In this document: positions 1 through 64,000 of the stretch, piece after piece
Layout: every line of letters starts with the position of its first letter
Position numbering within the stretch: the stretch's first letter is position 1
NCBI GenBank assembly: GCA_035701505.1
Contig: DASSSA010000133.1
Coordinates: 11,748 to 75,747 of the forward strand
DNA length: 64,000 bases
Reading direction: 5' to 3'
Source: Actinomycetota bacterium
GTDB taxonomy: Bacteria > Actinomycetota > UBA4738 > HRBIN12
Position numbers and translations under genes: made by a program
Notes under the pieces: model-generated
What the model was told of the DNA's origin: nothing
The model's input: the letters and a program-made list of their open reading frames with translations, nothing else
The model's database searches: none

Positions 1-468
1 ATGGGCGCCTGGAGCCGATCGTGGGCGGTGTGGTCATGAGGAGTGGTCCCAGGACGTCGGCGAGCCCGGCGATCCACGCGTCCCATCGCTCCGCTGCGTC
101 GGCGTCACGCGCGGAGAACTTGGCGAACTCGTCACGGTTCTTCGCATTGTCGTCGTACTCGATCATCACCCGTCCGTCGGGGAACGGCACCATGTACGGG
201 CCGACCGCGTGGACCCGATACCCATGCCGCTGGAGTCGGAGATCGCGGATGATCGTGTCCGGCATCAAGCTCATGACATAGCTGAGCGTGGTGACCCGGA
301 ACTCGGGGTGATCGGGCCACGGTTGGTCGGTGGCGGCTGCGCCCCCCGTCTTGTGCCGAGCCTCGCACACCACCGTGCGCGCGCCTGCTCGCGCGAGGTA
401 CGCCGCGGCCACCAGGCCGTTGTGACCGCCGCCGATGACGATGGCGTCGTATCGGTTCGCCCCCACCC
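1..468 (-). CDS. NAD(P)/FAD-dependent oxidoreductase of the phytoene-desaturase (CrtI/amine-oxidase) family, N-terminal part only. The gene runs off the window start.
   Basis: Absent from the ORF track because there is no in-window stop. My minus-strand translation from the GTG at 466-468 gives VGANRYDAIVIGGGHNGLVAAAYLARAGARTVVCEARHKTGGAAATDQ..., a classic GxGxxG Rossmann dinucleotide-binding N-terminus of CrtI-like flavoproteins. Downstream residues have clean composition. Confidence 0.7.
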
Positions 469-481
469 TGCAAAGGCCTCC

Positions 482-529
482 CTGAACGGGGGTTCAGCCG
501 AACGATAGCACCGTTGAACAGCGGTTCAA
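482..529. promoter_or_regulatory. Cluster of TGAAC/GTTCA inverted repeats (candidate operator) in the 311-bp non-coding gap upstream of the flavoprotein gene
   Basis: Read directly: CTGAACggggGTTCAG (482-497), GTTCagccGAAC (492-503), TTGAACagcgGTTCAA (514-529). No ORF of 60 aa or longer lies in 469-779. Confidence 0.3.
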
Positions 530-779
530 TGCGGCACGGCCGATCAGGTCGGGTCGCCGATCGAGGGCAAGACGTGAGGCTCGACGGGGGTCCTGCGCGG
601 GCCTCCCCGCAACTGACGGACGGTCGGCCACAGCAACAACGCCGCCGCGAGGGAACTCACCCCGGCCAGCGCGTACGCCCCCTGTGGGCCGAGGAGGGCA
701 AGCGCCCCGGCGGCCAGGACCGGACGGCGGTTCGGGGCGGAGTCCTCGTCGCGCGAGCCTTCACCTTCCCGGCACCTCG

Positions 780-2027
780 CTAGGTGAGCTCCACGGCCGG
801 GGCGGTCACGGCCTCGGCATCAGCCGTCGCGACGTCCAGCTCAACGGCCTCACGGACGGATCCACGCCGCAGGATGGGGAGCAGGACGAGGGCTCCGATG
901 GCCCCGGTGAGGCCGCCGATCGCGTAGACGTTCTGCGGCCCGACGGCCCGCAACACCATCCCGGCCGCGGCGAATCCCAGGACGAAGGCGATGGACGTGA
1001 GGCCCTCCGAGGCCGCGATCACGCGGCTGCGGACGGCATCGGGCGTCCGCCGCTGCTGGATGCCCTGTTCGGCCACCAGGACGATGGCGTCCCCCACGCC
1101 CGAGAGCAATGCGATGATCAGGATCGGCCCGAACCACGGCGAGACGGCGATGGCGGCCGTGGTCACGGCGATCAGCGCGGTTCCCAGGAACAGCGCCCTG
1201 GGTTCTCGGTCCTCGTTCAGGAACCGGCCGGCGAACGAGCCGACTACCGATCCCGCTCCCCAGAACGTGATCAGCAGGCCGTAGCCGATGGAGCCTGCGT
1301 TGAAGTGCTCGACGAGCGGGACGTCGGCCACCATCACCAGGCCGAACCCGAACACCAGCCCGGTCCAGGCCAGCACCAACGTTCGCAGCACCCGATCCCT
1401 GGCGATGAACACGAACCCCGCCCGAAGCCCGCGGTGCTCGGTCGCGTCGGAACGCTCCCCTTCGAAGGGCGCGCGAACGGTCCACACGAGGACCGCCGAG
1501 ACGGCGAACGTCATCGCGTTCAGGCCGAACACCCATGCCGGCCCGATGGCGGCGACCAGCACCCCGCCGATCGCCGGCCCGACCATGATGCCGGCGTTTC
1601 GTCCCAGCGAGATGAGACTGTTCGCCCACGACAGGTGGGACGGCTCGACCATGTTCGGGATGGCCGCGGCCGACGCCATCCAGAATGGCGTCTCGACCAC
1701 GGCCGAGATGAACGCCAGGGCGAGCAGCCACCCCGGATCGCCGGCGAAGGCCATCGCGGCGAAGGCCGCCACCCCGGCCAGGTCGGAGACGATCATCACC
1801 CGTCGGCGGTCGAACCGATCGCCGATCGCGCCGGCGATCGGCGCCAGCAAGCCGGTCACGCCGAACGTGAGGACAAGCGTCGCCGAGAGCCACGCGGGCG
1901 ACCTCGTCCGCTCGTACACCGTGAACATCAGCGCCGTGTAGGCGGCCGCACCACCCGTGATCGAGATCAGCCGCGCCGTGGCCAGCCGGCGCACGGCGGC
2001 CTTCGATGATGTGCGGTGGACGCTCAT
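780..2027 (-). CDS. MFS transporter
   Basis: 415-aa ORF with about 12 hydrophobic helices and an MFS-like motif GxxxDRxGRR-like (GAIGDRFDRRRVMIVS). AAGGAG sits 8 nt upstream of the ATG. Confidence 0.85.
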   Translation of the reverse strand: MSVHRTSSKAAVRRLATARLISITGGAAAYTALMFTVYERTRSPAWLSATLVLTFGVTGLLAPIAGAIGDRFDRRRVMIVSDLAGVAAFAAMAFAGDPGWLLALAFISAVVETPFWMASAAAIPNMVEPSHLSWANSLISLGRNAGIMVGPAIGGVLVAAIGPAWVFGLNAMTFAVSAVLVWTVRAPFEGERSDATEHRGLRAGFVFIARDRVLRTLVLAWTGLVFGFGLVMVADVPLVEHFNAGSIGYGLLITFWGAGSVVGSFAGRFLNEDREPRALFLGTALIAVTTAAIAVSPWFGPILIIALLSGVGDAIVLVAEQGIQQRRTPDAVRSRVIAASEGLTSIAFVLGFAAAGMVLRAVGPQNVYAIGGLTGAIGALVLLPILRRGSVREAVELDVATADAEAVTAPAVELT

Positions 2028-2213
2028 GAAAACGACTCCTTGGTTCGGTGGCTCAGGACGTGCGAGAACGGTGAGGAACCGCCCGCCGGGAGGCGAGCGA
2101 GCGCGTCAGCCGATGACGCTGGAGTTGATCACCGTGAGCCGTTTCATGGTTCGCCGAGTGTAGCAGCCCGTCCAGTCCGTGGGAACACCCGTTTTCGCGG
2201 CGGCGGGAAGGCG

Positions 2214-3797
2214 CTATTCCGGGAGCACCACGAACCAGGCATCTGCGGCACCGACGGCCGTCGAGATCTCCTCGATGATCTCCGGGGTGACCGCGCTATC
2301 CAATGTGAGGGCCATGAGCGCGGTGCCGCCCCGCGTGGCCCGGCCCACGTCCATGGTGGCGATGTTGACGTCGTGCTGCCCCAGGATCGTGCCGACCTTC
2401 CCGATGACACCCGGGCGGTCCTCGTACGCGAAGAACAACATGTAGGTGGCCGGCGACATCTCGACGTCGTAGCCCAGCACCTGCATCACGCGTTCGGCGT
2501 TCCGCTTGCCCACCAGTGTTCCCGCGACCGACGCCTCCCCATCCTCGGTCTCGGCCCGAAGAGCGATGAGGTTCACGTAGTCGCTCGACACCGCCGATCG
2601 CATCTCGGAGACCGCCATGCCTCGTTCACGGGCGATGATGGGCGCATTCACGTAAGAAAGCGGCTCGTGGACCACGCCGCTCAGCACTCCCTTGATGAGG
2701 GCGAGGGTCAACGCGCGCGTGTCGACCTCGGCGATGCGTCCGTGGTACTGACACTCGATCGCGCTCACCGCTCCCCGGGCCAGGCCGGTCAGCAGCATCC
2801 CGAGCTTCTCGGCGAGCGGCAGGAACGGCCGCACCACCTCCGAGACCTCCGCACCGGCCGAGACGTTCACCGCGTGGGGCACGAACTCTCCCATCAGCGC
2901 GAGCCGGACCATCTCGGCGATGGAAGCTCCCGCCTTGTCCTGGGCCTCCACGGTCGACGCACCGAGATGCGGCGTCACGACGACCTGGTCGAACGCGAAC
3001 AGCGGTGACTCCATGGTCGGCTCCTCCGCGAAGACGTCGAGGGCCGCACCGGCAAGGTGACCGTCCTCGATGGCCTTGGCAAGGGCTGCCTCGTCCGCGA
3101 TCCCCCCGCGCGAGGTATTCACCAGGCGCGCGCCCTCCTTCATCAACGCGACCTCCCGGTCCCCGATCAACCCCTCGGTGTCCGCCGTGCGCGGTAGGTG
3201 GAGCGACACGAAGTCCGACTGAACCAGCAGAGCCTCCAGTGTCGGCATCAGCTCGACCCCCATCTCCTTGGCCCGCTCCCTCGGGACGTACGGATCGAAC
3301 GCGATGACCCGCATACCGAAGGCAGCGCACCGCTGGGCCACCATCGAGCCCACCCTCCCCAGGCCCACGACCCCCAGGGTCTTCCCGGCGAGCTCGACCC
3401 CTTGGTAGCGCTCCCGCTCCCACTGGCCGGCCTTCAGCGCGGCGTTGGCCTGCGGGATGTTTCGCGCCTGGGCCAGCATGATGGCGAAGGTGTGCTCGGC
3501 GGCCGAGACGATGTTCGACTGCGGCGCGTTCACCACCATGACGCCCCGCCGCGTCGCCGCCTCGACGTCGACATTGTCCAGCCCGATCCCGGCCCTGGCG
3601 ATGACCTTCAGGTTCTCGGCGGCCTCGATCACGTCGGCCGTGACCTTGGTCTGCGACCGGACGATGAGCGCGTCGTACGGAGCGATCTCCAGGGCAAGGT
3701 CCCCCCGAGAGAGCTCGCGGCGGACGTCGACCTGGAAGTCCTTGCGCAGCAGCCCCAGGCCACGTTCCGAAAGTGGCTCGGTGACCAGGACCCGCAT
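2214..3797 (-). CDS. serA: D-3-phosphoglycerate dehydrogenase with C-terminal ACT domain
   Basis: 527 aa. Contains the D-isomer 2-hydroxyacid dehydrogenase NAD-binding motif GVVGLGRVG, catalytic R/E/H residues and a C-terminal ACT regulatory domain typical of long-form SerA. Confidence 0.95.
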   Translation of the reverse strand: MRVLVTEPLSERGLGLLRKDFQVDVRRELSRGDLALEIAPYDALIVRSQTKVTADVIEAAENLKVIARAGIGLDNVDVEAATRRGVMVVNAPQSNIVSAAEHTFAIMLAQARNIPQANAALKAGQWERERYQGVELAGKTLGVVGLGRVGSMVAQRCAAFGMRVIAFDPYVPRERAKEMGVELMPTLEALLVQSDFVSLHLPRTADTEGLIGDREVALMKEGARLVNTSRGGIADEAALAKAIEDGHLAGAALDVFAEEPTMESPLFAFDQVVVTPHLGASTVEAQDKAGASIAEMVRLALMGEFVPHAVNVSAGAEVSEVVRPFLPLAEKLGMLLTGLARGAVSAIECQYHGRIAEVDTRALTLALIKGVLSGVVHEPLSYVNAPIIARERGMAVSEMRSAVSSDYVNLIALRAETEDGEASVAGTLVGKRNAERVMQVLGYDVEMSPATYMLFFAYEDRPGVIGKVGTILGQHDVNIATMDVGRATRGGTALMALTLDSAVTPEIIEEISTAVGAADAWFVVLPE

Positions 3798-3801
3798 GCG
3801 C

Positions 3802-4953
3802 CTATTCCGCGGAGGCGAAGACGTCCTCGGCGGCGGCCACGGCCGCGCCCCGCTTGACCGGGTAACCCAGCTTGTCCAGGGCGAGCTCGATGGCGGCCAA
3901 CCCGCGGATCATGTCGAGCCGTTCGTAGTACCCGAGGTGGCCGATGCGGAAGACCTTGCCCTTGAGCGGCCCCTGACCCGGGGCCAGGATGATGCGGTCG
4001 TCGGCCCGGACCGTGGCGACGATCCGATCGGCGTCGATGCCCTCGGGAGCACGGACCGCGGTCACCGTCCAGGCCCGCTCGGGATCCTCGCCGAACAGGT
4101 CCAGCCCGAGGGCTCGGATGCCTTCCTTGATCGCGCGCGACAACACGCGGTGCCGGGCGTACGCGGCCTCCGGCCCGTCCTGGTAGTACAGGCGAAGCGC
4201 GGCCTGGAGCCCCTGGACCACCGAGATGGCGGGGGTCCAGGGGCTCTCCGGGTCCTTCAGGTCGAACGACTCTTTGTACGAGGTCCAATCGAAGTAGAAC
4301 CGCGGGTTCTTCGCCTCCGCCTGAGTCGCCCAGGCCGCCTGGGAGATGGCCGCGAACGCGAGGCCCGGCGAGGCCGACAGCGCCTTCTGGGACCCGCCGA
4401 TCGCGACGTCGATGCCCCAGCCGTCGAAGTCGAACGGCACGGCCCCGAGCGACGACACGGCGTCCACCAGGACCAGGGCGCCGGCGTCCTTGGCCGCCCG
4501 GGCGATCGTCTCGATGTCGTGGACCACGCCCGTCGAGGTTTCGCTCTGCGTGAGCAACACAGCCTTGGCCCGAGCCTTCGCCATCGCGGCCGCGATGTCG
4601 GCGGCCTTCACCGTCTCGCCCCACTGGTAATCGATCGTCTGGACGTCGAGCCCGTACGCCCGGGCGATCTTGGCGAACCGTTCTGCGAAGTACCCGGCCA
4701 GTGGCACAAGGACGGGGTCACCCGGAGAGAAGCAGTTGGCGACGGCCGACTCCAGACCCCCAGTGCCCGAGGAGGTGAAGATCAAGACGTCGGACCCCGT
4801 GCGGTACAGCCCCTGGAGGCCCTCGGTCACTTCCTGCAGCATCCGGCCGAACCCGGGACCCCGGTGGTACACGAGCGGGCTCCCCTGGGCCAGATACACC
4901 TCGGGCGGGATCGGCGTGGGCCCTGGGGCAAGGATGATCTCGGGTCTGTCCAC
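3802..4953 (-). CDS. Class V aminotransferase (phosphoserine / serine-pyruvate / alanine-glyoxylate aminotransferase family). Adjacent to serA, so likely the phosphoserine aminotransferase step.
   Basis: 383 aa. PLP-lysine context GGSQKAL and overall AGXT-like layout. The stop is 4 nt from the serA start. Confidence 0.85.
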   Translation of the reverse strand: MDRPEIILAPGPTPIPPEVYLAQGSPLVYHRGPGFGRMLQEVTEGLQGLYRTGSDVLIFTSSGTGGLESAVANCFSPGDPVLVPLAGYFAERFAKIARAYGLDVQTIDYQWGETVKAADIAAAMAKARAKAVLLTQSETSTGVVHDIETIARAAKDAGALVLVDAVSSLGAVPFDFDGWGIDVAIGGSQKALSASPGLAFAAISQAAWATQAEAKNPRFYFDWTSYKESFDLKDPESPWTPAISVVQGLQAALRLYYQDGPEAAYARHRVLSRAIKEGIRALGLDLFGEDPERAWTVTAVRAPEGIDADRIVATVRADDRIILAPGQGPLKGKVFRIGHLGYYERLDMIRGLAAIELALDKLGYPVKRGAAVAAAEDVFASAE

Positions 4954-5032
4954 GATGCGGCTCTCTCCTGGGGAGGATCCCGCACGCGAGGTTCGCGTGG
5001 ATGGGCCAGACTACCATCCGTCGGCAGTCGAT

Positions 5033-5254
5033 CTAGAAACGGAGGCTGTGGAAGACGTCCTCTGCGGGCTCGGCATCACGGAGTTCATCAGCGGAGAGCC
5101 CCGTGGTGTGCGGGGTCCGACCGAGGATCCGATCGAGCAGCGACCGACGGCCTTTCGCGCGCGCCAGGGCTCGGGAGACCCTGTCCATCCGGGCATCGTG
5201 GCGCTTCCGCTGTTGGTTCAGGTCGCAGGGCACGTGGTTGACGACGGGGCCCAC
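5033..5254 (-). CDS. Small basic hypothetical protein (73 aa), apparently co-transcribed downstream of the ferredoxin reductase gene
   Basis: A GTG lies 4 nt after the reductase TAA and is preceded by GAAGGA (SD-like). The product is VGPVVNHVPCDLNQQRKRHDARMDRVSRALARAKGRRSLLDRILG...DVFHSLRF. It lies within the longer track ORF 5033..5527. The composition is protein-like but no family was recognised. Confidence 0.35.
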   Translation of the reverse strand: MGPVVNHVPCDLNQQRKRHDARMDRVSRALARAKGRRSLLDRILGRTPHTTGLSADELRDAEPAEDVFHSLRF

Positions 5255-5256
5255 GG

Positions 5257-6474
5257 TTATTCCTTCGCCGGCGCGAGCGTGCGGAGATCGAACTCCGGGT
5301 CGGTGAGCAGCTCGGGGTCCGGGCGGACCTGGGCCTTGATGAGCGGCATCGAGCGCCGGACGTCTCGGGGCCAGTTCATTGTGAAGGTCGAGCGGAGCAC
5401 GCCGTCCTTCAGCAGGAAGGCGGCGAACCTCCGTTCCTCGAGACTCCCACGCACGATCACATCGTCCCACTCGGTGGCGAATCCGGCCATCTGGATGTTC
5501 ACGTCGTACTGATCCGACCAGAACCAATGGGGGTCGTCGAAGACCTCATCGTGCCCCAGCATGTTGCGGGCGGCTGCCTGCCCCATCTTCATCGCGTTGT
5601 CGAAGTGCTCGACCCGGATGCGGCCGAAGACGGGATGATCATGGCGGGCCACGTCGCCCGCGGCGAAGACGCCGGGGACGTTGGTCTCAAGGGTCGGATC
5701 GACCAGGATCCCGTTGTCCACGGCCACGTCGGTTCCCTGCACCACTTCGGTCACGGGCTCGACGCCCACGCCCACCACGGCGAAATCGCCCTCGATCGCC
5801 CTGCCCTCCTTCGTGTGGAGCACCTCGAACCGTCCGTCGCCCTCGAACCGTTCCGCCGCATCCCGGAAGATCATCTCCACGCCGTGATCGCGGTGCAGCT
5901 CCTCGAGCACCCGGCCGAGCTCGGTCCCCAGGACCCGCTCAAGTGGGGTCTCGGCGAACTCCACGACCGTGACATCGACACCCCGGCCGCGGAGTGAGGC
6001 GGCCACCTCGGCGCCGATGAACCCCATGCCGACCAGCACGGCCCTGGCCCCCGGCACGGCGGCGGCCCTGATCGCATCGGAGTCGGGGAGGGAGCGAAGG
6101 TCGTGTACTCCCGGCAGGTCGAGTCCGGGCAACGGGAACCTCCGGTTACGGCACCCGGTGGCGATGAGGAGCGAGTCGAACGCGATCCGCTCGCCGTCCA
6201 GGAGCTCGACGCTTCGGCCGGCGACGTCGACGCGCTGGGCGAGCTCGCCGAACCGGGCCTCGATCTGGTTCTCCTCGTACCACTCCGCCGGTCGGATGAA
6301 CCGGGGCTCCTGCTCCTCGCCGCGCAAGTACTCCTTGGATAGGGGAGGCCGCTCGTACGGCGGATGGGACTCCTGGCCGATCAGCACCACGCGACCGTCG
6401 AACCCCTCTTCGCGGAGCGTTGCCGCCGCTGTGCCACCGGCCATGTTGGCTCCGACGACGAGGAAGGTCGGCAC
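5257..6474 (-). CDS. FAD/NAD(P)H-dependent ferredoxin reductase (putidaredoxin/rubredoxin reductase-like, pyridine nucleotide-disulfide oxidoreductase fold)
   Basis: 405 aa. Two Rossmann motifs (VVGANMAGGTAA and VLVGMGFIGAEVAA) with a C-terminal reductase dimerisation domain. Confidence 0.9.
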   Translation of the reverse strand: MPTFLVVGANMAGGTAAATLREEGFDGRVVLIGQESHPPYERPPLSKEYLRGEEQEPRFIRPAEWYEENQIEARFGELAQRVDVAGRSVELLDGERIAFDSLLIATGCRNRRFPLPGLDLPGVHDLRSLPDSDAIRAAAVPGARAVLVGMGFIGAEVAASLRGRGVDVTVVEFAETPLERVLGTELGRVLEELHRDHGVEMIFRDAAERFEGDGRFEVLHTKEGRAIEGDFAVVGVGVEPVTEVVQGTDVAVDNGILVDPTLETNVPGVFAAGDVARHDHPVFGRIRVEHFDNAMKMGQAAARNMLGHDEVFDDPHWFWSDQYDVNIQMAGFATEWDDVIVRGSLEERRFAAFLLKDGVLRSTFTMNWPRDVRRSMPLIKAQVRPDPELLTDPEFDLRTLAPAKE

Positions 6475-6477
6475 GGA

Positions 6478-6786
6478 CTACTCCAGCGAGACGAGCAGCT
6501 GGCCATCCTCCTCGCGCACTTCGAAAACGTCGATAGGCTCGGTGGCCGGACCGTTCACCACCTCGCCGGAGGTGATGTCGAACTGGCTCCCATGGCAAGG
6601 GCACTCGATCACCAGGCCCTCGAGGTCCCCCTCGGCCAGGGAGCACTGCCGGTGCGTACAGACGTCATCGAACGCGTGCAGGTTGCCGCCGACGTTCGCG
6701 ATGGCCACCATCCGGTCCCCGACGGAAACGGCGGTCATCTCCCCTTCGCCGATCTCGCCGGCCTCGACCTTCGCCCAATCCGTCAT
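6478..6786 (-). CDS. Rieske [2Fe-2S] ferredoxin
   Basis: Rieske motifs CTHRQC and CPCHGSQF. Start is MTDWAKVE with GAAGGAG 9 nt upstream. The track ORF extends further upstream into Arg/Pro-rich junk. Ends 4 nt before the reductase start. Confidence 0.85.
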   Translation of the reverse strand: MTDWAKVEAGEIGEGEMTAVSVGDRMVAIANVGGNLHAFDDVCTHRQCSLAEGDLEGLVIECPCHGSQFDITSGEVVNGPATEPIDVFEVREEDGQLLVSLE

Positions 6787-6883
6787 GTACTGGTTCTCCT
6801 TCCCCTGGCGTTCTGTGTGCGGTCCGAGGACGCGGGCCACAGCATAGGGCACGGGCCGTGAAGGGCCGAAACCGGGACGGGCT

Positions 6884-8158
6884 CTAGTCGGGCGGGCTCC
6901 CGGTCTTGCGCCGGGCAAGGAGGTCCGGGGTCAGATATCCCAGGCCGACCACCACGTACATGCCAAACAGGATGAGGAACCCTTCCCGGAACCCGAGCGG
7001 CAGCATCGCGGGGATGAGTGCCCCCAGCACCCACGACAGCTGGAACACCACCTCGTACCGGACGAAGACGCGGCCGTGCGCTCCTCCCGGCGCGAGCTGC
7101 TGCATGAGGCTCTGGAACGCGAGGCGCCCGAGCTCGCTCGAAGCCCCGGCCACAACCGCGAACGCCGTGAGGATGGGAAGGGAGAACGCCACGAACGCCA
7201 GGAAGGCCCCGATCCCGGCCGCCACGATGCACGCCACCACCACCGCTTCCTCTCGAACGGAGATCGGGAGCCGGGGGGCGATCACATCACCCAGGAAGCC
7301 GCCGAGGGCCGCCCCACCCGCGAGCACTGCGAACCAATACGTCGGCTCCCCGCTTCGCCGAAGAGCGAAGGCGATGGAGAACAGGAGGAACCCGTTCGCC
7401 GCCCGCAGGCCGCCTCCCCCGATGGCGGGGGCGGCGAGCTCCGGGATGGCTCCCAGGCGGCTCACCTGTCCCCGGCGCGGCGGCACCTGCGGGTTCGGCA
7501 GCCGAAGGTTCAGGAGCGAGGCGACCGTGTAGACGGCCGCCGCGCCGTACAGCGCGGCGGCCGCCCCTCCCGCCTTGAACAGCAGCACGCCCGGCGCCGC
7601 GGCCAGCGCCGCGCCGCCGACGGCGATCCGTCCGAGGCTCGCGTTGGCCCGCACCAGTCCTTCGTCCTGCCCCGCATAGGCCATGACCAGGCCGTTCCTC
7701 GTGATCGTGTGGACCCTCGACAGGACGAGGATGGCGAACGCGAACGGGTACAGCAGCAACGTGTTGAACCCGGGGGCCGCGAAGACACACACGACCGCGC
7801 GACCGGCGGCGGAGGCGAGCGAGATGGCCCGCCGAGGTCCGGCCCGGTCGAGCAGGGGCACGAGCAGCGGGCCGGCCACCGCCAGGGGCGCCAGCGTCAG
7901 CCCGAGGTACAACGCGACCTTGGACCGTGCCTCGCCCACCGGGACGTCGAAGAAGATCGACCCCGCCAGGGCGATGGCCACCATGGCGTCGCCTGCTGCG
8001 CTGGCCAGCTGGACGAGTGCGTAGGTATCGAGCGGATCGTCGGAGACCCACAGGCGCCGGATCGGCCGGACGATGAGGCTCTCCAGCATCGCAGCCAGGC
8101 CGAGGAGGATGAGCTGCCACCAGGGGTAGCGCTTCGGCTCCCGGCCGCTCCCCCCCAT
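6884..8158 (-). CDS. MFS-type transporter / polytopic membrane protein
   Basis: 424 aa. About 12 predicted TM helices and Ala/Gly/Leu-rich composition typical of MFS. Confidence 0.8.
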   Translation of the reverse strand: MGGSGREPKRYPWWQLILLGLAAMLESLIVRPIRRLWVSDDPLDTYALVQLASAAGDAMVAIALAGSIFFDVPVGEARSKVALYLGLTLAPLAVAGPLLVPLLDRAGPRRAISLASAAGRAVVCVFAAPGFNTLLLYPFAFAILVLSRVHTITRNGLVMAYAGQDEGLVRANASLGRIAVGGAALAAAPGVLLFKAGGAAAALYGAAAVYTVASLLNLRLPNPQVPPRRGQVSRLGAIPELAAPAIGGGGLRAANGFLLFSIAFALRRSGEPTYWFAVLAGGAALGGFLGDVIAPRLPISVREEAVVVACIVAAGIGAFLAFVAFSLPILTAFAVVAGASSELGRLAFQSLMQQLAPGGAHGRVFVRYEVVFQLSWVLGALIPAMLPLGFREGFLILFGMYVVVGLGYLTPDLLARRKTGSPPD

Positions 8159-8177
8159 CGGCCGGCCCTGTCGGGCC

Positions 8178-9635
8178 TCAGGACCCCGAGAGCTTGGCGC
8201 GGAGCAGCTCCCGCACGGTCCCCACGTTCGCCGCGCCGCCTGACTTCTTCATCACCTGACCGACCAGGAAGTTGATCGCCCCGTCCTTTCCGGCCCGGAA
8301 TTGCTCCACGGGGCCCGGGTTCTCGGCGATGGCCTCCACCACCCACGCCTCCAGCGCGGACGCGTCGGTGACCTGCCGCAGCCCCCGGGTCTCCACGATC
8401 TCCTCGACGGGATCGCCCGTCTCGAACGCTTCCTCCAGCACCCGCTTCGCCGCGGTGATCGAGATCGTGGCCTCCTCGACCAGGCGGATCAGATCCGCGA
8501 TGTGCTGGGGGGTAACCTTGCTCTGCGGCAGCTCGATCCGAGCCTTGTTCAGCAGGCCCGAGAGGTCCTGGGTCATCCAGTTGGCCACGGCCGCGGCGGG
8601 CGCCCCGAGGTCGACGGCCTCCTCAAGGAAATCCGCGGTGGCCTTCGACGCGCCGACCAGCGCGGCCTGCTTCGGAGCCAGCCCGAGCTCGCGTTCGAAC
8701 CGGGCCCGGCGCGCGGCGGGCAACTCGGGGAGCGAGCCGCGGATACGCTCGACCCACTCGGTATCGGGCTCGAGCGGGGGAAGGTCCGGCTCCGGGAAGT
8801 AGCGGTAATCGAACGCTTCCTCCTTGGATCGCAGGGTGTGGGTGGTGCCCTCCCCTTCGTCGAAGTGACGGGTCTCCTGAACCAACCGGTGGCCCGCGCG
8901 GAGCGCGGTGGCCTGCCGTTCCTGCTCGTACATCAGGGCTCGTTCGAGCGAGCGAACGGAGTTCAGGTTCTTGATCTCGACCTTCGTGCCGTACTCGAGG
9001 GAACCGGCCGGGCGGACCGAGATGTTCGCGTCGCATCGCAGCGAGCCCTCCTCCATCCGGACGTCGGACACATCGAGGGCCTCGAGCGTAGCCCGGAGCT
9101 CGTTGAGGTACGCGCGGGCCTCCTCGGGCGAGCGGATGTCCGGCTCGGAGACGACCTCGACGAGCGGCACGCCGGCCCGGTTGTAGTCGATGAGCGCGTA
9201 CTCGGCCTGTGCGATCCGCCCGGACGCTCCGGCGTGGGTCGTCTTGCCGGTGTCCTCCTCCATGTGCACCCGAGTGATGCCGACCCGATGGGTTTCCCCA
9301 TCGACCTGCACGTCGAGGTGTCCCTTGACACAGATCGGAAGGTCGTACTGGGAGATCTGGAAGTTCTTCGGCATGTCCGGGTAGAAGTAGTTTTTCCTGT
9401 GGAACAGCGAGTACCGGGCGATCTCGCAGTCCAGCGCAAGGCCGATCCGCACGATGTACTCGATGGCCTGCTCGTTCGGCACCGGCAGCGAGCCGGGAAG
9501 CCCCAGACATACGGGGCAGACGTTGGTGTTCGGGGGGGCGCCGAACTCGTTGGGGGAGCCGCAGAACATCTTCGTCCGCGTCGACAGCTCGACGTGACAC
9601 TCAAGGCCGATGACGGTCTCGAAGTCCTCGCCCAT
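8178..9635 (-). CDS. gatB: Asp-tRNA(Asn)/Glu-tRNA(Gln) amidotransferase subunit B
   Basis: 485 aa. N-terminus MGEDFETVIGLECHVELSTRTKMFCGSP and the rest match GatB throughout. Confidence 0.95.
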   Translation of the reverse strand: MGEDFETVIGLECHVELSTRTKMFCGSPNEFGAPPNTNVCPVCLGLPGSLPVPNEQAIEYIVRIGLALDCEIARYSLFHRKNYFYPDMPKNFQISQYDLPICVKGHLDVQVDGETHRVGITRVHMEEDTGKTTHAGASGRIAQAEYALIDYNRAGVPLVEVVSEPDIRSPEEARAYLNELRATLEALDVSDVRMEEGSLRCDANISVRPAGSLEYGTKVEIKNLNSVRSLERALMYEQERQATALRAGHRLVQETRHFDEGEGTTHTLRSKEEAFDYRYFPEPDLPPLEPDTEWVERIRGSLPELPAARRARFERELGLAPKQAALVGASKATADFLEEAVDLGAPAAAVANWMTQDLSGLLNKARIELPQSKVTPQHIADLIRLVEEATISITAAKRVLEEAFETGDPVEEIVETRGLRQVTDASALEAWVVEAIAENPGPVEQFRAGKDGAINFLVGQVMKKSGGAANVGTVRELLRAKLSGS

Positions 9636-9677
9636 GCGAGTGGTGAGCTTAGCCGCTCCCGGCCCTATCCTGGGCCC

Positions 9678-10745
9678 ATGACCCGGACGGGAGGGCCACC
9701 GACCGCCCGGGCCAACCCTCCGTTGGTGTGGGTGGCGCTGGGCGCCGTCTACATCGTGTGGGGAACGACGTACTTCGCCATCCGCATCGTCAACGAGACG
9801 ATGCCCCCGCTCCTCTCAGCATCCATCAGGTTCCTAGTGGCGGGAACGGTGATGTTCGCCTGGACCATCCGACGGGGGAACAGGGATGGCGACCGGCCCG
9901 GCCCTCGCCAGTGGCGCGCGGCGGCCATCGTCGGGTGCGCGCTGCTCCTCGGCGGGAACGGCGGGGTCGTGTGGGCCGAGCGAACGGTTCCCTCCGGCAT
10001 CGTGGCCCTGATCATCGCCCTCGTCCCACTGTGGATGGCGCTCGTCGACCGGGTGCTGCTGAAGCACCGGCTCGGCGTACCGACGCTCGTCGGGCTGACC
10101 ACGGGGTTCGCGGGGGCGGCGCTCCTCGTGGGGAGCTCGGCGAGCGGCGGAGGGGTTGACCTCGACGGGATGCTGTTCGCCCTGGGGGCCTCGCTCAGCT
10201 GGGCGTCGGGGTCGCTGTACTCGCGCCATGCGCCGCTCCCCAAGCGGCCGTTCGTCGGCGTGGGGATGGAGATGCTGTGCGGCGGCGTCGCGTTCGGAGT
10301 CGTGGCGATGCTGGCCGGCGAGCTCGGCGAGATCCACCCCGAGCGGTTCTCGACGGCGTCGCTGCTCGCCCTGGGGTACCTCATCGTGTTCGGTTCGTTC
10401 GCCGGCCTCGGGTCCTACCTGTGGCTGCTGCGCAACGCCCGCACGTCGCTGGTCTCGACCTACGCCTATGTGAACCCGGTGGTCGCCGTGTTCCTGGGGT
10501 GGGCGTTCCTATCGGAGTCCATCGGCGTACGGACCGTGGTGGCCGGCCTCATCGTCCTGGGATCGGTCGCGTTGATCATCGCGTCGGGCGAGGCCACACC
10601 CGCCCCGGAGGCGGCCTCAGGCGGGGAGCTCACCAAGGAGGGGCGGGCGGGCGTCGAAGGCGAGCTCGCGCTCGAGGGCGTGGGCCACCCGGAGCAGGAG
10701 GGACTCCCCAAGGACCGGCGCCGTGACCTGGAGCCCGACGGGTAG
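9678..10745 (+). CDS. EamA/DMT-family transporter (10-TM drug/metabolite exporter)
   Basis: Two EamA-like repeats (WGTTYFAIRI... and ASLSWASGSLYSR...). ATG at 9678. The track fuses it to upstream junk as 8301..10745. The C-terminal 129 nt overlap the 3' end of gatA on the opposite strand. Confidence 0.8.
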   Translation: MTRTGGPPTARANPPLVWVALGAVYIVWGTTYFAIRIVNETMPPLLSASIRFLVAGTVMFAWTIRRGNRDGDRPGPRQWRAAAIVGCALLLGGNGGVVWAERTVPSGIVALIIALVPLWMALVDRVLLKHRLGVPTLVGLTTGFAGAALLVGSSASGGGVDLDGMLFALGASLSWASGSLYSRHAPLPKRPFVGVGMEMLCGGVAFGVVAMLAGELGEIHPERFSTASLLALGYLIVFGSFAGLGSYLWLLRNARTSLVSTYAYVNPVVAVFLGWAFLSESIGVRTVVAGLIVLGSVALIIASGEATPAPEAASGGELTKEGRAGVEGELALEGVGHPEQEGLPKDRRRDLEPDG

Positions 10746-12089
10746 GCCCACCTGGTCCAGGCCGGATGGGATGGAGATGCCAGGCACTCCCGCCAGGTTG
10801 GCCGGGATGGTGAACACATCGGAGAGGTACATCGCGAGGGGATCGTCCGCCCGCTCCCCGATCCGAAAGGCGGTGGTGGGCGAGGTCGGCGACACCAGCA
10901 CGTCGAACGACTCGAAGGCCTTCTCGTAGTCCTGGATGATCAACGTGCGGACCTTCTGGGCCTGCCCGTAATAGGCCTCGTAGTAGCCGGCAGACAGCGC
11001 GTACGTGCCGAGCATGATGCGGCGCTTGACCTCCGGGCCGAAGCCGGCGCCGCGGGTCCTTGCCATCATCTCGATCGAGTCCTCGCCGGGAACCCGCAGG
11101 CCGTACCGGACCCCGTCGTACCGGGCCAGGTTCGAGGAGGCCTCGGACGGGGCGATCAGGTAATACGCGGACAGCGCGTAGTCGGCGTGCGGCAGCGACG
11201 CCTCCCCGATCGATGCCCCGATGTCCGACAGCCGGTCCAGGGCGGACCCGACGCTCGACCGGACGCCCGGTTGCACGCCTTCGCCGAACGCCTCCTTGAC
11301 CACGCCGACCCGGAGCCCGCTCACGCCCTCGTCCAGGCCCTGGGTGTAGTCGTCAATGGTCCGGTCCAGGCTGGTGGCATCCAGCGGGTCACGGCCGGCG
11401 ACGGCCGACAGCAGGATCGCCGCGTCCCGCACGCTACGGGTGAACGTCCCGACCGTGTCGAGTGACGAGGCGAAGGCGATGAGGCCGTACCGGGAGATGA
11501 GCCCGTACGTCGGCTTCAGCCCCACCACCCCGCACAGCGACGCGGGTTGGCGCACGGAGCCTCCGGTGTCGGTGCCCAGAGCCCACACCGCCTCTCCCGC
11601 GGCTACCGCGGCCGCCGACCCGCCCGACGATCCCCCGGGCACGGTGTCAAGGTCCCACGGGTTGTGCACCGGGCCGAACGCGGAGTTCTCGTTCGACGAG
11701 CCCATGGCGAACTCGTCGCAGTTGGTCTTCCCTACGAGCACCGAATCCCCCGCAGCCAGCCGGGCCCAGGGCGTGCAGTCGAACGGGGGCACGTAGCTCT
11801 CGAGGATCCTCGATCCGCACGTCGTGGCGATGTCCTTCGTGGACAGGACGTCCTTCAAGGCGATCGGGATGCCGGCGGCGGAGGACGCGTCGCCCGCGGC
11901 GATGCGCGCGTCCGCCCCCGCCGCGCGCTCCCGCGCGAGCTCCGGCGTCCGCGCGAGGAACGCGCCGACCCGCCCATCCACGGCCTCCATCCGGGCGAGG
12001 CACGACTCCGTGACCTCCGCGCTCGAGGTCTCGCCAGCCCGGAACTTCGCGGCCAGGTCGGCCGCAGTGAGGTCGCAGAACTCGGCCAC
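10617..12089 (-). CDS. gatA: Glutamyl-tRNA(Gln) amidotransferase subunit A (amidase signature family)
   Basis: Amidase signature GGSSGGSAAAVAAG. I place the start at the GTG at 12087-12089, with GGAGG 5-8 nt upstream and 1 nt after the gatC stop. The track ORF (10617..12263) extends further into junk. Confidence 0.95.
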   Translation of the reverse strand: MAEFCDLTAADLAAKFRAGETSSAEVTESCLARMEAVDGRVGAFLARTPELARERAAGADARIAAGDASSAAGIPIALKDVLSTKDIATTCGSRILESYVPPFDCTPWARLAAGDSVLVGKTNCDEFAMGSSNENSAFGPVHNPWDLDTVPGGSSGGSAAAVAAGEAVWALGTDTGGSVRQPASLCGVVGLKPTYGLISRYGLIAFASSLDTVGTFTRSVRDAAILLSAVAGRDPLDATSLDRTIDDYTQGLDEGVSGLRVGVVKEAFGEGVQPGVRSSVGSALDRLSDIGASIGEASLPHADYALSAYYLIAPSEASSNLARYDGVRYGLRVPGEDSIEMMARTRGAGFGPEVKRRIMLGTYALSAGYYEAYYGQAQKVRTLIIQDYEKAFESFDVLVSPTSPTTAFRIGERADDPLAMYLSDVFTIPANLAGVPGISIPSGLDQVGLPVGLQVTAPVLGESLLLRVAHALERELAFDARPPLLGELPA

Positions 12090-12090
12090 C

Positions 12091-12381
12091 TCAGCCGACC
12101 TCCGCGATCGGTGGGACCTTGAACCGGTCGCCCTCCCGCTCGGGCGCGTTGGCCAGCGCCTCCTCGCGAGAGAGCGAGGGCACCGGCTCGTCGGGCCGCA
12201 GCACGTTCGCCCGTGGGATTGCGTACGCGGTCGGTGGCACGTCGGCCGCTGCCACCTCGCCAACCTTCGCCGCGCTCTCCAGGATCAACCCGAGCTGCGC
12301 CTTCAGCCGCTCCTTCTCCTCGGCGTTGAGGTCGAGACGGGCCAACTTGGCCACGTGGTCGATGTCGATCTCGACGGGCAT
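12091..12381 (-). CDS. gatC: Asp/Glu-tRNA amidotransferase subunit C
   Basis: 96 aa, MPVEIDIDHVAKLARLDLNAEEKERL..., typical GatC. The gatC-gatA-gatB order is conserved. Confidence 0.9.
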   Translation of the reverse strand: MPVEIDIDHVAKLARLDLNAEEKERLKAQLGLILESAAKVGEVAAADVPPTAYAIPRANVLRPDEPVPSLSREEALANAPEREGDRFKVPPIAEVG

Positions 12382-12392
12382 GGCCCGCCAGT

Positions 12393-13865
12393 CTAGTTGG
12401 GACTGTGCGTGTCCACGTAGCCGGGCGGCGGGGTCTCGCCGGGAGCCGGCTCATGGACCAACCCGGGGCCCTCGTCCGGCGGGATCGGCACATCGAGTCG
12501 GCCCGATGCCAGCAGGGAGAGCATGTCGACCCCCATCTCCACCGGATCGATCGTCCGGACAACCGACCATCGGAAGGCACCGTCGGACACCTTCTCCGAC
12601 AGGTCGATCTCCGTGGCCTCTGCGGCGTTGCCCTCAGCGTCGAGGACCAACCGGATCGTGGGACGCCCCAGCGCGCGCTCATGGTTCCGCACGACCACGC
12701 CGACCTCCCCGGTCGAGAGCTGGACCAGCGACCCGACCGGGAATAACCCCACGAGCCGGACGAACGTTCGGACCACGCGAGGGTCGAACGAGCGGCCCGC
12801 CCCAGTCTGCAGGATGGCCAGGGCCTGGCGCCGCTCCTCTGGCTTTCGATAGGAGCGCTTGCTGGTGATCGCGTCGAAGCAGTCGGCCACGGAAACGATT
12901 CGCGACGGGAGGGAGGCCACGCGACGACCGGAGAGCGAGGGATAGCCCGACCCGTCGAACGCGGCGTGGTGCTCCAGCACGACGGACATGGCCGGGTGGA
13001 GGGGATCGCGGGTGGTGACGGCGACGAGCCCGGCCCCGTCCACCGGATGACGCTGGATCAGCCGCCACTGCTCCTCGTTCAGCAACCCGTCGTGCTGGAG
13101 GACCTCCCTGGGGACCTTCACCTTCCCCACGTCGTGCAGCAGGCCGCCGATCCCGAGCGCGATCGATTGCTCGTGGGACAGGCCGATGGCCCTGGCCAGG
13201 GCCAGCGACAGGATGCAGACATTCACCATGTGGTGGTACGTGTATTCGTCGTAGGACTTCACCGTGGTGAGCAGCAGCGCCTGGGCGGGGTCATCGGAGA
13301 TCAGCTCCGCCAGGTGCTCGGTGAGGCGCACGGTCGCGTCCAGGTCCGCGGGCCGCCCCGCCAGCAGCCGAGCCGCCGTCTGGCGCAAGAGCTCCAGCCC
13401 GGCTGCGTAGCTCTGGAGGAGCTCGGACATGCCGGACACGTCCGCATCGGGAACGACCGGGGTGGCCCGGTTCACCCCGATCCATGCCAGCTCCTTCTCG
13501 GCGCCCTTCTCCCCCATCAGCAACCTGAGGAGGGCGTCGGCATCGGACTGGGTCACGCCGGGGCGGAACTCGAGTGAGCGGACGCCTGCCTCGGCCATCG
13601 ACTGGGCCAGACGGTTCAGCGTGAGCGACTCCCACGCGAGGAGGGTCGCGCCCATGTAGAAGTTGCCGTCCGACACGAACAGGACCACGGGCCGACCCCG
13701 CGCGTCGCACAGCCCACCGATCTGTCCGGTGAGATCCGCGGTGGTCTCCATCCGCTTGGGATGCTCGCCCGGGTACAAGGCGTAGACCTGTCGAGCCGCC
13801 GAAAGCGTCCGAAGGAACTCGCGGGCCCTGACGATCTCGATCTCCGATGTGGGCACGCTCATCAC
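12393..13865 (-). CDS. HD-GYP domain phosphohydrolase (putative c-di-GMP phosphodiesterase) with about 200-aa N-terminal domain of unknown function and about 100-aa C-terminal extension
   Basis: HD motif (HHMVNV...HDVGK) and GYP motif (HHAAFDGSGYP) read directly from the translation. The ATG overlaps the stop of the upstream HEAT-repeat gene (ATGA, 13862-13865). Confidence 0.85.
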   Translation of the reverse strand: MMSVPTSEIEIVRAREFLRTLSAARQVYALYPGEHPKRMETTADLTGQIGGLCDARGRPVVLFVSDGNFYMGATLLAWESLTLNRLAQSMAEAGVRSLEFRPGVTQSDADALLRLLMGEKGAEKELAWIGVNRATPVVPDADVSGMSELLQSYAAGLELLRQTAARLLAGRPADLDATVRLTEHLAELISDDPAQALLLTTVKSYDEYTYHHMVNVCILSLALARAIGLSHEQSIALGIGGLLHDVGKVKVPREVLQHDGLLNEEQWRLIQRHPVDGAGLVAVTTRDPLHPAMSVVLEHHAAFDGSGYPSLSGRRVASLPSRIVSVADCFDAITSKRSYRKPEERRQALAILQTGAGRSFDPRVVRTFVRLVGLFPVGSLVQLSTGEVGVVVRNHERALGRPTIRLVLDAEGNAAEATEIDLSEKVSDGAFRWSVVRTIDPVEMGVDMLSLLASGRLDVPIPPDEGPGLVHEPAPGETPPPGYVDTHSPN

Positions 13866-15826
13866 CCGGCTCCCCTCGCGTCACGGAGGAGCCGGCGGGC
13901 ATACCGGCGGAGCTTCCATGGCAGCCTGGGTCGGGTATCGCCCTCTGAGAGGAGGCGGAGTACCTCCCGCCCCTCGCCTCCCTCGGCCAGCTCGTCGAGG
14001 GCCTGCCGGCGAAGGCCCCGATCGGTGCTGGACCGAGCGATGTCTCCAAGGGCTGCCGCGGCCTCTGGGGCGAAGATGGCCCCAAGCACGGACACGGCGG
14101 TGGGCCGAACATCCTGGAGGCCTTCCGCTGCCAGCGTCCGGAGGTGGGGCACGGCCTTGACGCCACCCGCCACGACGAGAGCCTTCACCGCCTCCTTTCG
14201 AACCTGGGCCGACGGATGGCGAGCCGCCCAGACCAGCTGGTCCAGCACCTCCTCACCTCCGGCGTTGCCCAGCAGGTTCGCGGCGTTCCTCACTACGTAC
14301 CACCGGGGATCCTCCAGCCGCGCCACCACCGGCCTCAGGTGCCCCCGCGCGACCTGGCGAAGCGCAGCCAGTAGATGGGCGCGCCGTTCCCGATCCGCCT
14401 CGGCGAGCAGGTCCAGGAGCACCTCCACCCCGAGATCGCCGAAGGGTTCCAACACTTCGGGGACCGTGGCACCACCGTCTTCGGCGCGCGCCGTGTCCAT
14501 GATCGCCAACACCGCCTCAGGCGCCAGGGCCTGTCTGACGTACGCGGCGTACAGGGATTGCCGTTCGTCGCCTGCTCCCCCCAGGGCCGCCCGAACCGGT
14601 TCCAGGAGCTCGCGGACGCGAACGGGATCCCGCATCGCCATGGCTGACTGGAGCCCTTGGGCCCACATGGACAGCACCTCGCCGAGCCGCTCGTCGTCAT
14701 GCTCGAGGGTCACGTAGTCGTGGAGCGCCAGCAGCGCCGATGTCTGCCGCTGCTCGTCCGTTCGGGGAAGGGTGGCTTGCATCGTTCGCACGTCGTCGCG
14801 TTCGGTCGCGGTCAGGTAGCCGGCGAGCGCATCCGTCACCGAGCCCTCGGGACCAACCGTCTCGGGCTCCGCGAGGTCCACCCCGAGCGCCTCCAGGCCC
14901 GCCAAGATCGTGCCGGCCTCTTCCCGTCCGGCCTCGAGCGCCTCGGTCAGGTCGACAAGGTCCAGGTGCCGGACGCCGGCGGCTGCGAGATGGGTGGCCA
15001 GCTCCACGGGATCCCGTCGGCCATCCCGGCCCAGGTCGACGAGCGCCCGGGTGAGCTCGGCGTTGCTCATCGTGCCGATGAACCGCTCAGCCAGGGGGTC
15101 TTCGCGGACCCGATCCACCAGCAGCTCGACGAGCGAGCGGCGGAGCTCCGCTGGGAGCTCCGTGACGACGTCGTGCACCGTCGCGTGCAGGTCGATCTCC
15201 CGTCCCGCCTCGATCGACAGGTCCGAGACCAGGCCCCTCAGGCGTCCGAACAGGGCTTCGGCCTGGGTCTCCGGCCCGCCGGCGAGGTCGTCGATCCGAA
15301 GCTGTGAGGCGAGCACGTGGGCATCCGGCACGCGAGCGGGGTTGGCCACCACGTCCTCGGCCTCGTGGTCGGCTCCCTCGACGGCGGAGGGTCCCAGGGC
15401 AGAGAGCACGATCGACCCGACGCCCGCAGAGGCAAGCATCTCCTCCGCACCGCCCTGTTCCCTGAGATCCTCGGAAGGCATCGACAGCACGGCGAAGGCC
15501 CGTTCGAGGTCACGAACGTCAGGCACGGTGCCGATGGCCACCCGCTCCACGCGACGTTCGAAGCACGCGCGGGCCAGCCGCTCGGTCGACTCGATGGGGG
15601 GCAGGGGCGTGCCCTCGAGCACGAAGCCCTCGCTTCGAACCTCCACGTCGATCGGCCCGGCTGCGAGAGCCGAGCGGACCGACTCGTCGATCCGCTCCAC
15701 CGCCGCCGCGAAGCCGGGGCGATTCAAGCTCCCTGGGAACAACCGGTACGCGGCCAGACCGAGCCAGAGCTGCCGCAGCAGCTCCGCGACTTCGCGGGCG
15801 CGATCATCCCCCTCGCTCACGACCAC
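13862..15826 (-). CDS. HEAT-repeat (PBS-lyase-like) protein of 654 aa. The N-terminal roughly 110 aa are paralogous to the N-terminus of the downstream HD-GYP protein.
   Basis: C-terminal tandem repeats of the form (VRxxAxxALGxxGxxxAvxxL). My pairwise reading against the HD-GYP N-terminus finds shared motifs Y-x-L-[YF]-P-G, G-P-[VI]-x-[LV]-x-V-[SR]-x-G-[NF]-[FV] and RLA...V...D...LL. The stop overlaps the HD-GYP start. Confidence 0.75.
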   Translation of the reverse strand: MVVSEGDDRAREVAELLRQLWLGLAAYRLFPGSLNRPGFAAAVERIDESVRSALAAGPIDVEVRSEGFVLEGTPLPPIESTERLARACFERRVERVAIGTVPDVRDLERAFAVLSMPSEDLREQGGAEEMLASAGVGSIVLSALGPSAVEGADHEAEDVVANPARVPDAHVLASQLRIDDLAGGPETQAEALFGRLRGLVSDLSIEAGREIDLHATVHDVVTELPAELRRSLVELLVDRVREDPLAERFIGTMSNAELTRALVDLGRDGRRDPVELATHLAAAGVRHLDLVDLTEALEAGREEAGTILAGLEALGVDLAEPETVGPEGSVTDALAGYLTATERDDVRTMQATLPRTDEQRQTSALLALHDYVTLEHDDERLGEVLSMWAQGLQSAMAMRDPVRVRELLEPVRAALGGAGDERQSLYAAYVRQALAPEAVLAIMDTARAEDGGATVPEVLEPFGDLGVEVLLDLLAEADRERRAHLLAALRQVARGHLRPVVARLEDPRWYVVRNAANLLGNAGGEEVLDQLVWAARHPSAQVRKEAVKALVVAGGVKAVPHLRTLAAEGLQDVRPTAVSVLGAIFAPEAAAALGDIARSSTDRGLRRQALDELAEGGEGREVLRLLSEGDTRPRLPWKLRRYARRLLRDARGAG

Positions 15827-15966
15827 CTCGATCGGATCCCAACCCCCTCCCGCGGGGTTATCGACAGGCGGCCGGCTCGGCCTAAGCCGAGGGACCCCAT
15901 GACGGAGCCCGGGGCGGCCACCCCCGTCGGGAGGACGGTGGAGTCGCTTGCGTCACGAGCCTCGGG

Positions 15967-16890
15967 CTACCGGAAGATGCCGAAGCGCGGCTCGACCCGT
16001 TGAGCCATCGCGGCGGCCATAAGCGCGTTCCCCACCAGCCAGACGTCGGTGATCGGGCCGACCCCGCCGGGGACGGGCGTGATGGCCTCGGCCCTGGCCG
16101 CGACGCTCTCGAAGTCCAGATCGCCGACCATCCGGGTCTTGCCCGTGGCCGGGTCCTCCACCGCGTGAATGCCGACATCCACTGCGATCACACCGTCCCG
16201 GACCATGTCGCCGGTCACGAGGGCTCGCACCCCCGCCGCGACGATCAGGATGTCGGCCAGGCACGTGAACTCGCTGAGCTTGCCGGCCGCGTGCGTGCGG
16301 CTGTGGCAGGCGACCACGGTGGCGTCGCGCTGAAGCCCGAGCCACTGCGCCGGCTTGCCAACGCTGTTCGAGCGGCCGACCACCACGATGGTCTTGCCCG
16401 AGTAGAACGTGGCGGGATCTCGGCCTGTCGATCCGAGGTAGGCGTCCAGCAGGTAGTAGCAGGAGGCCGGAGTGGACGGGAGGAACCGCGGGCGCCCCTG
16501 GGCCAGCAGACCGGTGTTCTGCGGGTGCACTGCCTCGATGTCCTTCAGCGGATCGATCGCGCTGTTGATCTCGGCCTCGGGGATGTGCGACGGGAGCGGA
16601 TGCAGAACCAGGATCCCGGTGATCCTTGGATCGGCGTTCAGCTTGCCGATCGTCGCCACCACATCCGCGAGCTCGACGTCGGCGGGCAGGCTCTCGGTCA
16701 CGTACCGGTATTCGAGCGCCTCGCACAGCCGCCGCACATGACGCTCGTACGCCTGGGCGGCGAAGTCCTCGCCCACCAGCACCGTGGCCAGGCCGGGCCG
16801 CACTTCGGACAGCCGAAGGACCTTGAGCTCGTCCTCGATCGAGTGCCGCAGGTGGTCCGCGACCGCGTTCCCATCGATTACGTGGGCCAC
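15967..16890 (-). CDS. folD: Bifunctional methylenetetrahydrofolate dehydrogenase/cyclohydrolase
   Basis: 307 aa. FolD-like throughout, with NAD(P) site GRSNSVGKP. Confidence 0.95.
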   Translation of the reverse strand: MAHVIDGNAVADHLRHSIEDELKVLRLSEVRPGLATVLVGEDFAAQAYERHVRRLCEALEYRYVTESLPADVELADVVATIGKLNADPRITGILVLHPLPSHIPEAEINSAIDPLKDIEAVHPQNTGLLAQGRPRFLPSTPASCYYLLDAYLGSTGRDPATFYSGKTIVVVGRSNSVGKPAQWLGLQRDATVVACHSRTHAAGKLSEFTCLADILIVAAGVRALVTGDMVRDGVIAVDVGIHAVEDPATGKTRMVGDLDFESVAARAEAITPVPGGVGPITDVWLVGNALMAAAMAQRVEPRFGIFR

Positions 16891-16914
16891 GTCATCCCTC
16901 CTCGATGGTCGAGG

Positions 16915-19624
<2,710 letters not shown>

Positions 19625-19713
19625 GCGGTGCCCTCCGTGGGCCCGTCCGGGACCCGAAGGCCGATGATAACGAGCCCCGCCGCCGGGAATCCGGCGGCGG
19701 GGCTCCACAGTGC

Positions 19714-20793
19714 CTACCGCAAGGACTCGATGGTCCTGGCGCCGCCGAGGAGCTCGTCGCCCCGGTACACCACGACGCTCTGACCCGGCGCCACGCCGCG
19801 CTGCGGCGTGCGGAACTCCACACGCACCCGGCCATCGATCGCCTCGACGACGGCGGGGACGTCCTCGCCGTTGTAGCGGATCCTGACCTCGGCCTCGAAT
19901 GGGCCGGCGGCGGGCGGCTCGCCGCCCACCCACGAGACCCGGTCGGCCACGAGCCCCCGTCGCATCAGCAGATCGCCCGGGCCCACGACCACGCGGTTCG
20001 CGCGAGCGTCGACCTCCACGACGTACGACCGTTCGCCCGTGGACACGCCGATGCCGCGACGCTGTCCGACGGTGAACCGGAACGACCCTCGATGGCGACC
20101 GATCACGTTGCCATCAGGATCGACAACCTCACCCGGGCGAACCATGCCGGGCGCGTGCTCCTCGATGAAGGCGGCGTGATCCGCTCCGGGGACGAAGCAG
20201 ATCTCCTGCGAGTCTGGCTTGGCCGCGACCGGAAGGCCGAAGCGCTCGGCGAGGGCGCGGGTTTCGGCCTTGGCCATGCCGCCGACGGGGAAGCGAGCCC
20301 TGGCCAGCTCGCGCTGGCCCAGGGTGTGGAGCATGTAGGACTGGTCCTTGCCGTCATCGGCGCCGCGAAGGAGATGCCATCGCCCCGCTGGATCTCGATC
20401 GGTTCGGACGTAATGCCCGGTGGCCACGAGGTCGACGCCCAGGCGATCTGCCCGCTCGAGGAACGCACCGAACTTGATGTGCTCGTTGCACCGCGCGCAT
20501 GGGTTCGGCGTCCGGCCGGCCTCGTGCTCCTCGAAGAAGTCCGCCAGGACCGTCTCAGCGAACGACGCCGACATGTCGACGACCTCGAAGGCGAACCCGC
20601 CGATGCGGGCCACGGCCTCCGCGTCGGCGCGGGCGCTCGGGCCGCAGCAGCCATGGTCCACGCCGTCGGCCAGGTGCACCATGTTCATGTGGGAGCCGAG
20701 CACCTCGTAGCCCTGTTCGACGAGCAGACAGGCCGAGACAGAGGAGTCGACCCCGCCCGACATCGCGACCAGCACGGAACCCTTCGAGCCCAT
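19714..20793 (-). CDS. mnmA: tRNA-specific 2-thiouridylase
   Basis: PP-loop SGGVDSS, a catalytic Cys pair and the MnmA C-terminal domain. Start taken at MGSKGSVLVAMSGGVDSS (ATG 20791-20793). Confidence 0.9.
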   Translation of the reverse strand: MGSKGSVLVAMSGGVDSSVSACLLVEQGYEVLGSHMNMVHLADGVDHGCCGPSARADAEAVARIGGFAFEVVDMSASFAETVLADFFEEHEAGRTPNPCARCNEHIKFGAFLERADRLGVDLVATGHYVRTDRDPAGRWHLLRGADDGKDQSYMLHTLGQRELARARFPVGGMAKAETRALAERFGLPVAAKPDSQEICFVPGADHAAFIEEHAPGMVRPGEVVDPDGNVIGRHRGSFRFTVGQRRGIGVSTGERSYVVEVDARANRVVVGPGDLLMRRGLVADRVSWVGGEPPAAGPFEAEVRIRYNGEDVPAVVEAIDGRVRVEFRTPQRGVAPGQSVVVYRGDELLGGARTIESLR

Positions 20794-20870
20794 GGTGGTT
20801 GCGAGTCTACGACCGGCTAGTCCTGCCGCTCGGTATCCTGACGCACTGGCCAACCGATAGGGATCGAACC

Positions 20871-21638
20871 ATGAACGTCGTCGTCCTGGTGAAGTACGTG
20901 CCGGAACCCCAGGGCGTCCCCAAGCTCGGCGAGGACTTCCTCGTCCAGCGGGAGGGCGCCGAGGGAGCCCTGGACCCAGGCGACGAGTACGCGATCGAGG
21001 CCGCGCTGAAGCTCGTGGAGGAGCACGGGGGCGAGGTGGCCCTGGTCTCGATGGGCCCGGAGGGCGCGATGGCCGCCCTCCGACGAGGGCTGTCGATGGG
21101 GGCCGACCGGGGGGTCCTGGTCACGGACCCCGCGCTCCGCGGGGCCGACGTCCTGGTCACGGCCCGCGTCCTGGCCGCGGCCATCGGCCGCGGCGACTTC
21201 GACCTGGTGCTTGCCGGGGTCGAGTCGACCGACGGCTCCACCGGGACGCTGCCGATGACCGTCGCCGAGCTCCTGCAGATCCCCTCCGCCACGTTCGCGC
21301 GGAAGGTGGAGGTGAACGACGGATCACTCAGGGCCGAACGCCAGACCGAGGCTGGCTACGACGTGGTGGAGTCACCTCTCCCTGCGCTCGCCACGGTGAC
21401 CGGCAGCGCCGCGGAGCCTCGATATCCCACGCTGAAGGGGATCATGCAGTCGAAGCAGAAGCCGGTGGAACAGCTATCGGTCGTCGACCTGGGACTTTCG
21501 ACGGACGACATCGCGTCGTCCCAGCGGGTTACCTCGGTGAAGGCGGCTCCGGAAAAGGGGCGCGGCGAGGTAATCGAGGCCGGCGACGATGCGGCGGCCC
21601 GCATCGCGGACATCCTGGCCGACGCGAAAGTCATCTAG
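20871..21638 (+). CDS. etfB: Electron transfer flavoprotein beta subunit
   Basis: MNVVVLVKYVPEP... EtfB/FixA-like throughout. Confidence 0.9.
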   Translation: MNVVVLVKYVPEPQGVPKLGEDFLVQREGAEGALDPGDEYAIEAALKLVEEHGGEVALVSMGPEGAMAALRRGLSMGADRGVLVTDPALRGADVLVTARVLAAAIGRGDFDLVLAGVESTDGSTGTLPMTVAELLQIPSATFARKVEVNDGSLRAERQTEAGYDVVESPLPALATVTGSAAEPRYPTLKGIMQSKQKPVEQLSVVDLGLSTDDIASSQRVTSVKAAPEKGRGEVIEAGDDAAARIADILADAKVI

Positions 21639-21640
21639 GC

Positions 21641-22600
21641 GTGGCGACGATCTGGGTCTACGCCGAGGTCGGACCGGACGGACCCCATCCGGCTTCGCTC
21701 GAGCTCCTGACGAAAGCCAGGTCCGTCGGCGAAACCGTCGAGGCGGTGGCGCTCGGCCCGGGGGCCACCCAGGCCGCGGAGGCGCTGGGGGGTTTCGGGG
21801 CGCAGAGGGTGTTCGCCTCCGACGACCCGGTCTACGCCGAGTACCCGGCTCAGCCGGCGGTCCACGCGATGGTGGGCCTGATCCAGGAGCACCGGCCGAA
21901 CATGGTCCTGTTCGCCACGACGTACGACTCGAGGGACGTGGCCGGCAGGCTCCAAGCCAGGACCGGCTCCACTCTTTTGAGCAACGCCACCGATGTCCTG
22001 TCGATCGACCGGGCCCAGACCCAGATCTTCGGCGGGGCCACGGTCGTGGACGTCGAGCTGTCCGGTCCCGATCCGAGGCTCGTGTTGGTGCGCCCCAAGT
22101 CGTTCCCCGCCGAGCCCACCGAGGGGACCGCTGACATCGTGGCGGTGAACGCCGAGATCCCGGAGGACCACAAGCGAGCCAGGCGAGTCGAGCGACACGA
22201 TGAGGCTGCCGCCGGGCCAAAGCTGGAGGAAGCTCGCGTTGTGATCGCCGGTGGCCGCGGCCTTCAGGACCCGGCCAACTTCGCCGCCCTAGATGAGCTG
22301 GCCTCTGCCATCGGGAGCGCGGCGGTCGGGGCGACCCGAGCGGTGGTGGACGCGGGATGGGTTCCCTACAGCTATCAGGTGGGGCAGACCGGGAAGACCG
22401 TCAAGCCCGAGGTGTACATCGCCGTGGGCATCAGCGGGGCCACCCAGCACCTGGTGGGGATGAAGGGCTCGAAGTGGATCGTGGCCATCAACAAGGACCC
22501 CGACGCCCCTATCTTCAAGCTCGCCGACCTCGGGGTGGTGGGCGACGCGCTGAAAGTGGTCCCCAAGCTGATCGAGGAGATCAAGGCCCGGAGGTCATGA
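21641..22600 (+). CDS. etfA: Electron transfer flavoprotein alpha subunit
   Basis: C-terminal FAD-binding domain ([27 protein letters not shown]). GTG start 3 nt after the etfB stop. Confidence 0.9.
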
Positions 22601-24390
22601 GGGTCCGCCCGTCGATCGCCGCGAGGTTCGACGACCTCCGGCCGGGGCGGGAGCACTCATTCCGGCTCACCGGGCAGGTGGGGGTGGTCCAGGCCCGAGC
22701 TCTCCACGAGGTCGGGCCGGCCCTCGACCGGGTGGAGGAAGCGGCGCGCGGCGGCCGTTGGGTGGCGGGGTTCGTCGCGTACGAGGCCTCGCCGGGCCTG
22801 GACCCGGCCATGTCCGTGCGGGGGCGGGAGCGCGGCGACCCCTTCGCCGAGCTCCCCCTCCTGTGGTTCGCCATCTTCGAACGACGCGAGGATGTCGCTG
22901 TGTTCGAGCCGGTCGCGATCGACCCCCCGGCCACCGACGACGTGGCGTGGACCGCATCGATCGACCGGGCCCGGTACGACGCTTCGGTGGCCGCGATCCG
23001 CGAGCGGATCGCGGCCGGCGACACGTACCAGGTCAACTACACGTTCCGGCTGGGCGCCGAGGTGAACCGCGACGAACACGACCTGTATCGCGACCTCTGC
23101 CTGTCCCAGCGGGGCGGGTACGCGGCCCACCTGTCGGCGGGACCGTTCGGCGTGCTGTCCGCGTCCCCCGAGCTGTTCTTCCGCATCGACGGCGACCGGA
23201 TCACCACGAGTCCGATGAAGGGCACCGCCCCGCGTGGCCGGTGGCCCGAGGAGGACGAGGAGAACGCGGGCCGGCTAGCCTCATCCCCCAAGGACCGGGC
23301 GGAGAACGCCATGGTCGTCGACCTGTTGCGGAGCGATCTCGGCCGCATCTCCGTGCCGGGCACGGTGCGGGCCAATCGGCTATTCGAGACGGAACGCTAC
23401 GAGACGGTCTGGCAGCTCACCTCAACCGTGCGATCCACCCTTCGCCCGGGCATCTCCCTGGCCGACGCGTTCCGCGCGCTGTTCCCCAGCGGATCGGTGA
23501 CCGGGGCTCCCAAAGTCTCCACCATGAGCGTCATCGCCGAACTCGAGGACGCTCCGCGCGGCCCGTACTGCGGCGCGATCGGGTACCTGGCCCCACCCGG
23601 GAGCGGCGAGCCCAGCGCGAACTTCAACGTGGCCATCCGCACCGTCGTCCGGGACCGGCGGACCGGGCTGGCCGAGTTCGGGGTCGGTGGGGGGATCACC
23701 TACGACTCGTCCGCCGCGGGCGAGTTCGACGAGGCGGTGGCCAAGGCCCGGGTGCTCACCGCTCGCCGGCCGCGGTTCGAGCTGCTCGAGACCCTCCGCC
23801 ACGAGCCGGCGTCGGGGTTCCGCCATCTCCCCGAGCACCTGGCCCGTCTCGAGGCCTCGGCCCACTACTTCGGATTCGCCTTCGTTCGATCCGACGCCGA
23901 AGCGGTCCTGGAGAAGGCAGTGGCCGAATTGGGCGGAGCCGAGGGGGTGGTCCGGCTCCTGCTGGCCCGAGACGGGTCGCTTCGGATCGACCTCTCCGAA
24001 CCACTGCCGTCGGCCCCCGGCCCGGTTCGGGTGGCCATCCATCCCCGGCCCGTCGATCCCTCGGAGGTCTGGCTGTACCACAAGACCACGCTGCGGGGTC
24101 CCTACGAAGGTCGCCGCGACGATCGCCCCGACGTCGACGACGTGGTGCTGGTCAACGATCGGGGCGAGGTGACGGAGTCCACCATCGCCAACGTGGCCGT
24201 CAGGCTGGGGGACGCCTGGCTCACCCCGCCACTCGGATCGGGGTTGCTCGCGGGAACCTACCGGGCGGTGCTCCTCCGAGAGGGCCGACTCAGGGAACGC
24301 ACCATCCGCGCGAAGGAGCTCGGTGAAGCGGGCGGCCTGGCCCTGGTCAGCTCGGTCCGCGGGTGGCGTCCGGCCGTGCTGGTCCGGTGA
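22597..24390 (+). CDS. pabB: Aminodeoxychorismate synthase component I fused to aminodeoxychorismate lyase (class IV aminotransferase fold): PabB-PabC fusion
   Basis: Chorismate-binding-enzyme motifs ([30 protein letters not shown]) followed by a roughly 220-aa class-IV aminotransferase-like domain. ATG overlaps the etfA stop (ATGA at 22597-22600). Confidence 0.85.
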
Positions 24391-24632
24391 GCGAGTCCAA
24401 GAGTTACCCGACCGACCCGGGCGTGATCACGGTCCACCTCGGCCAGTTCACCCGGGACCATGCGAACGCGATCGCCGGCCGGCTCGAGGAGGCCGGCATC
24501 GTGTGGTGGTACAAGGAGCCAGGCTCGATCAGCAGGATCTGGGAGCACGGCGTTCGCCTGTTCGTGGACCGTGACCGCCTGGCCGAGGCCCGGGCCATCG
24601 TGGCCACGGTCCTCGGTGAGGCATCGCCCTAG
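24387..24632 (+). CDS. DUF2007-like small protein (about 81 aa)
   Basis: GTG start overlapping the pabBC stop (GTGA). The product ...GVITVHLGQFTRDHANAIAGRLEEAGIVWWYKE...VDRDRLAEARAIV fits the small DUF2007 pattern I recall. Confidence 0.45.
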   Translation: MSESKSYPTDPGVITVHLGQFTRDHANAIAGRLEEAGIVWWYKEPGSISRIWEHGVRLFVDRDRLAEARAIVATVLGEASP

Positions 24633-24802
24633 GACTCGCCCCCGCCGGCCGACGAAGGCTCGCCGGGCCACGCGTGCGGCCGCATCCGATCCTCGTCCAG
24701 TGGGCACGCGCACAGCGGGCACCTCGGTGGCTCCTCGTAGACCAGGACCACGCGCTCGCAGAAGGGGCATTCGGCCTCTCGCATGGCGGGTTCGGTGTCG
24801 GC
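24629..24802 (-). CDS. Putative 57-aa zinc-ribbon protein (CPFC...CPLCAC)
   Basis: Not in the track because it is under 60 aa. My translation is MPADTEPAMREAECPFCERVVLVYEEPPRCPLCACPLDEDRMRPHAWPGEPSSAGGGES. There is no obvious SD. Its stop overlaps the stop of the plus-strand small gene. Confidence 0.3.
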   Translation of the reverse strand, partial: ADTEPAMREAECPFCERVVLVYEEPPRCPLCACPLDEDRMRPHAWPGEPSSAGGGES

Positions 24803-24947
24803 CGGCATCCGGTCAGACCGCGGGTTGGGGGGGAGCGGTCACGCATTGATTGTCGGTTCGGGACTGGCCCGCCTTTACCAGGCACCAATCGGCCGGCTCG
24901 GACCGGCCGTAGGACCCTCGGGTGACGGCCTGCCCGGCCCGGTCCGG

Positions 24948-25154
24948 CTATGCAGCTTGCTTCCGTGACTTCCTCTTGCCCCGCGAGATGTACTCGTGGA
25001 CCGGCTCGTGCTGCCAGCAGTGGTCGAACCGGTTGTACTTCGACAATTTGGTCGTGCATCCGGGGGTGGCGCACACGCGCCCCTCACCGTAGGTTCGGTT
25101 CGCTCTCGGGAGCTCGCGGACGCGGCCCCCGCGGTAGACGGATTCCTCTGACAT
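24948..25154 (-). CDS. Small Cys/His-containing basic protein (68 aa), hypothetical
   Basis: ATG at 25152-25154 with GGGGGAG 6 nt upstream. Product MSEESVYRGGRVRELPRANRTYGEGRVCATPGCTTKLSKYNRFDHCWQHEPVHEYISRGKRKSRKQAA has clean composition and a basic tail. Confidence 0.5.
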   Translation of the reverse strand: MSEESVYRGGRVRELPRANRTYGEGRVCATPGCTTKLSKYNRFDHCWQHEPVHEYISRGKRKSRKQAA

Positions 25155-25226
25155 CTTCACTCCCCCCACGTGGACGGCCCCTCCCGCTCGAGTTCCGGGG
25201 TCTCCAGGTATTTCGAACCGTTGCGG

Positions 25227-25247
25227 GCCCCGGTTCGTTCCCGGGGC
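25227..25247 (-). terminator. GC-rich hairpin (GCCCCGG-7nt-CCGGGGC) 38 nt downstream of the GNAT gene. Possible intrinsic terminator without a U-tract.
   Basis: Perfect 7-bp inverted repeat read directly. No T-run follows on the transcribed strand. Confidence 0.3.
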
Positions 25248-25284
25248 AGGACGAATGACCGCCGATGAAGGCGGATCCGAGCCC

Positions 25285-25773
25285 TCAGTCCTCCGAGAGC
25301 CGCTGGACCAGGGCTTTCGTCCCCTGGGTCATCTGCACGACCCGAGGGGTGAACCCCAGGCCCTCCCAGAAGGCCATGGCCCCCTGGTTGGGGGCGAAGG
25401 TCTTCAGCTCGACCCACTCCACCCCCAGCTCACCGGCGAACCGGGCGGCCTCCTGGACCAGGGCCCGGCCCACCCCCCGCCCCCGGTACCCGGTCCGGAC
25501 CACGACCCCGGAGAGCTCCAGGGCCCGCTCGTCGGAGAACCGCGACGGGATGCGGACCTCGCCGTAGGCCATCCCCACGATCTCGCCCTCGTCTTCGGCC
25601 ACCAGGACCACCGCGTTCTCGGTGCTCATGGCCTCCCGGTACTTGAGCCCCACCTCGTCGTAGAAGCCGGGGCGAGGGGTGAACACCCGCCAGTCGCTCT
25701 GCATCCGGTCGAGCTCCTGGAACAGGGCCACCAGGGCCGGGACGTCGTCTGGCGTGGCCTGCCTGACCTTCAC
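25285..25773 (-). CDS. GNAT-family N-acetyltransferase
   Basis: 162 aa. Acetyl-CoA motif RGRGVGRALV and GNAT topology. Confidence 0.85.
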   Translation of the reverse strand: MKVRQATPDDVPALVALFQELDRMQSDWRVFTPRPGFYDEVGLKYREAMSTENAVVLVAEDEGEIVGMAYGEVRIPSRFSDERALELSGVVVRTGYRGRGVGRALVQEAARFAGELGVEWVELKTFAPNQGAMAFWEGLGFTPRVVQMTQGTKALVQRLSED

Positions 25774-25784
25774 GTGGTCTCCTC

Positions 25785-26555
25785 CTACCTGCCGGTGAAG
25801 CCCGGTTCGCGCTTCTCCAGGAAGGCCGCCATGCCCTCCTTCTGGTCTGTGGTGTCGAACAGGTCAACGAACTGCTCGTGCTCGACCCGCAGCCCGCGCC
25901 GCATGTCCCCCAGGGCCGCGGCGATCGCCACCTTGGCCGCGCCGAGCGCGAGGGTCGGGCCGTTGGCGTATCGGAGGGCCACGTCGGCCGCCTCCTCACG
26001 CGCCGTCCCCGGAGGAGTCACCCGGTCGACGAGGCCGATGGCCATGGCCTCCTCCGCGGCGACCCGCCGCCCCGAGTAGATCAGGTCGCGCGCCCGGGCG
26101 TGGCCGACCAACCGGGGGAGGCGCTGGGTCCCGCCGGCGCCGGGGATGATCCCCAGGGCGATCTCGGGCTGTCCGAGCGTGGCGTTCTGCGCCGCGAAGC
26201 GGAAGTCGCAGGCCAGGGCGAGCTCGCATCCCCCGCCAAGGCAATAGCCCTCGATGGCGGCGATCGTGACCTTGGGTATCTCCTCCAGGAGGGTCAGGGC
26301 ATCGCCGAGCGCCGAGACGACCGGCCGAATGTCCTCTCGCCCCAGCCGCGCGATCTCCTTGAGGTCCGCCCCCGCGGCGAAGGTCTGCGGTCCCCCCCAC
26401 ACCACGACGGCCCGAATGTCGTCGCGCCGTCCGGATTCGGCGACCGAGTCGTGGAGCTCGTCCGAGACCTGGCGGCTGATGGCATTGGCCGGGGGGCGGT
26501 CCAGCCTGATGGTGGCCACCGGGCCCTCGACCTCCAACCGGACGAACTCACCCAT
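25785..26555 (-). CDS. Enoyl-CoA hydratase/isomerase (crotonase family)
   Basis: 256 aa. Crotonase oxyanion and catalytic region AAGADLKE...GGGCELALACDFRFAAQNATLGQPE. Confidence 0.9.
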   Translation of the reverse strand: MGEFVRLEVEGPVATIRLDRPPANAISRQVSDELHDSVAESGRRDDIRAVVVWGGPQTFAAGADLKEIARLGREDIRPVVSALGDALTLLEEIPKVTIAAIEGYCLGGGCELALACDFRFAAQNATLGQPEIALGIIPGAGGTQRLPRLVGHARARDLIYSGRRVAAEEAMAIGLVDRVTPPGTAREEAADVALRYANGPTLALGAAKVAIAAALGDMRRGLRVEHEQFVDLFDTTDQKEGMAAFLEKREPGFTGR

Positions 26556-26648
26556 CGCGTCGCTCTTCCACGGCAGGCCTATCTTTCCAGACCCGGCGCC
26601 ATCTCATGGGGGGTGGGGAGGGCGCCGAGCCTCGCGCCTGCGAGGGAT

Positions 26649-26660
26649 TTGCAGGTGCAA
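26649..26660. promoter_or_regulatory. TTGCA-GG-TGCAA palindrome 23 nt upstream of the Fur-family regulator gene (candidate autoregulatory box)
   Basis: Perfect 5-bp arms read directly. Resembles half of the tTGCaa-N5-ttGCAA Nur-box architecture I recall from Streptomyces. Confidence 0.3.
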
Positions 26661-26682
26661 CAAGATGCTAGGATGACCGGCC

Positions 26683-27126
26683 GTGAGCGACGGGACGGGC
26701 AGGCGCGACGGCGATGTGATGGGCATCCTTCGGGCCCAAGGCCTTCGGATGACTCCCCAGCGCCGGGCCATCGTGGCCGAGATCATGCGGACCCGCGGCC
26801 ATATCTCGCCGACCGCGTTGGCCCGCAAGGTGCAGGGGGAGATGCCGGGGGTCAACGCCTCGACGGTGTACCGGACCCTGGCCCTGCTGGAGGAGGTCGG
26901 GGTCCTGTCGCACGCCCACCTGGAGGGCGGGGCCGAGTATCACCGGGCGGAGGAGGCCGGGCACGTCCACCTGACCTGCTCCAACTGCGGCGTCGAGGAC
27001 GACCTGTCCCTGGAGGAGGCTCGGGCCCTGTCTCAACTGATCGAACGGCACCGCGAGTTCCTGCCCGACCTGACGCACTTCGCCATCAGCGGCCTGTGCG
27101 CCGAGTGTCGCCGCTTGGCCGGCTAG
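26683..27126 (+). CDS. Fur-family metal-responsive transcriptional regulator (Fur/Zur/Nur-like)
   Basis: Winged-helix N-terminus (MTPQRRAIVAEIM) and C-terminal metal sites HAHLEGG...HxH...CSNCG...CAEC. A later start at ATG 26719 is possible. Confidence 0.85.
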   Translation: MSDGTGRRDGDVMGILRAQGLRMTPQRRAIVAEIMRTRGHISPTALARKVQGEMPGVNASTVYRTLALLEEVGVLSHAHLEGGAEYHRAEEAGHVHLTCSNCGVEDDLSLEEARALSQLIERHREFLPDLTHFAISGLCAECRRLAG

Positions 27127-27144
27127 AAACGCCCGCTCGCTCGA

Positions 27145-28032
27145 TCACCCGCCGAACAGCGCGGGGAGGACCGTGCCCTTCCCCAAGATGAACAGCGTCC
27201 CGATCACCAGGCTGAACGCCGCGGTCAGGACCGCGATGGAGACGTAGAGCGTCCAGTTCTCCGCCGCCCGCATGAATCCGAACGCTGTCCCCGCCGTGAT
27301 CAGCGAGTTCGAGGTGAGCAGCCCCACCAGGAACGTCCCGAGCAGCACTTCCCCGACCACCGGCCCGCCGGCTCCCGCGGCCGTGAGGAAGATCAGGAGC
27401 TGCGTGGGTGTCTCGGCGCCCACTCCGTGGACCATCCCCACCAGGAACGCCGTCCGCCGCCCGTAGTTCATGAACGCATCGGGCTCGGGATGCTTGTGGT
27501 GATGGTGCCCGGGGCGTCCGTGATGTCCGTGGTGCCATTCCGACACCGGGATGTCCTCGGCCACGGCCACCGCGAGGGAGTCGCCCCCGCGCTGATGCAC
27601 ATGAACCGGCTCGGTCGCATGGGCGTCCAGGCCAGCGCGGCGAGCCTTTCGATACAGCGACCGGACGCCGCTGAAGATCAGCATCCACCGGCTGCGCATC
27701 CGAAACTCCCTGCCGTGGCGGACGAGCGCCACGAACACGTACACCCCCAGGATCACCAGCGTGACTCCCACGACCCGTTCCATGACCGAGTCGATGCCGG
27801 ACGGCAGCCGGTCGCCCAGGATGATCGCCGCGGTCCCGATCAGGAGGACGACGAGCGCGTGACCGAGCGCATACAGCGTGCCGAACAGCACGGAGTCTCT
27901 GCGGTTCTCCTGGGAGCTCGTGATGTCGGTGATGGCCGCGATGTGGTCCCAGTCGATCCCGTGACGGAACCCGAACAGGAAGGCCGAGGCGATCAGTCCG
28001 ACCCCGAACGCACCGGCCGCCTCGGCGAGCAC
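27145..28032 (-). CDS. NicO/RcnA-type nickel/cobalt transporter with His-rich loop
   Basis: NicO signature GFRHGIDWDHIAAITD. His-rich loop HHGHHGRPGHHHHKHPEPD. 6-8 TM helices. Start taken at GTG 28030-28032, preceded by GGGAGGGAAGGGGGAAG. The upstream 66 codons of the track ORF are junk. Confidence 0.8.
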   Translation of the reverse strand: MLAEAAGAFGVGLIASAFLFGFRHGIDWDHIAAITDITSSQENRRDSVLFGTLYALGHALVVLLIGTAAIILGDRLPSGIDSVMERVVGVTLVILGVYVFVALVRHGREFRMRSRWMLIFSGVRSLYRKARRAGLDAHATEPVHVHQRGGDSLAVAVAEDIPVSEWHHGHHGRPGHHHHKHPEPDAFMNYGRRTAFLVGMVHGVGAETPTQLLIFLTAAGAGGPVVGEVLLGTFLVGLLTSNSLITAGTAFGFMRAAENWTLYVSIAVLTAAFSLVIGTLFILGKGTVLPALFGG

Positions 28033-28103
28033 GCGCGCTTCCCCCTTCCCTCCCGGTCCTCGGCCCGGTCGCGAGCGTCCATGGAACCATAAAGCTGCAT
28101 CCC

Positions 28104-28126
28104 CTGGCAAGTGCGTGGTCTTGCAG
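28104..28126. promoter_or_regulatory. Imperfect inverted repeat CTGGCAAG-N7-CTTGCAG upstream of the NicO gene (TTGCA-type, possible Fur-family operator)
   Basis: Read directly in the 112-bp gap between the acyl-CoA mutase and nicO. Shares the TTGCA core with the box upstream of the Fur-like gene. Confidence 0.25.
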
Positions 28127-28144
28127 TATGCCTTCGAGGGGGTC

Positions 28145-29800
28145 TCAGAACCGGGGGGTCTCGGTGTACTCGCCGAACACCTGCCGCAAGGTCCCGACGA
28201 TCTCCCCCTCGGTGCACATGGCCCGGGCACAGTCCACCAGGAACGGCATCACGTTGTCGTCGGTCGCCGCGGCGGCCCCCAGCCGGTCCAGCGCCATCCC
28301 GGCCCGGTCCTGGTCACGACGCTGTCGTACGGCACGAACCCGCCGGGCCTGCTCCTCCTCGAGGTCCGGAGGGATCTCCAGGATCTCCACGGGGCCACCG
28401 TCCGGCTCGACGAACTCGTTCACACCGACCTTCACCAGCCGTCCCTTCTCGTACCGCTCCTGTTCCCGGTAGGCGGACTCCGCGATCTCCTGCTGGAAAT
28501 ACCCGCGGTCGATCCCGGCGAGGATCCCCTCGAGCATCGACCCCCCGCCCATCCGGCCGATCCGGGCGAACTCCTCCTCGGCGCGCTCTTCCATCCGATC
28601 CGTCAGCGATTCGAGGAAGAACGAGCCACCGAGAGGATCGATCGCGCTCGGAACCCCCGTCTCGTACGCGATGATCTGCTGGGTCCGAAGCGCCAGTTTC
28701 GCCGCCTTCTCCGTCGGCAGGGCCAGGACCTCGTCCAGAGCGTTCGTGTGGAGCGACTGCGTGCCGCCCAGGACCGCGGCCAAAGCCTCGATGGCAGTAC
28801 GCACCACGTTGTTCATGGGTTGCTGCGCGGTGAGCGACACGCCGGCCGTCTGGGTGTGGAACCGCAGGCGCATCGAGGAGTCCTCCTTCGCCCCGTACCG
28901 GTCCTTCATCCACCGGGCCCAGATCCGCCGGGCCGCCCGGTACTTCGCGATCTCCTCGAAGAAGTCGATATGCGCGTTGAAGAAGAACGACAGTCCCTGC
29001 GCGAATCGGTCCACGTCGAGCCCCCGGGCCGTGCCGAGCTCGACGTATGCGAACCCGTCGGCCAGCGTGTAGGCGAGCTCCTGCCAGGCGTTCGCCCCGG
29101 CCTCGCGGATGTGATAGCCCGAGACGCTGAGAGGGTGCCACTTCGGAACGCGCTCGGCGCAGAACTCGATGAGGTCGCCGATCAGCCGGAGGTGGGGCCG
29201 GGGTGGGAAGATCCACTCCTTCTGGGCGATGTACTCCTTCAGGATGTCGGTCTGGAGCGTTCCATCGAGGCGGTCCCACGGGACGCCCTGTTCCTCCGCG
29301 GCCGCCAGGAAGAACGCGAAGATCACAACCGCGGGCCCACTGATGGTCATCGACGTCGTGATGTCGCCGAGCGGGATGCCCTCGAAGAGTTGTTGGACGT
29401 CGGCCAGTGAGTCGGTGGCGACGCCACATCGGCCCACCTCCCCCTCCGAGCGCTGGTCGTCGGAGTCCCGCCCCATCAGCGTGGGCATGTCGAAGGCCAC
29501 CGACAGGCCGCCCTGCCCCTGGGCGAGCAGGAACTTGTAGCGGGCGTTGGTCTCGGCCGCGGTCCCGTATCCGGCGAACTGACGCATCGTCCACAGCCGT
29601 CCCCGGTACATCGTCGGGTAGGCGCCGCGGACGAACGGGTACCGGCCGGAGTCTCCGAGGTCCCGCTCGGGGTCGAACCCTGAGAGGTCCTCCTCGGTGA
29701 ACAGCGGCTGGACGGGTTGGCCCGAGAGGGTCTCGAAGTCCGCATCCCGCTCGTCCGAGGCCCGGTAGGTCCGCTCCCACCCGTCGTGTTCGCTCGTCAT
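28145..29800 (-). CDS. Acyl-CoA mutase (methylmalonyl-CoA mutase family) catalytic/substrate-binding subunit only. There is no B12-binding domain.
   Basis: 551 aa. Strong MCM N-terminal TIM-barrel motifs (FVRGAYPTMYRGRLWTMRQFAGYGTAAETNARYKFLLAQGQGGLSVAFDMPT). Ends where canonical enzymes continue into the cobalamin domain. Start taken at ATG 29798-29800 (AGGAAGG 6 nt upstream) rather than the track's GTG at 29827. Confidence 0.85.
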   Translation of the reverse strand: MTSEHDGWERTYRASDERDADFETLSGQPVQPLFTEEDLSGFDPERDLGDSGRYPFVRGAYPTMYRGRLWTMRQFAGYGTAAETNARYKFLLAQGQGGLSVAFDMPTLMGRDSDDQRSEGEVGRCGVATDSLADVQQLFEGIPLGDITTSMTISGPAVVIFAFFLAAAEEQGVPWDRLDGTLQTDILKEYIAQKEWIFPPRPHLRLIGDLIEFCAERVPKWHPLSVSGYHIREAGANAWQELAYTLADGFAYVELGTARGLDVDRFAQGLSFFFNAHIDFFEEIAKYRAARRIWARWMKDRYGAKEDSSMRLRFHTQTAGVSLTAQQPMNNVVRTAIEALAAVLGGTQSLHTNALDEVLALPTEKAAKLALRTQQIIAYETGVPSAIDPLGGSFFLESLTDRMEERAEEEFARIGRMGGGSMLEGILAGIDRGYFQQEIAESAYREQERYEKGRLVKVGVNEFVEPDGGPVEILEIPPDLEEEQARRVRAVRQRRDQDRAGMALDRLGAAAATDDNVMPFLVDCARAMCTEGEIVGTLRQVFGEYTETPRF

Positions 29801-29810
29801 GCCGGCCTTC

Positions 29811-30749
29811 CTACTGCTCTTCTCCACGCGACAACCGTTCGATCAGGATATCGGCGGCCCGGTAGGGATCTGTCGTTCGCGCCGCAACCTCGTCGGCGAG
29901 CTGTGGATCCCTCGCCAGCGCGTCGCGTACCGCTCCGCGGAGACGTTCGCCGGCCAGCCCCTCCACCTCCCGAAACAACCGGCCCCGGCGCTTCTGCTCG
30001 AGCTGGCCCGTCTCCTCCAGGTGCGCGCGATGGCGGGCCATCGCCTCCCACAGCTCGTCGATGCCCTCCGAGCGCTGCGCGGAGGCCCGCACCACCGGCG
30101 GTGTCCACTGGGCCGGCGAGCCCATCCGGATCATCTGCTCCAGGTCGCGGGCCGCGGCGTCGGCCCCCTCCCGGTCGGACTTGTTCACCACGAAGACGTC
30201 GGCGATCTCCAGGATCCCCGCCTTGGCCACCTGCACGGCGTCGCCCCATCCCGGCGATACCACCACCAACGTGGTGTCGGTAGCGGCGGCCACGTCGACC
30301 TCGGCCTGTCCCACGCCCACGGTCTCCACCATGACCAGGTCCTTCCCCGACGCGTCGAGGATCCGAACCGCTTCGGGAGCGGCGAGCGCCATCCCCCCGA
30401 GATGGCCTCGCGTGGCCATCGACCGGATGAACACACCGGGATCCGTCGCATGCTCCTGCATGCGCAGCCGGTCCCCGAGCAGGGCCCCACCGGTGAACGG
30501 CGACGTCGGATCGATGGCCAGGATGGCGACGGACAGCTGGCGGCTCCGCGCATGCCGGACGAGCTCTCCGGCGAGCGTGGACTTGCCCACTCCCGGCGAG
30601 CCGGTGAGGCCGATCGTGGAGGCCCGGCCGGTGTGCCCGAACAGGCCCGAGGAGAGCTCGGCCAGGCCCTCGGCCCCGTCTTCGACCATCGAGATGCCCC
30701 GGGCCACGGCGCGGCGGTCTCCGGCAAGGACGGCCTCGACCAGGTCCAC
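29811..30749 (-). CDS. meaB: MeaB/ArgK-type G-protein chaperone of B12-dependent mutases
   Basis: P-loop GSPGVGKST, NKSD G4 motif and the MeaB N-terminal LAGDRRAVARGISMVE motif. GTG start at 30747-30749. Confidence 0.9.
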   Translation of the reverse strand: MDLVEAVLAGDRRAVARGISMVEDGAEGLAELSSGLFGHTGRASTIGLTGSPGVGKSTLAGELVRHARSRQLSVAILAIDPTSPFTGGALLGDRLRMQEHATDPGVFIRSMATRGHLGGMALAAPEAVRILDASGKDLVMVETVGVGQAEVDVAAATDTTLVVVSPGWGDAVQVAKAGILEIADVFVVNKSDREGADAAARDLEQMIRMGSPAQWTPPVVRASAQRSEGIDELWEAMARHRAHLEETGQLEQKRRGRLFREVEGLAGERLRGAVRDALARDPQLADEVAARTTDPYRAADILIERLSRGEEQ

Positions 30750-30783
30750 GGGGCAAGGGTACCCGTCGCTCCGGCTCAGACCG

Positions 30784-31197
30784 TCACGCAACCGACAGGA
30801 GCCGCGCGAACCGGGCCACCGTGAGCGGGTGGGCGACGAGCCCGGAGATCCGGATCTCCCGCCGAAGGATCTTGGCGAGGACGCGGCGGCCATCGCGTGA
30901 AAGCGGGTCCGGCAGACCCAACCGGAGCGGCGCGGACGACAGGAGAAGCAGGGCGTCGGAGTCTGCCCACACCCGCACGGGAAGCCGGCCGGGCCGGGAC
31001 GATCCGTTCGAGACCGAGACCTGCCCCGGCGACAGCGCGATCCGCACAGAGACCCCGGCGTCGACCGCGACCAACTCGACGACGGCCGGACCGAGCAGCG
31101 AACGCCGGTCCGGGTGCTGCCGAAGGTTCGCCTCGATCAGGCCTCCGACCATGGTCGCCAACCCGTTCGGTTCCTGGTCGGCGTACACCACGGTCAT
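30784..31197 (-). CDS. SCP2 (sterol carrier protein-2-like) domain protein, 137 aa
   Basis: The real ORF is the last 137 codons of track ORF 30784..31962. Its ATG overlaps the ADH stop (ATGA). SCP2-like pattern ...LIEANLRQHPDR...VRIALSPGQVSVSNG...LAKILRREIRISG. Confidence 0.7.
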   Translation of the reverse strand: MTVVYADQEPNGLATMVGGLIEANLRQHPDRRSLLGPAVVELVAVDAGVSVRIALSPGQVSVSNGSSRPGRLPVRVWADSDALLLLSSAPLRLGLPDPLSRDGRRVLAKILRREIRISGLVAHPLTVARFARLLSVA

Positions 31198-32234
31198 GGC
31201 ACGAGCAGGACCTTGGACGCTGCGCGGGAGTCGAACAGCTCGTACCCGACCGGCGCGTCGTCCAGCGACAGACGGTGGGAGATGATCGGCAGGGGATCGA
31301 TGCGTCCGGCCCGGACCTCGGCCAGCGCCCGGTCCCACCACGCGTGTATGGGACAGATGCCGCCGAACCGGATCTGCAGTGCACGGGCCCACCACACTCC
31401 GGCGGGGACGTCCACCGTCTCGCTCGTGAACATCCCCAGGACCGTGACGATGCCGCCTCGCCTGACCGCGTCGACGGCGGTGAACAGGGCGCTCGGCTCG
31501 CCGACCGCCTCGATCACGACGTCCGCGCCGCGCCCCTCCGTTCGCTCGGCCACGGCCATCTGGGGGTGCCGTTCGGAAACGTCGACCGCCACCGCACCGA
31601 CCTTCTCCGCCAGGGCCAGCCGATCGAGCTGCATGTCGAGGGCGAGCACCTGGCCAGCGCCGTGCACCAACGCCGCCTGCACGCTGAAGAATCCCACCGG
31701 CCCGGCTCCCACGACCGCGATCGTGTCGCCCTCCGTGATCCCCGAGATGGCCGCACCGTAGAACCCGGTGGTCAGGACGTCGCCCAGGAAGAGCGCCCGC
31801 TCGTCGTCGACGTCGTCCGGCACCGCGAGGAGGTTCGTGTCGGCGCACGGCACGCGGATCCGCTCCGCCTGCGCCCCCCCGAGGCCCCCGCCGAAGATCC
31901 CGGCTCCCAGGTTGCGGAAGTCCTCGCACAATTGGGTCTGCCCCCGCCGGCAGAACCAGCACCGGCCACAGGCGATGTCGAACGCCACCACCACGCGGTC
32001 CCCCGGGGCGAACCGTTCCACCTGCGGCCCCACGGCCTCCACCACCCCCATGGCCTCGTGACCGATGGGCTCGCCCGGCTCGAGCGGGGCCTTGCCGTGC
32101 AGGAAATGCAGATCCGACCGGCAGATCGCCGCGACGGAGACCCCGACGAGCGCGTCGTCCGGCTCCTCGATCCGGGGATCGGGCACGACCCGAACCGAGA
32201 CCCTGCCGATCTGCTCGAAGACGACCGCCCGCAC
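31194..32234 (-). CDS. Zinc-dependent alcohol dehydrogenase (MDR superfamily)
   Basis: Catalytic-Zn ligands (C..H..E), structural-Zn Cys cluster CGRCWFCRRGQTQLC and Rossmann VVGAGPVG. Confidence 0.9.
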   Translation of the reverse strand: MRAVVFEQIGRVSVRVVPDPRIEEPDDALVGVSVAAICRSDLHFLHGKAPLEPGEPIGHEAMGVVEAVGPQVERFAPGDRVVVAFDIACGRCWFCRRGQTQLCEDFRNLGAGIFGGGLGGAQAERIRVPCADTNLLAVPDDVDDERALFLGDVLTTGFYGAAISGITEGDTIAVVGAGPVGFFSVQAALVHGAGQVLALDMQLDRLALAEKVGAVAVDVSERHPQMAVAERTEGRGADVVIEAVGEPSALFTAVDAVRRGGIVTVLGMFTSETVDVPAGVWWARALQIRFGGICPIHAWWDRALAEVRAGRIDPLPIISHRLSLDDAPVGYELFDSRAASKVLLVP

Positions 32235-32247
32235 GCTGGTCCCGACG

Positions 32248-32688
32248 CTAGGGCGCGCCGCTTCCCGCGGGCAGCTCGTCGAGGAACTCGGTGGGCACGC
32301 TGGTCGTGAGATGGACGAGCTCGTTCGCCGCGCGGACGTACCGGATCATCGTCGGCAGGTCTCCCTGGAGCTTGAGCTTGCCCTGCATCATGCCCTTCAC
32401 CGGGTCGAGGTCCCCGGCCAGGACCTCCTTCCACCTGGTGTACGGGGCCCGCACGATGTACCGGGCCTTCGCGCCCTCCTCGGGGGCCACGATGCGGCCG
32501 GCCCGGCACTCGCCGTGCCACAGGTCGAGCCAGGCCCACGTGTCGGTGGGCACGTTCTTGTCGGGCTCGGCCTCGAACACGAAGGCCACATCCCCCTCCC
32601 AGTCCGCGGCGGCACCCCGGTACTCGTCCGAGGCGTTGATGCGCACCACGTAGAGCTCGATCCACTCGTCGCTCGGAAAGACGGCCAC
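32248..32688 (-). CDS. SCP2-like domain protein, 146 aa
   Basis: C-terminal SCP2 signature GDLDPVKGMMQGKLKLQGDLPTMIRYVRAANEL. Sits 13 nt upstream of the ADH gene. Confidence 0.7.
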   Translation of the reverse strand: MAVFPSDEWIELYVVRINASDEYRGAAADWEGDVAFVFEAEPDKNVPTDTWAWLDLWHGECRAGRIVAPEEGAKARYIVRAPYTRWKEVLAGDLDPVKGMMQGKLKLQGDLPTMIRYVRAANELVHLTTSVPTEFLDELPAGSGAP

Positions 32689-32730
32689 GGCATCCCCTCC
32701 ATCGGCGATTCCATCACATCCGAACAGCGC

Positions 32731-33504
32731 TCACCGCAGGGCCAGGATGAGCGTCAGCCCGATCACGTTGAACGTCGCATGCGCCACCATGCTGGCCACG
32801 ATGTTCCCTCGCCGCTGGTAGAACCAGGCCAGCGCGACCCCAGTGAACACCATGACGCCCATCAGGAGCACGCTGCCGTACACGGGCCCCGGCACGTAAT
32901 GGATGAGCCCGAACGCCAACCCGGAGCCCCCGGCGCCGACGGCGAAACCGTACCGGTCGGCCAGGGAGCGGAACAGGATGCCCCGGAAGAACAGCTCCTC
33001 GTGGATCGGGGCGATCACCAGGGAGTAGGCGATCGAGACGGCCACCCCCGCTGCCGACAGGTGGGCGGGCAGCTGGCGCGGGGACCGGATGGTCCGGCCC
33101 GTGACCAGCTGGAGCAGCAGGTTCAGGGCGATCGCCACGCCGAACACGACCACCGGGTACAGCAGCGCGCCGAAGCCGGTGCCGGCCCGGACCTCGGGCC
33201 AGATCCGGCGGGGCAGCCCGATCGAGTCCCTCCATCGGGGATGGAACCTCTGGAGCCACAACACCAGGAGTGCCACGTTGAGGAGGGCGATGATCGCCGA
33301 CGCCGACAGGTTCGCCAGACCCCGTGACCGGATCACCTGGAAGATCGGCAGCGCGGCGAACGCGCTCACGACCATGATGAGCAGGTACACCAGGATGGCC
33401 TCCCACCACCGCCAGTTGGCGAGAGGGCGCTCGGGCGTCGGCATCTCCGGGATGGAGGCACCCTGCGCCGGCAGGTCCGGGCGCGGCGGGACGCGGTCGC
33501 TCAT
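32731..33504 (-). CDS. CPBP-family intramembrane metalloprotease (CAAX protease / bacteriocin-processing family)
   Basis: Motifs EELFFRG, FGLIHY and HATFN in a 7-8 TM protein. The ATG at 33502-33504 overlaps the stop of the upstream membrane-protein gene. The track ORF (to 35112) is a junk extension. Confidence 0.8.
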   Translation of the reverse strand: MSDRVPPRPDLPAQGASIPEMPTPERPLANWRWWEAILVYLLIMVVSAFAALPIFQVIRSRGLANLSASAIIALLNVALLVLWLQRFHPRWRDSIGLPRRIWPEVRAGTGFGALLYPVVVFGVAIALNLLLQLVTGRTIRSPRQLPAHLSAAGVAVSIAYSLVIAPIHEELFFRGILFRSLADRYGFAVGAGGSGLAFGLIHYVPGPVYGSVLLMGVMVFTGVALAWFYQRRGNIVASMVAHATFNVIGLTLILALR

Positions 33505-35225
33505 GGTGTCCCCATCTTCTCGGGTTCCTCGATGAGGGACACGTAGACCAGTCCCCCGAGTCCAGATCCGAAGGCCAGCCCGACGGCCGCCGGCCCGGTG
33601 TCGTTGGCCACGTAGGCCACGATCCCGGCCAGGAGGGTGACGAGCAGCGCGTCGTGCCAGGCCGGGTGGCGATGGAACACCTGCCGCACGGGCGGGGGCG
33701 GGCGAAGCACCGCGACGAGGGTCGCCGGCAGCCCGATCACCGGCACGAGCGCGAACGGGTTCTGCTCGATGAGGTGCCATCCTGTGGAGAGCCGGTGGGT
33801 GAAGGTCCGCCACACATCCCCGAGGTTCCAGCCCGTCGCCTCCTCGAACCGGGTGACGTGCGTCGGGGTCGACGTCAGGAACCGGTGGGCGAACAGGATC
33901 ACCGCGGTCCCCACGACCACAATGGCGGCGGTGACGCCGGCCTCCCGCCAACCCAACCGGCCGCGCGTGCGCAGAGAGAGCCACAGGCCGGCGGCGGCGA
34001 AGAGCGAGACGGCGGCGCCGATGTTGGCTCCGGCGAACGGGAGCCCGGCGAACAGGGCCACGGCGACGACGAGTGCGAACCCCCATCCCGGTGGCAGCCG
34101 GAAGGCCACGTACAGCGACGCGCCGATCAGCAGGCCCACGAACACGTTCGGAAGGCCGAAGAACCGGCCCCCGTCGAGCTCTGAGCCGCCCAGGAACGGC
34201 GTGAGGGCGGCCGTCCACGCCGCGGCCGCTTCCGCGACGAAGAACAGGAGGACCCCGACCCCAATGGCGGCCGGCGGCAGCAGCGCGTCGCGCCGAGCCA
34301 GCGGCGCGAACGCCAGGGTGCCGACGGCCGTCGCGCCGATCACGAACGGGACGACGGTGGCGTACGACAGCGTCGGCAGATGTCCCGCCGCGAGCAGGGC
34401 AACCCCCATGGCCGGGACAGACATGCCCACCCACGCGCCGGCGCGTGCCAGGGTCCGCGGCACGCGCCGGCGCATCGCGATCAACGCGATCCCGAACAGG
34501 CCGCCCACGACCGCGTACAGGGCTGCCGCCGTCTGGACGGGGACGGTCATCCGCCGCATGGCCAGGTACCGCTCGTGCAGCTCGAACGGCGGCGGATCGT
34601 CCACCACCCGAAGCGGGAGGCCATCGAGGTCGTTGGGCACCGCCCGTCCGAGGAACTCGAAGATCGTCGGCCGGACGTCGAGATCGGTCACGACTCCGGT
34701 TCGCCGCGTGGTGTCCGACGCCAGCGTCCGCGGCTCGCCGTCCAGCTCGAACAGGACGGCTGGCACACCGCTCCCCATGACCAGCGGATGGACGAGGTCC
34801 CTGGCGGCTACCATCGCGGGGGACGAAGTGGTCGAGGCCACGATCACGAGCACCCGATCGGCTGCGGACCCCAGCACCTCGCGCCGGATGTGCGTCCCGA
34901 CCCCGGACAGACCCCCGGAGTCCAGCGGGTCGAGCCACCGCCACGCCACCGGGCACGAGCGAGATAGGTCGGCTTCGTGCGTGGGCAGCCCACCCTGCAG
35001 GCTCATGATCGCAGCCCCGCCCGCGCCGGCCAGAGCTCGAATCTGGGAGACGCCGAGCAGGTCCTCGAAGGAGGTCGCCGGGACGAGGAAGACGAACGCC
35101 TGCGGCTCGCAAGGGGTGATGACCTCCGCCTCCGCCCGACGGGCGAAAGGCGGAAGCAGGAGGAGCATCAGGAGGAGAAGGGCCGCGCCCGCCCCGATAT
35201 GCAGCCGGGCGAGGACGCGGGTCAC
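33501..35225 (-). CDS. Polytopic membrane protein with N-terminal signal peptide and about 190-aa extracytoplasmic domain. Function unknown.
   Basis: GTG at 35223-35225 overlaps the murA stop (GTGA). Signal-like [29 protein letters not shown], then a soluble domain containing [13 protein letters not shown], which is loosely reminiscent of alkaline-phosphatase/sulfatase-superfamily C-terminal motifs. This is followed by about 8 TM helices. Confidence 0.6.
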
Positions 35226-36523
35226 CAGGGCGCCGGAGTGAGCTGTCGCTCCCGTCGAACCTCGGCGCCCAGGCCGAGGAGCTTGGCCTCGAAGTCCTGG
35301 TACCCCCGATCCACGTGGTACATGTCCTCGACGGCGGTGATGCCGTCGGCGCACAGGGCCGCGATCACCATGGCCGCTCCCGCCCGGATGTCGAGGGCCC
35401 GGACCGGGGCGGCCGACAGGTGATCCACGCCCCGGATCACCGCGTGATGGCCCTCGGTCCTGATGTCCGCCCCCATCCGGTTCAGCTCGTCCACGAACAT
35501 GAACCGGCTCTCGAAGACGTTCTCCGTCACGATGCTCGTCCCCTCCGCCACGGAGAGCAGGGCCATCATCTGGGGCTGGAGGTCGGTGGGGAACCCCGGA
35601 TACGGAAGCGTCACGAAATCCACAGCTCGGGCGCCGTCCCCCAAGCCGATGGCCACGCCGGCCTCGGTCACCAGCACCTCGGCGCCGAGCTCGGTCAGTT
35701 TGGCCAGGACCAGGTCCATGTGATCGCCTCGTGCCCGCTCCAGGAGGACCTGTCCCCCGGTAGCGCACACCGCGATGGCGAAGGTCCCGGCCTCGATCCG
35801 ATCGGGGATCACGCTGTGGCGGACGGGGTGGAAGTCGTCCGTCCCCAGGATCTCGATCGTGGGGGTGCCGACGCCCTCGATGCGCCCCCCCATCTCCTGG
35901 AGGAACTCGGCCAGGTCCGAGAGCTCGGGCTCGCGGGCCGCGTTCTCGATGACGGTCGTCCCTCGGGCAGCCACGGCCGCCATCATCACGTTCTCCGTAG
36001 CGCCCACGCTGGGGAAGTCGAGCGAGATGGTCGTGCCGGACAGGCCTCCGGGAGCGACCCCCTCAAGGAACCCATGCTCGGAGGAGAAGCGAGCTCCCAT
36101 CTTCTCCAGGCCGCGGACGTGCAGGTCGATCTTCCGCGATCCGATGTTGCAGCCGCCCGGCATGGCCACGCGGGCGCGGCCGTACCGCGCGAGCAGCGGC
36201 CCCAAGACGAGGATCGACGCCCGCATCCGGCTGACCAGCTCATAGGGGGCCTCCACGGAGAGCACCTCGCTCGCGTCGATCGCCAGGTCGTCCTCCCAGG
36301 CCACCTCGGCCCCGAGCTGCTCGAGGACCTCCACCATGGTCAGGCAGTCCTGGATGCGGGGGACGTTCGAGAGCACGGTCCGCCCCGGCGCCAGCAGGGC
36401 GGCGGCCATCAGCTTCAGGGCGGAGTTCTTCGCCCCGGCGATGGGGATCGAGCCCGAGAGACGAGCTCCCCCCGTGACCAGGAAGCGGTCCACGGCGTCG
36501 ATTGTAGGTGTGCTCAAGCCCAC
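35222..36523 (-). CDS. murA: UDP-N-acetylglucosamine 1-carboxyvinyltransferase
   Basis: 433 aa. MurA-like throughout, with the catalytic Cys loop region. GTG start (36523, or alternatively 36493). Confidence 0.95.
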
Positions 36524-36574
36524 GTTTCTCCGGATCGACGGTCTACCCGAGCCAGGCGTTCCCGAAACCGAGGC

Positions 36575-36967
36575 TCAGCGGGCCAGCTCCACCCGGGCCA
36601 TGGCCTTGGCCAGCTCGGCCCGCAGGCCGACGTCGTCCCGCCGGCCCAGCTCTCCCTGGAGTTCCTGCACCCGGCCCTCCGCGGCCCGAAGGTCGATCTG
36701 CCCGGCCATCTCAGCGGAGGAGGCCAGCACGTCCACCCGGGTGACGCCCTCGGTCGTGGTCACGTGCAGGAAGCCGCCGTCCACGACGGCGGCTTCCTCC
36801 GTCCCGTCGATCCGGATACGGAGCCGCCCCACGGCCAGCCGGATGAGGAGCGGGGCATGCTGAGGTAGGATGCCCACCTCGCCCTCCACCCCCCTGGCGA
36901 TGACCATGGCGGCCTCGCCCGACCAGATCTCGCGCTCTGGGGAGACGACGTGCACGTCGAGCGGCAT
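36575..36967 (-). CDS. atpC: F0F1 ATP synthase epsilon subunit
   Basis: 130 aa. MPLDVHVVSPEREIWSGEA... typical epsilon. Confidence 0.9.
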   Translation of the reverse strand: MPLDVHVVSPEREIWSGEAAMVIARGVEGEVGILPQHAPLLIRLAVGRLRIRIDGTEEAAVVDGGFLHVTTTEGVTRVDVLASSAEMAGQIDLRAAEGRVQELQGELGRRDDVGLRAELAKAMARVELAR

Positions 36968-36969
36968 GC

Positions 36970-39325
<2,356 letters not shown>

Positions 39326-39329
39326 CCGG

Positions 39330-40985
39330 TCAGCCCTCCTCGCCCTCGTCCTCGTCCACCGACGACATCCGGTCCCACCCCACGTCGGGCTTGACCTGGT
39401 CGGGCGGCGTCGGGGCGCCGATGCCAGCCGCGCTCCCCGCCCCCCCGCCGGAGGAGGCGAAGATCTCCTTGAACGCGAGGATGGCCTCCTTCAGCTTGGT
39501 CTCGATCTCCTCGGGGAGGTCGCCCTTGTCCCGGATGCGCTCAACGATCTCGCGGTTGCGGGTGGCCACGAAGTCGAGCAGCTCGGCCTCGAACCGCTTG
39601 CAGTCCTCGAGCGGGACGTCGTCGAGATACCCACCGGTCACCGCGTAGACCGAGATGACCTGCCGTTCGACAGACAAGGGCTCGTATTGCGGCTGCTTCA
39701 GGACCTCCACCACCCTGGCGCCGCGGGCGAGCTGCTGCTGGGACGCCTTGTCCAGCTCGGAACCGAACTCGGCGAAGGCCTCGAGCTCGCGGTACTGCGC
39801 GAGGTCCAGGCGGAGCCGGCCGGCAACCTGCTTCATCCCCCTGATCTGGGCGTTGCCGCCGACCCGCGAGACCGAGATGCCGACGTTGATGGCGGGCCGG
39901 ACGCCGGCGTAGAACAGGTCGGGCTCGAGGTAGATCTGCCCGTCGGTGATGGAGATGACGTTGGTCGGGATGTATGCGGAGATGTCGTTGCCCTTGGTCT
40001 CCACGATGGGAAGGCCCGTGAGCGACCCACCCCCCAGCTCCTCGGAGAGCTTGGCGCACCGCTCGAGGAGTCGTGAGTGCAGGTAGAAGACGTCGCCCGG
40101 ATAGGCCTCGCGGCCGGCCGGGCGGCGGAGCAGGAGCGAGATCTCACGGTACGCCTCCGCCTGCTTCGACAGGTCGTCGAACACGACTAGGGCGTGCTGC
40201 CCCTCGTACATCCAGTGCTGCCCCATCGCCGAGCCCGCGTACGGCGCGATGTACTTGAACGAGGCCGGATAGGCGGCCGGGGCGTTCACCACCACCGTGT
40301 AGTCCATCGCCCCGCGCTCGGTGAGCGCCTCGACCACCTCTCGAACGGTCGAGCCCTTCTGGCCCACAGCCACGTAGATGCACTTCACCTGGCGGTCGGT
40401 GCCCCACAGCTCGCGCTGGTTGATGATGGTGTCGACCACGATGGCGGTCTTGCCGGTTTGCCGGTCTCCGATGATCAGCTCCCTCTGGCCCCGTCCGATC
40501 GGCGTCATCGCGTCGATGGATTTGATGCCGGTTTGCAGGGGCTCCTTCACCGGCTGGCGCGAGACCACCGACGGAGCCTGCACCTCCAGGGGCCGGGTGG
40601 CCTCCGAGGCCACTGGACCCTTGCCATCGAGTGGTCGCCCCAGGGGGTCGACCACCCGGCCGAGCAGGGCGTCCCCGACCGGCGCGGACAGGATGCGGCC
40701 GGTCCGCTTGACCGGGTCGCCCTCCTCGATGTCGGCGAACTCCTCGTCCAGGATCACGCAGCCGATCCGGTCCTCGTCCAGGTTCGACGCCAGGCCGAGC
40801 TTGCCACCGGGGAACTCGAGGAGCTCGTTGGCCATGGTCCGGGGCAGCCCCAGGACGACCGCGATCCCGGCCCCCGCCTCGTGAACGCGGCCGACCTCCT
40901 CGCGCTCGACGGATGGCTTGTAGGTTTGCACCGCTTTGCGGAGGGCCTCCGCGATCGTCTGGGGGTCGAAGGTCAGCTCTGCCAT
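39330..40985 (-). CDS. atpA: F0F1 ATP synthase alpha subunit
   Basis: Walker A GDRQTGKT. 551 aa. Confidence 0.95.
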
Positions 40986-40989
40986 GGCT

Positions 40990-41532
40990 TCACACGCTCC
41001 CCAACCGTTCCCGCGCCGCTTCGAGACGGGTCCGGACCGTCCCGTCGAACACCTCGTCGCCCACTCGTGCCAGGACGCCGCCGATCACCGAAGGGTCGAT
41101 CACCACGTTGATCTCCACGTGCTTGCCGGTGGCCCCCGAGAGCGCCTGGGCCAGCTTCTTGCGTCGCTCCAGGGTGAGCGGCACGGCCGAACGCACCTCC
41201 GCGACCACGTGCTTTCGCCGCTCCGCGGCCAGCTCGGACAGGCCCTCCACGATCCGGCCGAGCTCCCTGGCCCTGCCCTGCTCGATCAGGAACCCCAGGA
41301 TGTTCACGGTGTGGGGGTTCGCCCGGTCGTCGAGCAGCTCGTCCACCAGCGCCCGCTTGTTCTCCGCCGGGAGCGCGGGGTCGGTGAGCGCCTCGCTGAG
41401 TCGCCCGTCGCGTTCGACCGCCTTGGCGAAGGCGAACAGCTCGTCCTCCACGGTCCCCAGGTCGTCCTCCGCATCAATCACCGCGAGCAGGGCGTGGGCG
41501 TAGCCGTTCACGATCTCGTCCTTGGTGGCCAC
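40990..41532 (-). CDS. atpH: F0F1 ATP synthase delta (OSCP) subunit
   Basis: 180 aa. Position in the operon and OSCP-like helical pattern. Confidence 0.85.
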
Positions 41533-42098
41533 TACGCCTTCCCGTTCCCCGATCCCGACACCTGCTCGATGAACTGGTCGACCAGCTTCTGCTGGGTCGT
41601 CTTGTCGAGCTCCTTCTCCACCACCCGTTCGGCCAGCTCAACCGCGATCTGGCCGACCTGGGAGGAGAGCTCGCGGAGCACGCGGTCCCGTTCCGCCCTG
41701 ATCTCCTCGGTGGCTCGAGCCACGGTGGCTCCGGCCTCCTGCTCCGCCTTGGCCTGAAGGTCGGTCCGCAATTGCTCGGCGGTCTTGCGCCCCTCCTCGA
41801 TGATCCGGTTCGCCTCCTCGCGAGCGTTCGCCAATTGCTCGCGGTACCGGGCGAGCTCGGCGTCCGCCTCCCGCCGCGTGGCCTCGGCCCGTTCCAGCTC
41901 GCCCTGGATCTTCTGGCGGCGTTCGTCGAGGAGCCTGGCCACACGTGGAAGCACCCACTTCCACATGAAGTAGAAAATGACCCCGAACGCGATGGCTCCG
42001 ACGATCAGCTCTTGGGCATGTGGATAAAGATCCTCCTTCTCACTGACCTCAGACGTACTCTCCGCTTGGAGCAGGATCGATGCTATGAGCGTGTGCAC
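41532..42098 (-). CDS. atpF: F0F1 ATP synthase subunit b
   Basis: Single N-terminal TM helix followed by a long charged coiled coil. Confidence 0.85.
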   Translation of the reverse strand: MHTLIASILLQAESTSEVSEKEDLYPHAQELIVGAIAFGVIFYFMWKWVLPRVARLLDERRQKIQGELERAEATRREADAELARYREQLANAREEANRIIEEGRKTAEQLRTDLQAKAEQEAGATVARATEEIRAERDRVLRELSSQVGQIAVELAERVVEKELDKTTQQKLVDQFIEQVSGSGNGKA

Positions 42099-42110
42099 GT
42101 GGCCCTCTCC

Positions 42111-42371
<261 letters not shown>

Positions 42372-43169
42372 CTAGTGCTCCTCAGCCAATGCCTGCCCGA
42401 TGTAGGAGGCGCTGAGGATCGCGAAGATGAATGCCTGCAGGATCGCAACGAAGATCTCGAAGCCGACGAGGAGCACGGACAGAGGTATGGACACCCCGGC
42501 GAAGATCCACGTCTTCGGGCCGTTCTCGAGGAAGAAGATCGTCCCCAGGAAGAAGATGGCCAGTAGGAAGTGTCCTGCCAGGAAGTTGGCCGTGAGACGG
42601 ACGGTGAGGGTGATCGGACGCACGACGATATTCGATACGAACTCGATCAACATCAGCAACGTGTACCGTAACCACCCCGGTGCTTGATCGATGATGCACG
42701 TGTGGCGTAGGTAGCCCAAGAAGCCGTGCCTGGCGATCCCGACACCGTTGTAGGTGACCCACGAGATGCTCGCGAGGAGTAGCGGGATTGCAACCCGGCT
42801 GGTGGGGGCGAAGTTGAACCCCGGAGCTACTTCGAAGAGGTTAGCGATCAGGATGAAGAAGAAGAACGAAGCCAGCAGAGGGAGGAACCGGTCGGCTTCA
42901 CTGCCCAGCATGGGGATCGCGATCTGCTCCCGGACGAACTGGATGCCGAGCTCCATGAGGGCCTGGAACCTCCCGGGCACGATCGTGGGCTTGCGGAACG
43001 CGAGATAGAACAGCGCGATGAACAAGATGAGGGTCAAGAGGATCAGGAACGTGATGAAGTTCACACAGAAGTGGAACCCGAAAATGGAGAACCCGCCGCC
43101 CCAGCACCCAAAGACGAAATCCTTGGTGCTCGGAGCCACGAACTCGGCGGCCAGGAAGCCGGGGGTCAC
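42372..43169 (-). CDS. atpB: F0F1 ATP synthase subunit a
   Basis: Conserved R in the LTVRLTANFLAGH motif. GTG start at 43167-43169 immediately after the upstream atpI-like stop. The track ORF is extended into junk. Confidence 0.85.
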   Translation of the reverse strand: MTPGFLAAEFVAPSTKDFVFGCWGGGFSIFGFHFCVNFITFLILLTLILFIALFYLAFRKPTIVPGRFQALMELGIQFVREQIAIPMLGSEADRFLPLLASFFFFILIANLFEVAPGFNFAPTSRVAIPLLLASISWVTYNGVGIARHGFLGYLRHTCIIDQAPGWLRYTLLMLIEFVSNIVVRPITLTVRLTANFLAGHFLLAIFFLGTIFFLENGPKTWIFAGVSIPLSVLLVGFEIFVAILQAFIFAILSASYIGQALAEEH

Positions 43170-43582
43170 CCAGAACCCTTCCCAATTGACCAGAGGTCGA
43201 GCTGCATACGGCCAGACAGCGCCTTCATCTCGAATGCCAGCAGCACGACTGTCGCGGGGACGGCGGTGGCGGCAAACGCGACTGGTGAGAACCAGTCGAG
43301 GCCATTCAGGACGATCAACAGCACAAGGATCGTGAGCATCCGCAGGAAGAATCCGGCGAGGCCTACGGCAGCTAGCGCGATCGAGGAGATGCTCGCCGCC
43401 CACGCGAACGAGAGCCCGGCCGCGATGAAGTTGGCCGCGACGACCGATACGCCGATCGCCGCCGACCATCCTGCACCCCAGTCGGCAAGGGCGGCGCCCC
43501 CGACGAGTCCGAGCCCCGCAGCCGGAGGGATGAACGGCGCAGCTCGCCGGATCAGCTCTCGCTCCGGTTCGGGGCCCCTCAA
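43166..43582 (-). CDS. AtpI-like small membrane protein
   Basis: Last 138 codons of track ORF 43166..44845. Hydrophobic segments ...LVGGAALADWGAGWSAAIGVSVVAANFIAAGLSFAWAA...MLTILVLLIVLNGLDWFSPVAFAATAV. Putative TTG start overlapping the atpZ stop. The start is uncertain. Confidence 0.45.
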   Translation of the reverse strand: MRGPEPERELIRRAAPFIPPAAGLGLVGGAALADWGAGWSAAIGVSVVAANFIAAGLSFAWAASISSIALAAVGLAGFFLRMLTILVLLIVLNGLDWFSPVAFAATAVPATVVLLAFEMKALSGRMQLDLWSIGKGSG

Positions 43583-43800
43583 CTGCCGCCCCTGCCGAAC
43601 CTCAGATACACGATGTAGATCCCTCCGGCGGCGCCCACCACGATCCCGATTCCCATGAGCACGTGTCGGGAAGTGCCGACCAACCAATCCACCAGATAGC
43701 CGAGACCACCCCCCACGAGCATCCCCGCGATCAGCGTGGAGATGATCGCCCACCCGATCCCCAGGCCGGTCCATGGATTCTCGTTCCCCGGCCCGGCCAT
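43579..43800 (-). CDS. AtpZ-like (ATP synthase protein I2-type) small membrane protein, 73 aa
   Basis: MAGPGNENPWTGLGIGWAIISTLIAGMLVGGGLGYLVDWLVGTSRHVLMGIGIVVGAAGGIYIVYLRFG has two TM helices. It is the first gene of the atp operon. Confidence 0.5.
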   Translation of the reverse strand: MAGPGNENPWTGLGIGWAIISTLIAGMLVGGGLGYLVDWLVGTSRHVLMGIGIVVGAAGGIYIVYLRFGRGGS

Positions 43801-43883
43801 GGCCGGCAGAGTATATCTGCGGGTCGTTTCGGCGCGACTCGACACGCGTTTCCGCAGCCAGATGGCCACTGCGCGTCGAGCTT

Positions 43884-43897
43884 GTGAAAGTTTTCAC
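43884..43897. promoter_or_regulatory. AT-rich palindrome GTGAAA-GT-TTTCAC upstream of the atp operon, with a TATACT -10-like hexamer at 43810-43815
   Basis: Read directly. The AT-rich symmetric element stands out in 70%-GC DNA, 84-97 nt upstream of the atpZ ATG. Confidence 0.25.
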
Positions 43898-43944
43898 GAA
43901 GTCCAGGATACCCCGTAGCGCCGGCCATCCGCCGGACGAACCCC

Positions 43945-44793
43945 CTACGCTCGACGGCGCTGCACCACCACGTTGGCGACGGCGGCGAGCAGCCCTGCCC
44001 CGAACAGGAGCGTGCCCATCACGTTCACCTGCGGGGGGAAGCCGATGCGCTGCGCGCCGAACACCCATAGCGGAAACGTCGGCGCCGGGCCGGCGACGAA
44101 GTTCGTGATCACGAAGTCGTCCAGTGACAGGACGAACGCCAACAGGAACCCGGCAAGGATCGCCGGCGCGATCAGCGGGAGCGTCACCTTGAAGAAGGCC
44201 GCGACGGGGCTCGCGAACAAGTCTTGAGCGGCGTCCTCGAGGTTCCGATCCAGGCCCTGCACGCGTGCGCGAACGGTGACGGCGACGAAGGCGATCGAGA
44301 AGCCGATGTGCGACAGGATGATTGTCGTCAGGCCCAGGGGCACCCCCGTCAGGATGAACATCGTCAGGAGCGAGGAGCCGAGCACGATCTCGGGCACAGC
44401 AATCGCCAGGAAGATCACGAAGTCGACGCCCGTCAAGCCGCGGAACCGGTAGCGGCCCAGCGCGAGTCCAAACAGAGTTCCGAGACAGGTCGAGACGGCT
44501 GCGGAGATCGGCGCGATCTTCAGCGAGTTCTTGAAGGCGGAGAACAGGCCCGGCACGTTGAACGCGTTCTTCCACCAATCGAGGGTGAAGCCCCAGAACT
44601 TGGAGTTTTGTCGGTCGAAGGGAACGTCGTTGAACCCGTACAGGATCATCACGAAGATCGGGCTCGCCAAGTACAGGATCATGAGGATCGTGTACGTCGG
44701 CAGGATGAAGCGCGTCCATCGCTTGCGTGGCACGTTCAACGGAGCCGGGCTCGGTTCGACGACCAGCCTCGTCGGCGCGGCCACGGCGCTCAT
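43945..44793 (-). CDS. ABC transporter permease (spermidine/putrescine PotC-type)
   Basis: 282 aa, 6 TM helices and the EAA-like motif region. The track ORF is extended upstream into junk. Confidence 0.85.
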   Translation of the reverse strand: MSAVAAPTRLVVEPSPAPLNVPRKRWTRFILPTYTILMILYLASPIFVMILYGFNDVPFDRQNSKFWGFTLDWWKNAFNVPGLFSAFKNSLKIAPISAAVSTCLGTLFGLALGRYRFRGLTGVDFVIFLAIAVPEIVLGSSLLTMFILTGVPLGLTTIILSHIGFSIAFVAVTVRARVQGLDRNLEDAAQDLFASPVAAFFKVTLPLIAPAILAGFLLAFVLSLDDFVITNFVAGPAPTFPLWVFGAQRIGFPPQVNVMGTLLFGAGLLAAVANVVVQRRRA

Positions 44794-45722
44794 GCGCCGG
44801 CCCCCGCGGCGCGCTGAACGTCCTCCGTCCCGAGGATGCGCGCATAGACGGTGGCCAAGAGCAACATGGCCACCATCAGGATGACCGAGAGGGCCGCGGC
44901 CTCCGGGTAGTCGAGCTCGACGAGGAACTTCTCCTGGATGATGTTGCCGATCATCGTTGTCCCCGGCCCTCCGAGGAGCGACGCGTTCACGTAGTCGCCA
45001 GTTGCCGGCACGAACGTGAGCAGGAACGCCGCGAAGACCCCGGGCAGCGACAGTGGCCAGACGACCCGGCGGAACGCCTGCCATCGACTCGAATACAGGT
45101 CCTTCGCCGCCTCGATGAGCCTCTTGTCGATCCTTTCGAGCGCAACGTAGAGCGGAAGCGCCGTGAACGGGAGGAAGTTGTAGGTGATCCCGGCGATCAC
45201 GGCCAGGGGAGTCGCGAGGACGCGGAAGCCGTCGGGCAGCATCCCGATGCCCTTCAGCGGACCCAGGATCGGACCGTTGTCGCCCAGGATGAACTTCCAT
45301 TGGAGCGTGCGGATCACGAAGGACACGAAGAACGGCATCAGGATGAGCAGCAGGAACGAGGATTTCCATCGACCGCCGTAAAAGGCGATCCAGTACGTCA
45401 TGGGGTACGCCAGCAGGAGCGCGGCGACCGTCACAACGATCGAGTACACGAGCGAGCGAACGAACTGCACCTGGTACTGGCCGAGCACGTCGGCGTAGTT
45501 GTTGAACGCCCACGTGAACCTGAACCCGCCCGAGAGCAGACCGCCGCTCTCCAGCGAGGTGTACAGCATCAGCCCGAGCGGCAGGAGGAAGAATAACAGG
45601 AGGAACAGCCCTCCAGGCGACAGGAGGTAGTAGGGAACCAGCCTTCGGCGCGCCCCGAGGGTGCCCTGAAGGGCGGGAGGCCCCGAATCCTCCTGCTCAA
45701 ACCCTCCGTCGACGCCGCTCAC
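44790..45722 (-). CDS. ABC transporter permease (PotB-type)
   Basis: 6 TM helices with an EAA loop (ERIDKRLIEAAKDLYSSRWQAFRRVVWPLSLPG). GTG start 10 nt after the SBP stop. The start is uncertain. Confidence 0.8.
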   Translation of the reverse strand: MSGVDGGFEQEDSGPPALQGTLGARRRLVPYYLLSPGGLFLLLFFLLPLGLMLYTSLESGGLLSGGFRFTWAFNNYADVLGQYQVQFVRSLVYSIVVTVAALLLAYPMTYWIAFYGGRWKSSFLLLILMPFFVSFVIRTLQWKFILGDNGPILGPLKGIGMLPDGFRVLATPLAVIAGITYNFLPFTALPLYVALERIDKRLIEAAKDLYSSRWQAFRRVVWPLSLPGVFAAFLLTFVPATGDYVNASLLGGPGTTMIGNIIQEKFLVELDYPEAAALSVILMVAMLLLATVYARILGTEDVQRAAGAGA

Positions 45723-45732
45723 TCGATGCGGC

Positions 45733-47031
45733 TCAGCCTTGCGAGATCGGCAAGAAGATGGAATCCCACTCCTCCGCCGACTCATCGGTCCACTCCTCGA
45801 AGCCGAACGACGTCCGGGACAGGAACTCCTCGTCCGGGTACAGGAACGGGCTCTTGGCCGTCGCTTCGAGCTTGTTGGCATATCCCTTGTACCCTTGTTC
45901 GAAATTCTTCCGCGCGTCCTCTTCGATGAGTTCCCGCGTCTCGGGAACGGGCGACATGTAGAGGATCCACTCCGTCAGCATCGTCGCGATATCAGGCTTG
46001 TAGTAGAAGTCCATGATCTGGGCGGCGCCGACGGGGTTCTTGGCCCCGGCCGGAACCAACATGTTGTCGATCCATAGCAACGCCCCACCCTCCGGGAAGA
46101 CGTACTCCACGTCCAGGCCCAGCCACACGTTCGAATACAGGACGTCACCCGACCAGGCCATCGACGCGGTCAGATTCCCCTCCTGTAGATCGGGGAGGTA
46201 GTCGTTTCCGTAGTAGGCCCGCACCGTCCCGGACTCTTGCTGCTGCCGCAGCCAGTCGGCGGCTTCTTTCCACTCGGTCGGTCCGGAGGTCACCGGATCG
46301 ATCCCGAGGTTGATCATGACCCAGTCGGGCATGTCGCCCTCGAGCATCCCGACGCTGCCCGTTCCGACCTTGTCGGGGTTGGCCAGGTCGTCCATCTTCG
46401 TGATGGACCCCTTCACCAGCTTGGTGTTCACACCGATGCCGGTGATGCCTGACTGCCATGCCATCCCGTACTTGTTTCCCGGGTCGTAGAACGGATCCTT
46501 GGCCCAGCTGGCCGCGTGCTGGTCGAAGTTCGGACGAAGCGCTGGGTCGAGCTCGTACACCCAACCGTTCTGCGTCAGCGTGGTGAAGTATCGACCGTTC
46601 GTGATCACGATCAGGTCCCGCCCCGGATCGTCGCCCGCCGCGAGCAACGGTTGGATCTTTCCGAAGAACTCCGCGTTGTCGTTGATTTCGTCCTGGTAGT
46701 TGACCTTGATGCCGGTGCGCTGCTCGAAAACTCGGAGCGAGGGGTGGTAGACGTTCCCGTCCTTGTCCTTGGCCTGATCCATATACGCGGGCCAGTTCGA
46801 GAAGTTCAGCGTGTCGCCTGCCTCTCCCGTGAAGACGTCCGCAGGCGAAGTCGCCCCATTTCCGCCCCCGCCACCCCCTCCGCCGTCCTCCCCGCATGCG
46901 GCGATGAGCGAGGCGAGGCTGAAGCCCGCCACACCGACGCCGGTGTTCCGCAGCAGGCGTCGCCTGGTCAGGCGATGCTCGAGCGCCCGCTGCATGACCA
47001 CGGGATCTACCAACGGCCGGTCGTCGTTCAT
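45733..47031 (-). CDS. ABC transporter substrate-binding lipoprotein (polyamine PotD/PotF-like) with Tat/lipobox signal
   Basis: RRRLLRNTGVGVAGFSLASLIAAC (twin-Arg plus lipobox Cys), Gly-rich linker and an SBP fold. Confidence 0.85.
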   Translation of the reverse strand: MNDDRPLVDPVVMQRALEHRLTRRRLLRNTGVGVAGFSLASLIAACGEDGGGGGGGGNGATSPADVFTGEAGDTLNFSNWPAYMDQAKDKDGNVYHPSLRVFEQRTGIKVNYQDEINDNAEFFGKIQPLLAAGDDPGRDLIVITNGRYFTTLTQNGWVYELDPALRPNFDQHAASWAKDPFYDPGNKYGMAWQSGITGIGVNTKLVKGSITKMDDLANPDKVGTGSVGMLEGDMPDWVMINLGIDPVTSGPTEWKEAADWLRQQQESGTVRAYYGNDYLPDLQEGNLTASMAWSGDVLYSNVWLGLDVEYVFPEGGALLWIDNMLVPAGAKNPVGAAQIMDFYYKPDIATMLTEWILYMSPVPETRELIEEDARKNFEQGYKGYANKLEATAKSPFLYPDEEFLSRTSFGFEEWTDESAEEWDSIFLPISQG

Positions 47032-48158
47032 CACTCGTCCTCCTCCTCCATCGCGATCCCCTCTTGAGGCAGCACCGCGAATGTGTGCTCCCAACGCCAA
47101 GAGAGCCTTACTCGCTCACCCGGAGAGGGTGCACGCTCGGCGCCCAGGTTCTGGACCCAGACGGTCAGCGTCGCTCCGCCCGGGCCCTCCACCTTGTACT
47201 GGTGGCTCACCCCGATGTAGGTGGACATCCGGAGCAGGCCGCTGACGGTGTTCAAGCCGGGGGCGGACGTCCTATCGCTTTCGGGTTCGATCGTGATCTT
47301 CTCCGGCCTGACCCCCACCTTCACCGAGGCCCCGGATCCGAACGGGGCTCGCTCGGAGGGCAGGTTGACGGCGTCCCCCCCGGCTAGCAGGACGGTCGAG
47401 GTCCCGTTCCTTTGTTCCTTGAGCTCTCCATCGAGGAGGTTCGATGCGCCGAGGAAGCTCGCGACGAACTCGGTCTGCGGGTTCTCATAGACGTCTTCAG
47501 GGGGCCCGATCTGTTCGGCCTTGCCGTGCCGCATGACGGCCAGGCGGTTCGACATGGTCATGGCCTCTTCCTGGTCGTGTGTGACGTAGATGAAGGTGAT
47601 GCCGACCTCCTCCTGGATCCGCTTCAGCTCGAGCTGCATCTGCTTGCGCAGCTTGAGGTCCAGGGCCCCCAGGGGCTCGTCGAGGAGGAGCACCTTGGGC
47701 CGGTTGACCAACGCGCGGGCCAAGGCCACCCGCTGCTGCTGGCCCCCGGACATCTGGCCCGGCTTGCGCCGGTCGAAGCCAACCAGGTCCACGAGCCCGA
47801 GCGATTCCCTTACCCGTCGCTCGATCTCGGACTTGTCCACCTTCCTGCGGCGAAGGCCGAAGGCGACGTTCTCGAACACGTTGTAGTGGGGGAACAGGGC
47901 GTAGGACTGGAACACGGTGTTGACGTCGCGCCGGTACGGCGGCAGGTCCGTGACGTCGCGGCCGCCCAGGTAGATCGTTCCTCGGGTGGGGTCATCGAAG
48001 CCACCGATCATTCGAAGCGTCGTGGTCTTCCCGCACCCCGACGGCCCGAGCATGCTGAAGAACTCCCCCTCCTCGATGTCGAGGGAGAGATCGTCCACAG
48101 CGAGTGTTTCACCGAACGTCTTGGTGACGCGTTCGAGGCGAATGTCGACCTCGGGCAT
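47031..48158 (-). CDS. potA: ABC transporter ATP-binding protein (PotA-like, with C-terminal TOBE/MOP domain)
   Basis: Walker [13 protein letters not shown] signature [15 protein letters not shown] and Walker [18 protein letters not shown] 5 nt upstream of the ATG at 48156-48158. Confidence 0.9.
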
Positions 48159-48254
48159 CCCCCTCCCCTCTCGGAGTCGCCCCGGGCCGCGATTATCCCC
48201 TAGGGCGCCCGCCATTATCACCCCAAGCACCCTCGGCGCGCCCCCCGGGCCGAG

Positions 48255-49231
48255 CTAGGGGCGCTCCGGCCGAGCCGGTCCTCCCGACCGGCGGAGGGCC
48301 ATCCCGGACAGGACCTCGAGCACGACCCGGTGTCCGAGCAGGGCGGTGATCCCCGCGGGGTCGAACGGCGGCGAGACCTCGACCACCTCGATGCCGGCCA
48401 GGGGCACGGTTGAGGCGATCCGCCGCACGGCCGGAGAAGCTCGCGGGCATGGAGGCCGCCGGGCTCGGGCGTTCCGGTCCCCGGAGCGAACGCCGGATCG
48501 CAGACGTCGATGTCCACAGAGAGGAATACGTGCGGCAGGCCCACCACGTGCTGCAAGACCTCGTCCACGACCGGCTCGACGCCACGAGCGTAGATGTCGT
48601 CCATCAGGTACCACCGGAAGCCTTGCGAACGGGCCCATTCGAAATCCGACGGCGGCGGCCAGTAACCGCGCAGGCCGACCTGAACGATGTGCTCGCCGGA
48701 CAGCGATCCCTCCTCGACGAGCAGGCGCAGTGGGGTCCCGTGACTCAGCCGGGGCTCCTCGTACGCGTCGTCGGCGTGCGCGTCGAAGTGGATCAGCCCC
48801 ACGGGCTCCGGGTGCAACCGCTCGGCGACCGCGCCGACGTCGGGATGGGCGATGGAGTGATCGCCCCCCAGGACGATCGGCACGGTCCCGGCGCCGAGGA
48901 TCGCCGCGACCGACTCTCGGATGGCCCGATGGCTGAGTTCGGGGTACCCCGGGACGACCTCGTCGCCGTGGTCAACCACCGTCAGGGTCTCGAAAGGGTC
49001 CACCCCGACGTCCATGTTCTGCCGGGAGGTTCCCCACAGGTAGTCGGCGTTCCTGATGGCCAGGGGCCCCAACCTTGCCCCGGGGCGGTTCGTGACCAGC
49101 TCGTCGGTCGGGGCTCCCAGGATCGCGACGTCGGCCCCGGCCAGCTCCTCGGCCTCCAGGACCAATGGCAGCTGCGCGAACGTTCCTCCCCGGCCGTAGG
49201 GCGGTTCCCCCGGCCGGTGGACCCGGGTCAC
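48255..49231 (-). CDS. speB: Agmatinase / ureohydrolase (arginase family) with an apparent 1-nt frameshift near 48431-48435
   Basis: The N-terminal 266 codons are in one frame (Mn ligands GGDHSIAHP, DAHAD, SVDIDVCDP). The conserved C-terminus (...AVRRIASTVPLAGIEVVEVSPPFDPAGITALLGHRVVLEVLSGMA) continues in another frame. The length 977 nt is not a multiple of 3. GTG start 49229-49231 with AAGGGGG upstream. Confidence 0.7.
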
Positions 49232-49242
49232 GGACCGCCCCC

Positions 49243-50481
49243 TTACCCGCGCCGTTCGGCCTCGGGGGCCTTGGTCCCCCGGACCGTCCGGGTAGCCGCA
49301 TGCCGGCTGGCCCTGCGTGCCGCCCACCCATTCCGCCGTGGCTGGCGTCGGGGGTCACTTCCCCTCGGGGCTCGGTCGCGGATCAACCTTGGCAACACGG
49401 CGGCGGCCGTGACGGCCACGATCACGATCCCGCCGACCACCAGCCGTCCGTTGATGAAGGCCACCGCCAGCGCGCACATCGAGATGAGCGCGCTCCAGAC
49501 GTACATGAGCAGCACGGCCTCGCGGTGGGAATGGCCGATGTCGAGCAGGCGGTGGTGGATGTGCTGTTTGTCGGCGTGGGTGATGCCGAGCCCCTTCCGC
49601 ATGCGCCGGATGATCGCGAGCAATACATCGAGGAACGGGACGGCCAGCACCAGCAGCGGGACGGCGATGGGGATGGCCAGCGCGGCGAAGTCCCCCCGGC
49701 TGGGCCCATCCGCATCGCGGCCCACGCCGGAGATGGTCGCCACCCCCAGCATCAGCCCGAGCAGCATGGCCCCCGAGTCCCCCATGAAGATCTTGGCCGG
49801 ATGGAAGTTCCATGGGAGGAACCCGAGGGCGGAGCCCGCGACGACCGCCGAGATCAACGCTGCGGTCGAGGGGTCCGCTCCGCCCCCCGTCCTGTACATG
49901 TAGACGAAAAACGCGACCGCGGCGATCGCCACCATCCCCGCAGCGAGGCCGTCGAGCCCGTCGATCAGATTCACCGCGTTCATCATGGCCACCAACCACA
50001 ACACCGTGAGCGGCACCGCGAGGTCGGGCGACAGCACGAGGATGCCCTGTCCGGGAAAATAGAAGTACAGGAACTGGACGCCGAACAGCACCAGCAGGCC
50101 CGCTCCAAGGATCTGGCCGGCCAGCTTGCCCAGGACGGAGACCCCTCGCGTGTCGTCTAGCAGGCCCACTCCGAGGATCACCAGTCCCGCCACGATCGCA
50201 GCGTCGGGATCGGACGTCGTCTCGTGCAGGCCGGACAGGAACGGGAGGACGCGAGACAGGCCGAGGCCCACCGCGAGGCCGACGAAGATCGCGATGCCAC
50301 CAGCGGTCGGGGTGGGCTTGGGGTGCACCTTGCGGTCGGACGGGGGATCGATCCAACCGAGCCGAAGGGACAGCCTTCGGATCGCCGGGGTGGTGACGAA
50401 CGTCGCGACGAGGCTGGCCGCGAAGACAACGAGGTAAGGGACCACGTCGCGGTGATGGTACCCCCGCGAGCGGGGGACCAT
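49243..50481 (-). CDS. wecA: UDP-GlcNAc:undecaprenyl-phosphate GlcNAc-1-phosphate transferase (WecA/Rfe, MraY/GT4 family)
   Basis: Polytopic protein with MraY/WecA motifs (NAVNLIDGLDGLAAG, FMGDSGAMLLG). This is the conserved position (rfe) upstream of the atp operon in actinobacteria. Confidence 0.85.
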   Translation of the reverse strand: MVPRSRGYHHRDVVPYLVVFAASLVATFVTTPAIRRLSLRLGWIDPPSDRKVHPKPTPTAGGIAIFVGLAVGLGLSRVLPFLSGLHETTSDPDAAIVAGLVILGVGLLDDTRGVSVLGKLAGQILGAGLLVLFGVQFLYFYFPGQGILVLSPDLAVPLTVLWLVAMMNAVNLIDGLDGLAAGMVAIAAVAFFVYMYRTGGGADPSTAALISAVVAGSALGFLPWNFHPAKIFMGDSGAMLLGLMLGVATISGVGRDADGPSRGDFAALAIPIAVPLLVLAVPFLDVLLAIIRRMRKGLGITHADKQHIHHRLLDIGHSHREAVLLMYVWSALISMCALAVAFINGRLVVGGIVIVAVTAAAVLPRLIRDRAPRGSDPRRQPRRNGWAARRASRHAATRTVRGTKAPEAERRG

Positions 50482-50488
50482 CGCCGCC

Positions 50489-51760
50489 TCAACCGGGGTA
50501 GACCGGGAACCGCGCCACCAGGTCGCTGACGCGGGCCCGGCAGGCCGAGCGGACGCGCTCGTCGTCGGGATGGCGAAGGACCTCGCCGAGGATGCCGGCG
50601 ACCTCCTTCATCTCCGGCTCGTCCATTCCCAGCGTGGCCGGGCCCGGCGTTCCGACCCGAATGCCCGAGGGCTTCGCTGGGGGCGACGGATCGAATGGGA
50701 TCGCGTTCTTGTTCAGGGCGATGCCGATGCCCTCGCTCGCGGATTCCGCTTCCGCGCCGCCGATCGACAACGGACGAAGGTCGGCCAGGACGAGATGGGA
50801 ATCGGTCCCCCCCGAGACGATCCGGATCCCCTCGTCGGCCATACCCCCGGCCAGTGCCCGGGCCGAGCGGACGGTCCGCGCCGCGTAGTCGGCGAACTCC
50901 GGCGTGGTGGCCTCTCGAAGGGCCACCGCTTTGGCGGCGATGAGGTTCTCGAGCGGGCCCCCCTGCATCATGGGGAACACCGCGCGGTCGATGGCCTTCG
51001 CGTGCTCCTCGCGGCACACGATGATCGCCCCCCGGGGGCCACGGAGCGTCTTGTGCGTGGTGAAGGTCACCACGTCGGCATGCGGCACGGGGTTGGGGTA
51101 GGCGCCCCCGGCCACGAGGCCGATGAAGTGCGACGCGTCGACCCAGAACAGGGCTCCCACCTCGTCTGCGATCCGGCGGAACCCGGCGAAGTCGATCACT
51201 CGTGGATAGGCGGTGAACCCGGCCAGGATGATCTTCGGCCGATACTCCAACGCGAGATCCCTGATGCGATCGAGGTCCAGGAGCTCGGTCTGCGGGTCCA
51301 CCTCGTAGGGCACGAAGGTGAACCACATCCCCGAGACGTTGACGGGCGACCCGTGGGTCAGGTGCCCGCCGTGCGACAGCTTCAGGGCCAGGACCTTCTC
51401 GTCCGACAGCGGACGGAGGAACGCGCCGAACACGGCCAGATTCGCTTGCGCCCCCGCGTGGGGCTGGACGTTCACGTGCTCCGCGCCGAACAGGTCCTTC
51501 GTCCGCTCGATGGCCAGCGTCTCGGAGACGTCGACGAACTCGCACCCGCCGTAGTACCGGCGCCCCGGATATCCCTCCGCGTACTTGTTGTTCATCGTGG
51601 ACGCCATGGCCGCCAGCACGGCGGGGCTCGCGTAATTCTCCGAGGCGATCAACCTCAGCGTGGTGCGTTCCCTGTTCAGCTCGTCCGCGATGGCCGCGGC
51701 GACCTCGGGGTCCGTGCGCCGCAGTGCTTCCCACTCGGCCACGAAGCCATCGTGGGTCAC
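50489..51760 (-). CDS. glyA: Serine hydroxymethyltransferase
   Basis: 423 aa. PLP-Lys motif TTHKTLRGPRG. SHMT-like throughout. Confidence 0.95.
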   Translation of the reverse strand: MTHDGFVAEWEALRRTDPEVAAAIADELNRERTTLRLIASENYASPAVLAAMASTMNNKYAEGYPGRRYYGGCEFVDVSETLAIERTKDLFGAEHVNVQPHAGAQANLAVFGAFLRPLSDEKVLALKLSHGGHLTHGSPVNVSGMWFTFVPYEVDPQTELLDLDRIRDLALEYRPKIILAGFTAYPRVIDFAGFRRIADEVGALFWVDASHFIGLVAGGAYPNPVPHADVVTFTTHKTLRGPRGAIIVCREEHAKAIDRAVFPMMQGGPLENLIAAKAVALREATTPEFADYAARTVRSARALAGGMADEGIRIVSGGTDSHLVLADLRPLSIGGAEAESASEGIGIALNKNAIPFDPSPPAKPSGIRVGTPGPATLGMDEPEMKEVAGILGEVLRHPDDERVRSACRARVSDLVARFPVYPG

Positions 51761-52203
51761 AGTTCACCTCGCTCGATCATCGAGATCTCCTCCAGCCGGT
51801 TCACGTGGCGTCCTCCCTCGAACGGAGTGGCCAGCCACAGCTCCATGATCTCCCGGGCCAGCGTGGGGGCGACGATCCGGGCGCCCATCGACAGGACGTT
51901 CGCGTCGTTGTGCTGGCGGGACAGCCGGGCCGTGTACAGGTCGTTGCCCAGCGCCGCCCGGACACCCTGCACTTTGTTCGCCGTCATCTGCTCTCCCTGT
52001 CCCGAACCCCCGAGCACGATCCCGCGCTCGGACCTTCCCTCGGCGACCGCACGGGCCACCTTCACGCAGAACAGTGGGTAATCCACAGGCTCCTCGGAGT
52101 CCGTCCCGAGGTCCGCCACCTCGTGCCCCAACTCCTTCAGCACCTGCTTCAGCTCCTCCTTGAGGGGGAAACCGGCGTGGTCCGAGCCGATGGCGATCCG
52201 CAT
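51757..52203 (-). CDS. rpiB: Ribose-5-phosphate isomerase B
   Basis: MRIAIGSDHAGFPLKEELK... RpiB/LacAB fold. Its stop overlaps the glyA start (ATGA). Confidence 0.9.
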   Translation of the reverse strand: MRIAIGSDHAGFPLKEELKQVLKELGHEVADLGTDSEEPVDYPLFCVKVARAVAEGRSERGIVLGGSGQGEQMTANKVQGVRAALGNDLYTARLSRQHNDANVLSMGARIVAPTLAREIMELWLATPFEGGRHVNRLEEISMIERGEL

Positions 52204-52207
52204 GGGT

Positions 52208-52801
52208 TCAGCCCACCCGCCTCGATGCGACGGAGAGGCCGCCGTACAGACCGTTCGCCAGCCGCTCGCACAGATCCTCCAACTCGGCGGCCACCGCTCG
52301 GTACCCCTGGATGGAGAGCCCCAATGGATCGATGACGTCGTCTTCTTCCCGGATGGCCGGCGATCCCGCGCGACGCCGGTGGGCATCGGCCACCGCGCCC
52401 GCAAGGCCCGCGTCCGGAGGAGTGGTGTCCACCGGGCGTCGGCCGGTCGCCTCGACGAGGCGAACCAGCTCCTTCAACGTGAACGTCCTAGTCTCCGCCT
52501 CCGGGACGAGCGCCTGAACGTCCTCGCGATGCTCCGCACCCATCCCGACGATCACGACGGCATCGCGGATGTCCTCGGGGCGGAGACGGCGCGCCGAGTG
52601 ACCCGAGACGTCCACCCCGAGCTCCGCGGCCGCCTCCACCGCCTCGGGCATGGCGGGTGCGCCGTCGCGAGCGATCGTGCCCGCGGAACCGATAGACGGC
52701 GTGCGGTCAGCGAGGCGGCGTTCGAGGGCCGAGCGCAGCAGTGCCTCTGCCATCGGGGAGCGGCAGATGTTGCCGGTGCATACCAGGAGGACCTGAGGCA
52801 T
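52208..52801 (-). CDS. Low-molecular-weight protein tyrosine/arginine phosphatase
   Basis: P-loop VCTGNICRSPMAE and a downstream DP(Y) region. Start is MPQVLLVCTGN (alternatively MLDSRL, 24 nt upstream). Confidence 0.8.
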   Translation of the reverse strand: MPQVLLVCTGNICRSPMAEALLRSALERRLADRTPSIGSAGTIARDGAPAMPEAVEAAAELGVDVSGHSARRLRPEDIRDAVVIVGMGAEHREDVQALVPEAETRTFTLKELVRLVEATGRRPVDTTPPDAGLAGAVADAHRRRAGSPAIREEDDVIDPLGLSIQGYRAVAAELEDLCERLANGLYGGLSVASRRVG

Positions 52802-52862
52802 GGGATCGAGCCGGGAGTCTAGCATCGGCCCTCGGCCCGACCGCGGGCCGATGCCACGCGCC

Positions 52863-53483
52863 TCAGGACTCGAGCGCCTCGAGGAGGTCGGCCTCACCGA
52901 GCGAGCCGGTCCGAAGAACGCGGAGCCGCCCGTCGGTGGCGTCCACCACGGTCGAGGGGTTCCCCACGAGCGGCTCGTCCTGGCACAGGTACACGGCCAC
53001 GCGCGCGCCGAAGGCGCGCGCGAGGCCGTCGCACTCTCGGGGGGTCGGGTGGCCGCTCCGGTTGGCGCTCGTGACCGCGAGCGGACCGGTGATCGCCAGC
53101 ACCGCGAGCGCGAGCGGGTGATGCGGGACCCGAAGCCCGATGGTTCGCGTTTCGCTGCCAAGGTCCCAGGGGCGGCTGGCCTCGGTCCGGGGAAGGACCA
53201 GGGTCAACGGACCGGGCCAGAATCTCGCCGCGAGCGCGGCGGCCCGCTCGTCGAACGCCGCGATCTCTCGAGCCGCGGCCGACGAGGGCACGAGCACGGC
53301 GATCGCCAGGTCACGCGGGCGGCCCTTGGCGTCGAACAACGTTCCGGTTGCCGCCGGATCGTCGGCCCTGGTCCCGATCCCGTACACCGTGTCCGTGGGG
53401 ATGACGATGAGCCGCCCGTTCAGCGCGGCGGCGGCGGCGTCACCGATGGGGTCGCTCACCGCATGTCCCCGCAACGCCGGCAT
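52863..53483 (-). CDS. tsaC: L-threonylcarbamoyladenylate synthase (YrdC/Sua5 family)
   Basis: 206 aa. YrdC motifs VIPTDTVYGIG and SANRSG. Confidence 0.85.
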   Translation of the reverse strand: MPALRGHAVSDPIGDAAAAALNGRLIVIPTDTVYGIGTRADDPAATGTLFDAKGRPRDLAIAVLVPSSAAAREIAAFDERAAALAARFWPGPLTLVLPRTEASRPWDLGSETRTIGLRVPHHPLALAVLAITGPLAVTSANRSGHPTPRECDGLARAFGARVAVYLCQDEPLVGNPSTVVDATDGRLRVLRTGSLGEADLLEALES

Positions 53484-53486
53484 CGG

Positions 53487-54317
53487 TCACGGCCGGCGTC
53501 CCACGACGACCCGATCGCGGCCCGCCAGGTCGGGCACGATCCGCACGTCCCCGTAGGAGCGCTCCATGACCTTCGCCACCTCAGGACCCTGTGCCGCGCC
53601 GATCTCGACCGCCAGCGCCCCGCCCGGGCGCAGCCATCGAATGGCCTCGGCGGCCAGCCGCTCGTGGAGTCGAGTCCCGCCGACGAGCGCCACGCGAGGA
53701 TCCGCCCGGACCTCGGCCGGCAGGTCCTCGTATTCGACAGCGGTCACGTACGGCGGATTGCTCACCACGAGGTCCACCGCTCCGCGGAGCTCGATCGGCA
53801 GGGGCTCGAGCAGGTCGCCGCGGAGAACCGTGATGCTCGGGCAGAGGCGCGCCCCGTTCTCCCGGGCGAGCTCGACGGCTTGGGGTGACAGGTCGGTGGC
53901 GAAGACCCTGGACCCCGGCCTTTCGTTCGCGATGGCCAGGGCCACGGCTCCCGTCCCCGTCCCCACGTCCACGACCACCGGCTCCCGTCGTTCACCGAGA
54001 AACTGCAGGGCCACGTCGACGAGCACCTCCGTCTCGGGCCGGGGGATGAACACGCCGGGGCGCACCGTCACCGTGATCCGGCGGAATGCCTGCTCGCCGG
54101 TGAGGTGTTGCAGCGGGGTCCCGGCGCACCGCTGGCAGACTGCCCGGCCGAACGTCCGAGCCTCGTTCATGGACAGGCCCTCGATCCGCGCGTACAGACC
54201 CGCCCGGTCCGTCGAGAGGACCGTCATCATCAGCGCCTCGGCGGCTTCCCGCGCGCCGTCGACGCCATGCCGCTCGAGGTAGGCCGTGGCCCGGGTCAGG
54301 ACCTCGGACGGTCGCAT
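53487..54317 (-). CDS. prmC: Release-factor glutamine N5-methyltransferase
   Basis: SAM motif VDVGTGTGAVAL and NPPY (VSNPPYV). Confidence 0.9.
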   Translation of the reverse strand: MRPSEVLTRATAYLERHGVDGAREAAEALMMTVLSTDRAGLYARIEGLSMNEARTFGRAVCQRCAGTPLQHLTGEQAFRRITVTVRPGVFIPRPETEVLVDVALQFLGERREPVVVDVGTGTGAVALAIANERPGSRVFATDLSPQAVELARENGARLCPSITVLRGDLLEPLPIELRGAVDLVVSNPPYVTAVEYEDLPAEVRADPRVALVGGTRLHERLAAEAIRWLRPGGALAVEIGAAQGPEVAKVMERSYGDVRIVPDLAGRDRVVVGRRP

Positions 54318-54321
54318 CGGA

Positions 54322-55401
54322 TCACCCTCGCCCGTCGCCGCCGAGCTGCTCGGCTCGTTCCGCTGCCAGGAGCCCGTCGACGAACTCGTCGATGTCCCCC
54401 TCGAGGACGTCGTGGAGCCGATGGGCGGTGAGCTTGATCCGATGGTCGGTCACCCGGTTCTCGGGGAAGTTGTACGTCCGGATCTTCTCGGCCCGTTCCC
54501 CCGTCCCCACCTGGGCCCGTCGTGCCGCGGCCTCCTTCTGCTGGGCCTCCTCCTGGGCACGGCTGAGGAGCCGGGCCCGCAGATACCGCATGGCCTTCTC
54601 CCGGTTCTGGAGCTGGGACCGCTCCTCCTGTGTCGCCACGACGATGCCGGTCGGCAGGTGGGTTATGCGAACGGCGGAGTCCGTCGTGTTCACGGACTGC
54701 CCGCCGGGGCCGGAGGAACGGTACACGTCGATCTTCAGGTCCTCGGGCCGGATCTGGAGGTCGACCTCCTCCGCCTCGGGGAGAACCGCCACCGTGGCCG
54801 TGGAGGTGTGGATCCGGCCTCCGGACTCGGTCACCGGGACGCGTTGGACCCGGTGAACGCCGGACTCGTGCTTCAGCCGTGAATAGGCACCCTTCCCCTT
54901 GACCTCCAGGACCAGCTCCTTGAACCCGCCGAGGTCCGAGGGCGAGGCCGACAGGACCTCGGTCTTCCACCCGTGCCGCTCGGCGAAGTGGCGGTACATC
55001 TCGAACAGCTCACCGGCCCACAGAGCCGCTTCTTGCCCGCCCGCGCCGGCTCTGATCTCGACGATCACGTCCCGCTCGTCGTTCGGGTCCTTGGGGACGA
55101 GCAGCTGTTCCAGCAGGGCCTGGAGGGACGTCGCCTTGCTCTCGGCGGCCTCGGCCTCCTGCCGCAGGTACGCAGCCATCTCCGGATCCTGCTCCGAGGC
55201 GGCCATGGCCCCGGCCTCTTCAGCCTGGCGCCGGGCGTCCTTGTATTCGCGGTACGGGCCGACGATCTCCCCCAGCTCGGCGAGGTCCTTGCCCAGCCGG
55301 CGCAAGCGGTCGCGATCGGCGACCACGTCGGGCGAGGCCATCTCCGCGGAGAGCTGGTCGTAGCGCTGCTCGACGTCCGACAGGCGTGCTTCGATATCCA
55401 T
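54322..55401 (-). CDS. prfA: Peptide chain release factor 1
   Basis: GGQ motif (SGPGGQSVNTTDSAVR) and a PxT-type stop-codon recognition region. 359 aa. Confidence 0.95.
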   Translation of the reverse strand: MDIEARLSDVEQRYDQLSAEMASPDVVADRDRLRRLGKDLAELGEIVGPYREYKDARRQAEEAGAMAASEQDPEMAAYLRQEAEAAESKATSLQALLEQLLVPKDPNDERDVIVEIRAGAGGQEAALWAGELFEMYRHFAERHGWKTEVLSASPSDLGGFKELVLEVKGKGAYSRLKHESGVHRVQRVPVTESGGRIHTSTATVAVLPEAEEVDLQIRPEDLKIDVYRSSGPGGQSVNTTDSAVRITHLPTGIVVATQEERSQLQNREKAMRYLRARLLSRAQEEAQQKEAAARRAQVGTGERAEKIRTYNFPENRVTDHRIKLTAHRLHDVLEGDIDEFVDGLLAAERAEQLGGDGRG

Positions 55402-55452
55402 GCACTCGATTATCCGAAACGGGAGGGGGCGGGCGGGCGCCCGCCCCCTCGT

Positions 55453-56220
55453 TCAGTCGTCCTCGTCGTCCCAGCCGAGATCGAGGGGGGGGATCTCGGG
55501 GAACGTGAGGTCAACCGTCTCGGAGGACGTGAAGAGCTCTTCGGCCTGCCGCGGAGGCGGGCCATGCTGATCGGGCCCCTGCATGGTCGGCTCGGCCCAG
55601 CCGGCCCACGTGTCGGCGATGGGCGGGGGCCGACCCGGCTCGGCGTCCGGTATCTCCCGGACGTCGCCGCCTGCGTCACGGCGCTCGATGGTGTCTTCGA
55701 GCTCCTTGGCCACGCCGATCACGCGCTCCTGCATCTGCGACAGCTGCTGGACGAGTTCGTCACGCCGGGTGGACAGGCCGGCGATGGTCCGGTCGGCCCG
55801 CTCCCGGGCCCTTCGAAGGTGCCGCTCGGCCTCGGCTCGCGCTTCCTCCGCCCGGGTCTGGGCATCGAGCCGCACCCGGTCGGCTTCGGCGCGAGCCTCA
55901 CGCAGGACCCGGTCGGACTCCTGGCCGGCTTCCCGCTGGATCCGGGCCGCTTCCTGATCGGCCGACCGAAGCAGATCGCTCACCCGGCGGGCCAGCTTCT
56001 CGTACGGATCGCCCCTGGACGCCTGGGCCTGCTGGGCCGACTCGGCCTCCAGCCGAGCTTCCTTGACCATCGCCGCCATGTCCCCGACCTGCATGGCCAG
56101 CTGCTCCAGGTAATCGCGAACCTGGTCGGGGTCGTAGCCGCGTCGCGTGGTCACGAACTCGCGGCGGCGGATGTGTTCCGGCGTCAGCAGGACGGGGAGA
56201 TCGAGCTCGGCCGGGGACAT
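55453..56220 (-). CDS. DivIVA-domain protein with long charged coiled-coil
   Basis: N-terminal DivIVA motif LTPEHIRRREFVTTRRGYDPDQVRDYLEQL, then an Arg/Glu/Ala-rich coiled coil. Confidence 0.75.
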   Translation of the reverse strand: MSPAELDLPVLLTPEHIRRREFVTTRRGYDPDQVRDYLEQLAMQVGDMAAMVKEARLEAESAQQAQASRGDPYEKLARRVSDLLRSADQEAARIQREAGQESDRVLREARAEADRVRLDAQTRAEEARAEAERHLRRARERADRTIAGLSTRRDELVQQLSQMQERVIGVAKELEDTIERRDAGGDVREIPDAEPGRPPPIADTWAGWAEPTMQGPDQHGPPPRQAEELFTSSETVDLTFPEIPPLDLGWDDEDD

Positions 56221-56321
56221 GACAGCCTCCTGATCGCTTCGACTCGGGGGACCGTGGGGAAGACTCTAGGGCCGTGGGCCGCCGATTCAACGACCTGGCC
56301 CGATGTCTCGGCGAGGGCCCC

Positions 56322-57224
56322 TCAGGCTTCCGTGGCCGGGAGTTGCGCCTCCCGGCGCAACACCTCGTTGAACGAGGCGATGGCCACCTCGATCTCCCCC
56401 CGGTCCGGGGGCTTCGTCGTGATCTTCTGGAGCCACAGCCCGGGAGCCATCACGGCCCGCATGACCGGCGAGCGCTCGTGCCGCGCGCCCAGGCGCAACA
56501 CTTCGAACGCAAGTCCGGCGATGACGGGGATGGCAAGGATGCGGGACCCGATCCGCCACCAGAGGCCGGGGTTGCCGAAGGCCGCGAACACCAGGATCGC
56601 GATCACCATGACGATCAGCAGGAAGTTCGTGCCGCAGCGGGGGTGAAGCGTCGAGTACCGGTCGACGTTCTCCGGGACGAGAGTCTCGTCGTGCTCGTAG
56701 GTGGCGATGGTCTTGTGCTCCGCCCCGTGGTACTCGAAGACCCGACGGATCTCTCTCGCCCGCCCGATCAGCACGAGGTAGCCGAGGAAGAGCGCCACCC
56801 GGAACACTCCCTCCAAGACATTGACCAGGACGCCCGAGCCGACGCGATGGCCCACCCACCGGAAGGCGATGGCGGGGCCCACGACGAAGATGCCGACGAA
56901 CAGCGCGAGGGCGACCGTCATCGACAGCGCCATCTGCCGTGACGAGAGACGCACGTCCTCGGGTGAGGACTCGTTCGCCGAGATGGACAGGGCCTTGACC
57001 CCGATGGCGAGGGCCTGTCCCAGGGCGATGATGCCGCGGAAGAACGGTTGGCGGAGGATCCGGAACCGCCGGGCGATGGAGTGGACATCGTGCGACTCGA
57101 TGTGGATGGATCGATCCGGCCTGCGAATGGCCACAGCCCACACGTCGCGGCCGCGCATCATGACGCCCTCCATGACGGCCTGACCGCCGTAGAAGTGGTG
57201 GGCAGCGGGGCGATCGTTGCCCAT
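56322..57224 (-). CDS. DUF1385-family membrane-associated protein (YqhQ-like)
   Basis: N-terminal YGGQAVMEGVMMRG, and HGAEH in the middle. Conserved neighbour of rpmE/prfA in Gram-positives. Confidence 0.8.
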   Translation of the reverse strand: MGNDRPAAHHFYGGQAVMEGVMMRGRDVWAVAIRRPDRSIHIESHDVHSIARRFRILRQPFFRGIIALGQALAIGVKALSISANESSPEDVRLSSRQMALSMTVALALFVGIFVVGPAIAFRWVGHRVGSGVLVNVLEGVFRVALFLGYLVLIGRAREIRRVFEYHGAEHKTIATYEHDETLVPENVDRYSTLHPRCGTNFLLIVMVIAILVFAAFGNPGLWWRIGSRILAIPVIAGLAFEVLRLGARHERSPVMRAVMAPGLWLQKITTKPPDRGEIEVAIASFNEVLRREAQLPATEA

Positions 57225-57238
57225 CCTCGACGTGACGA

Positions 57239-57451
57239 TCAGGACTGCGCGGACCGTTGTCCGTACCGGCGCTGGAACCGCTCCACGCGGCCACCGGTGT
57301 CGACCAGCTTCTGCTTGCCCGTGTAGAAGGGATGGCAGTTCGAGCAGATCTCGACCCGAAGCTCCGGCTTGGTGGAACGCGTGGTGAACGTGTTCCCGCA
57401 GGAACAGCGCACGGTGGCCTTGACGTATTCGGGGTGGATTCCCTGTTTCAT
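57239..57451 (-). CDS. rpmE: 50S ribosomal protein L31 (zinc-ribbon type)
   Basis: [47 protein letters not shown]. Confidence 0.95.
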
Positions 57452-57491
57452 TCGGTTCCTCGTCTCCTCATTGTGGGTTCGGCCGGCAAGC

Positions 57492-59096
57492 TTACGAGGC
57501 CGGCGCCTTGGCGATCTCCTTCAGGAACTGCTCGTTGGACTTGGTTGCCCGGATCTTGTCCACCAGGAGCTCGAGCGCAGCGCCCGCCTCCAGCGCGTGG
57601 AGGACCCGGCGGAGCCGCCACACCAGGGCCAGCTCCTCCTGGGGCATTAACAGCTCCTCCTTGCGGGTACTGGAGGCTTCGACGTTGATAGCCGGGAAGA
57701 TCCGCTTCTCGGCCAGGGTACGGTCCAGTCGGATCTCCATGTTCCCGGTGCCCTTGAACTCCTCGAAGATGCCCTCGTCCATCCGGGATCCCGTCTCGAC
57801 GAGCGCGCTCGCGATGATTGTGAGCGATCCGCCCTCCTCGATGTTGCGGGCGGCGCCGAAGAATCGCCTCGGCGGGTACAGCGCGGTCGAGTCGATCCCG
57901 CCGGACAGGATCTTGCCCGATGCCGGCGCGGCCAGGTTGTAGGCCCGGGCCAGCCGGGTGATCGAGTCCAGGATGATGGCCACGTCGTTGCCCATCTCGG
58001 CCAGGCGCTTGGCCCGCTCCAGGACGAGCTCGGTCACCTGGATGTGCTGGTCCGGCGGCTTGTCGAAGGTCGAGTAGACGACCTCGGCAGCCTGAACCGT
58101 CCGCTGCCAGTCGGTGACCTCCTCGGGCCGCTCGTCCACGAGCAGCACGATCACGTGGGTCTCCGGATTGGAGGTCAGGATCCCGTTCGCGATGTTCTTC
58201 AGCACGGTGGTCTTGCCGGCCTTGGGTGGCGAGACCACCATCCCCCGCTGGCCCTTCCCGATCGGCGCGACCATGTCGATGATCCTCGCGGTCACGTCGG
58301 TCGGCGAGCTCTCCAAACGGAAACGCTCGTGGGGGAAGAGCGGCGTGAGCTTCTCGAAGACCGCCCGCTGCTTGGCCGTCTCGGGGTCGACCCCGTTCAC
58401 GCTCTCGATCTGGAGCAGCGCGAAGTACTTCTCGCTGTCCTTGGGCTGGCGGACCTTGCCGGTGACCACGTCGCCCTTGCGGAGCATGAATCGGCGGACC
58501 TGCGACAGCGATACGTAGATGTCCTCGGACCCCGGTAGATAGCCGGACGTTCGAAGGAATCCGTAGCCCTCCGGCAGAACGTCCAGAAGACCTGTAGCCG
58601 TGGGGGCGGTGGCGATCTCCTCCTCCCGGGCCTCCACCTCGCGCTGACGGCGCTCCTCCCGGAACCGTCGCCGCTCCTCGCGAGACAGCCGTCGCCGCCC
58701 CCCGTCGGGACCGGGCCTACCTTCCTGCCCCGGCCTACCTTCCGGTCTGGGCCTTACTTCTGACCCCGGCCTGCCCTCAGGGCGTCCGCCCGGCTCGCGA
58801 ACCTCACGCGGCTCCGTGCGGGTAGGGGCCGCCGCGGACTCGCCGTTGTCGGAGGCCTGGTTCCCTTGTTCCGCGGGAGAGGTCGGAGTCTCCGCCTGAG
58901 CCTCCGCCGGCCGCGGCGGGGACAGGTCCGTTTCTGTCCCTGCGTGACCATCCTGGCCCGCGGCCAGGATCGCGGCGACCAGCTCCGCCTTCTTCAGTTT
59001 CTGATGCCCCCCGATTCCCAGGCCGGCGGCGATCGTGTGTAGCTCCGACGCGACCTTGCCCTCGAGGACGCTCTTTTCCATCGTTTCGGGTGCCAA
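57492..59096 (-). CDS. rho: Transcription termination factor Rho, with an Arg/Gly/Pro-rich N-terminal insertion
   Basis: Walker A GKTTVL, Q-loop and R-loop. TTG start at 59094-59096 with GGGAGGAG 5 nt upstream (inside the tal 3' end). Alternative ATG at 59079-59081. Confidence 0.9.
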
Positions 59097-59759
59097 CTAG
59101 GCTCCTCCCTTCATATTCCGCTGAAGGGCTTGCCAGTCCTGAGCGAACTTCTGCAAGCCCACATCGGTCAGCGGATGTTTCACCAACTTGACGAACACGT
59201 CGTACGGCATGGTCGCGATATCCGCACCGGCGATGGCCGACTCCACCACGTGCATCGGGTGGCGGAGCGACGCCGCGAGGACGTTCGTATCGTAGCCCTG
59301 GATGTCATAGATCTCGCAGATCTGCCGGAGCGCGTACATCCCATCGGCGGCCACATCGTCGATCCGCCCCAGGAACGGCGAGACGATGTATGCCCCGATC
59401 TCGGCGGCCAGGATGGCCTGCGCCGGGGAGAACACCAGGGTCACGTTGATCCTGAAGCCATCGGCGACCAGCCGCTTGCCCGCCTCCAGGCCGTCGGGGG
59501 TCATGGGAACCTTCACCACCGCGTTGGGTCCCGTCTGAGCCAGTTGGACGCCCTGCTCGTACATAGGGTCCGCTTCCGGCTCGGTGGTCTCCAGGGACAC
59601 GTCCCCCTCCACCTCCGCCAGGATCTCCTTCCACAGAGCCTCCGGGTCGTCGTTCTCCTTGCTCACGAGGGTGGGATTGGTCGTCACTCCGGACAGGACC
59701 CCCCACCGGTTGATCTCGCGGATCTCCTCGAGGTTCGCGGTGTCAAGAAATAGCCTCAT
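59097..59759 (-). CDS. tal: Short (Fsa/TalC-type) transaldolase / fructose-6-phosphate aldolase family
   Basis: 220 aa. MRLFLDTANLEEIREI...GVTTNPTL with a Schiff-base Lys region. Start taken at ATG 59757-59759. Confidence 0.85.
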   Translation of the reverse strand: MRLFLDTANLEEIREINRWGVLSGVTTNPTLVSKENDDPEALWKEILAEVEGDVSLETTEPEADPMYEQGVQLAQTGPNAVVKVPMTPDGLEAGKRLVADGFRINVTLVFSPAQAILAAEIGAYIVSPFLGRIDDVAADGMYALRQICEIYDIQGYDTNVLAASLRHPMHVVESAIAGADIATMPYDVFVKLVKHPLTDVGLQKFAQDWQALQRNMKGGA

Positions 59760-60723
59760 GTGCTCCTTCCTTTCCGACGGGCGGGCGAACGCGCTCCCCG
59801 TCACGCGGTGCTGACCCGGTGATGCGCTCGGTCACCTTCTCCATAACCAGGTCGATGACGGCCGCGAGGGCCTGATCGAAGTTGTAGTTGGGGATGACCG
59901 GTACGCCATGGGACAGCGCTTGGCTCTTGATGTAGCGCTGGACCCGGCGGATCTTGTCGAACCCCTCCATGTACTTCGTCGCCGGACGCCCTGTATGGTC
60001 CGCCGACCGTGCAAGGAAGTGGTTGCGATGCAGCGCCTCGTCCTCCACCGTGACGATGACCGGCACGGCCATGACCCGGCCGCCCCGGGAGTCGAGGTCC
60101 ACGAACCCCGGCACCACGTGAGCCCCTTCGATGATCATCCTCATGCCCTCCACCGCCGCCCGTTCGAGCAGGGCATCGACACCGATCGACACCGCCGACA
60201 CCTGCTCCCGGAACCCCACCACGACGGCGTCCTTGGTCGGTGGCTCACGAAGGGCGTCGCCCGCCTCGAACGATGACTTGTACAGCGCCGGCATGAGCTC
60301 CCTGGAGAACACCCCCCGCATGACCTCGCGCACGGCATCCGTGGCCACCACCCGGACGATCCCCAGGCGCGTCGCGAGCTGGGTGGCGATGGTGGACTTC
60401 CCCACGCCGGTGGCCCCCCCGATCAGCACGATCAACGGGATATCCAGCGCGTCGACCTCCCGCCACCGGATATAGTTCTTCGCGTAGCGCTCGCCGGCCA
60501 GGTCCTCGATCACCGAGACGGCGATCCCGTCGAGCTCCCCGGTAGTGACCGAGGGCGATCCCAACTCGCGGAGTCGTTCCTCGATGCCCTCCGCGACCTG
60601 ATACGACCGCCAGGACGACAGTCCGGTCACCATCACCCGGGAAGCCATCAATCCCTTGGAGTAGGGAAGGCCCGTCTCCTTGTCGGAGATGAGGATGTGC
60701 TGGTTCTTGATGTCCTTGGTCAT
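59743..60723 (-). CDS. 2-phosphoglycerate kinase (ATP-cone plus P-loop kinase)
   Basis: N-terminal ATP-cone-like region (HILISDKETGLPYSKGLMASRVM), then P-loop LIGGATGVGKST. The ATG at 60721-60723 overlaps the cpgS stop (ATGA). Confidence 0.75.
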   Translation of the reverse strand: MTKDIKNQHILISDKETGLPYSKGLMASRVMVTGLSSWRSYQVAEGIEERLRELGSPSVTTGELDGIAVSVIEDLAGERYAKNYIRWREVDALDIPLIVLIGGATGVGKSTIATQLATRLGIVRVVATDAVREVMRGVFSRELMPALYKSSFEAGDALREPPTKDAVVVGFREQVSAVSIGVDALLERAAVEGMRMIIEGAHVVPGFVDLDSRGGRVMAVPVIVTVEDEALHRNHFLARSADHTGRPATKYMEGFDKIRRVQRYIKSQALSHGVPVIPNYNFDQALAAVIDLVMEKVTERITGSAPRDGERVRPPVGKEGAHEAIS

Positions 60724-62051
60724 CGCGCCTCGTGCCGCTTCACCGCGAGATCCAACGTCTCCGCGAGCAGGTTGGGGAGATCGGTCCCGGCGTCGACCGC
60801 CAGGGGACGGTTGTCCACGAAGACCACCGTGGCCCCTCGTGCCATGGCCCGCTCGCAGGCCACGTCCACGGCCGCCGCCTTCAGCTCCGTGAGGAGCACC
60901 TCGTACGCCTCTGCCTTCTCCAGGTCCTCCGTCAACCCCGACCGGTCGGCAAGGCGGGCGCTCCAACCCACCACCTTGCATCCGTAGCCTTCCTCCAGGG
61001 AAGCCATCTGCTTTGCTGCGACTGCCTCGGGTGCGGTGGTGGTGAAGAACGCCTCCTTGCCTCGAACGTCGCCCAGCGGAACCGGTTGGAGGTCCGTCAC
61101 GACGACCCGGGCATCACCGCGTATTCGCTGGACGTGGGATGTCAGGGCGAGGAGGTTCTCGGGCCCAGTGATCGGGCTCCCTGCCATTGTAAGCACCACC
61201 AGGTCCGATAGCAACAGTCGATAGGGGCCCAGGTAGCCGCCCACGTACTCCGGCGGTGCCGAGGCCGGTACGGCCAGGATCCCGGCGTCCCAGGGGATGG
61301 GAGGAACGGCCGAGCCGCTCCCCTCGAGGACGACCAGGCCCGCCCCGAGGCCCACGGCGAGCTCGGCGGCCTCCCGCACGTTCGAGGCGAACGGGGCCCC
61401 GGCCAATCCCCCGCCCGCCCGCCGGGCCCCGATGGTCGTGACGCCAGAGGTGACGGCATCCTCCAGGTAGTCGGACGCGGCATGCTCACCTCGTCGGACC
61501 AGGTCGAGCAGCCCGTCAAGCGTGACCGTCCCGGCCCGGGCCACCTGGGGCTCCGATGGACCCCCGCGGCCCATGGCCACCACGATGGGGTTGCGACCCA
61601 TCGCCTTGGCCACCCGAGCGACCGCGCCCCCGATCGCCGTCTTGCCCGTCCGTTTCCCCGTTCCGATCACTGCGACGGCGGGACACGGGAGAGGCGGGCC
61701 GGAGATGGGCGGGTCCAGCCGGAAGTCCGGGCCGAGGTACGGGATCCCCCGCACCAGGGAAACGGCGGCGAGCTCCATCCGCTCCCGGTAACCGACCACG
61801 GGCTCGTCCGACAGGTCGAGCACCGCCTCCGGCCTCACACCGTCGAGCGCATCGGCCAAGGCCGCCCTGATATCGGCTCCGGCGGGGAACGTGGCCAGGC
61901 CGAGGTCGGGAAGCGCCGACGGATCCACCTTCTCCGTCCCACCGAGGAACAGCGCGGCGACGACCTCGTGGCCCCTGCTCCGCGCGGCCTCGATCCCCCA
62001 CCTGGTCACCGGGGGGTAGTGTTCGCCGTCCACCAGGACGAGGACCCTCAC
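60720..62051 (-). CDS. cpgS: Cyclic 2,3-diphosphoglycerate synthetase (archaeal CpgS family)
   Basis: GTG start with GGAGGG 7 nt upstream. N-terminal VLVLVDGEHYPPV, typical of CPGS as I recall, and a P-loop-like AVIGTGKRTGKT. The track ORF is extended upstream by 93 junk codons. Confidence 0.7.
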   Translation of the reverse strand: MRVLVLVDGEHYPPVTRWGIEAARSRGHEVVAALFLGGTEKVDPSALPDLGLATFPAGADIRAALADALDGVRPEAVLDLSDEPVVGYRERMELAAVSLVRGIPYLGPDFRLDPPISGPPLPCPAVAVIGTGKRTGKTAIGGAVARVAKAMGRNPIVVAMGRGGPSEPQVARAGTVTLDGLLDLVRRGEHAASDYLEDAVTSGVTTIGARRAGGGLAGAPFASNVREAAELAVGLGAGLVVLEGSGSAVPPIPWDAGILAVPASAPPEYVGGYLGPYRLLLSDLVVLTMAGSPITGPENLLALTSHVQRIRGDARVVVTDLQPVPLGDVRGKEAFFTTTAPEAVAAKQMASLEEGYGCKVVGWSARLADRSGLTEDLEKAEAYEVLLTELKAAAVDVACERAMARGATVVFVDNRPLAVDAGTDLPNLLAETLDLAVKRHEAR

Positions 62052-62088
62052 GACGATCCCTCCGAAGATCGAGGCCTGGCGCTCGCGC

Positions 62089-62877
62089 CTACTCCGTGTG
62101 TACCGTGGCCTGCTGAACCGGCGGCTCGAACTCCCGGTAGAACTGCTCGCCTGAAGAGAGGGAGAAATGGGCGATGGCACTTCCGCCGCCGAACGGGAAC
62201 TTCCGGGTGATCTTGACCTCGTCCCCCTCGAACTCCAGTACGTTGTAGCAGGGTTTCGTGTACCCACGCAGCCGTAGGGACGCCACCGTCCCTGCGTTCG
62301 CGATGTACAGGTTTTCCAGCCGCCATACATACGGTACGTGCTTGTGCCCGGACAGCACGATGTTCACCCCAGCGGCGATGAGCACCTCGAGGAGATCGCC
62401 CGCATCCATCACCGTGCTCCGCTCGCGGCCCGTGCCGGGGACGGGAATCAGGTGATGGTGAAGGACGAACACCTTCAGCTCGGCGGGCTGGGAGAACTGC
62501 TCCCTGATCCACGGGTAGCGCTCCCGACCGATCTGGCCCTCGTTCAGGTCCGGCTCGCTCGAGTCGGCTCCGACCACCCGAACCCCTCCGACATCGATGG
62601 ACCAGTGACGGGGGCCGATCAGCTCCTCGAAATGCAAGTAACCGACGTTCCGGGCGTCATGGTTGCCGGGCACCGTAAACAAGGGGGACATGAGTCGCTC
62701 GGCGTACGCCACCCAGTTCTTGTACTCCTGGCGATAGCCCTCGTTCGTCAGGTCGCCGCTGCACACGACGATGTCGGGGGTGAGCTCGTTGATCTCCACG
62801 ATGACCCGGTTCATCAGGTTCGGCACGAAGTAGGGCGACCCGACATGGGGATCCGAGATGTGGGCAATCGTCACCAC
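62089..62877 (-). CDS. Calcineurin-like metallophosphoesterase
   Basis: Motifs DPH, GDL, GNHD and GHxH (ISDPHVG, CSGDLTNEG, PGNHDAR, LSGHKHVP). Confidence 0.8.
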   Translation of the reverse strand: MVTIAHISDPHVGSPYFVPNLMNRVIVEINELTPDIVVCSGDLTNEGYRQEYKNWVAYAERLMSPLFTVPGNHDARNVGYLHFEELIGPRHWSIDVGGVRVVGADSSEPDLNEGQIGRERYPWIREQFSQPAELKVFVLHHHLIPVPGTGRERSTVMDAGDLLEVLIAAGVNIVLSGHKHVPYVWRLENLYIANAGTVASLRLRGYTKPCYNVLEFEGDEVKITRKFPFGGGSAIAHFSLSSGEQFYREFEPPVQQATVHTE

Positions 62878-62966
62878 GGCCCCCCAGTGTAGCTTCGCGA
62901 ACGGGGCGGGCCCGGAGCTTCGCCCCCCGTTTGCCCACCGGACCGGCGTGGGACCATTCCCCGAAC

Positions 62967-64000
62967 GTGAACGGCCTCGACCTCGTGATCGTGATCCTCG
63001 TCGCCCTCACAGCATTCACCGGTTTTCGGCGGGGCGCGCTCCTCCAGCTGTTCTCGTACGCCGGCCTGATCCTGGGGGTGCTGGCCGGCGCGCTGCTGGC
63101 GCCCGTCGTCGCATCTCAGGCCCAGAGCGACGCCTTGCAGGCTGGGATCGTCATCGCAGTGTTGCTCGGAATGGCAGGGATCGGCGACCTGCTCGGCTGG
63201 GTGGCCGGCACGTCGGTCCGGGCAAGGGCCCACGGGGTTCCCGTCGTGGGGACGGCCGACAAGGCCGGCGGCTCGGCGATCTCGGTGGTCGGGCTCCTGC
63301 TGGTCACGTGGTTCCTGGCCCTCAACCTTGTGAACGGACCGTTCCCCCGGGTCAACATCGCGATCCGGGGATCGGCCATCGTCAGGAGCCTCGACGCAGT
63401 GCTGCCACGTCCGCCCTCGCTCCCTGCCGAGGTACGCCGCTTCCTCAACCGACATGGGTTCCCCGACGTCTTCGCCGGGCTGCCGCCCGCTCCGACGGGC
63501 CCGGTGGACATGCCGAGCGAGGCGCAGGCTCGCCGGGCCTTCCAGGCCGCGGAGGCGAGCACCGTTCGGATCGTCGGCTCCGCCTGCGGCGAACTTCTAT
63601 CGGGGAGCGGCTTCGTGGTCTCAGGCGACTACGTCGTGACCAACGCCCATGTGATCGCCGGCGTCCACGGGCCGCAGGTGCAGGGACAGGACGGGACCTC
63701 GCGGCCGGGTACGACGGTGCTTTTCGATCCCAGTACTGACCTCGCCGTCCTCCATGTCGAGAGCTCGGCGGGGCAACCGCTTGCTCTGCTCTCCAGCCAG
63801 GTCGGTCGGGGGACCGGTGGGGCCACGCTGGGGTATCCGGGCGGGGGCGACCTGACCGGCACGCGGGCGGCGGTTCGCCGGCCCATCGACGCCGTCGTGG
63901 GACGCGACATCTACGGCACCCGCGAGGTCGAGCGCGATGTCTACGAGCTCCAGGCCAGGGTGGAGCCGGGCGACTCCGGCGGGCCGTTCGTCCTGCCGGA
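62967..64000 (+). CDS. MarP-like membrane serine protease (CvpA/colicin-V-production domain plus trypsin-like protease), 3'-truncated by the window end
   Basis: Not in the track because it has no in-window stop. My translation from the GTG at 62967 gives VNGLDLVIVILVALTAFTGFRRGALLQLFSYAGLILGVLAG... (CvpA TM helices), then ...GSGFVVSGDYVVTNAHV...D...VEPGDSGGPFVLP (catalytic His/Asp/Ser triad of a chymotrypsin fold). Confidence 0.75.
   Translation, partial: MNGLDLVIVILVALTAFTGFRRGALLQLFSYAGLILGVLAGALLAPVVASQAQSDALQAGIVIAVLLGMAGIGDLLGWVAGTSVRARAHGVPVVGTADKAGGSAISVVGLLLVTWFLALNLVNGPFPRVNIAIRGSAIVRSLDAVLPRPPSLPAEVRRFLNRHGFPDVFAGLPPAPTGPVDMPSEAQARRAFQAAEASTVRIVGSACGELLSGSGFVVSGDYVVTNAHVIAGVHGPQVQGQDGTSRPGTTVLFDPSTDLAVLHVESSAGQPLALLSSQVGRGTGGATLGYPGGGDLTGTRAAVRRPIDAVVGRDIYGTREVERDVYELQARVEPGDSGGPFVLP

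Follow-up and report, generated by a model that had tools for sequence, protein, structure and literature searches.

The question raised by this locus is what an HD-GYP phosphodiesterase gene and an overlapping gene for a HEAT-repeat protein do together, and whether the two products are headed by the same domain. Of the two c-di-GMP phosphodiesterase classes, HD-GYP proteins form the one that is less well understood, and to our knowledge the control of their activity beyond REC, GAF and DUF3391 sensors is largely undescribed. We analyzed the pair within the window, which is the whole 64-kb stretch of DNA, and compared it with related loci from metagenome-assembled genomes (MAGs) and metagenomes.

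The overlapping gene pair and its genomic setting

Both open reading frames were found on the minus strand where the initial annotation had placed them. The HEAT-repeat partner gene (13862..15826, 654 aa) was identified by its reading frame, by Pfam HEAT_2 and by orthologues in 27 MAG loci, and the HD-GYP phosphodiesterase gene (12393..13865, 490 aa, or 489 aa from ATG) by its reading frame and Pfam HD_5 (9e-27). The neighbours were also as described, with folD (15967-16890) and ligA upstream and gatC (12091-12381, assigned by Pfam) downstream. The HD-GYP stop is separated from the start of gatC by a spacer of 11 nt (12382..12392, minus strand), and the closest orthologues keep a spacing of about 11 nt. 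Because this spacer is so short, co-transcription of the pair with gatC-gatA is probable. No terminator-like sites were found in 10500-17000, which is weak evidence, and a promoter and terminator scan, uninformative for a high-G+C actinobacterium, found nothing. Rfam gave 0 matches in the whole window. No GGDEF or diguanylate cyclase gene was present within the 64 kb, a search whose scope excludes cyclases elsewhere in the genome.

At the stop/start junction (13860..13865, minus strand), the HEAT stop codon TGA (13864-13862) overlaps either a GTG start (13865-13863) by 4 nt or an ATG start (13862-13860, TGATG) by 1 nt, so the genes overlap with either HD-GYP start. The ATG corresponds to the start of the orthologues, which open with MSV. 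The 4-nt overlap noted earlier was thus found, but its bases (13865 to 13862, minus strand) read GTGA rather than ATGA. A Shine-Dalgarno-like GAGGGGAG (13870..13877, minus strand), read directly, falls inside the HEAT gene at its 3' end and precedes the HD-GYP start by 5-8 nt, and orthologous junctions carry purine-rich runs at the same position. Of the 22 MAG loci, 19-20 show the [AG]TGA 4-nt overlap, as do 43 of the 46 metagenome loci, low-G+C lineages among them. Overlaps of 4 nt are the commonest overlap class among bacteria, and coupling by itself is evidence of co-expression, not of binding.

The pair had been interpreted as an accessory insertion, which the comparative data contradict: G+C across the region is flat (0.69-0.72), and each of the 22 related Actinomycetota MAG loci that reach far enough has the pair between ligA(-folD) and gatC. 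The conservation of this slot, with HEAT identities of 46 to 93% across those loci, indicates that the pair is an old, fixed feature of the window's lineage. In metagenomes, searched with an 18-sequence HEAT alignment, a HEAT ORF with the N-terminal domain (N-domain) was followed by HD-GYP in 46/46 loci where 1200 nt or more of downstream sequence was available (HEAT proteins 28-96% identical to that of the window), whereas none of 13 loci with generic HEAT proteins that lack the N-domain had an HD-GYP gene. The neighbourhood comparison that the annotation had proposed thus came out in favour of co-conservation, and the HEAT and HD-GYP genes are an obligately linked overlapping pair. Coriobacteriales, Armatimonadota and unclassified contigs also have such pairs, in two cases duplicated in tandem, and the arrangement is found in two bacterial phyla or more. 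In these other lineages the module is located in unrelated gene contexts; one pair has genes for a PAS-GGDEF-EAL and a multi-PAS protein as its neighbours, and another (L030) adjoins alaS. Genes for GGDEF/EAL, PilZ-REC and MshEN proteins are the genomic associates of the family, and an Acidobacteriota HEAT-type protein (P0149) has no adjoining HD-GYP gene. Over deep time the module has moved, yet it is no strain-level accessory element.

The N-terminal domain common to both proteins

The N-domains span residues ~6-119 of the HEAT protein (15470..15811, minus strand; merged HMM 181 bits) and ~7-121 of the HD-GYP protein (13503..13847, minus strand). The proposal that they are the same domain was borne out by profiles, while pairwise comparison was not significant: BLASTP of the two proteins gave no N-terminal match, and Smith-Waterman of the N-termini gave z = 1.5 against shuffles. 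Profile-profile alignment by hhalign, using 23 HD and 27 HEAT N-termini, was significant (probability 90.2%, E 1.5e-6, score 43.1) over 111 collinear columns, with HD residues 7-121 aligned to HEAT residues 6-119. The motifs quoted earlier (Y-x-L-[YF]-P-G, RLA...) fall on conserved columns, with spacings that are approximate only.

The negative pairwise results, together with the Ala/Leu/Arg-rich composition of both proteins from a genome of ~70% G+C, would fit an account in which the likeness arose from composition or by chance and the two genes, with no particular tie to each other, were recently inserted as an accessory element. We consider this very improbable and refuted by several results. 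Against the score of 43.1, 150 column-shuffled controls, which retain composition, reached 13.2 +/- 2.4 with a maximum of 20.7. Class-specific HMMs found members of the opposite class, the HD-only model finding the HEAT-type protein P0125 (5.8e-10) and the HEAT-only model the HD-type proteins P0143 (1.7e-15) and P0122 (7e-12). For a distantly related group of low G+C, the N-domains of the two partners matched at 97% (E 8e-11), and the fixed synteny, flat G+C and metagenome linkage described above argue against insertion. These results show that the two N-domains are homologous and represent the same ~115-residue domain, which may be the product of an ancient duplication.

The annotation of the domain as one of unknown function agrees with our searches: neither Pfam nor NCBIfam has a model of it, and no relative with a solved structure was found; an NCBIfam NosR-family match covered the HD-GYP part only (86 bits against a cut-off of 400). 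The AF2 model, built from a 10-row alignment, was confident (pLDDT 90) and predicted an alpha/beta domain that opens with two long helices and continues with a strand/helix unit. Foldseek matches to GAF and dCache were non-significant (E >= 0.2, TM about 0.2). An N-terminus of the REC or GAF type was rejected on 0 Pfam matches and these GAF results, and DUF3391 (PF11871) on 0 matches even at E <= 10.

Word-indexed searches with the N-terminal halves and a 50-sequence profile returned few metagenomic fragments from the same lineage, and it was an exhaustive HMMER search that revealed a family of at least 1000 clusters at 50% identity. The top conserved positions shared by the HD and HEAT families include the polar R19, Y28, P32 and R38 in the helix1-helix2 turn, within a Y-x-L-Y-P-x-x-H-P-x-R motif. 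Other architectures were observed: P0139 consists of N-domain, linker, N-domain and HD domain, and proteins of ~300 aa consist of two N-domains in tandem. At three loci, these tandem proteins are located immediately upstream of ATPases carrying MshEN, a c-di-GMP receptor domain (PMC5013675), and T2SSE. In the AF2 model of a natural tandem protein each copy was folded (pLDDT 81), the linker (146-163) was disordered and the relative placement was not confident (pTM 0.50).

Catalytic residues of the HD-GYP protein and repeats of its partner

The HD-GYP catalytic domain covers residues ~201-372 (12750..13265, minus strand) based on the PmGH alignment, and Pfam HD_5 matched residues 207-364 (9e-27, 94.3 bits against a cut-off of 27.2). 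Its relatives in the PDB are PmGH (4mcw, 1.1e-25), PA4781 (4r8z, 8.9e-23) and V-cGAP3 (5z7c, 1e-21). The motifs HHMVNV, HDVGK and HHAAFDGSGYP are all present in the translation, the key residues being D206, H212, H244, D245, K248, H273, H299, H300, G307-Y308-P309, D328, D331 and R337. At a constant offset of 23 residues, the seven metal ligands H212, H244-D245, H273, H299-H300 and D328 correspond to H189, H221-D222, H250, H276-H277 and D305 of PmGH (ligand list from PMC4159591); they are kept in 28-29 of 29 family members, and the equivalents of PmGH D183 and K225, the catalytic Asp and Lys, and of D308 and R314 are also present. The E298-HHAAFDGSGYP-309 signature, with G307, Y308 and P309 invariant (29/29), matches the published HHExxDGxGYP signature with its GYP loop (bioRxiv 10.1101/2021.11.05.467447). 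Degeneracy of the motif, which the annotation had named as a check, was not found: the named ligand and motif residues, K248 and R337 being outside this count, are conserved in 26-29/29 members. This conservation speaks against a catalytically dead HD domain, and the protein is apparently catalytically competent.

The position of PmGH E185 is occupied by Y208, preceded by E207, which is Glu in 28/29 members. Since Tyr or Phe at this position defines the Y/F subfamily (PMC4159591), the sequence places the protein in this seven-ligand subfamily. The trinuclear eight-ligand E/D-T-G subfamily (PmGH, TM0186) was rejected, as the carboxylate that characterizes it is absent there. The C-terminal extension (residues ~373-490; 12396..12749, minus strand) reads in translation as a beta-rich segment and a Pro-rich tail, for which Pfam gave a sub-threshold KOWx match only.

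The HEAT protein is ordered as N-domain, helical middle region and C-terminal HEAT_2 repeats, and it contains tandem HEAT-like helical hairpins of ~30 residues. The HEAT_2/PBS-lyase-like array (residues ~465-640; 13907..14434, minus strand) was delimited by Pfam, which matched HEAT_2 in three stretches within residues ~499-640 (2.7e-20, 72.9 bits against a cut-off of 27.7), and by alphaRep/HEAT structures in the PDB, which matched residues ~465-602 at up to 1.4e-18. The earlier description as PBS-lyase-type repeats holds for the HEAT_2 repeats, and HEAT_PBS stayed below the Pfam threshold. A phycobilin lyase of the CpcE/F or NblB type was rejected (17.6 and 16 bits against NCBIfam equivalog cut-offs of 330 and 300), as was an anti-phage defence system, for which PADLOC gave marginal matches of 13-17 bits only, to generic HD/HEAT parts of Cas3b and HEAT_CxxC_PD-DEXK.

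A putative two-subunit phosphodiesterase, its rivals and known systems

The pair suggests an undescribed two-subunit signalling enzyme, and the account that best fits these sequences is a putative heteromeric phosphodiesterase complex. We assign a probability of about 0.5 to the reading that the HEAT protein and the seven-ligand HD-GYP protein form a two-subunit c-di-GMP phosphodiesterase with coupled translation, N-domain pairing and a regulatory or targeting HEAT subunit. The non-catalytic HEAT protein would be translated first and the HD-GYP protein by coupling from the overlapping start; the N-domains would most likely pair as a pseudo-homodimer that tethers one HEAT to one phosphodiesterase subunit, and the HEAT solenoid would gate the active site or dock the enzyme onto a client. 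We infer the heterodimerization, the c-di-GMP substrate and the regulatory role of the HEAT protein. A heteromeric complex is supported by the conserved coupling and by the natural tandem and fused N-domain proteins, and the c-di-GMP connection by the tandem proteins adjoining MshEN ATPases and by the pair flanked by PAS-GGDEF-EAL. The near-universal linkage, the shared N-domain and the intact catalytic residues also favour this reading. The unpaired Acidobacteriota protein P0149, the low-confidence placement in the tandem AF2 model and the lack of a GGDEF gene in the 64 kb count against it, as does the equally close relationship of the enzyme to V-cGAP3, which acts on cGAMP. A broader and less probable proposal is that the N-domain is a new-fold pairing module that defines a new class of obligate two-subunit c-di-GMP phosphodiesterases, plugs in its tandem form into MshE-type secretion or pilus ATPases, and acts as a general, hitherto overlooked c-di-GMP adaptor in Actinomycetota, Armatimonadota and possibly Acidobacteriota.

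Each protein could also use its N-domain on its own, for homodimerization or for binding a ligand. In one such account, which we consider unlikely though deserving of weight, it would be a sensor that binds a nucleotide or c-di-GMP in each protein separately, the HEAT protein being an effector or adaptor and the HD-GYP protein the degrader of the signal, with no stable N-domain heterodimer. N-terminal sensors (GAF, REC, DUF3391) are usual for HD-GYP proteins (bioRxiv 10.1101/2021.11.05.467447), the most conserved positions shared by the HD and HEAT families include polar residues of the helix1-helix2 turn, the ATPases next to the tandem N-domains bind c-di-GMP, and AF2 did not pack the two copies together. 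However, Foldseek gave no fold similarity to known ligand-binding domains, and the near-universal presence of exactly two copies, in coupled genes, tandem or fused, fits a pairing module better; the roles are mutually compatible. It is less probable still that the enzyme is an HD-GYP-fold hydrolase of another substrate (3'3'-cGAMP, pGpG or another nucleotide) in a different signalling or nucleotide-turnover pathway. The cGAMP phosphodiesterase V-cGAP3 scores almost like the c-di-GMP enzymes (1e-21 vs 1e-25), the window lacks a cyclase gene, and the apparent co-transcription with gatCA and the alaS neighbour of L030 would suit such a pathway, whereas the c-di-GMP-recognition residues of PmGH (GYP and the R314 and K317 equivalents) are kept and the gene associates of the family point to c-di-GMP.

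Under the preferred reading of a two-subunit c-di-GMP phosphodiesterase, a coupled HEAT partner with the same N-domain suggests a holoenzyme in which regulation or targeting falls to a subunit of its own; no such arrangement has been described for HD-GYP proteins. The N-domain beside MshEN ATPases is a second, independent tie to c-di-GMP signalling. The family is directly testable, being large, with an uncatalogued N-domain, a nearly always coupled HEAT partner and the MshEN association, and it offers functional access to signalling in lineages that are little studied and mostly uncultured.

Literature on HD-GYP with HEAT, armadillo or PBS lyase yielded no relevant paper, and together with the membership comparisons this upholds the initial view that no described system matches the pair. 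RpfG-type HD-GYP proteins of Xanthomonas form complexes with non-catalytic GGDEF and PilZ proteins, which is alike in concept, but those partners are, as far as is known, unrelated in sequence, not translationally coupled and have no domain in common with the enzyme. The Bd1817 family (DUF3391-HD-GYP) similarly has a cytoplasmic N-terminal domain of ~120 residues and a long helix leading to HD-GYP, and its DUF3391, without assigned function, was proposed to promote dimerization (bioRxiv 10.1101/2021.11.05.467447); DUF3391, however, has four strands and then two long helices, the reverse of the helices-first N-domain, and no partner gene with the same domain is described. CpcE/NblB and the alphaRep designs share the HEAT_2 repeat type with the C-terminal ~170 residues of the partner but have no counterpart of its N-domain and ~330-residue middle region, and the locus lacks the phycobilisome context of CpcE/NblB. 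PmGH, the Persephonella marina GAF-HD-GYP protein, is the best solved relative and matches the window protein in 7/8 metal ligands, but its sensor is a GAF domain and its E185 is the eighth ligand of a trinuclear iron centre; at that position the window protein has Tyr, with a conserved Glu one residue earlier, and it has no GAF. PA4781 of P. aeruginosa, compared here along with the Tyr/Phe seven-ligand subfamily, has a homologous catalytic domain, with the HD, HH and GYP motifs also in the window protein, and is controlled by a REC domain at the N-terminus of its own chain, whereas the window protein has an uncatalogued N-terminus and an overlapping-gene HEAT partner that carries the same domain.

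The HEAT-HD-GYP pair and its surroundings

The HEAT ORF (13862-15826, 654 aa) and the HD-GYP ORF (12393-13865, 490 aa) are located on the minus strand downstream of mnmA (19714-20853), a conserved hypothetical gene (18959-19933, 324 aa), ligA (16915-18939) and folD (15967-16890, with a 140-nt gap before the HEAT ORF), and upstream of gatC (12091-12381), gatA (10617-~12088) and gatB (8178-9635), all on the same strand. The only Pfam match in the HEAT protein was to HEAT_2 repeats near the C-terminus (2.7e-20), and the HD-GYP protein matched HD_5 (9e-27, residues 207-364), with no Pfam match N-terminal of it. Because only 11 nt (12382-12392) separate the HD-GYP stop from the gatC start, the pair probably shares a transcript with the genes of the Glu/Asp-tRNA amidotransferase. 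On another actinobacterial contig (L030, 8028-12270), only 61 nt separate the same pair from a downstream alaS gene; that it was placed twice, independently, beside tRNA-charging genes is odd, but may be a coincidence. No ORF with a GGDEF motif was present within the 64-kb window, and an Rfam search of both its strands gave no family at the gathering threshold and no tRNA, rRNA or riboswitch models.

Two neighbouring genes were also noted. An EamA-family transporter gene (~9680-10745, plus strand; Pfam 1.1e-36) is located between gatA and gatB, antisense to both, with its 3' end overlapping that of gatA by ~130 nt, and this arrangement is kept in most related MAG loci. The 324-aa ORF between mnmA and ligA, conserved in related MAGs, matched no Pfam family and only PRK04334-type 'hypothetical protein' models of NCBIfam (4e-36, below the cut-off). 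Its N-terminal ~100 residues, as called, overlap the mnmA 3' end, so translation probably begins at a more downstream position.

A scan of species-representative genomes, using patterns from the HEAT middle region that recovered only the window's own lineage, returned 27 loci, all from uncultured Actinomycetota MAGs (HEAT identity 46-93%). In all 22 loci with a long enough contig, HEAT was followed by HD-GYP, and the pair was flanked on one side by ligA, alone or together with folD, and on the other by gatC. The co-conservation of the two genes in related genomes was thus borne out, while the proposal of the initial annotation that they are an accessory insertion is unsupported for this lineage, given the fixed slot and a flat G+C content (0.69-0.72 over the whole stretch). 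The gene order of Mycobacterium tuberculosis, which we take to be ligA, an ACT-domain gene (Rv3013) and gatC-gatA-pfkA-gatB, suggests that the ligA-gatCAB neighbourhood is ancestral in Actinomycetota; in the lineage studied here, the module occupies the position between ligA and gatCAB.

The minus-strand junction reads ...GAGGGGAGCCGGGTGATGAGC..., in which the HEAT stop TGA (13864-13862) overlaps a GTG (13865-13863) by 4 nt. The overlap described earlier is therefore present, although in this genome it reads GTGA and not ATGA, which is the common form in relatives. An alternative ATG start (13862-13860) overlaps the HEAT stop by 1 nt; orthologues start at ATG, and their HD-GYP proteins begin MSV. 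By automatic ORF calling, the 4-nt [AG]TGA overlap was found in 19/22 lineage loci, or 20 when the frameshifted L012 is read through, and the exceptions were a frameshifted assembly (L021) and a locus with a 22-nt gap (L011). At the latter (L011:11925-11990), two copies of GTGAGCGTCATCGCG are present, one at the HEAT stop and one at the HD-GYP start, and the gap replaces the overlap, as might result from a short duplication that uncoupled both genes.

Distant members showed the same order and 4-nt overlap in unrelated surroundings. The neighbours are Lon and a PilZ-REC gene on L028, while the pair is flanked by a PAS-GGDEF-EAL gene and a multi-PAS gene on the contig of P0086 and by a DUF948 gene and alaS on L030; further cases are L031 and Coriobacteriales MAGs (L036 and L037). 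Two tandem pairs, arranged HEAT-HD-HEAT-HD, were found at L034:1673-8770, where every junction overlaps by 1-4 nt, and in an Armatimonadota MAG (L121:1-6410), where the two genes of the downstream pair share 4 nt and gaps of 34-66 nt are present at the remaining junctions; duplication of the entire module has thus taken place in at least two lineages, including Armatimonadota. The only orphan among the neighbourhood look-ups was an Acidobacteriota HEAT-type protein of 785 aa (P0149, L029:6001-8358), which has no adjacent HD-GYP gene and is followed by a convergent M28 peptidase gene.

A metagenome scan returned 80 loci, some of which duplicate the MAG lineages, so that the following counts are not all independent. 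Wherever a HEAT ORF with the N-terminal domain had at least 1200 nt downstream, the next gene was HD-GYP (46/46), and the junction was exactly a 4-nt overlap in 43 cases, whereas the genes were spaced by 1 nt or overlapped by 11 nt in the remaining three. These loci cover 28-96% identity to the window protein and include high-G+C as well as low-G+C sequences. Four loci with the N-terminal domain and without HD-GYP were all cut by contig ends. The 13 loci matched through generic HEAT repeats alone, which served as a built-in negative control, had neither the N-terminal domain nor HD-GYP.

The N-terminal domain

The domain said to head both proteins, here sized at ~115 residues, escaped pairwise comparison: BLASTP gave no alignment in the N-termini, and the best Smith-Waterman score was only 1.5 SD above shuffles. 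Profiles of the orthologous N-termini (27 HEAT and 23 HD-GYP) nevertheless matched significantly in hhalign over 111 collinear columns (HD-GYP 7-121, HEAT 6-119; 90.2%, E 1.5e-6, score 43.1). A compositional explanation was ruled out, since the reversed HEAT alignment scored 13.7 and column-shuffled ones 13.2 ± 2.4, with a maximum of 20.7 in 150 trials. Identity across the two families is 21-25%, and columns conserved in both include L18, R19, Y28, L30, P32, R38, L76, L86, A87 and L116 (HD-GYP numbering), among which are the Y-x-L-[YF]-P and RLA motifs already read from the translations. Each family also detected the other at a distance: an HMM of HD-GYP N-termini alone found HEAT-type proteins of distant lineages (e.g., P0125, 5.8e-10), and one of HEAT N-termini alone found distant HD-GYP proteins (P0143, 1.7e-15; P0122, 7e-12). 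Among pairs from a separate group of low G+C, the partner N-termini match mutually (97%, E 8e-11). By these sequence comparisons, the common domain is real and ancient.

No Pfam family matched the domain, either in the proteins of the window pair (E up to 1) or in 50 isolated copies (E up to 10), and no NCBIfam model matched it. When 1.84 billion cluster representatives were searched exhaustively with HMMER, at least 1000 proteins matched at E <= 1e-3, 126 of them at <= 1e-10; these were mostly HEAT-type proteins of 580-690 aa, with ~10 HD-GYP proteins in the top 150, an excess probably explained by the query, a merged 10-sequence profile with HEAT rows in the majority. AlphaFold2 gave a confident model from a 10-row alignment (pLDDT 90.2, pTM 0.85), with two long helices (8-30 and 36-56), a beta-hairpin (60-65, 68-71), a helix (81-92), a strand (97-100), a helix (106-116) and a final strand. 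Identity with DUF3391 was rejected, as that family was undetected and the Bd1817 N-terminal domain has the opposite layout, with four strands before two helices.

A predicted catalytic partner and two copies of one domain

The closest solved relatives of the HD-GYP protein are PmGH of Persephonella marina (4mcw, 1.1e-25), PA4781 of P. aeruginosa (4r8z) and the cGAMP phosphodiesterase V-cGAP3 (5z7c). At a constant offset of 23 from PmGH (residue list from PMC4159591), it keeps the metal ligands H212, H244, D245, H273, H299, H300 and D328 (PmGH H189, H221, D222, H250, H276, H277 and D305), the catalytic pair D206 and K248 (D183 and K225), the GYP motif G307-Y308-P309 (G284-Y285-P286), the conserved D331 (D308) and the substrate-binding R337 (R314). 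The counted residues, which leave out K248 and R337, are kept in 26-29 of 29 family members. Tyr208 occupies the position of the third-metal ligand E185, with a conserved Glu one residue upstream, which places the enzyme in the described Y/F seven-ligand subfamily (PMC4159591). The domain is thus not degenerate, and the enzyme is predicted to be active.

The best-supported reading of these sequences is a putative two-subunit phosphodiesterase, in which translational coupling would supply the HEAT protein and the HD-GYP enzyme in a fixed ratio, the paralogous N-terminal domains would join them, and the HEAT solenoid would act as a regulatory or targeting subunit. The main alternative is that the domain is a sensor used independently by each protein; sensing and a two-subunit enzyme can coexist. 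The domain repeatedly comes as two copies per functional unit, whether divided between coupled genes, arranged in tandem or fused, a pattern that would be expected if the module pairs with itself. Tandem copies make up family proteins of ~300 aa (P0087, P0088, P0081, P0099 and P0094). AlphaFold2 gave both copies of P0087 the same topology (pLDDT 81), with a disordered linker and uncertain relative placement (pTM 0.50). The fusion P0139 (719 aa, L033:1351-3510) contains copies at 3-133 and 355-465, separated by a linker of ~220 residues and followed by an HD domain with seemingly degenerate motifs (HDIGM and no clear GYP). This protein may represent the two-gene module in single-chain form.

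Comparison with known systems

The domain has a second conserved context, as the neighbour of a known c-di-GMP receptor ATPase: tandem genes are located directly upstream of an MshEN-T2SSE ATPase gene at L032:462-3036, L039:2797-8080 and L040:866-6149. A Wzy_C gene follows in 3/3 loci, and L039 and L040 also have a T2SSF gene. MshEN domains are receptors that bind c-di-GMP with high affinity (PMC5013675). A prepilin peptidase gene was also observed near the L039 locus. A literature search on HD-GYP proteins with HEAT-type partners found nothing relevant, and Galperin and Chou, in their census of HD-GYP architectures, list REC, GAF, DUF3391, DUF3369 and membrane sensors, but neither this N-terminal domain nor a HEAT partner. 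The HD-GYP enzyme class is already known; what is new is the uncatalogued N-terminal domain and a dedicated HEAT partner that is near-universally coupled to the enzyme.

Follow-up and report, generated by a model that had tools for sequence, protein, structure and literature searches.

The best described system related to the present locus is the cyclic 2,3-diphosphoglycerate (cDPG) synthetase CpgS of Methanothermus fervidus, for which structures exist (PDB 8ORK/8ORU) and residue roles have been assigned (PMC10690619). In the crystal structure 2,3-diphosphoglycerate (2,3-DPG) and Mg are contacted by E45, K46, K145, R146, T150 and D208, of which D208 is a Mg2+ ligand, E45 and K46 reach 2,3-DPG in trans, and K145 and R146 form a substrate-binding Lys-Arg embedded in the Walker A loop; K406 is charge-shielding, and E305, P335, T353 and E404 contact adenosine and ribose (PMC10690619). 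For the 2-phosphoglycerate kinase (2PGK) enzyme of M. fervidus, PMC4890121 cites Lehmacher and Hensel (1994). In Pyrococcus yayanosii, the two proteins with the consecutive locus tags PYCH_14390-400, which are assigned to cDPG synthesis, were up-regulated together (PMC4890121). In methanogens, cDPG is documented as an osmolyte, as a carbon and phosphate store and in reversible ATP generation (PMC1224877), and papers from 2023 and 2025 describe it as exclusive to hyperthermophilic methanogens. The literature we searched contained no discussion of cDPG in bacteria, and the synthetase papers in it were all on archaea, in agreement with an earlier note on this DNA, according to which cDPG is not known to have been demonstrated in bacteria.

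The window analysed here, a 64,000-nt stretch of DNA from an Actinomycetota bacterium (GCA_035701505.1, DASSSA010000133.1), carries a unit of four genes on its minus strand in the order metallophosphoesterase (MPE)-cpgS-2PGK-transaldolase in the direction of transcription, just 5′ of rho-rpmE-prfA (Table 1). The two-gene cpgS/2PGK arrangement reported earlier, with its ATGA, GTG start and GGAGGG Shine-Dalgarno (SD) sequence, was found in full on the minus strand. The N-terminus of CpgS reads (M)RVLVLVDGEHYPPV, and the GTG start is supported by the lengths of the orthologues, which agree at 441–448 aa. The ATG of the 2PGK gene overlaps the TGA of cpgS as ATGA, and the two genes are translationally coupled. 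The last 17 nt of the 2PGK gene are shared with the transaldolase gene, which has a ribosome-binding site of its own, GGAAGGAG; the transaldolase gene had been placed immediately upstream of the pair, and actually lies downstream of it in the direction of transcription. The rho gene begins 0–15 nt past the transaldolase stop codon, its probable ATG start being at 59081, and is possibly co-transcribed with the four-gene unit; a terminator scan found no minus-strand terminator-like site between transaldolase and rho. The surrounding block (rho, rpmE, DUF1385, prfA, prmC, tsaC, rpiB, glyA, the atp operon and murA) is ordinary actinobacterial housekeeping, and does not support the ‘archaeal flavour’ once ascribed to the locus.

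Table 1. Features of the four-gene unit and its surroundings, in window coordinates
Feature	Position	Strand	Remarks
Metallophosphoesterase (MPE)	62089..62877	minus	262 aa; gene 1 of unit; Pfam Metallophos
cpgS (GTG start 62051-62049)	60720-62051	minus	443 aa; cyclic 2,3-diphosphoglycerate synthetase homologue
2PGK	59743-60723	minus	326 aa; 2-phosphoglycerate kinase family protein
Short transaldolase / Fsa-family protein	59097-59759	minus	220 aa; Pfam TAL_FSA, TIGR00875
rho (context gene)	57492..59096	minus	TIGR00767 E 3.3e-184
-10-like hexamer TACACT	62886..62891	minus	putative promoter, leaderless transcript
Shine-Dalgarno GGAGGG of cpgS	62058..62063	minus	6 nt 5′ of GTG start
cpgS Walker A / substrate loop GTGKRTGKT	61638..61664	minus	residues 130-138
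ATGA overlap, cpgS stop / 2PGK start	60720..60723	minus	translational coupling
2PGK P-loop GGATGVGKST	60391..60420	minus	residues 102-111

CpgS was identified by PDB sequence search; the Pfam and NCBIfam profile sets used have no CpgS model. Residues 2–437 of the window protein matched residues 5–452 of the M. fervidus enzyme (8ORU/8ORK) with an E-value of 4.5e-96 and 41% identity, and this full-length match to a characterised enzyme bears out the earlier assignment to the CPGS family. Close homologues carry the precomputed Pfam family PF27272, and one from an Actinomycetota MAG is 93% identical; a look-up for a sequence identical to the window CpgS gave no record. Of 11 ligand-contacting residues that could be checked, 10 are kept both in the window CpgS and in 80/80 orthologues, namely E45, K46, K145, R146, K149, T150, D208, T353, E404 and K406 in M. 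fervidus numbering. The window loop GTGKRTGKT corresponds to K145, R146, K149 and T150, and this Walker A K, R, K and T are invariant in the 80 orthologues as well as in 62/62 family representatives; D194, E40, K41 and K391 of the window protein, equivalent to D208, E45, K46 and K406, are likewise kept in all 80. Both enzymes hence have the GTGKRxGKT loop, the ligands of Mg and the E45/K46 contacts made in trans, whereas the E305 adenosine contact is lost: the window protein has G291 there, and the residue varies within the clade. The P335 contact could not be mapped, because the 460-aa sequence has Phe at position 335. The window protein is a member of the CpgS family, and ATP-dependent cyclisation of 2,3-DPG to cDPG, which in this family goes with an active dimer, is its predicted activity.

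The best NCBIfam matches of the kinase were the two 2-phosphoglycerate kinase models PRK04220 and PRK12337 (E 3e-87 and 3.4e-79), which upholds the family identity given to it before. It matches the archaeal model PRK04220 (COG2074) end to end and has the P-loop, and possibly an ATP-cone-like N-terminal region, in common with the archaeal kinases, but its PRK04220 score of 292.8 bits (model positions 3–296 of 306) is under the curated cut-off of 343 bits, and it was therefore filed as a ‘2PGK-family’ protein rather than a proven equivalog. Regarding the domains claimed for it, the P-loop GGATGVGKST is present, and the ATP-cone is a weak match (Pfam E 0.0032, 18.4 bits versus a cut-off of 25.8 bits); the alignment to the archaeal 2PGK model does, however, take in the N-terminal region, beginning at model position 3, and some 2PGK orthologues and the Thermococcus partner described below have a recorded ATP-cone match. 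JGI gives the orthologues the name 2-phosphoglycerate kinase, and NCBI calls many of them ‘hypothetical protein’. Some kinases of the family act on other compounds, mevalonate-3-phosphate 5-kinase (NF008996) being one of them, and a PDB search with 2PGK gave no solved structure for comparing substrate residues. What suggests that the window enzyme may phosphorylate 2-phosphoglycerate to 2,3-DPG is its conserved coupling to cpgS.

This coupling extends well beyond the window. At least 80 species-level Actinomycetota MAGs have the four-gene unit in synteny, directly 5′ of rho and rpmE, and the cpgS-2PGK adjacency was found in 80/80 close loci and also in deeper lineages (CpgS identity 42–49%) whose GC differs widely (44–73%) and in which the cluster is placed between the thr operon and rho. 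Nor is cpgS rare: more than 7,800 homologues were found, at least 468 species genomes encode one, and many of the homologues are already labelled ‘(cyclic) 2,3-diphosphoglycerate synthetase’ in databases. Since hundreds of bacterial genomes already have these genes annotated, the locus is not a new kind of system; that a soil actinobacterium with well-conserved cDPG genes would make the solute is a solid prediction.

Gene order sets the window apart from the classic cDPG-making methanogens. In M. fervidus and Methanothermobacter, cpgS stands away from 2PGK, the next gene being RimB-like, and no 2PGK homologue was found within ±10 kb of cpgS in Methanothermobacter or on the 6.7-kb M. fervidus contig, whereas cpgS of the window is the second of four genes, in a bacterial, high-GC host with apparently mesophilic relatives. 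In contrast, a Thermococcus paralvinellae MAG has the cpgS-2PGK order and the ATGA overlap of the window, with 40% identity for CpgS and 35% for 2PGK, although its host is a hyperthermophilic archaeon and neither a transaldolase gene nor a metallophosphoesterase gene adjoins the pair; upstream of it is a gene for a mannosylglycerate-synthase-like glycosyltransferase (PF21969 MGS_GT). The description of the operon as ‘archaeal-type’ thus fits Thermococcus with its ATGA-overlapped pair, and fails for the classic methanogens, where the two genes are apart. A purely bacterial operon form, first drawn from the methanogen loci, was ruled out by the Thermococcus bicistron. An ATGA-overlapped pair is also present in Streptomyces sp. 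WAC 01529 (CP029617.1), where CpgS and 2PGK are 46% and 40% identical to those of the window and cpgS is annotated as ‘2,3-diphosphoglycerate synthetase’; it is located on a chromosome arm in an unrelated context without phosphoesterase or transaldolase, and, this being a cultured strain, it is directly testable. S. anatolicus is another cultured strain that has cpgS and 2PGK.

The product of the first gene matched Pfam Metallophos (PF00149) with an E-value of 2.1e-20 and has all five motifs (D9xH11, G41D42, G71N72H73D74, H140-142 and G177H178xH180), each at least 97% conserved among 81 sequences. The fold motifs I–V are shared with its nearest solved structures, the class III phosphodiesterase Rv0805 and the glycerophosphodiesterase GpdQ (PDB 2HY1, 3IB7, 2ZO9 and 2DXL), to which the similarity is only remote (E ~1e-10); MPE reaches no curated NCBIfam model and has no characterised close relative. 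Members are 56–68% identical where CpgS is 43–49%, with many invariant arginines, and by sequence MPE is a distinct, highly conserved subfamily. Its gene adjoins cpgS in 78/80 close loci and in the loci L086, L087, L088, L089 and L090, and is absent beside cpgS in Streptomyces, Bipolaricaulota, L091 and archaea. MPE is a candidate cDPG or 2,3-DPG hydrolase, that is, a putative turnover enzyme. For the last gene of the unit, the identity as an Fsa-type short transaldolase holds (Pfam TAL_FSA E 3.3e-54; TIGR00875 256.3 bits, above the cut-off of 245.95 bits), and it follows 2PGK in 79/80 loci.

The hexamer TACACT sits 8 nt 5′ of the GTG start codon of the phosphoesterase gene, with no SD sequence between them. 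When the upstream regions of 76 sequences (75 related loci and the window) were compared, a TANNNT hexamer was present 6–12 nt before the MPE start codon in all 76, as TAGACT in 49 and TACACT in 25, and an SD-like motif of any sort was present in only six. This pattern suggests that the four genes may be transcribed as one unit from a leaderless-type promoter. The promoter candidate came from this comparison rather than from a sigma-70 consensus scan, which gave a single, intragenic match. When the whole window was scanned with Rfam, no RNA family was detected, and hence no known riboswitch or leader is present.

Taken together, we consider it probable that this is a vertically inherited, native actinobacterial four-gene cluster, expressed as one leaderless-type unit, which encodes a cDPG pathway via 2PGK and CpgS. 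In this pathway 2PGK would use ATP to convert 2-phosphoglycerate to 2,3-DPG, and CpgS would use a second ATP for intramolecular pyrophosphate ring closure of 2,3-DPG to cDPG. Rather than protecting against heat, the product would serve as an anionic compatible solute, as a reserve of phosphate, carbon and energy, or as both; such a reserve would be drawn from and returned to gluconeogenesis, and the co-transcribed phosphoesterase would open or dephosphorylate cDPG or 2,3-DPG and so provide turnover. cDPG would most likely be made by the cluster to store phosphate and carbon or to provide an anionic solute, although actual cDPG production and its role in these apparently mesophilic bacteria are what we infer from the genes.

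It is unlikely, but by no means negligible, that the bacterial enzymes have diverged, so that the kinase has another substrate, the synthetase yields something other than cDPG, or 2,3-DPG is the end point of the pathway and would itself be the metabolite or regulator, and cDPG does not accumulate. Such divergence would agree with the score of 2PGK under its curated cut-off, with the other substrates known in its family, and with the loss of E305 in CpgS. Moreover, the Streptomyces pair lies among secondary-metabolism-like genes (polyketide cyclase, MfnB-like 4HFCP synthase and methyltransferase), and a co-transcribed phosphoesterase could hold pools low. However, the residues that contact 2,3-DPG and Mg (E45, K46, K145, R146, T150 and D208) are all invariant, and kinase and synthetase stay coupled across two domains, which is hard to explain unless the product of the kinase is the substrate of the synthetase.

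The earlier note read the pathway as a thermoprotectant system marking a thermophilic host, which we now regard as improbable. In its favour are the thermoprotectant role for which cDPG is best known, an IVYWREL fraction of 0.432 over 36 validated proteins of the window (nominally ~69°C with the Zeldovich formula; 65–69°C for the index overall), and a related MAG titled Centralia, presumably after coal-fire-heated soils. Yet the four cluster proteins have an IVYWREL fraction of 0.437 ± 0.010 across 74 relatives at species level; as the whole clade shares this value, the index reflects clade composition and not temperature, and the growth-temperature estimate of 65–69°C was rejected as uninformative. 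These relatives include MAGs titled GFS (one), nzgw (one) and MFD (three), which we take to stand for glacier-fed stream, New Zealand groundwater and Danish soil, respectively. These titles suggest soil, groundwater and glacier-stream sources, and a thermophilic host is therefore unsupported. In addition, cpgS is present in Streptomyces and in genomes of Methanobacterium and Methanobrevibacter, the latter two being mostly mesophilic.

The codon composition of the cluster is native, with GC3 of 0.856–0.869 for the four genes versus 0.875–0.907 for rho, DUF1385 and prfA. CpgS is 40–42% identical to every archaeal anchor versus 42–49% to distant bacterial ones, and neighbour-joining trees of 70 family representatives were star-like, with 43/100 bootstrap for the archaeal/bacterial split; an ancient inter-domain transfer, in either direction, is possible. 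A recent horizontal acquisition of cpgS-2PGK from an archaeon is very improbable: the CpgS family was first described in archaea and Thermococcales have the bicistron with the identical ATGA overlap, but GC3 is in line with the neighbouring housekeeping genes, 80 species-level relatives share the placement 5′ of rho/rpmE, deeper lineages have the cluster between the thr operon and rho, and the identity to archaeal anchors is low beside that to distant bacterial ones.

If the native cluster does make cDPG, textbooks would be mistaken in restricting the compound to hyperthermophilic methanogens, and in soil bacteria its role would have to be sought more in protection from osmotic stress or desiccation, or in the storage of phosphate and carbon. 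The conserved phosphoesterase would then be the first gene candidate for cDPG breakdown. cDPG production is called a bottleneck in recent papers, and possibly mesophilic bacterial enzymes, together with cultured Streptomyces strains, would offer new starting points for extremolyte production. A wider proposal can be made only tentatively, in which cDPG would be widespread in apparently mesophilic soil Actinomycetota, including some Streptomyces, with a leaderless operon, with MPE as the long-missing hydrolase, and with cDPG as a gluconeogenesis-tied buffer. In this wider proposal the uncharacterised, arginine-rich product of gene 1 would hydrolyse cDPG (or 2,3-DPG), and the buffer would be one of phosphate, carbon and energy. 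Other metabolic neighbours of cpgS vary between lineages: glpX (fructose-1,6-bisphosphatase class II) takes the place of the transaldolase in L089, and in Bipolaricaulota an iPGM-type phosphoglycerate mutase is a neighbour of the cpgS locus.

The window encodes a bacterial version of a known enzyme pair. A CpgS model was absent from the Pfam and NCBIfam copies used, and identity was taken from PDB sequences, a search of which aligned the window CpgS end-to-end with the cyclic 2,3-diphosphoglycerate (cDPG) synthetase of Methanothermus fervidus (E 4.5e-96, 41% identity). Among the residues that hold 2,3-diphosphoglycerate (2,3-DPG), Mg2+ and ADP in the M. fervidus enzyme, as given by its 2023 structure paper (PMC10690619), E45, K46, K145, R146, K149, T150, D208, T353, E404 and K406 (M. 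fervidus numbering) are kept in the window protein, and these ten are kept in 80/80 orthologues; E305, where the window has G291, is the sole ligand-site residue lost among those compared. The top NCBIfam matches of the 2-phosphoglycerate kinase (2PGK) family protein were both 2-phosphoglycerate kinase models (E 3e-87 and 3.4e-79, nearly the whole model aligned), at a score of 292.8 bits that is below the 343-bit cut-off; its ATP-cone signal in Pfam was weak, and there was no solved 2PGK structure for further comparison. Both gene identities proposed in the earlier note are borne out, though for 2PGK below the cut-off, and the assignments are sound. A second solved cDPG synthetase, PDB 9sxb (436 aa), matched the window CpgS with E 3.9e-93 and groups with the Thermococcus paralvinellae representative in a neighbour-joining (NJ) tree.

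The earlier observations on the pair were also correct: the GTG start codon of cpgS has GGAGGG 6 nt upstream, its stop overlaps the 2PGK ATG as ATGA, and a P-loop was found in 2PGK. Their sole error concerns the transaldolase gene, which had been placed upstream of the pair and is downstream in transcription order, overlapping the 2PGK end by 17 nt. A TANNNT hexamer stands 6–12 nt before the start codon of the metallophosphoesterase (MPE) gene in 76/76 sequences (75 related loci and the window), as TAGACT in 49 and TACACT in 25, and hardly any of the 76 has a Shine-Dalgarno motif there. In actinobacterial promoters, such a box just before the start codon without a ribosome-binding site is the signature of leaderless mRNA, which the MPE transcript would then be. 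The window copy sits in a divergent intergenic region of ~90 nt (62878-62966), and the CvpA-protease product of the divergent gene presumably resembles mycobacterial MarP. No terminator-like site was found on the minus strand inside the cluster, and a single transcript is inferred to span the genes from MPE to that of the transaldolase; it may extend into rho.

Features of the cluster and its flanks in the window
Feature	Coordinates	Strand	Remarks
Divergent gene	62967-64000	plus	trypsin-like protease domain joined to a CvpA (colicin V production) membrane domain at the N-terminus; runs off window end
TACACT hexamer	62891-62886	minus	conserved box before MPE
MPE	62089-62877	minus	262 aa, transcribed first
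cpgS	60720-62051	minus	443 aa, second
2PGK family gene	59743-60723	minus	326 aa, third
Short transaldolase gene	59097-59759	minus	220 aa, fourth
rho	57492-59096	minus	534 aa counted from TTG at 59096
rpmE	57239-57451	minus	70 aa
DUF1385 gene	56322-57224	minus	300 aa
prfA	54322-55401	minus	359 aa

The order MPE-cpgS-2PGK-transaldolase-rho-DUF1385-prfA is kept in the 80 closest loci (64–93% CpgS identity), with 2PGK in all 80, the transaldolase in 79 and MPE in 78, one of the two exceptions being without any upstream sequence. Among deeper bacterial relatives (42–49% CpgS identity in a trimmed alignment, 44–73% GC), L086, L087 and L090 have the four-gene block flanked by the threonine operon and rho, L088 has it upstream of rho on a contig that starts within the MPE gene, L091 has it in the same position without MPE, and L089 has MPE-cpgS-2PGK in another context, followed by glpX in place of the transaldolase, every overlap being 4 nt. 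In the deep-branching L087 (1577-2752) and L090 (3691-4878), a gene of the PF10143 ‘PhosphMutase’ family, which has been proposed as an alternative homoserine kinase, occupies the thrB position of the threonine operon.

Streptomyces sp. WAC 01529 has the overlapping cpgS-2PGK pair only; it lies on a chromosome arm (CP029617.1, 146-164 kb) near a polyketide-cyclase-like gene, an MfnB-type 4HFCP synthase homologue and a methyltransferase, and a specialised-metabolite role is possible. In a Bipolaricaulota MAG (L085, 8001-10908), cpgS comes after an ABC transporter operon and overlaps an iPGM-type, 2,3-bisphosphoglycerate-independent phosphoglycerate mutase gene; within 8 kb no 2PGK homologue turned up. 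T. paralvinellae has the pair with the ATGA overlap of the window, and 2PGK is not near cpgS in Methanothermobacter and M. fervidus. Directly after cpgS in these two is a RimB-like (PF05618) gene (L081 11405-11935; L083 5914-6492), a conserved archaeal neighbour that overlaps cpgS in M. fervidus. Joint up-regulation is reported for two Pyrococcus yayanosii proteins that have consecutive locus tags and are assigned to cDPG synthesis (PMC4890121). Comparison of these bacterial and archaeal arrangements thus identifies the cpgS-2PGK bicistron as the conserved core, present in both domains, to which many Actinomycetota add a phosphoesterase and a gluconeogenic or pentose-phosphate enzyme.

The window CpgS has more than 7,800 matching proteins; identity is 70% or higher in each of the best 120, which, where named, are ‘(cyclic) 2,3-diphosphoglycerate synthetase’ of Actinomycetota MAGs. 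Scanning one genome per GTDB species gave at least 468 loci that encode a relative, and 77 of the best 80 carry Actinomycetota, Actinomycetes or Actinobacteria MAG titles, the others being two titled only ‘bacterium’ and one labelled Candidatus Velamenicoccus archaeovorus. Clustering the family at 50% left 237 representatives with E ≤ 1e-30; Streptomyces, Bipolaricaulota, Thermococcus and Methanobacteriales are among its named anchors. As far as annotation goes, the pair is already known in bacteria, and databases label it. In the searched literature, each of the 15 papers that name the synthetase is about archaea, and two recent ones call cDPG exclusive to hyperthermophilic methanogens.

The most economical reading is that the window host would use the known two-step pathway, in which 2-PG would be converted to 2,3-DPG and then to cDPG. 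In MPE the five catalytic motifs are complete and many arginines are invariant. The protein resembles Rv0805 and GpdQ only remotely and is more conserved than CpgS (56–68% versus 43–49% identity); on these grounds it is a plausible though unproven candidate for the turnover of cDPG or 2,3-DPG. The cDPG hydrolase activity of M. thermautotrophicus is not known to have a gene assigned. That activity has been described, and further roles considered for cDPG in methanogens are those of an osmolyte, of a store of carbon and phosphate and, by way of the reversible synthetase of M. fervidus, of an ATP reserve (PMC1224877). Inspection of the short transaldolase by eye shows a Glu in ‘VSLETT’ and a Phe in ‘SPFLGRID’, at the positions of Gln59 and Tyr131 in E. 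coli FsaA. This suggests that, whatever its NCBIfam name, the protein may be a true transaldolase rather than a fructose-6-phosphate aldolase.

The ‘archaeal flavour’ that the earlier note saw in the locus fails as a framing, the surroundings being ordinary bacterial housekeeping (prmC, tsaC, rpiB, glyA, a GT4 transferase, the atp operon, murA, and further ligA, folD, serA and MeaB with methylmalonyl-CoA mutase). GC3 of the four cluster genes (0.856–0.869) lies near the values for rho, DUF1385 and prfA (0.875–0.907). In Mycobacterium tuberculosis the order is thrA-thrC-thrB-rho-rpmE-prfA, and the cluster would then be an insertion into this classic actinobacterial block. An amino-acid index gave a nominal 65–69 C for the window; it was rejected as a sign of a thermophilic host because 74 relatives have the same value, some of them MAGs with the titles GFS, nzgw and MFD, presumably from glacier-fed streams, New Zealand groundwater and a Danish soil survey. 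The thermophilic host suggested earlier is therefore unsupported, and recent transfer is unlikely. For ancient transfer, the NJ tree splits archaeal from bacterial CpgS anchors with just 43% bootstrap support and thus cannot give date or direction. Elsewhere in the window, the gene for the 560-aa catalytic subunit of methylmalonyl-CoA mutase precedes that for its GTPase chaperone MeaB (28145-30893, minus), no separate B12-binding subunit having been located, and GC dips to 0.63–0.65 at 42000-48000 against ~0.70 elsewhere, across atpB and an ABC-transporter/solute-binding-protein region in which several ORFs have lower GC3.
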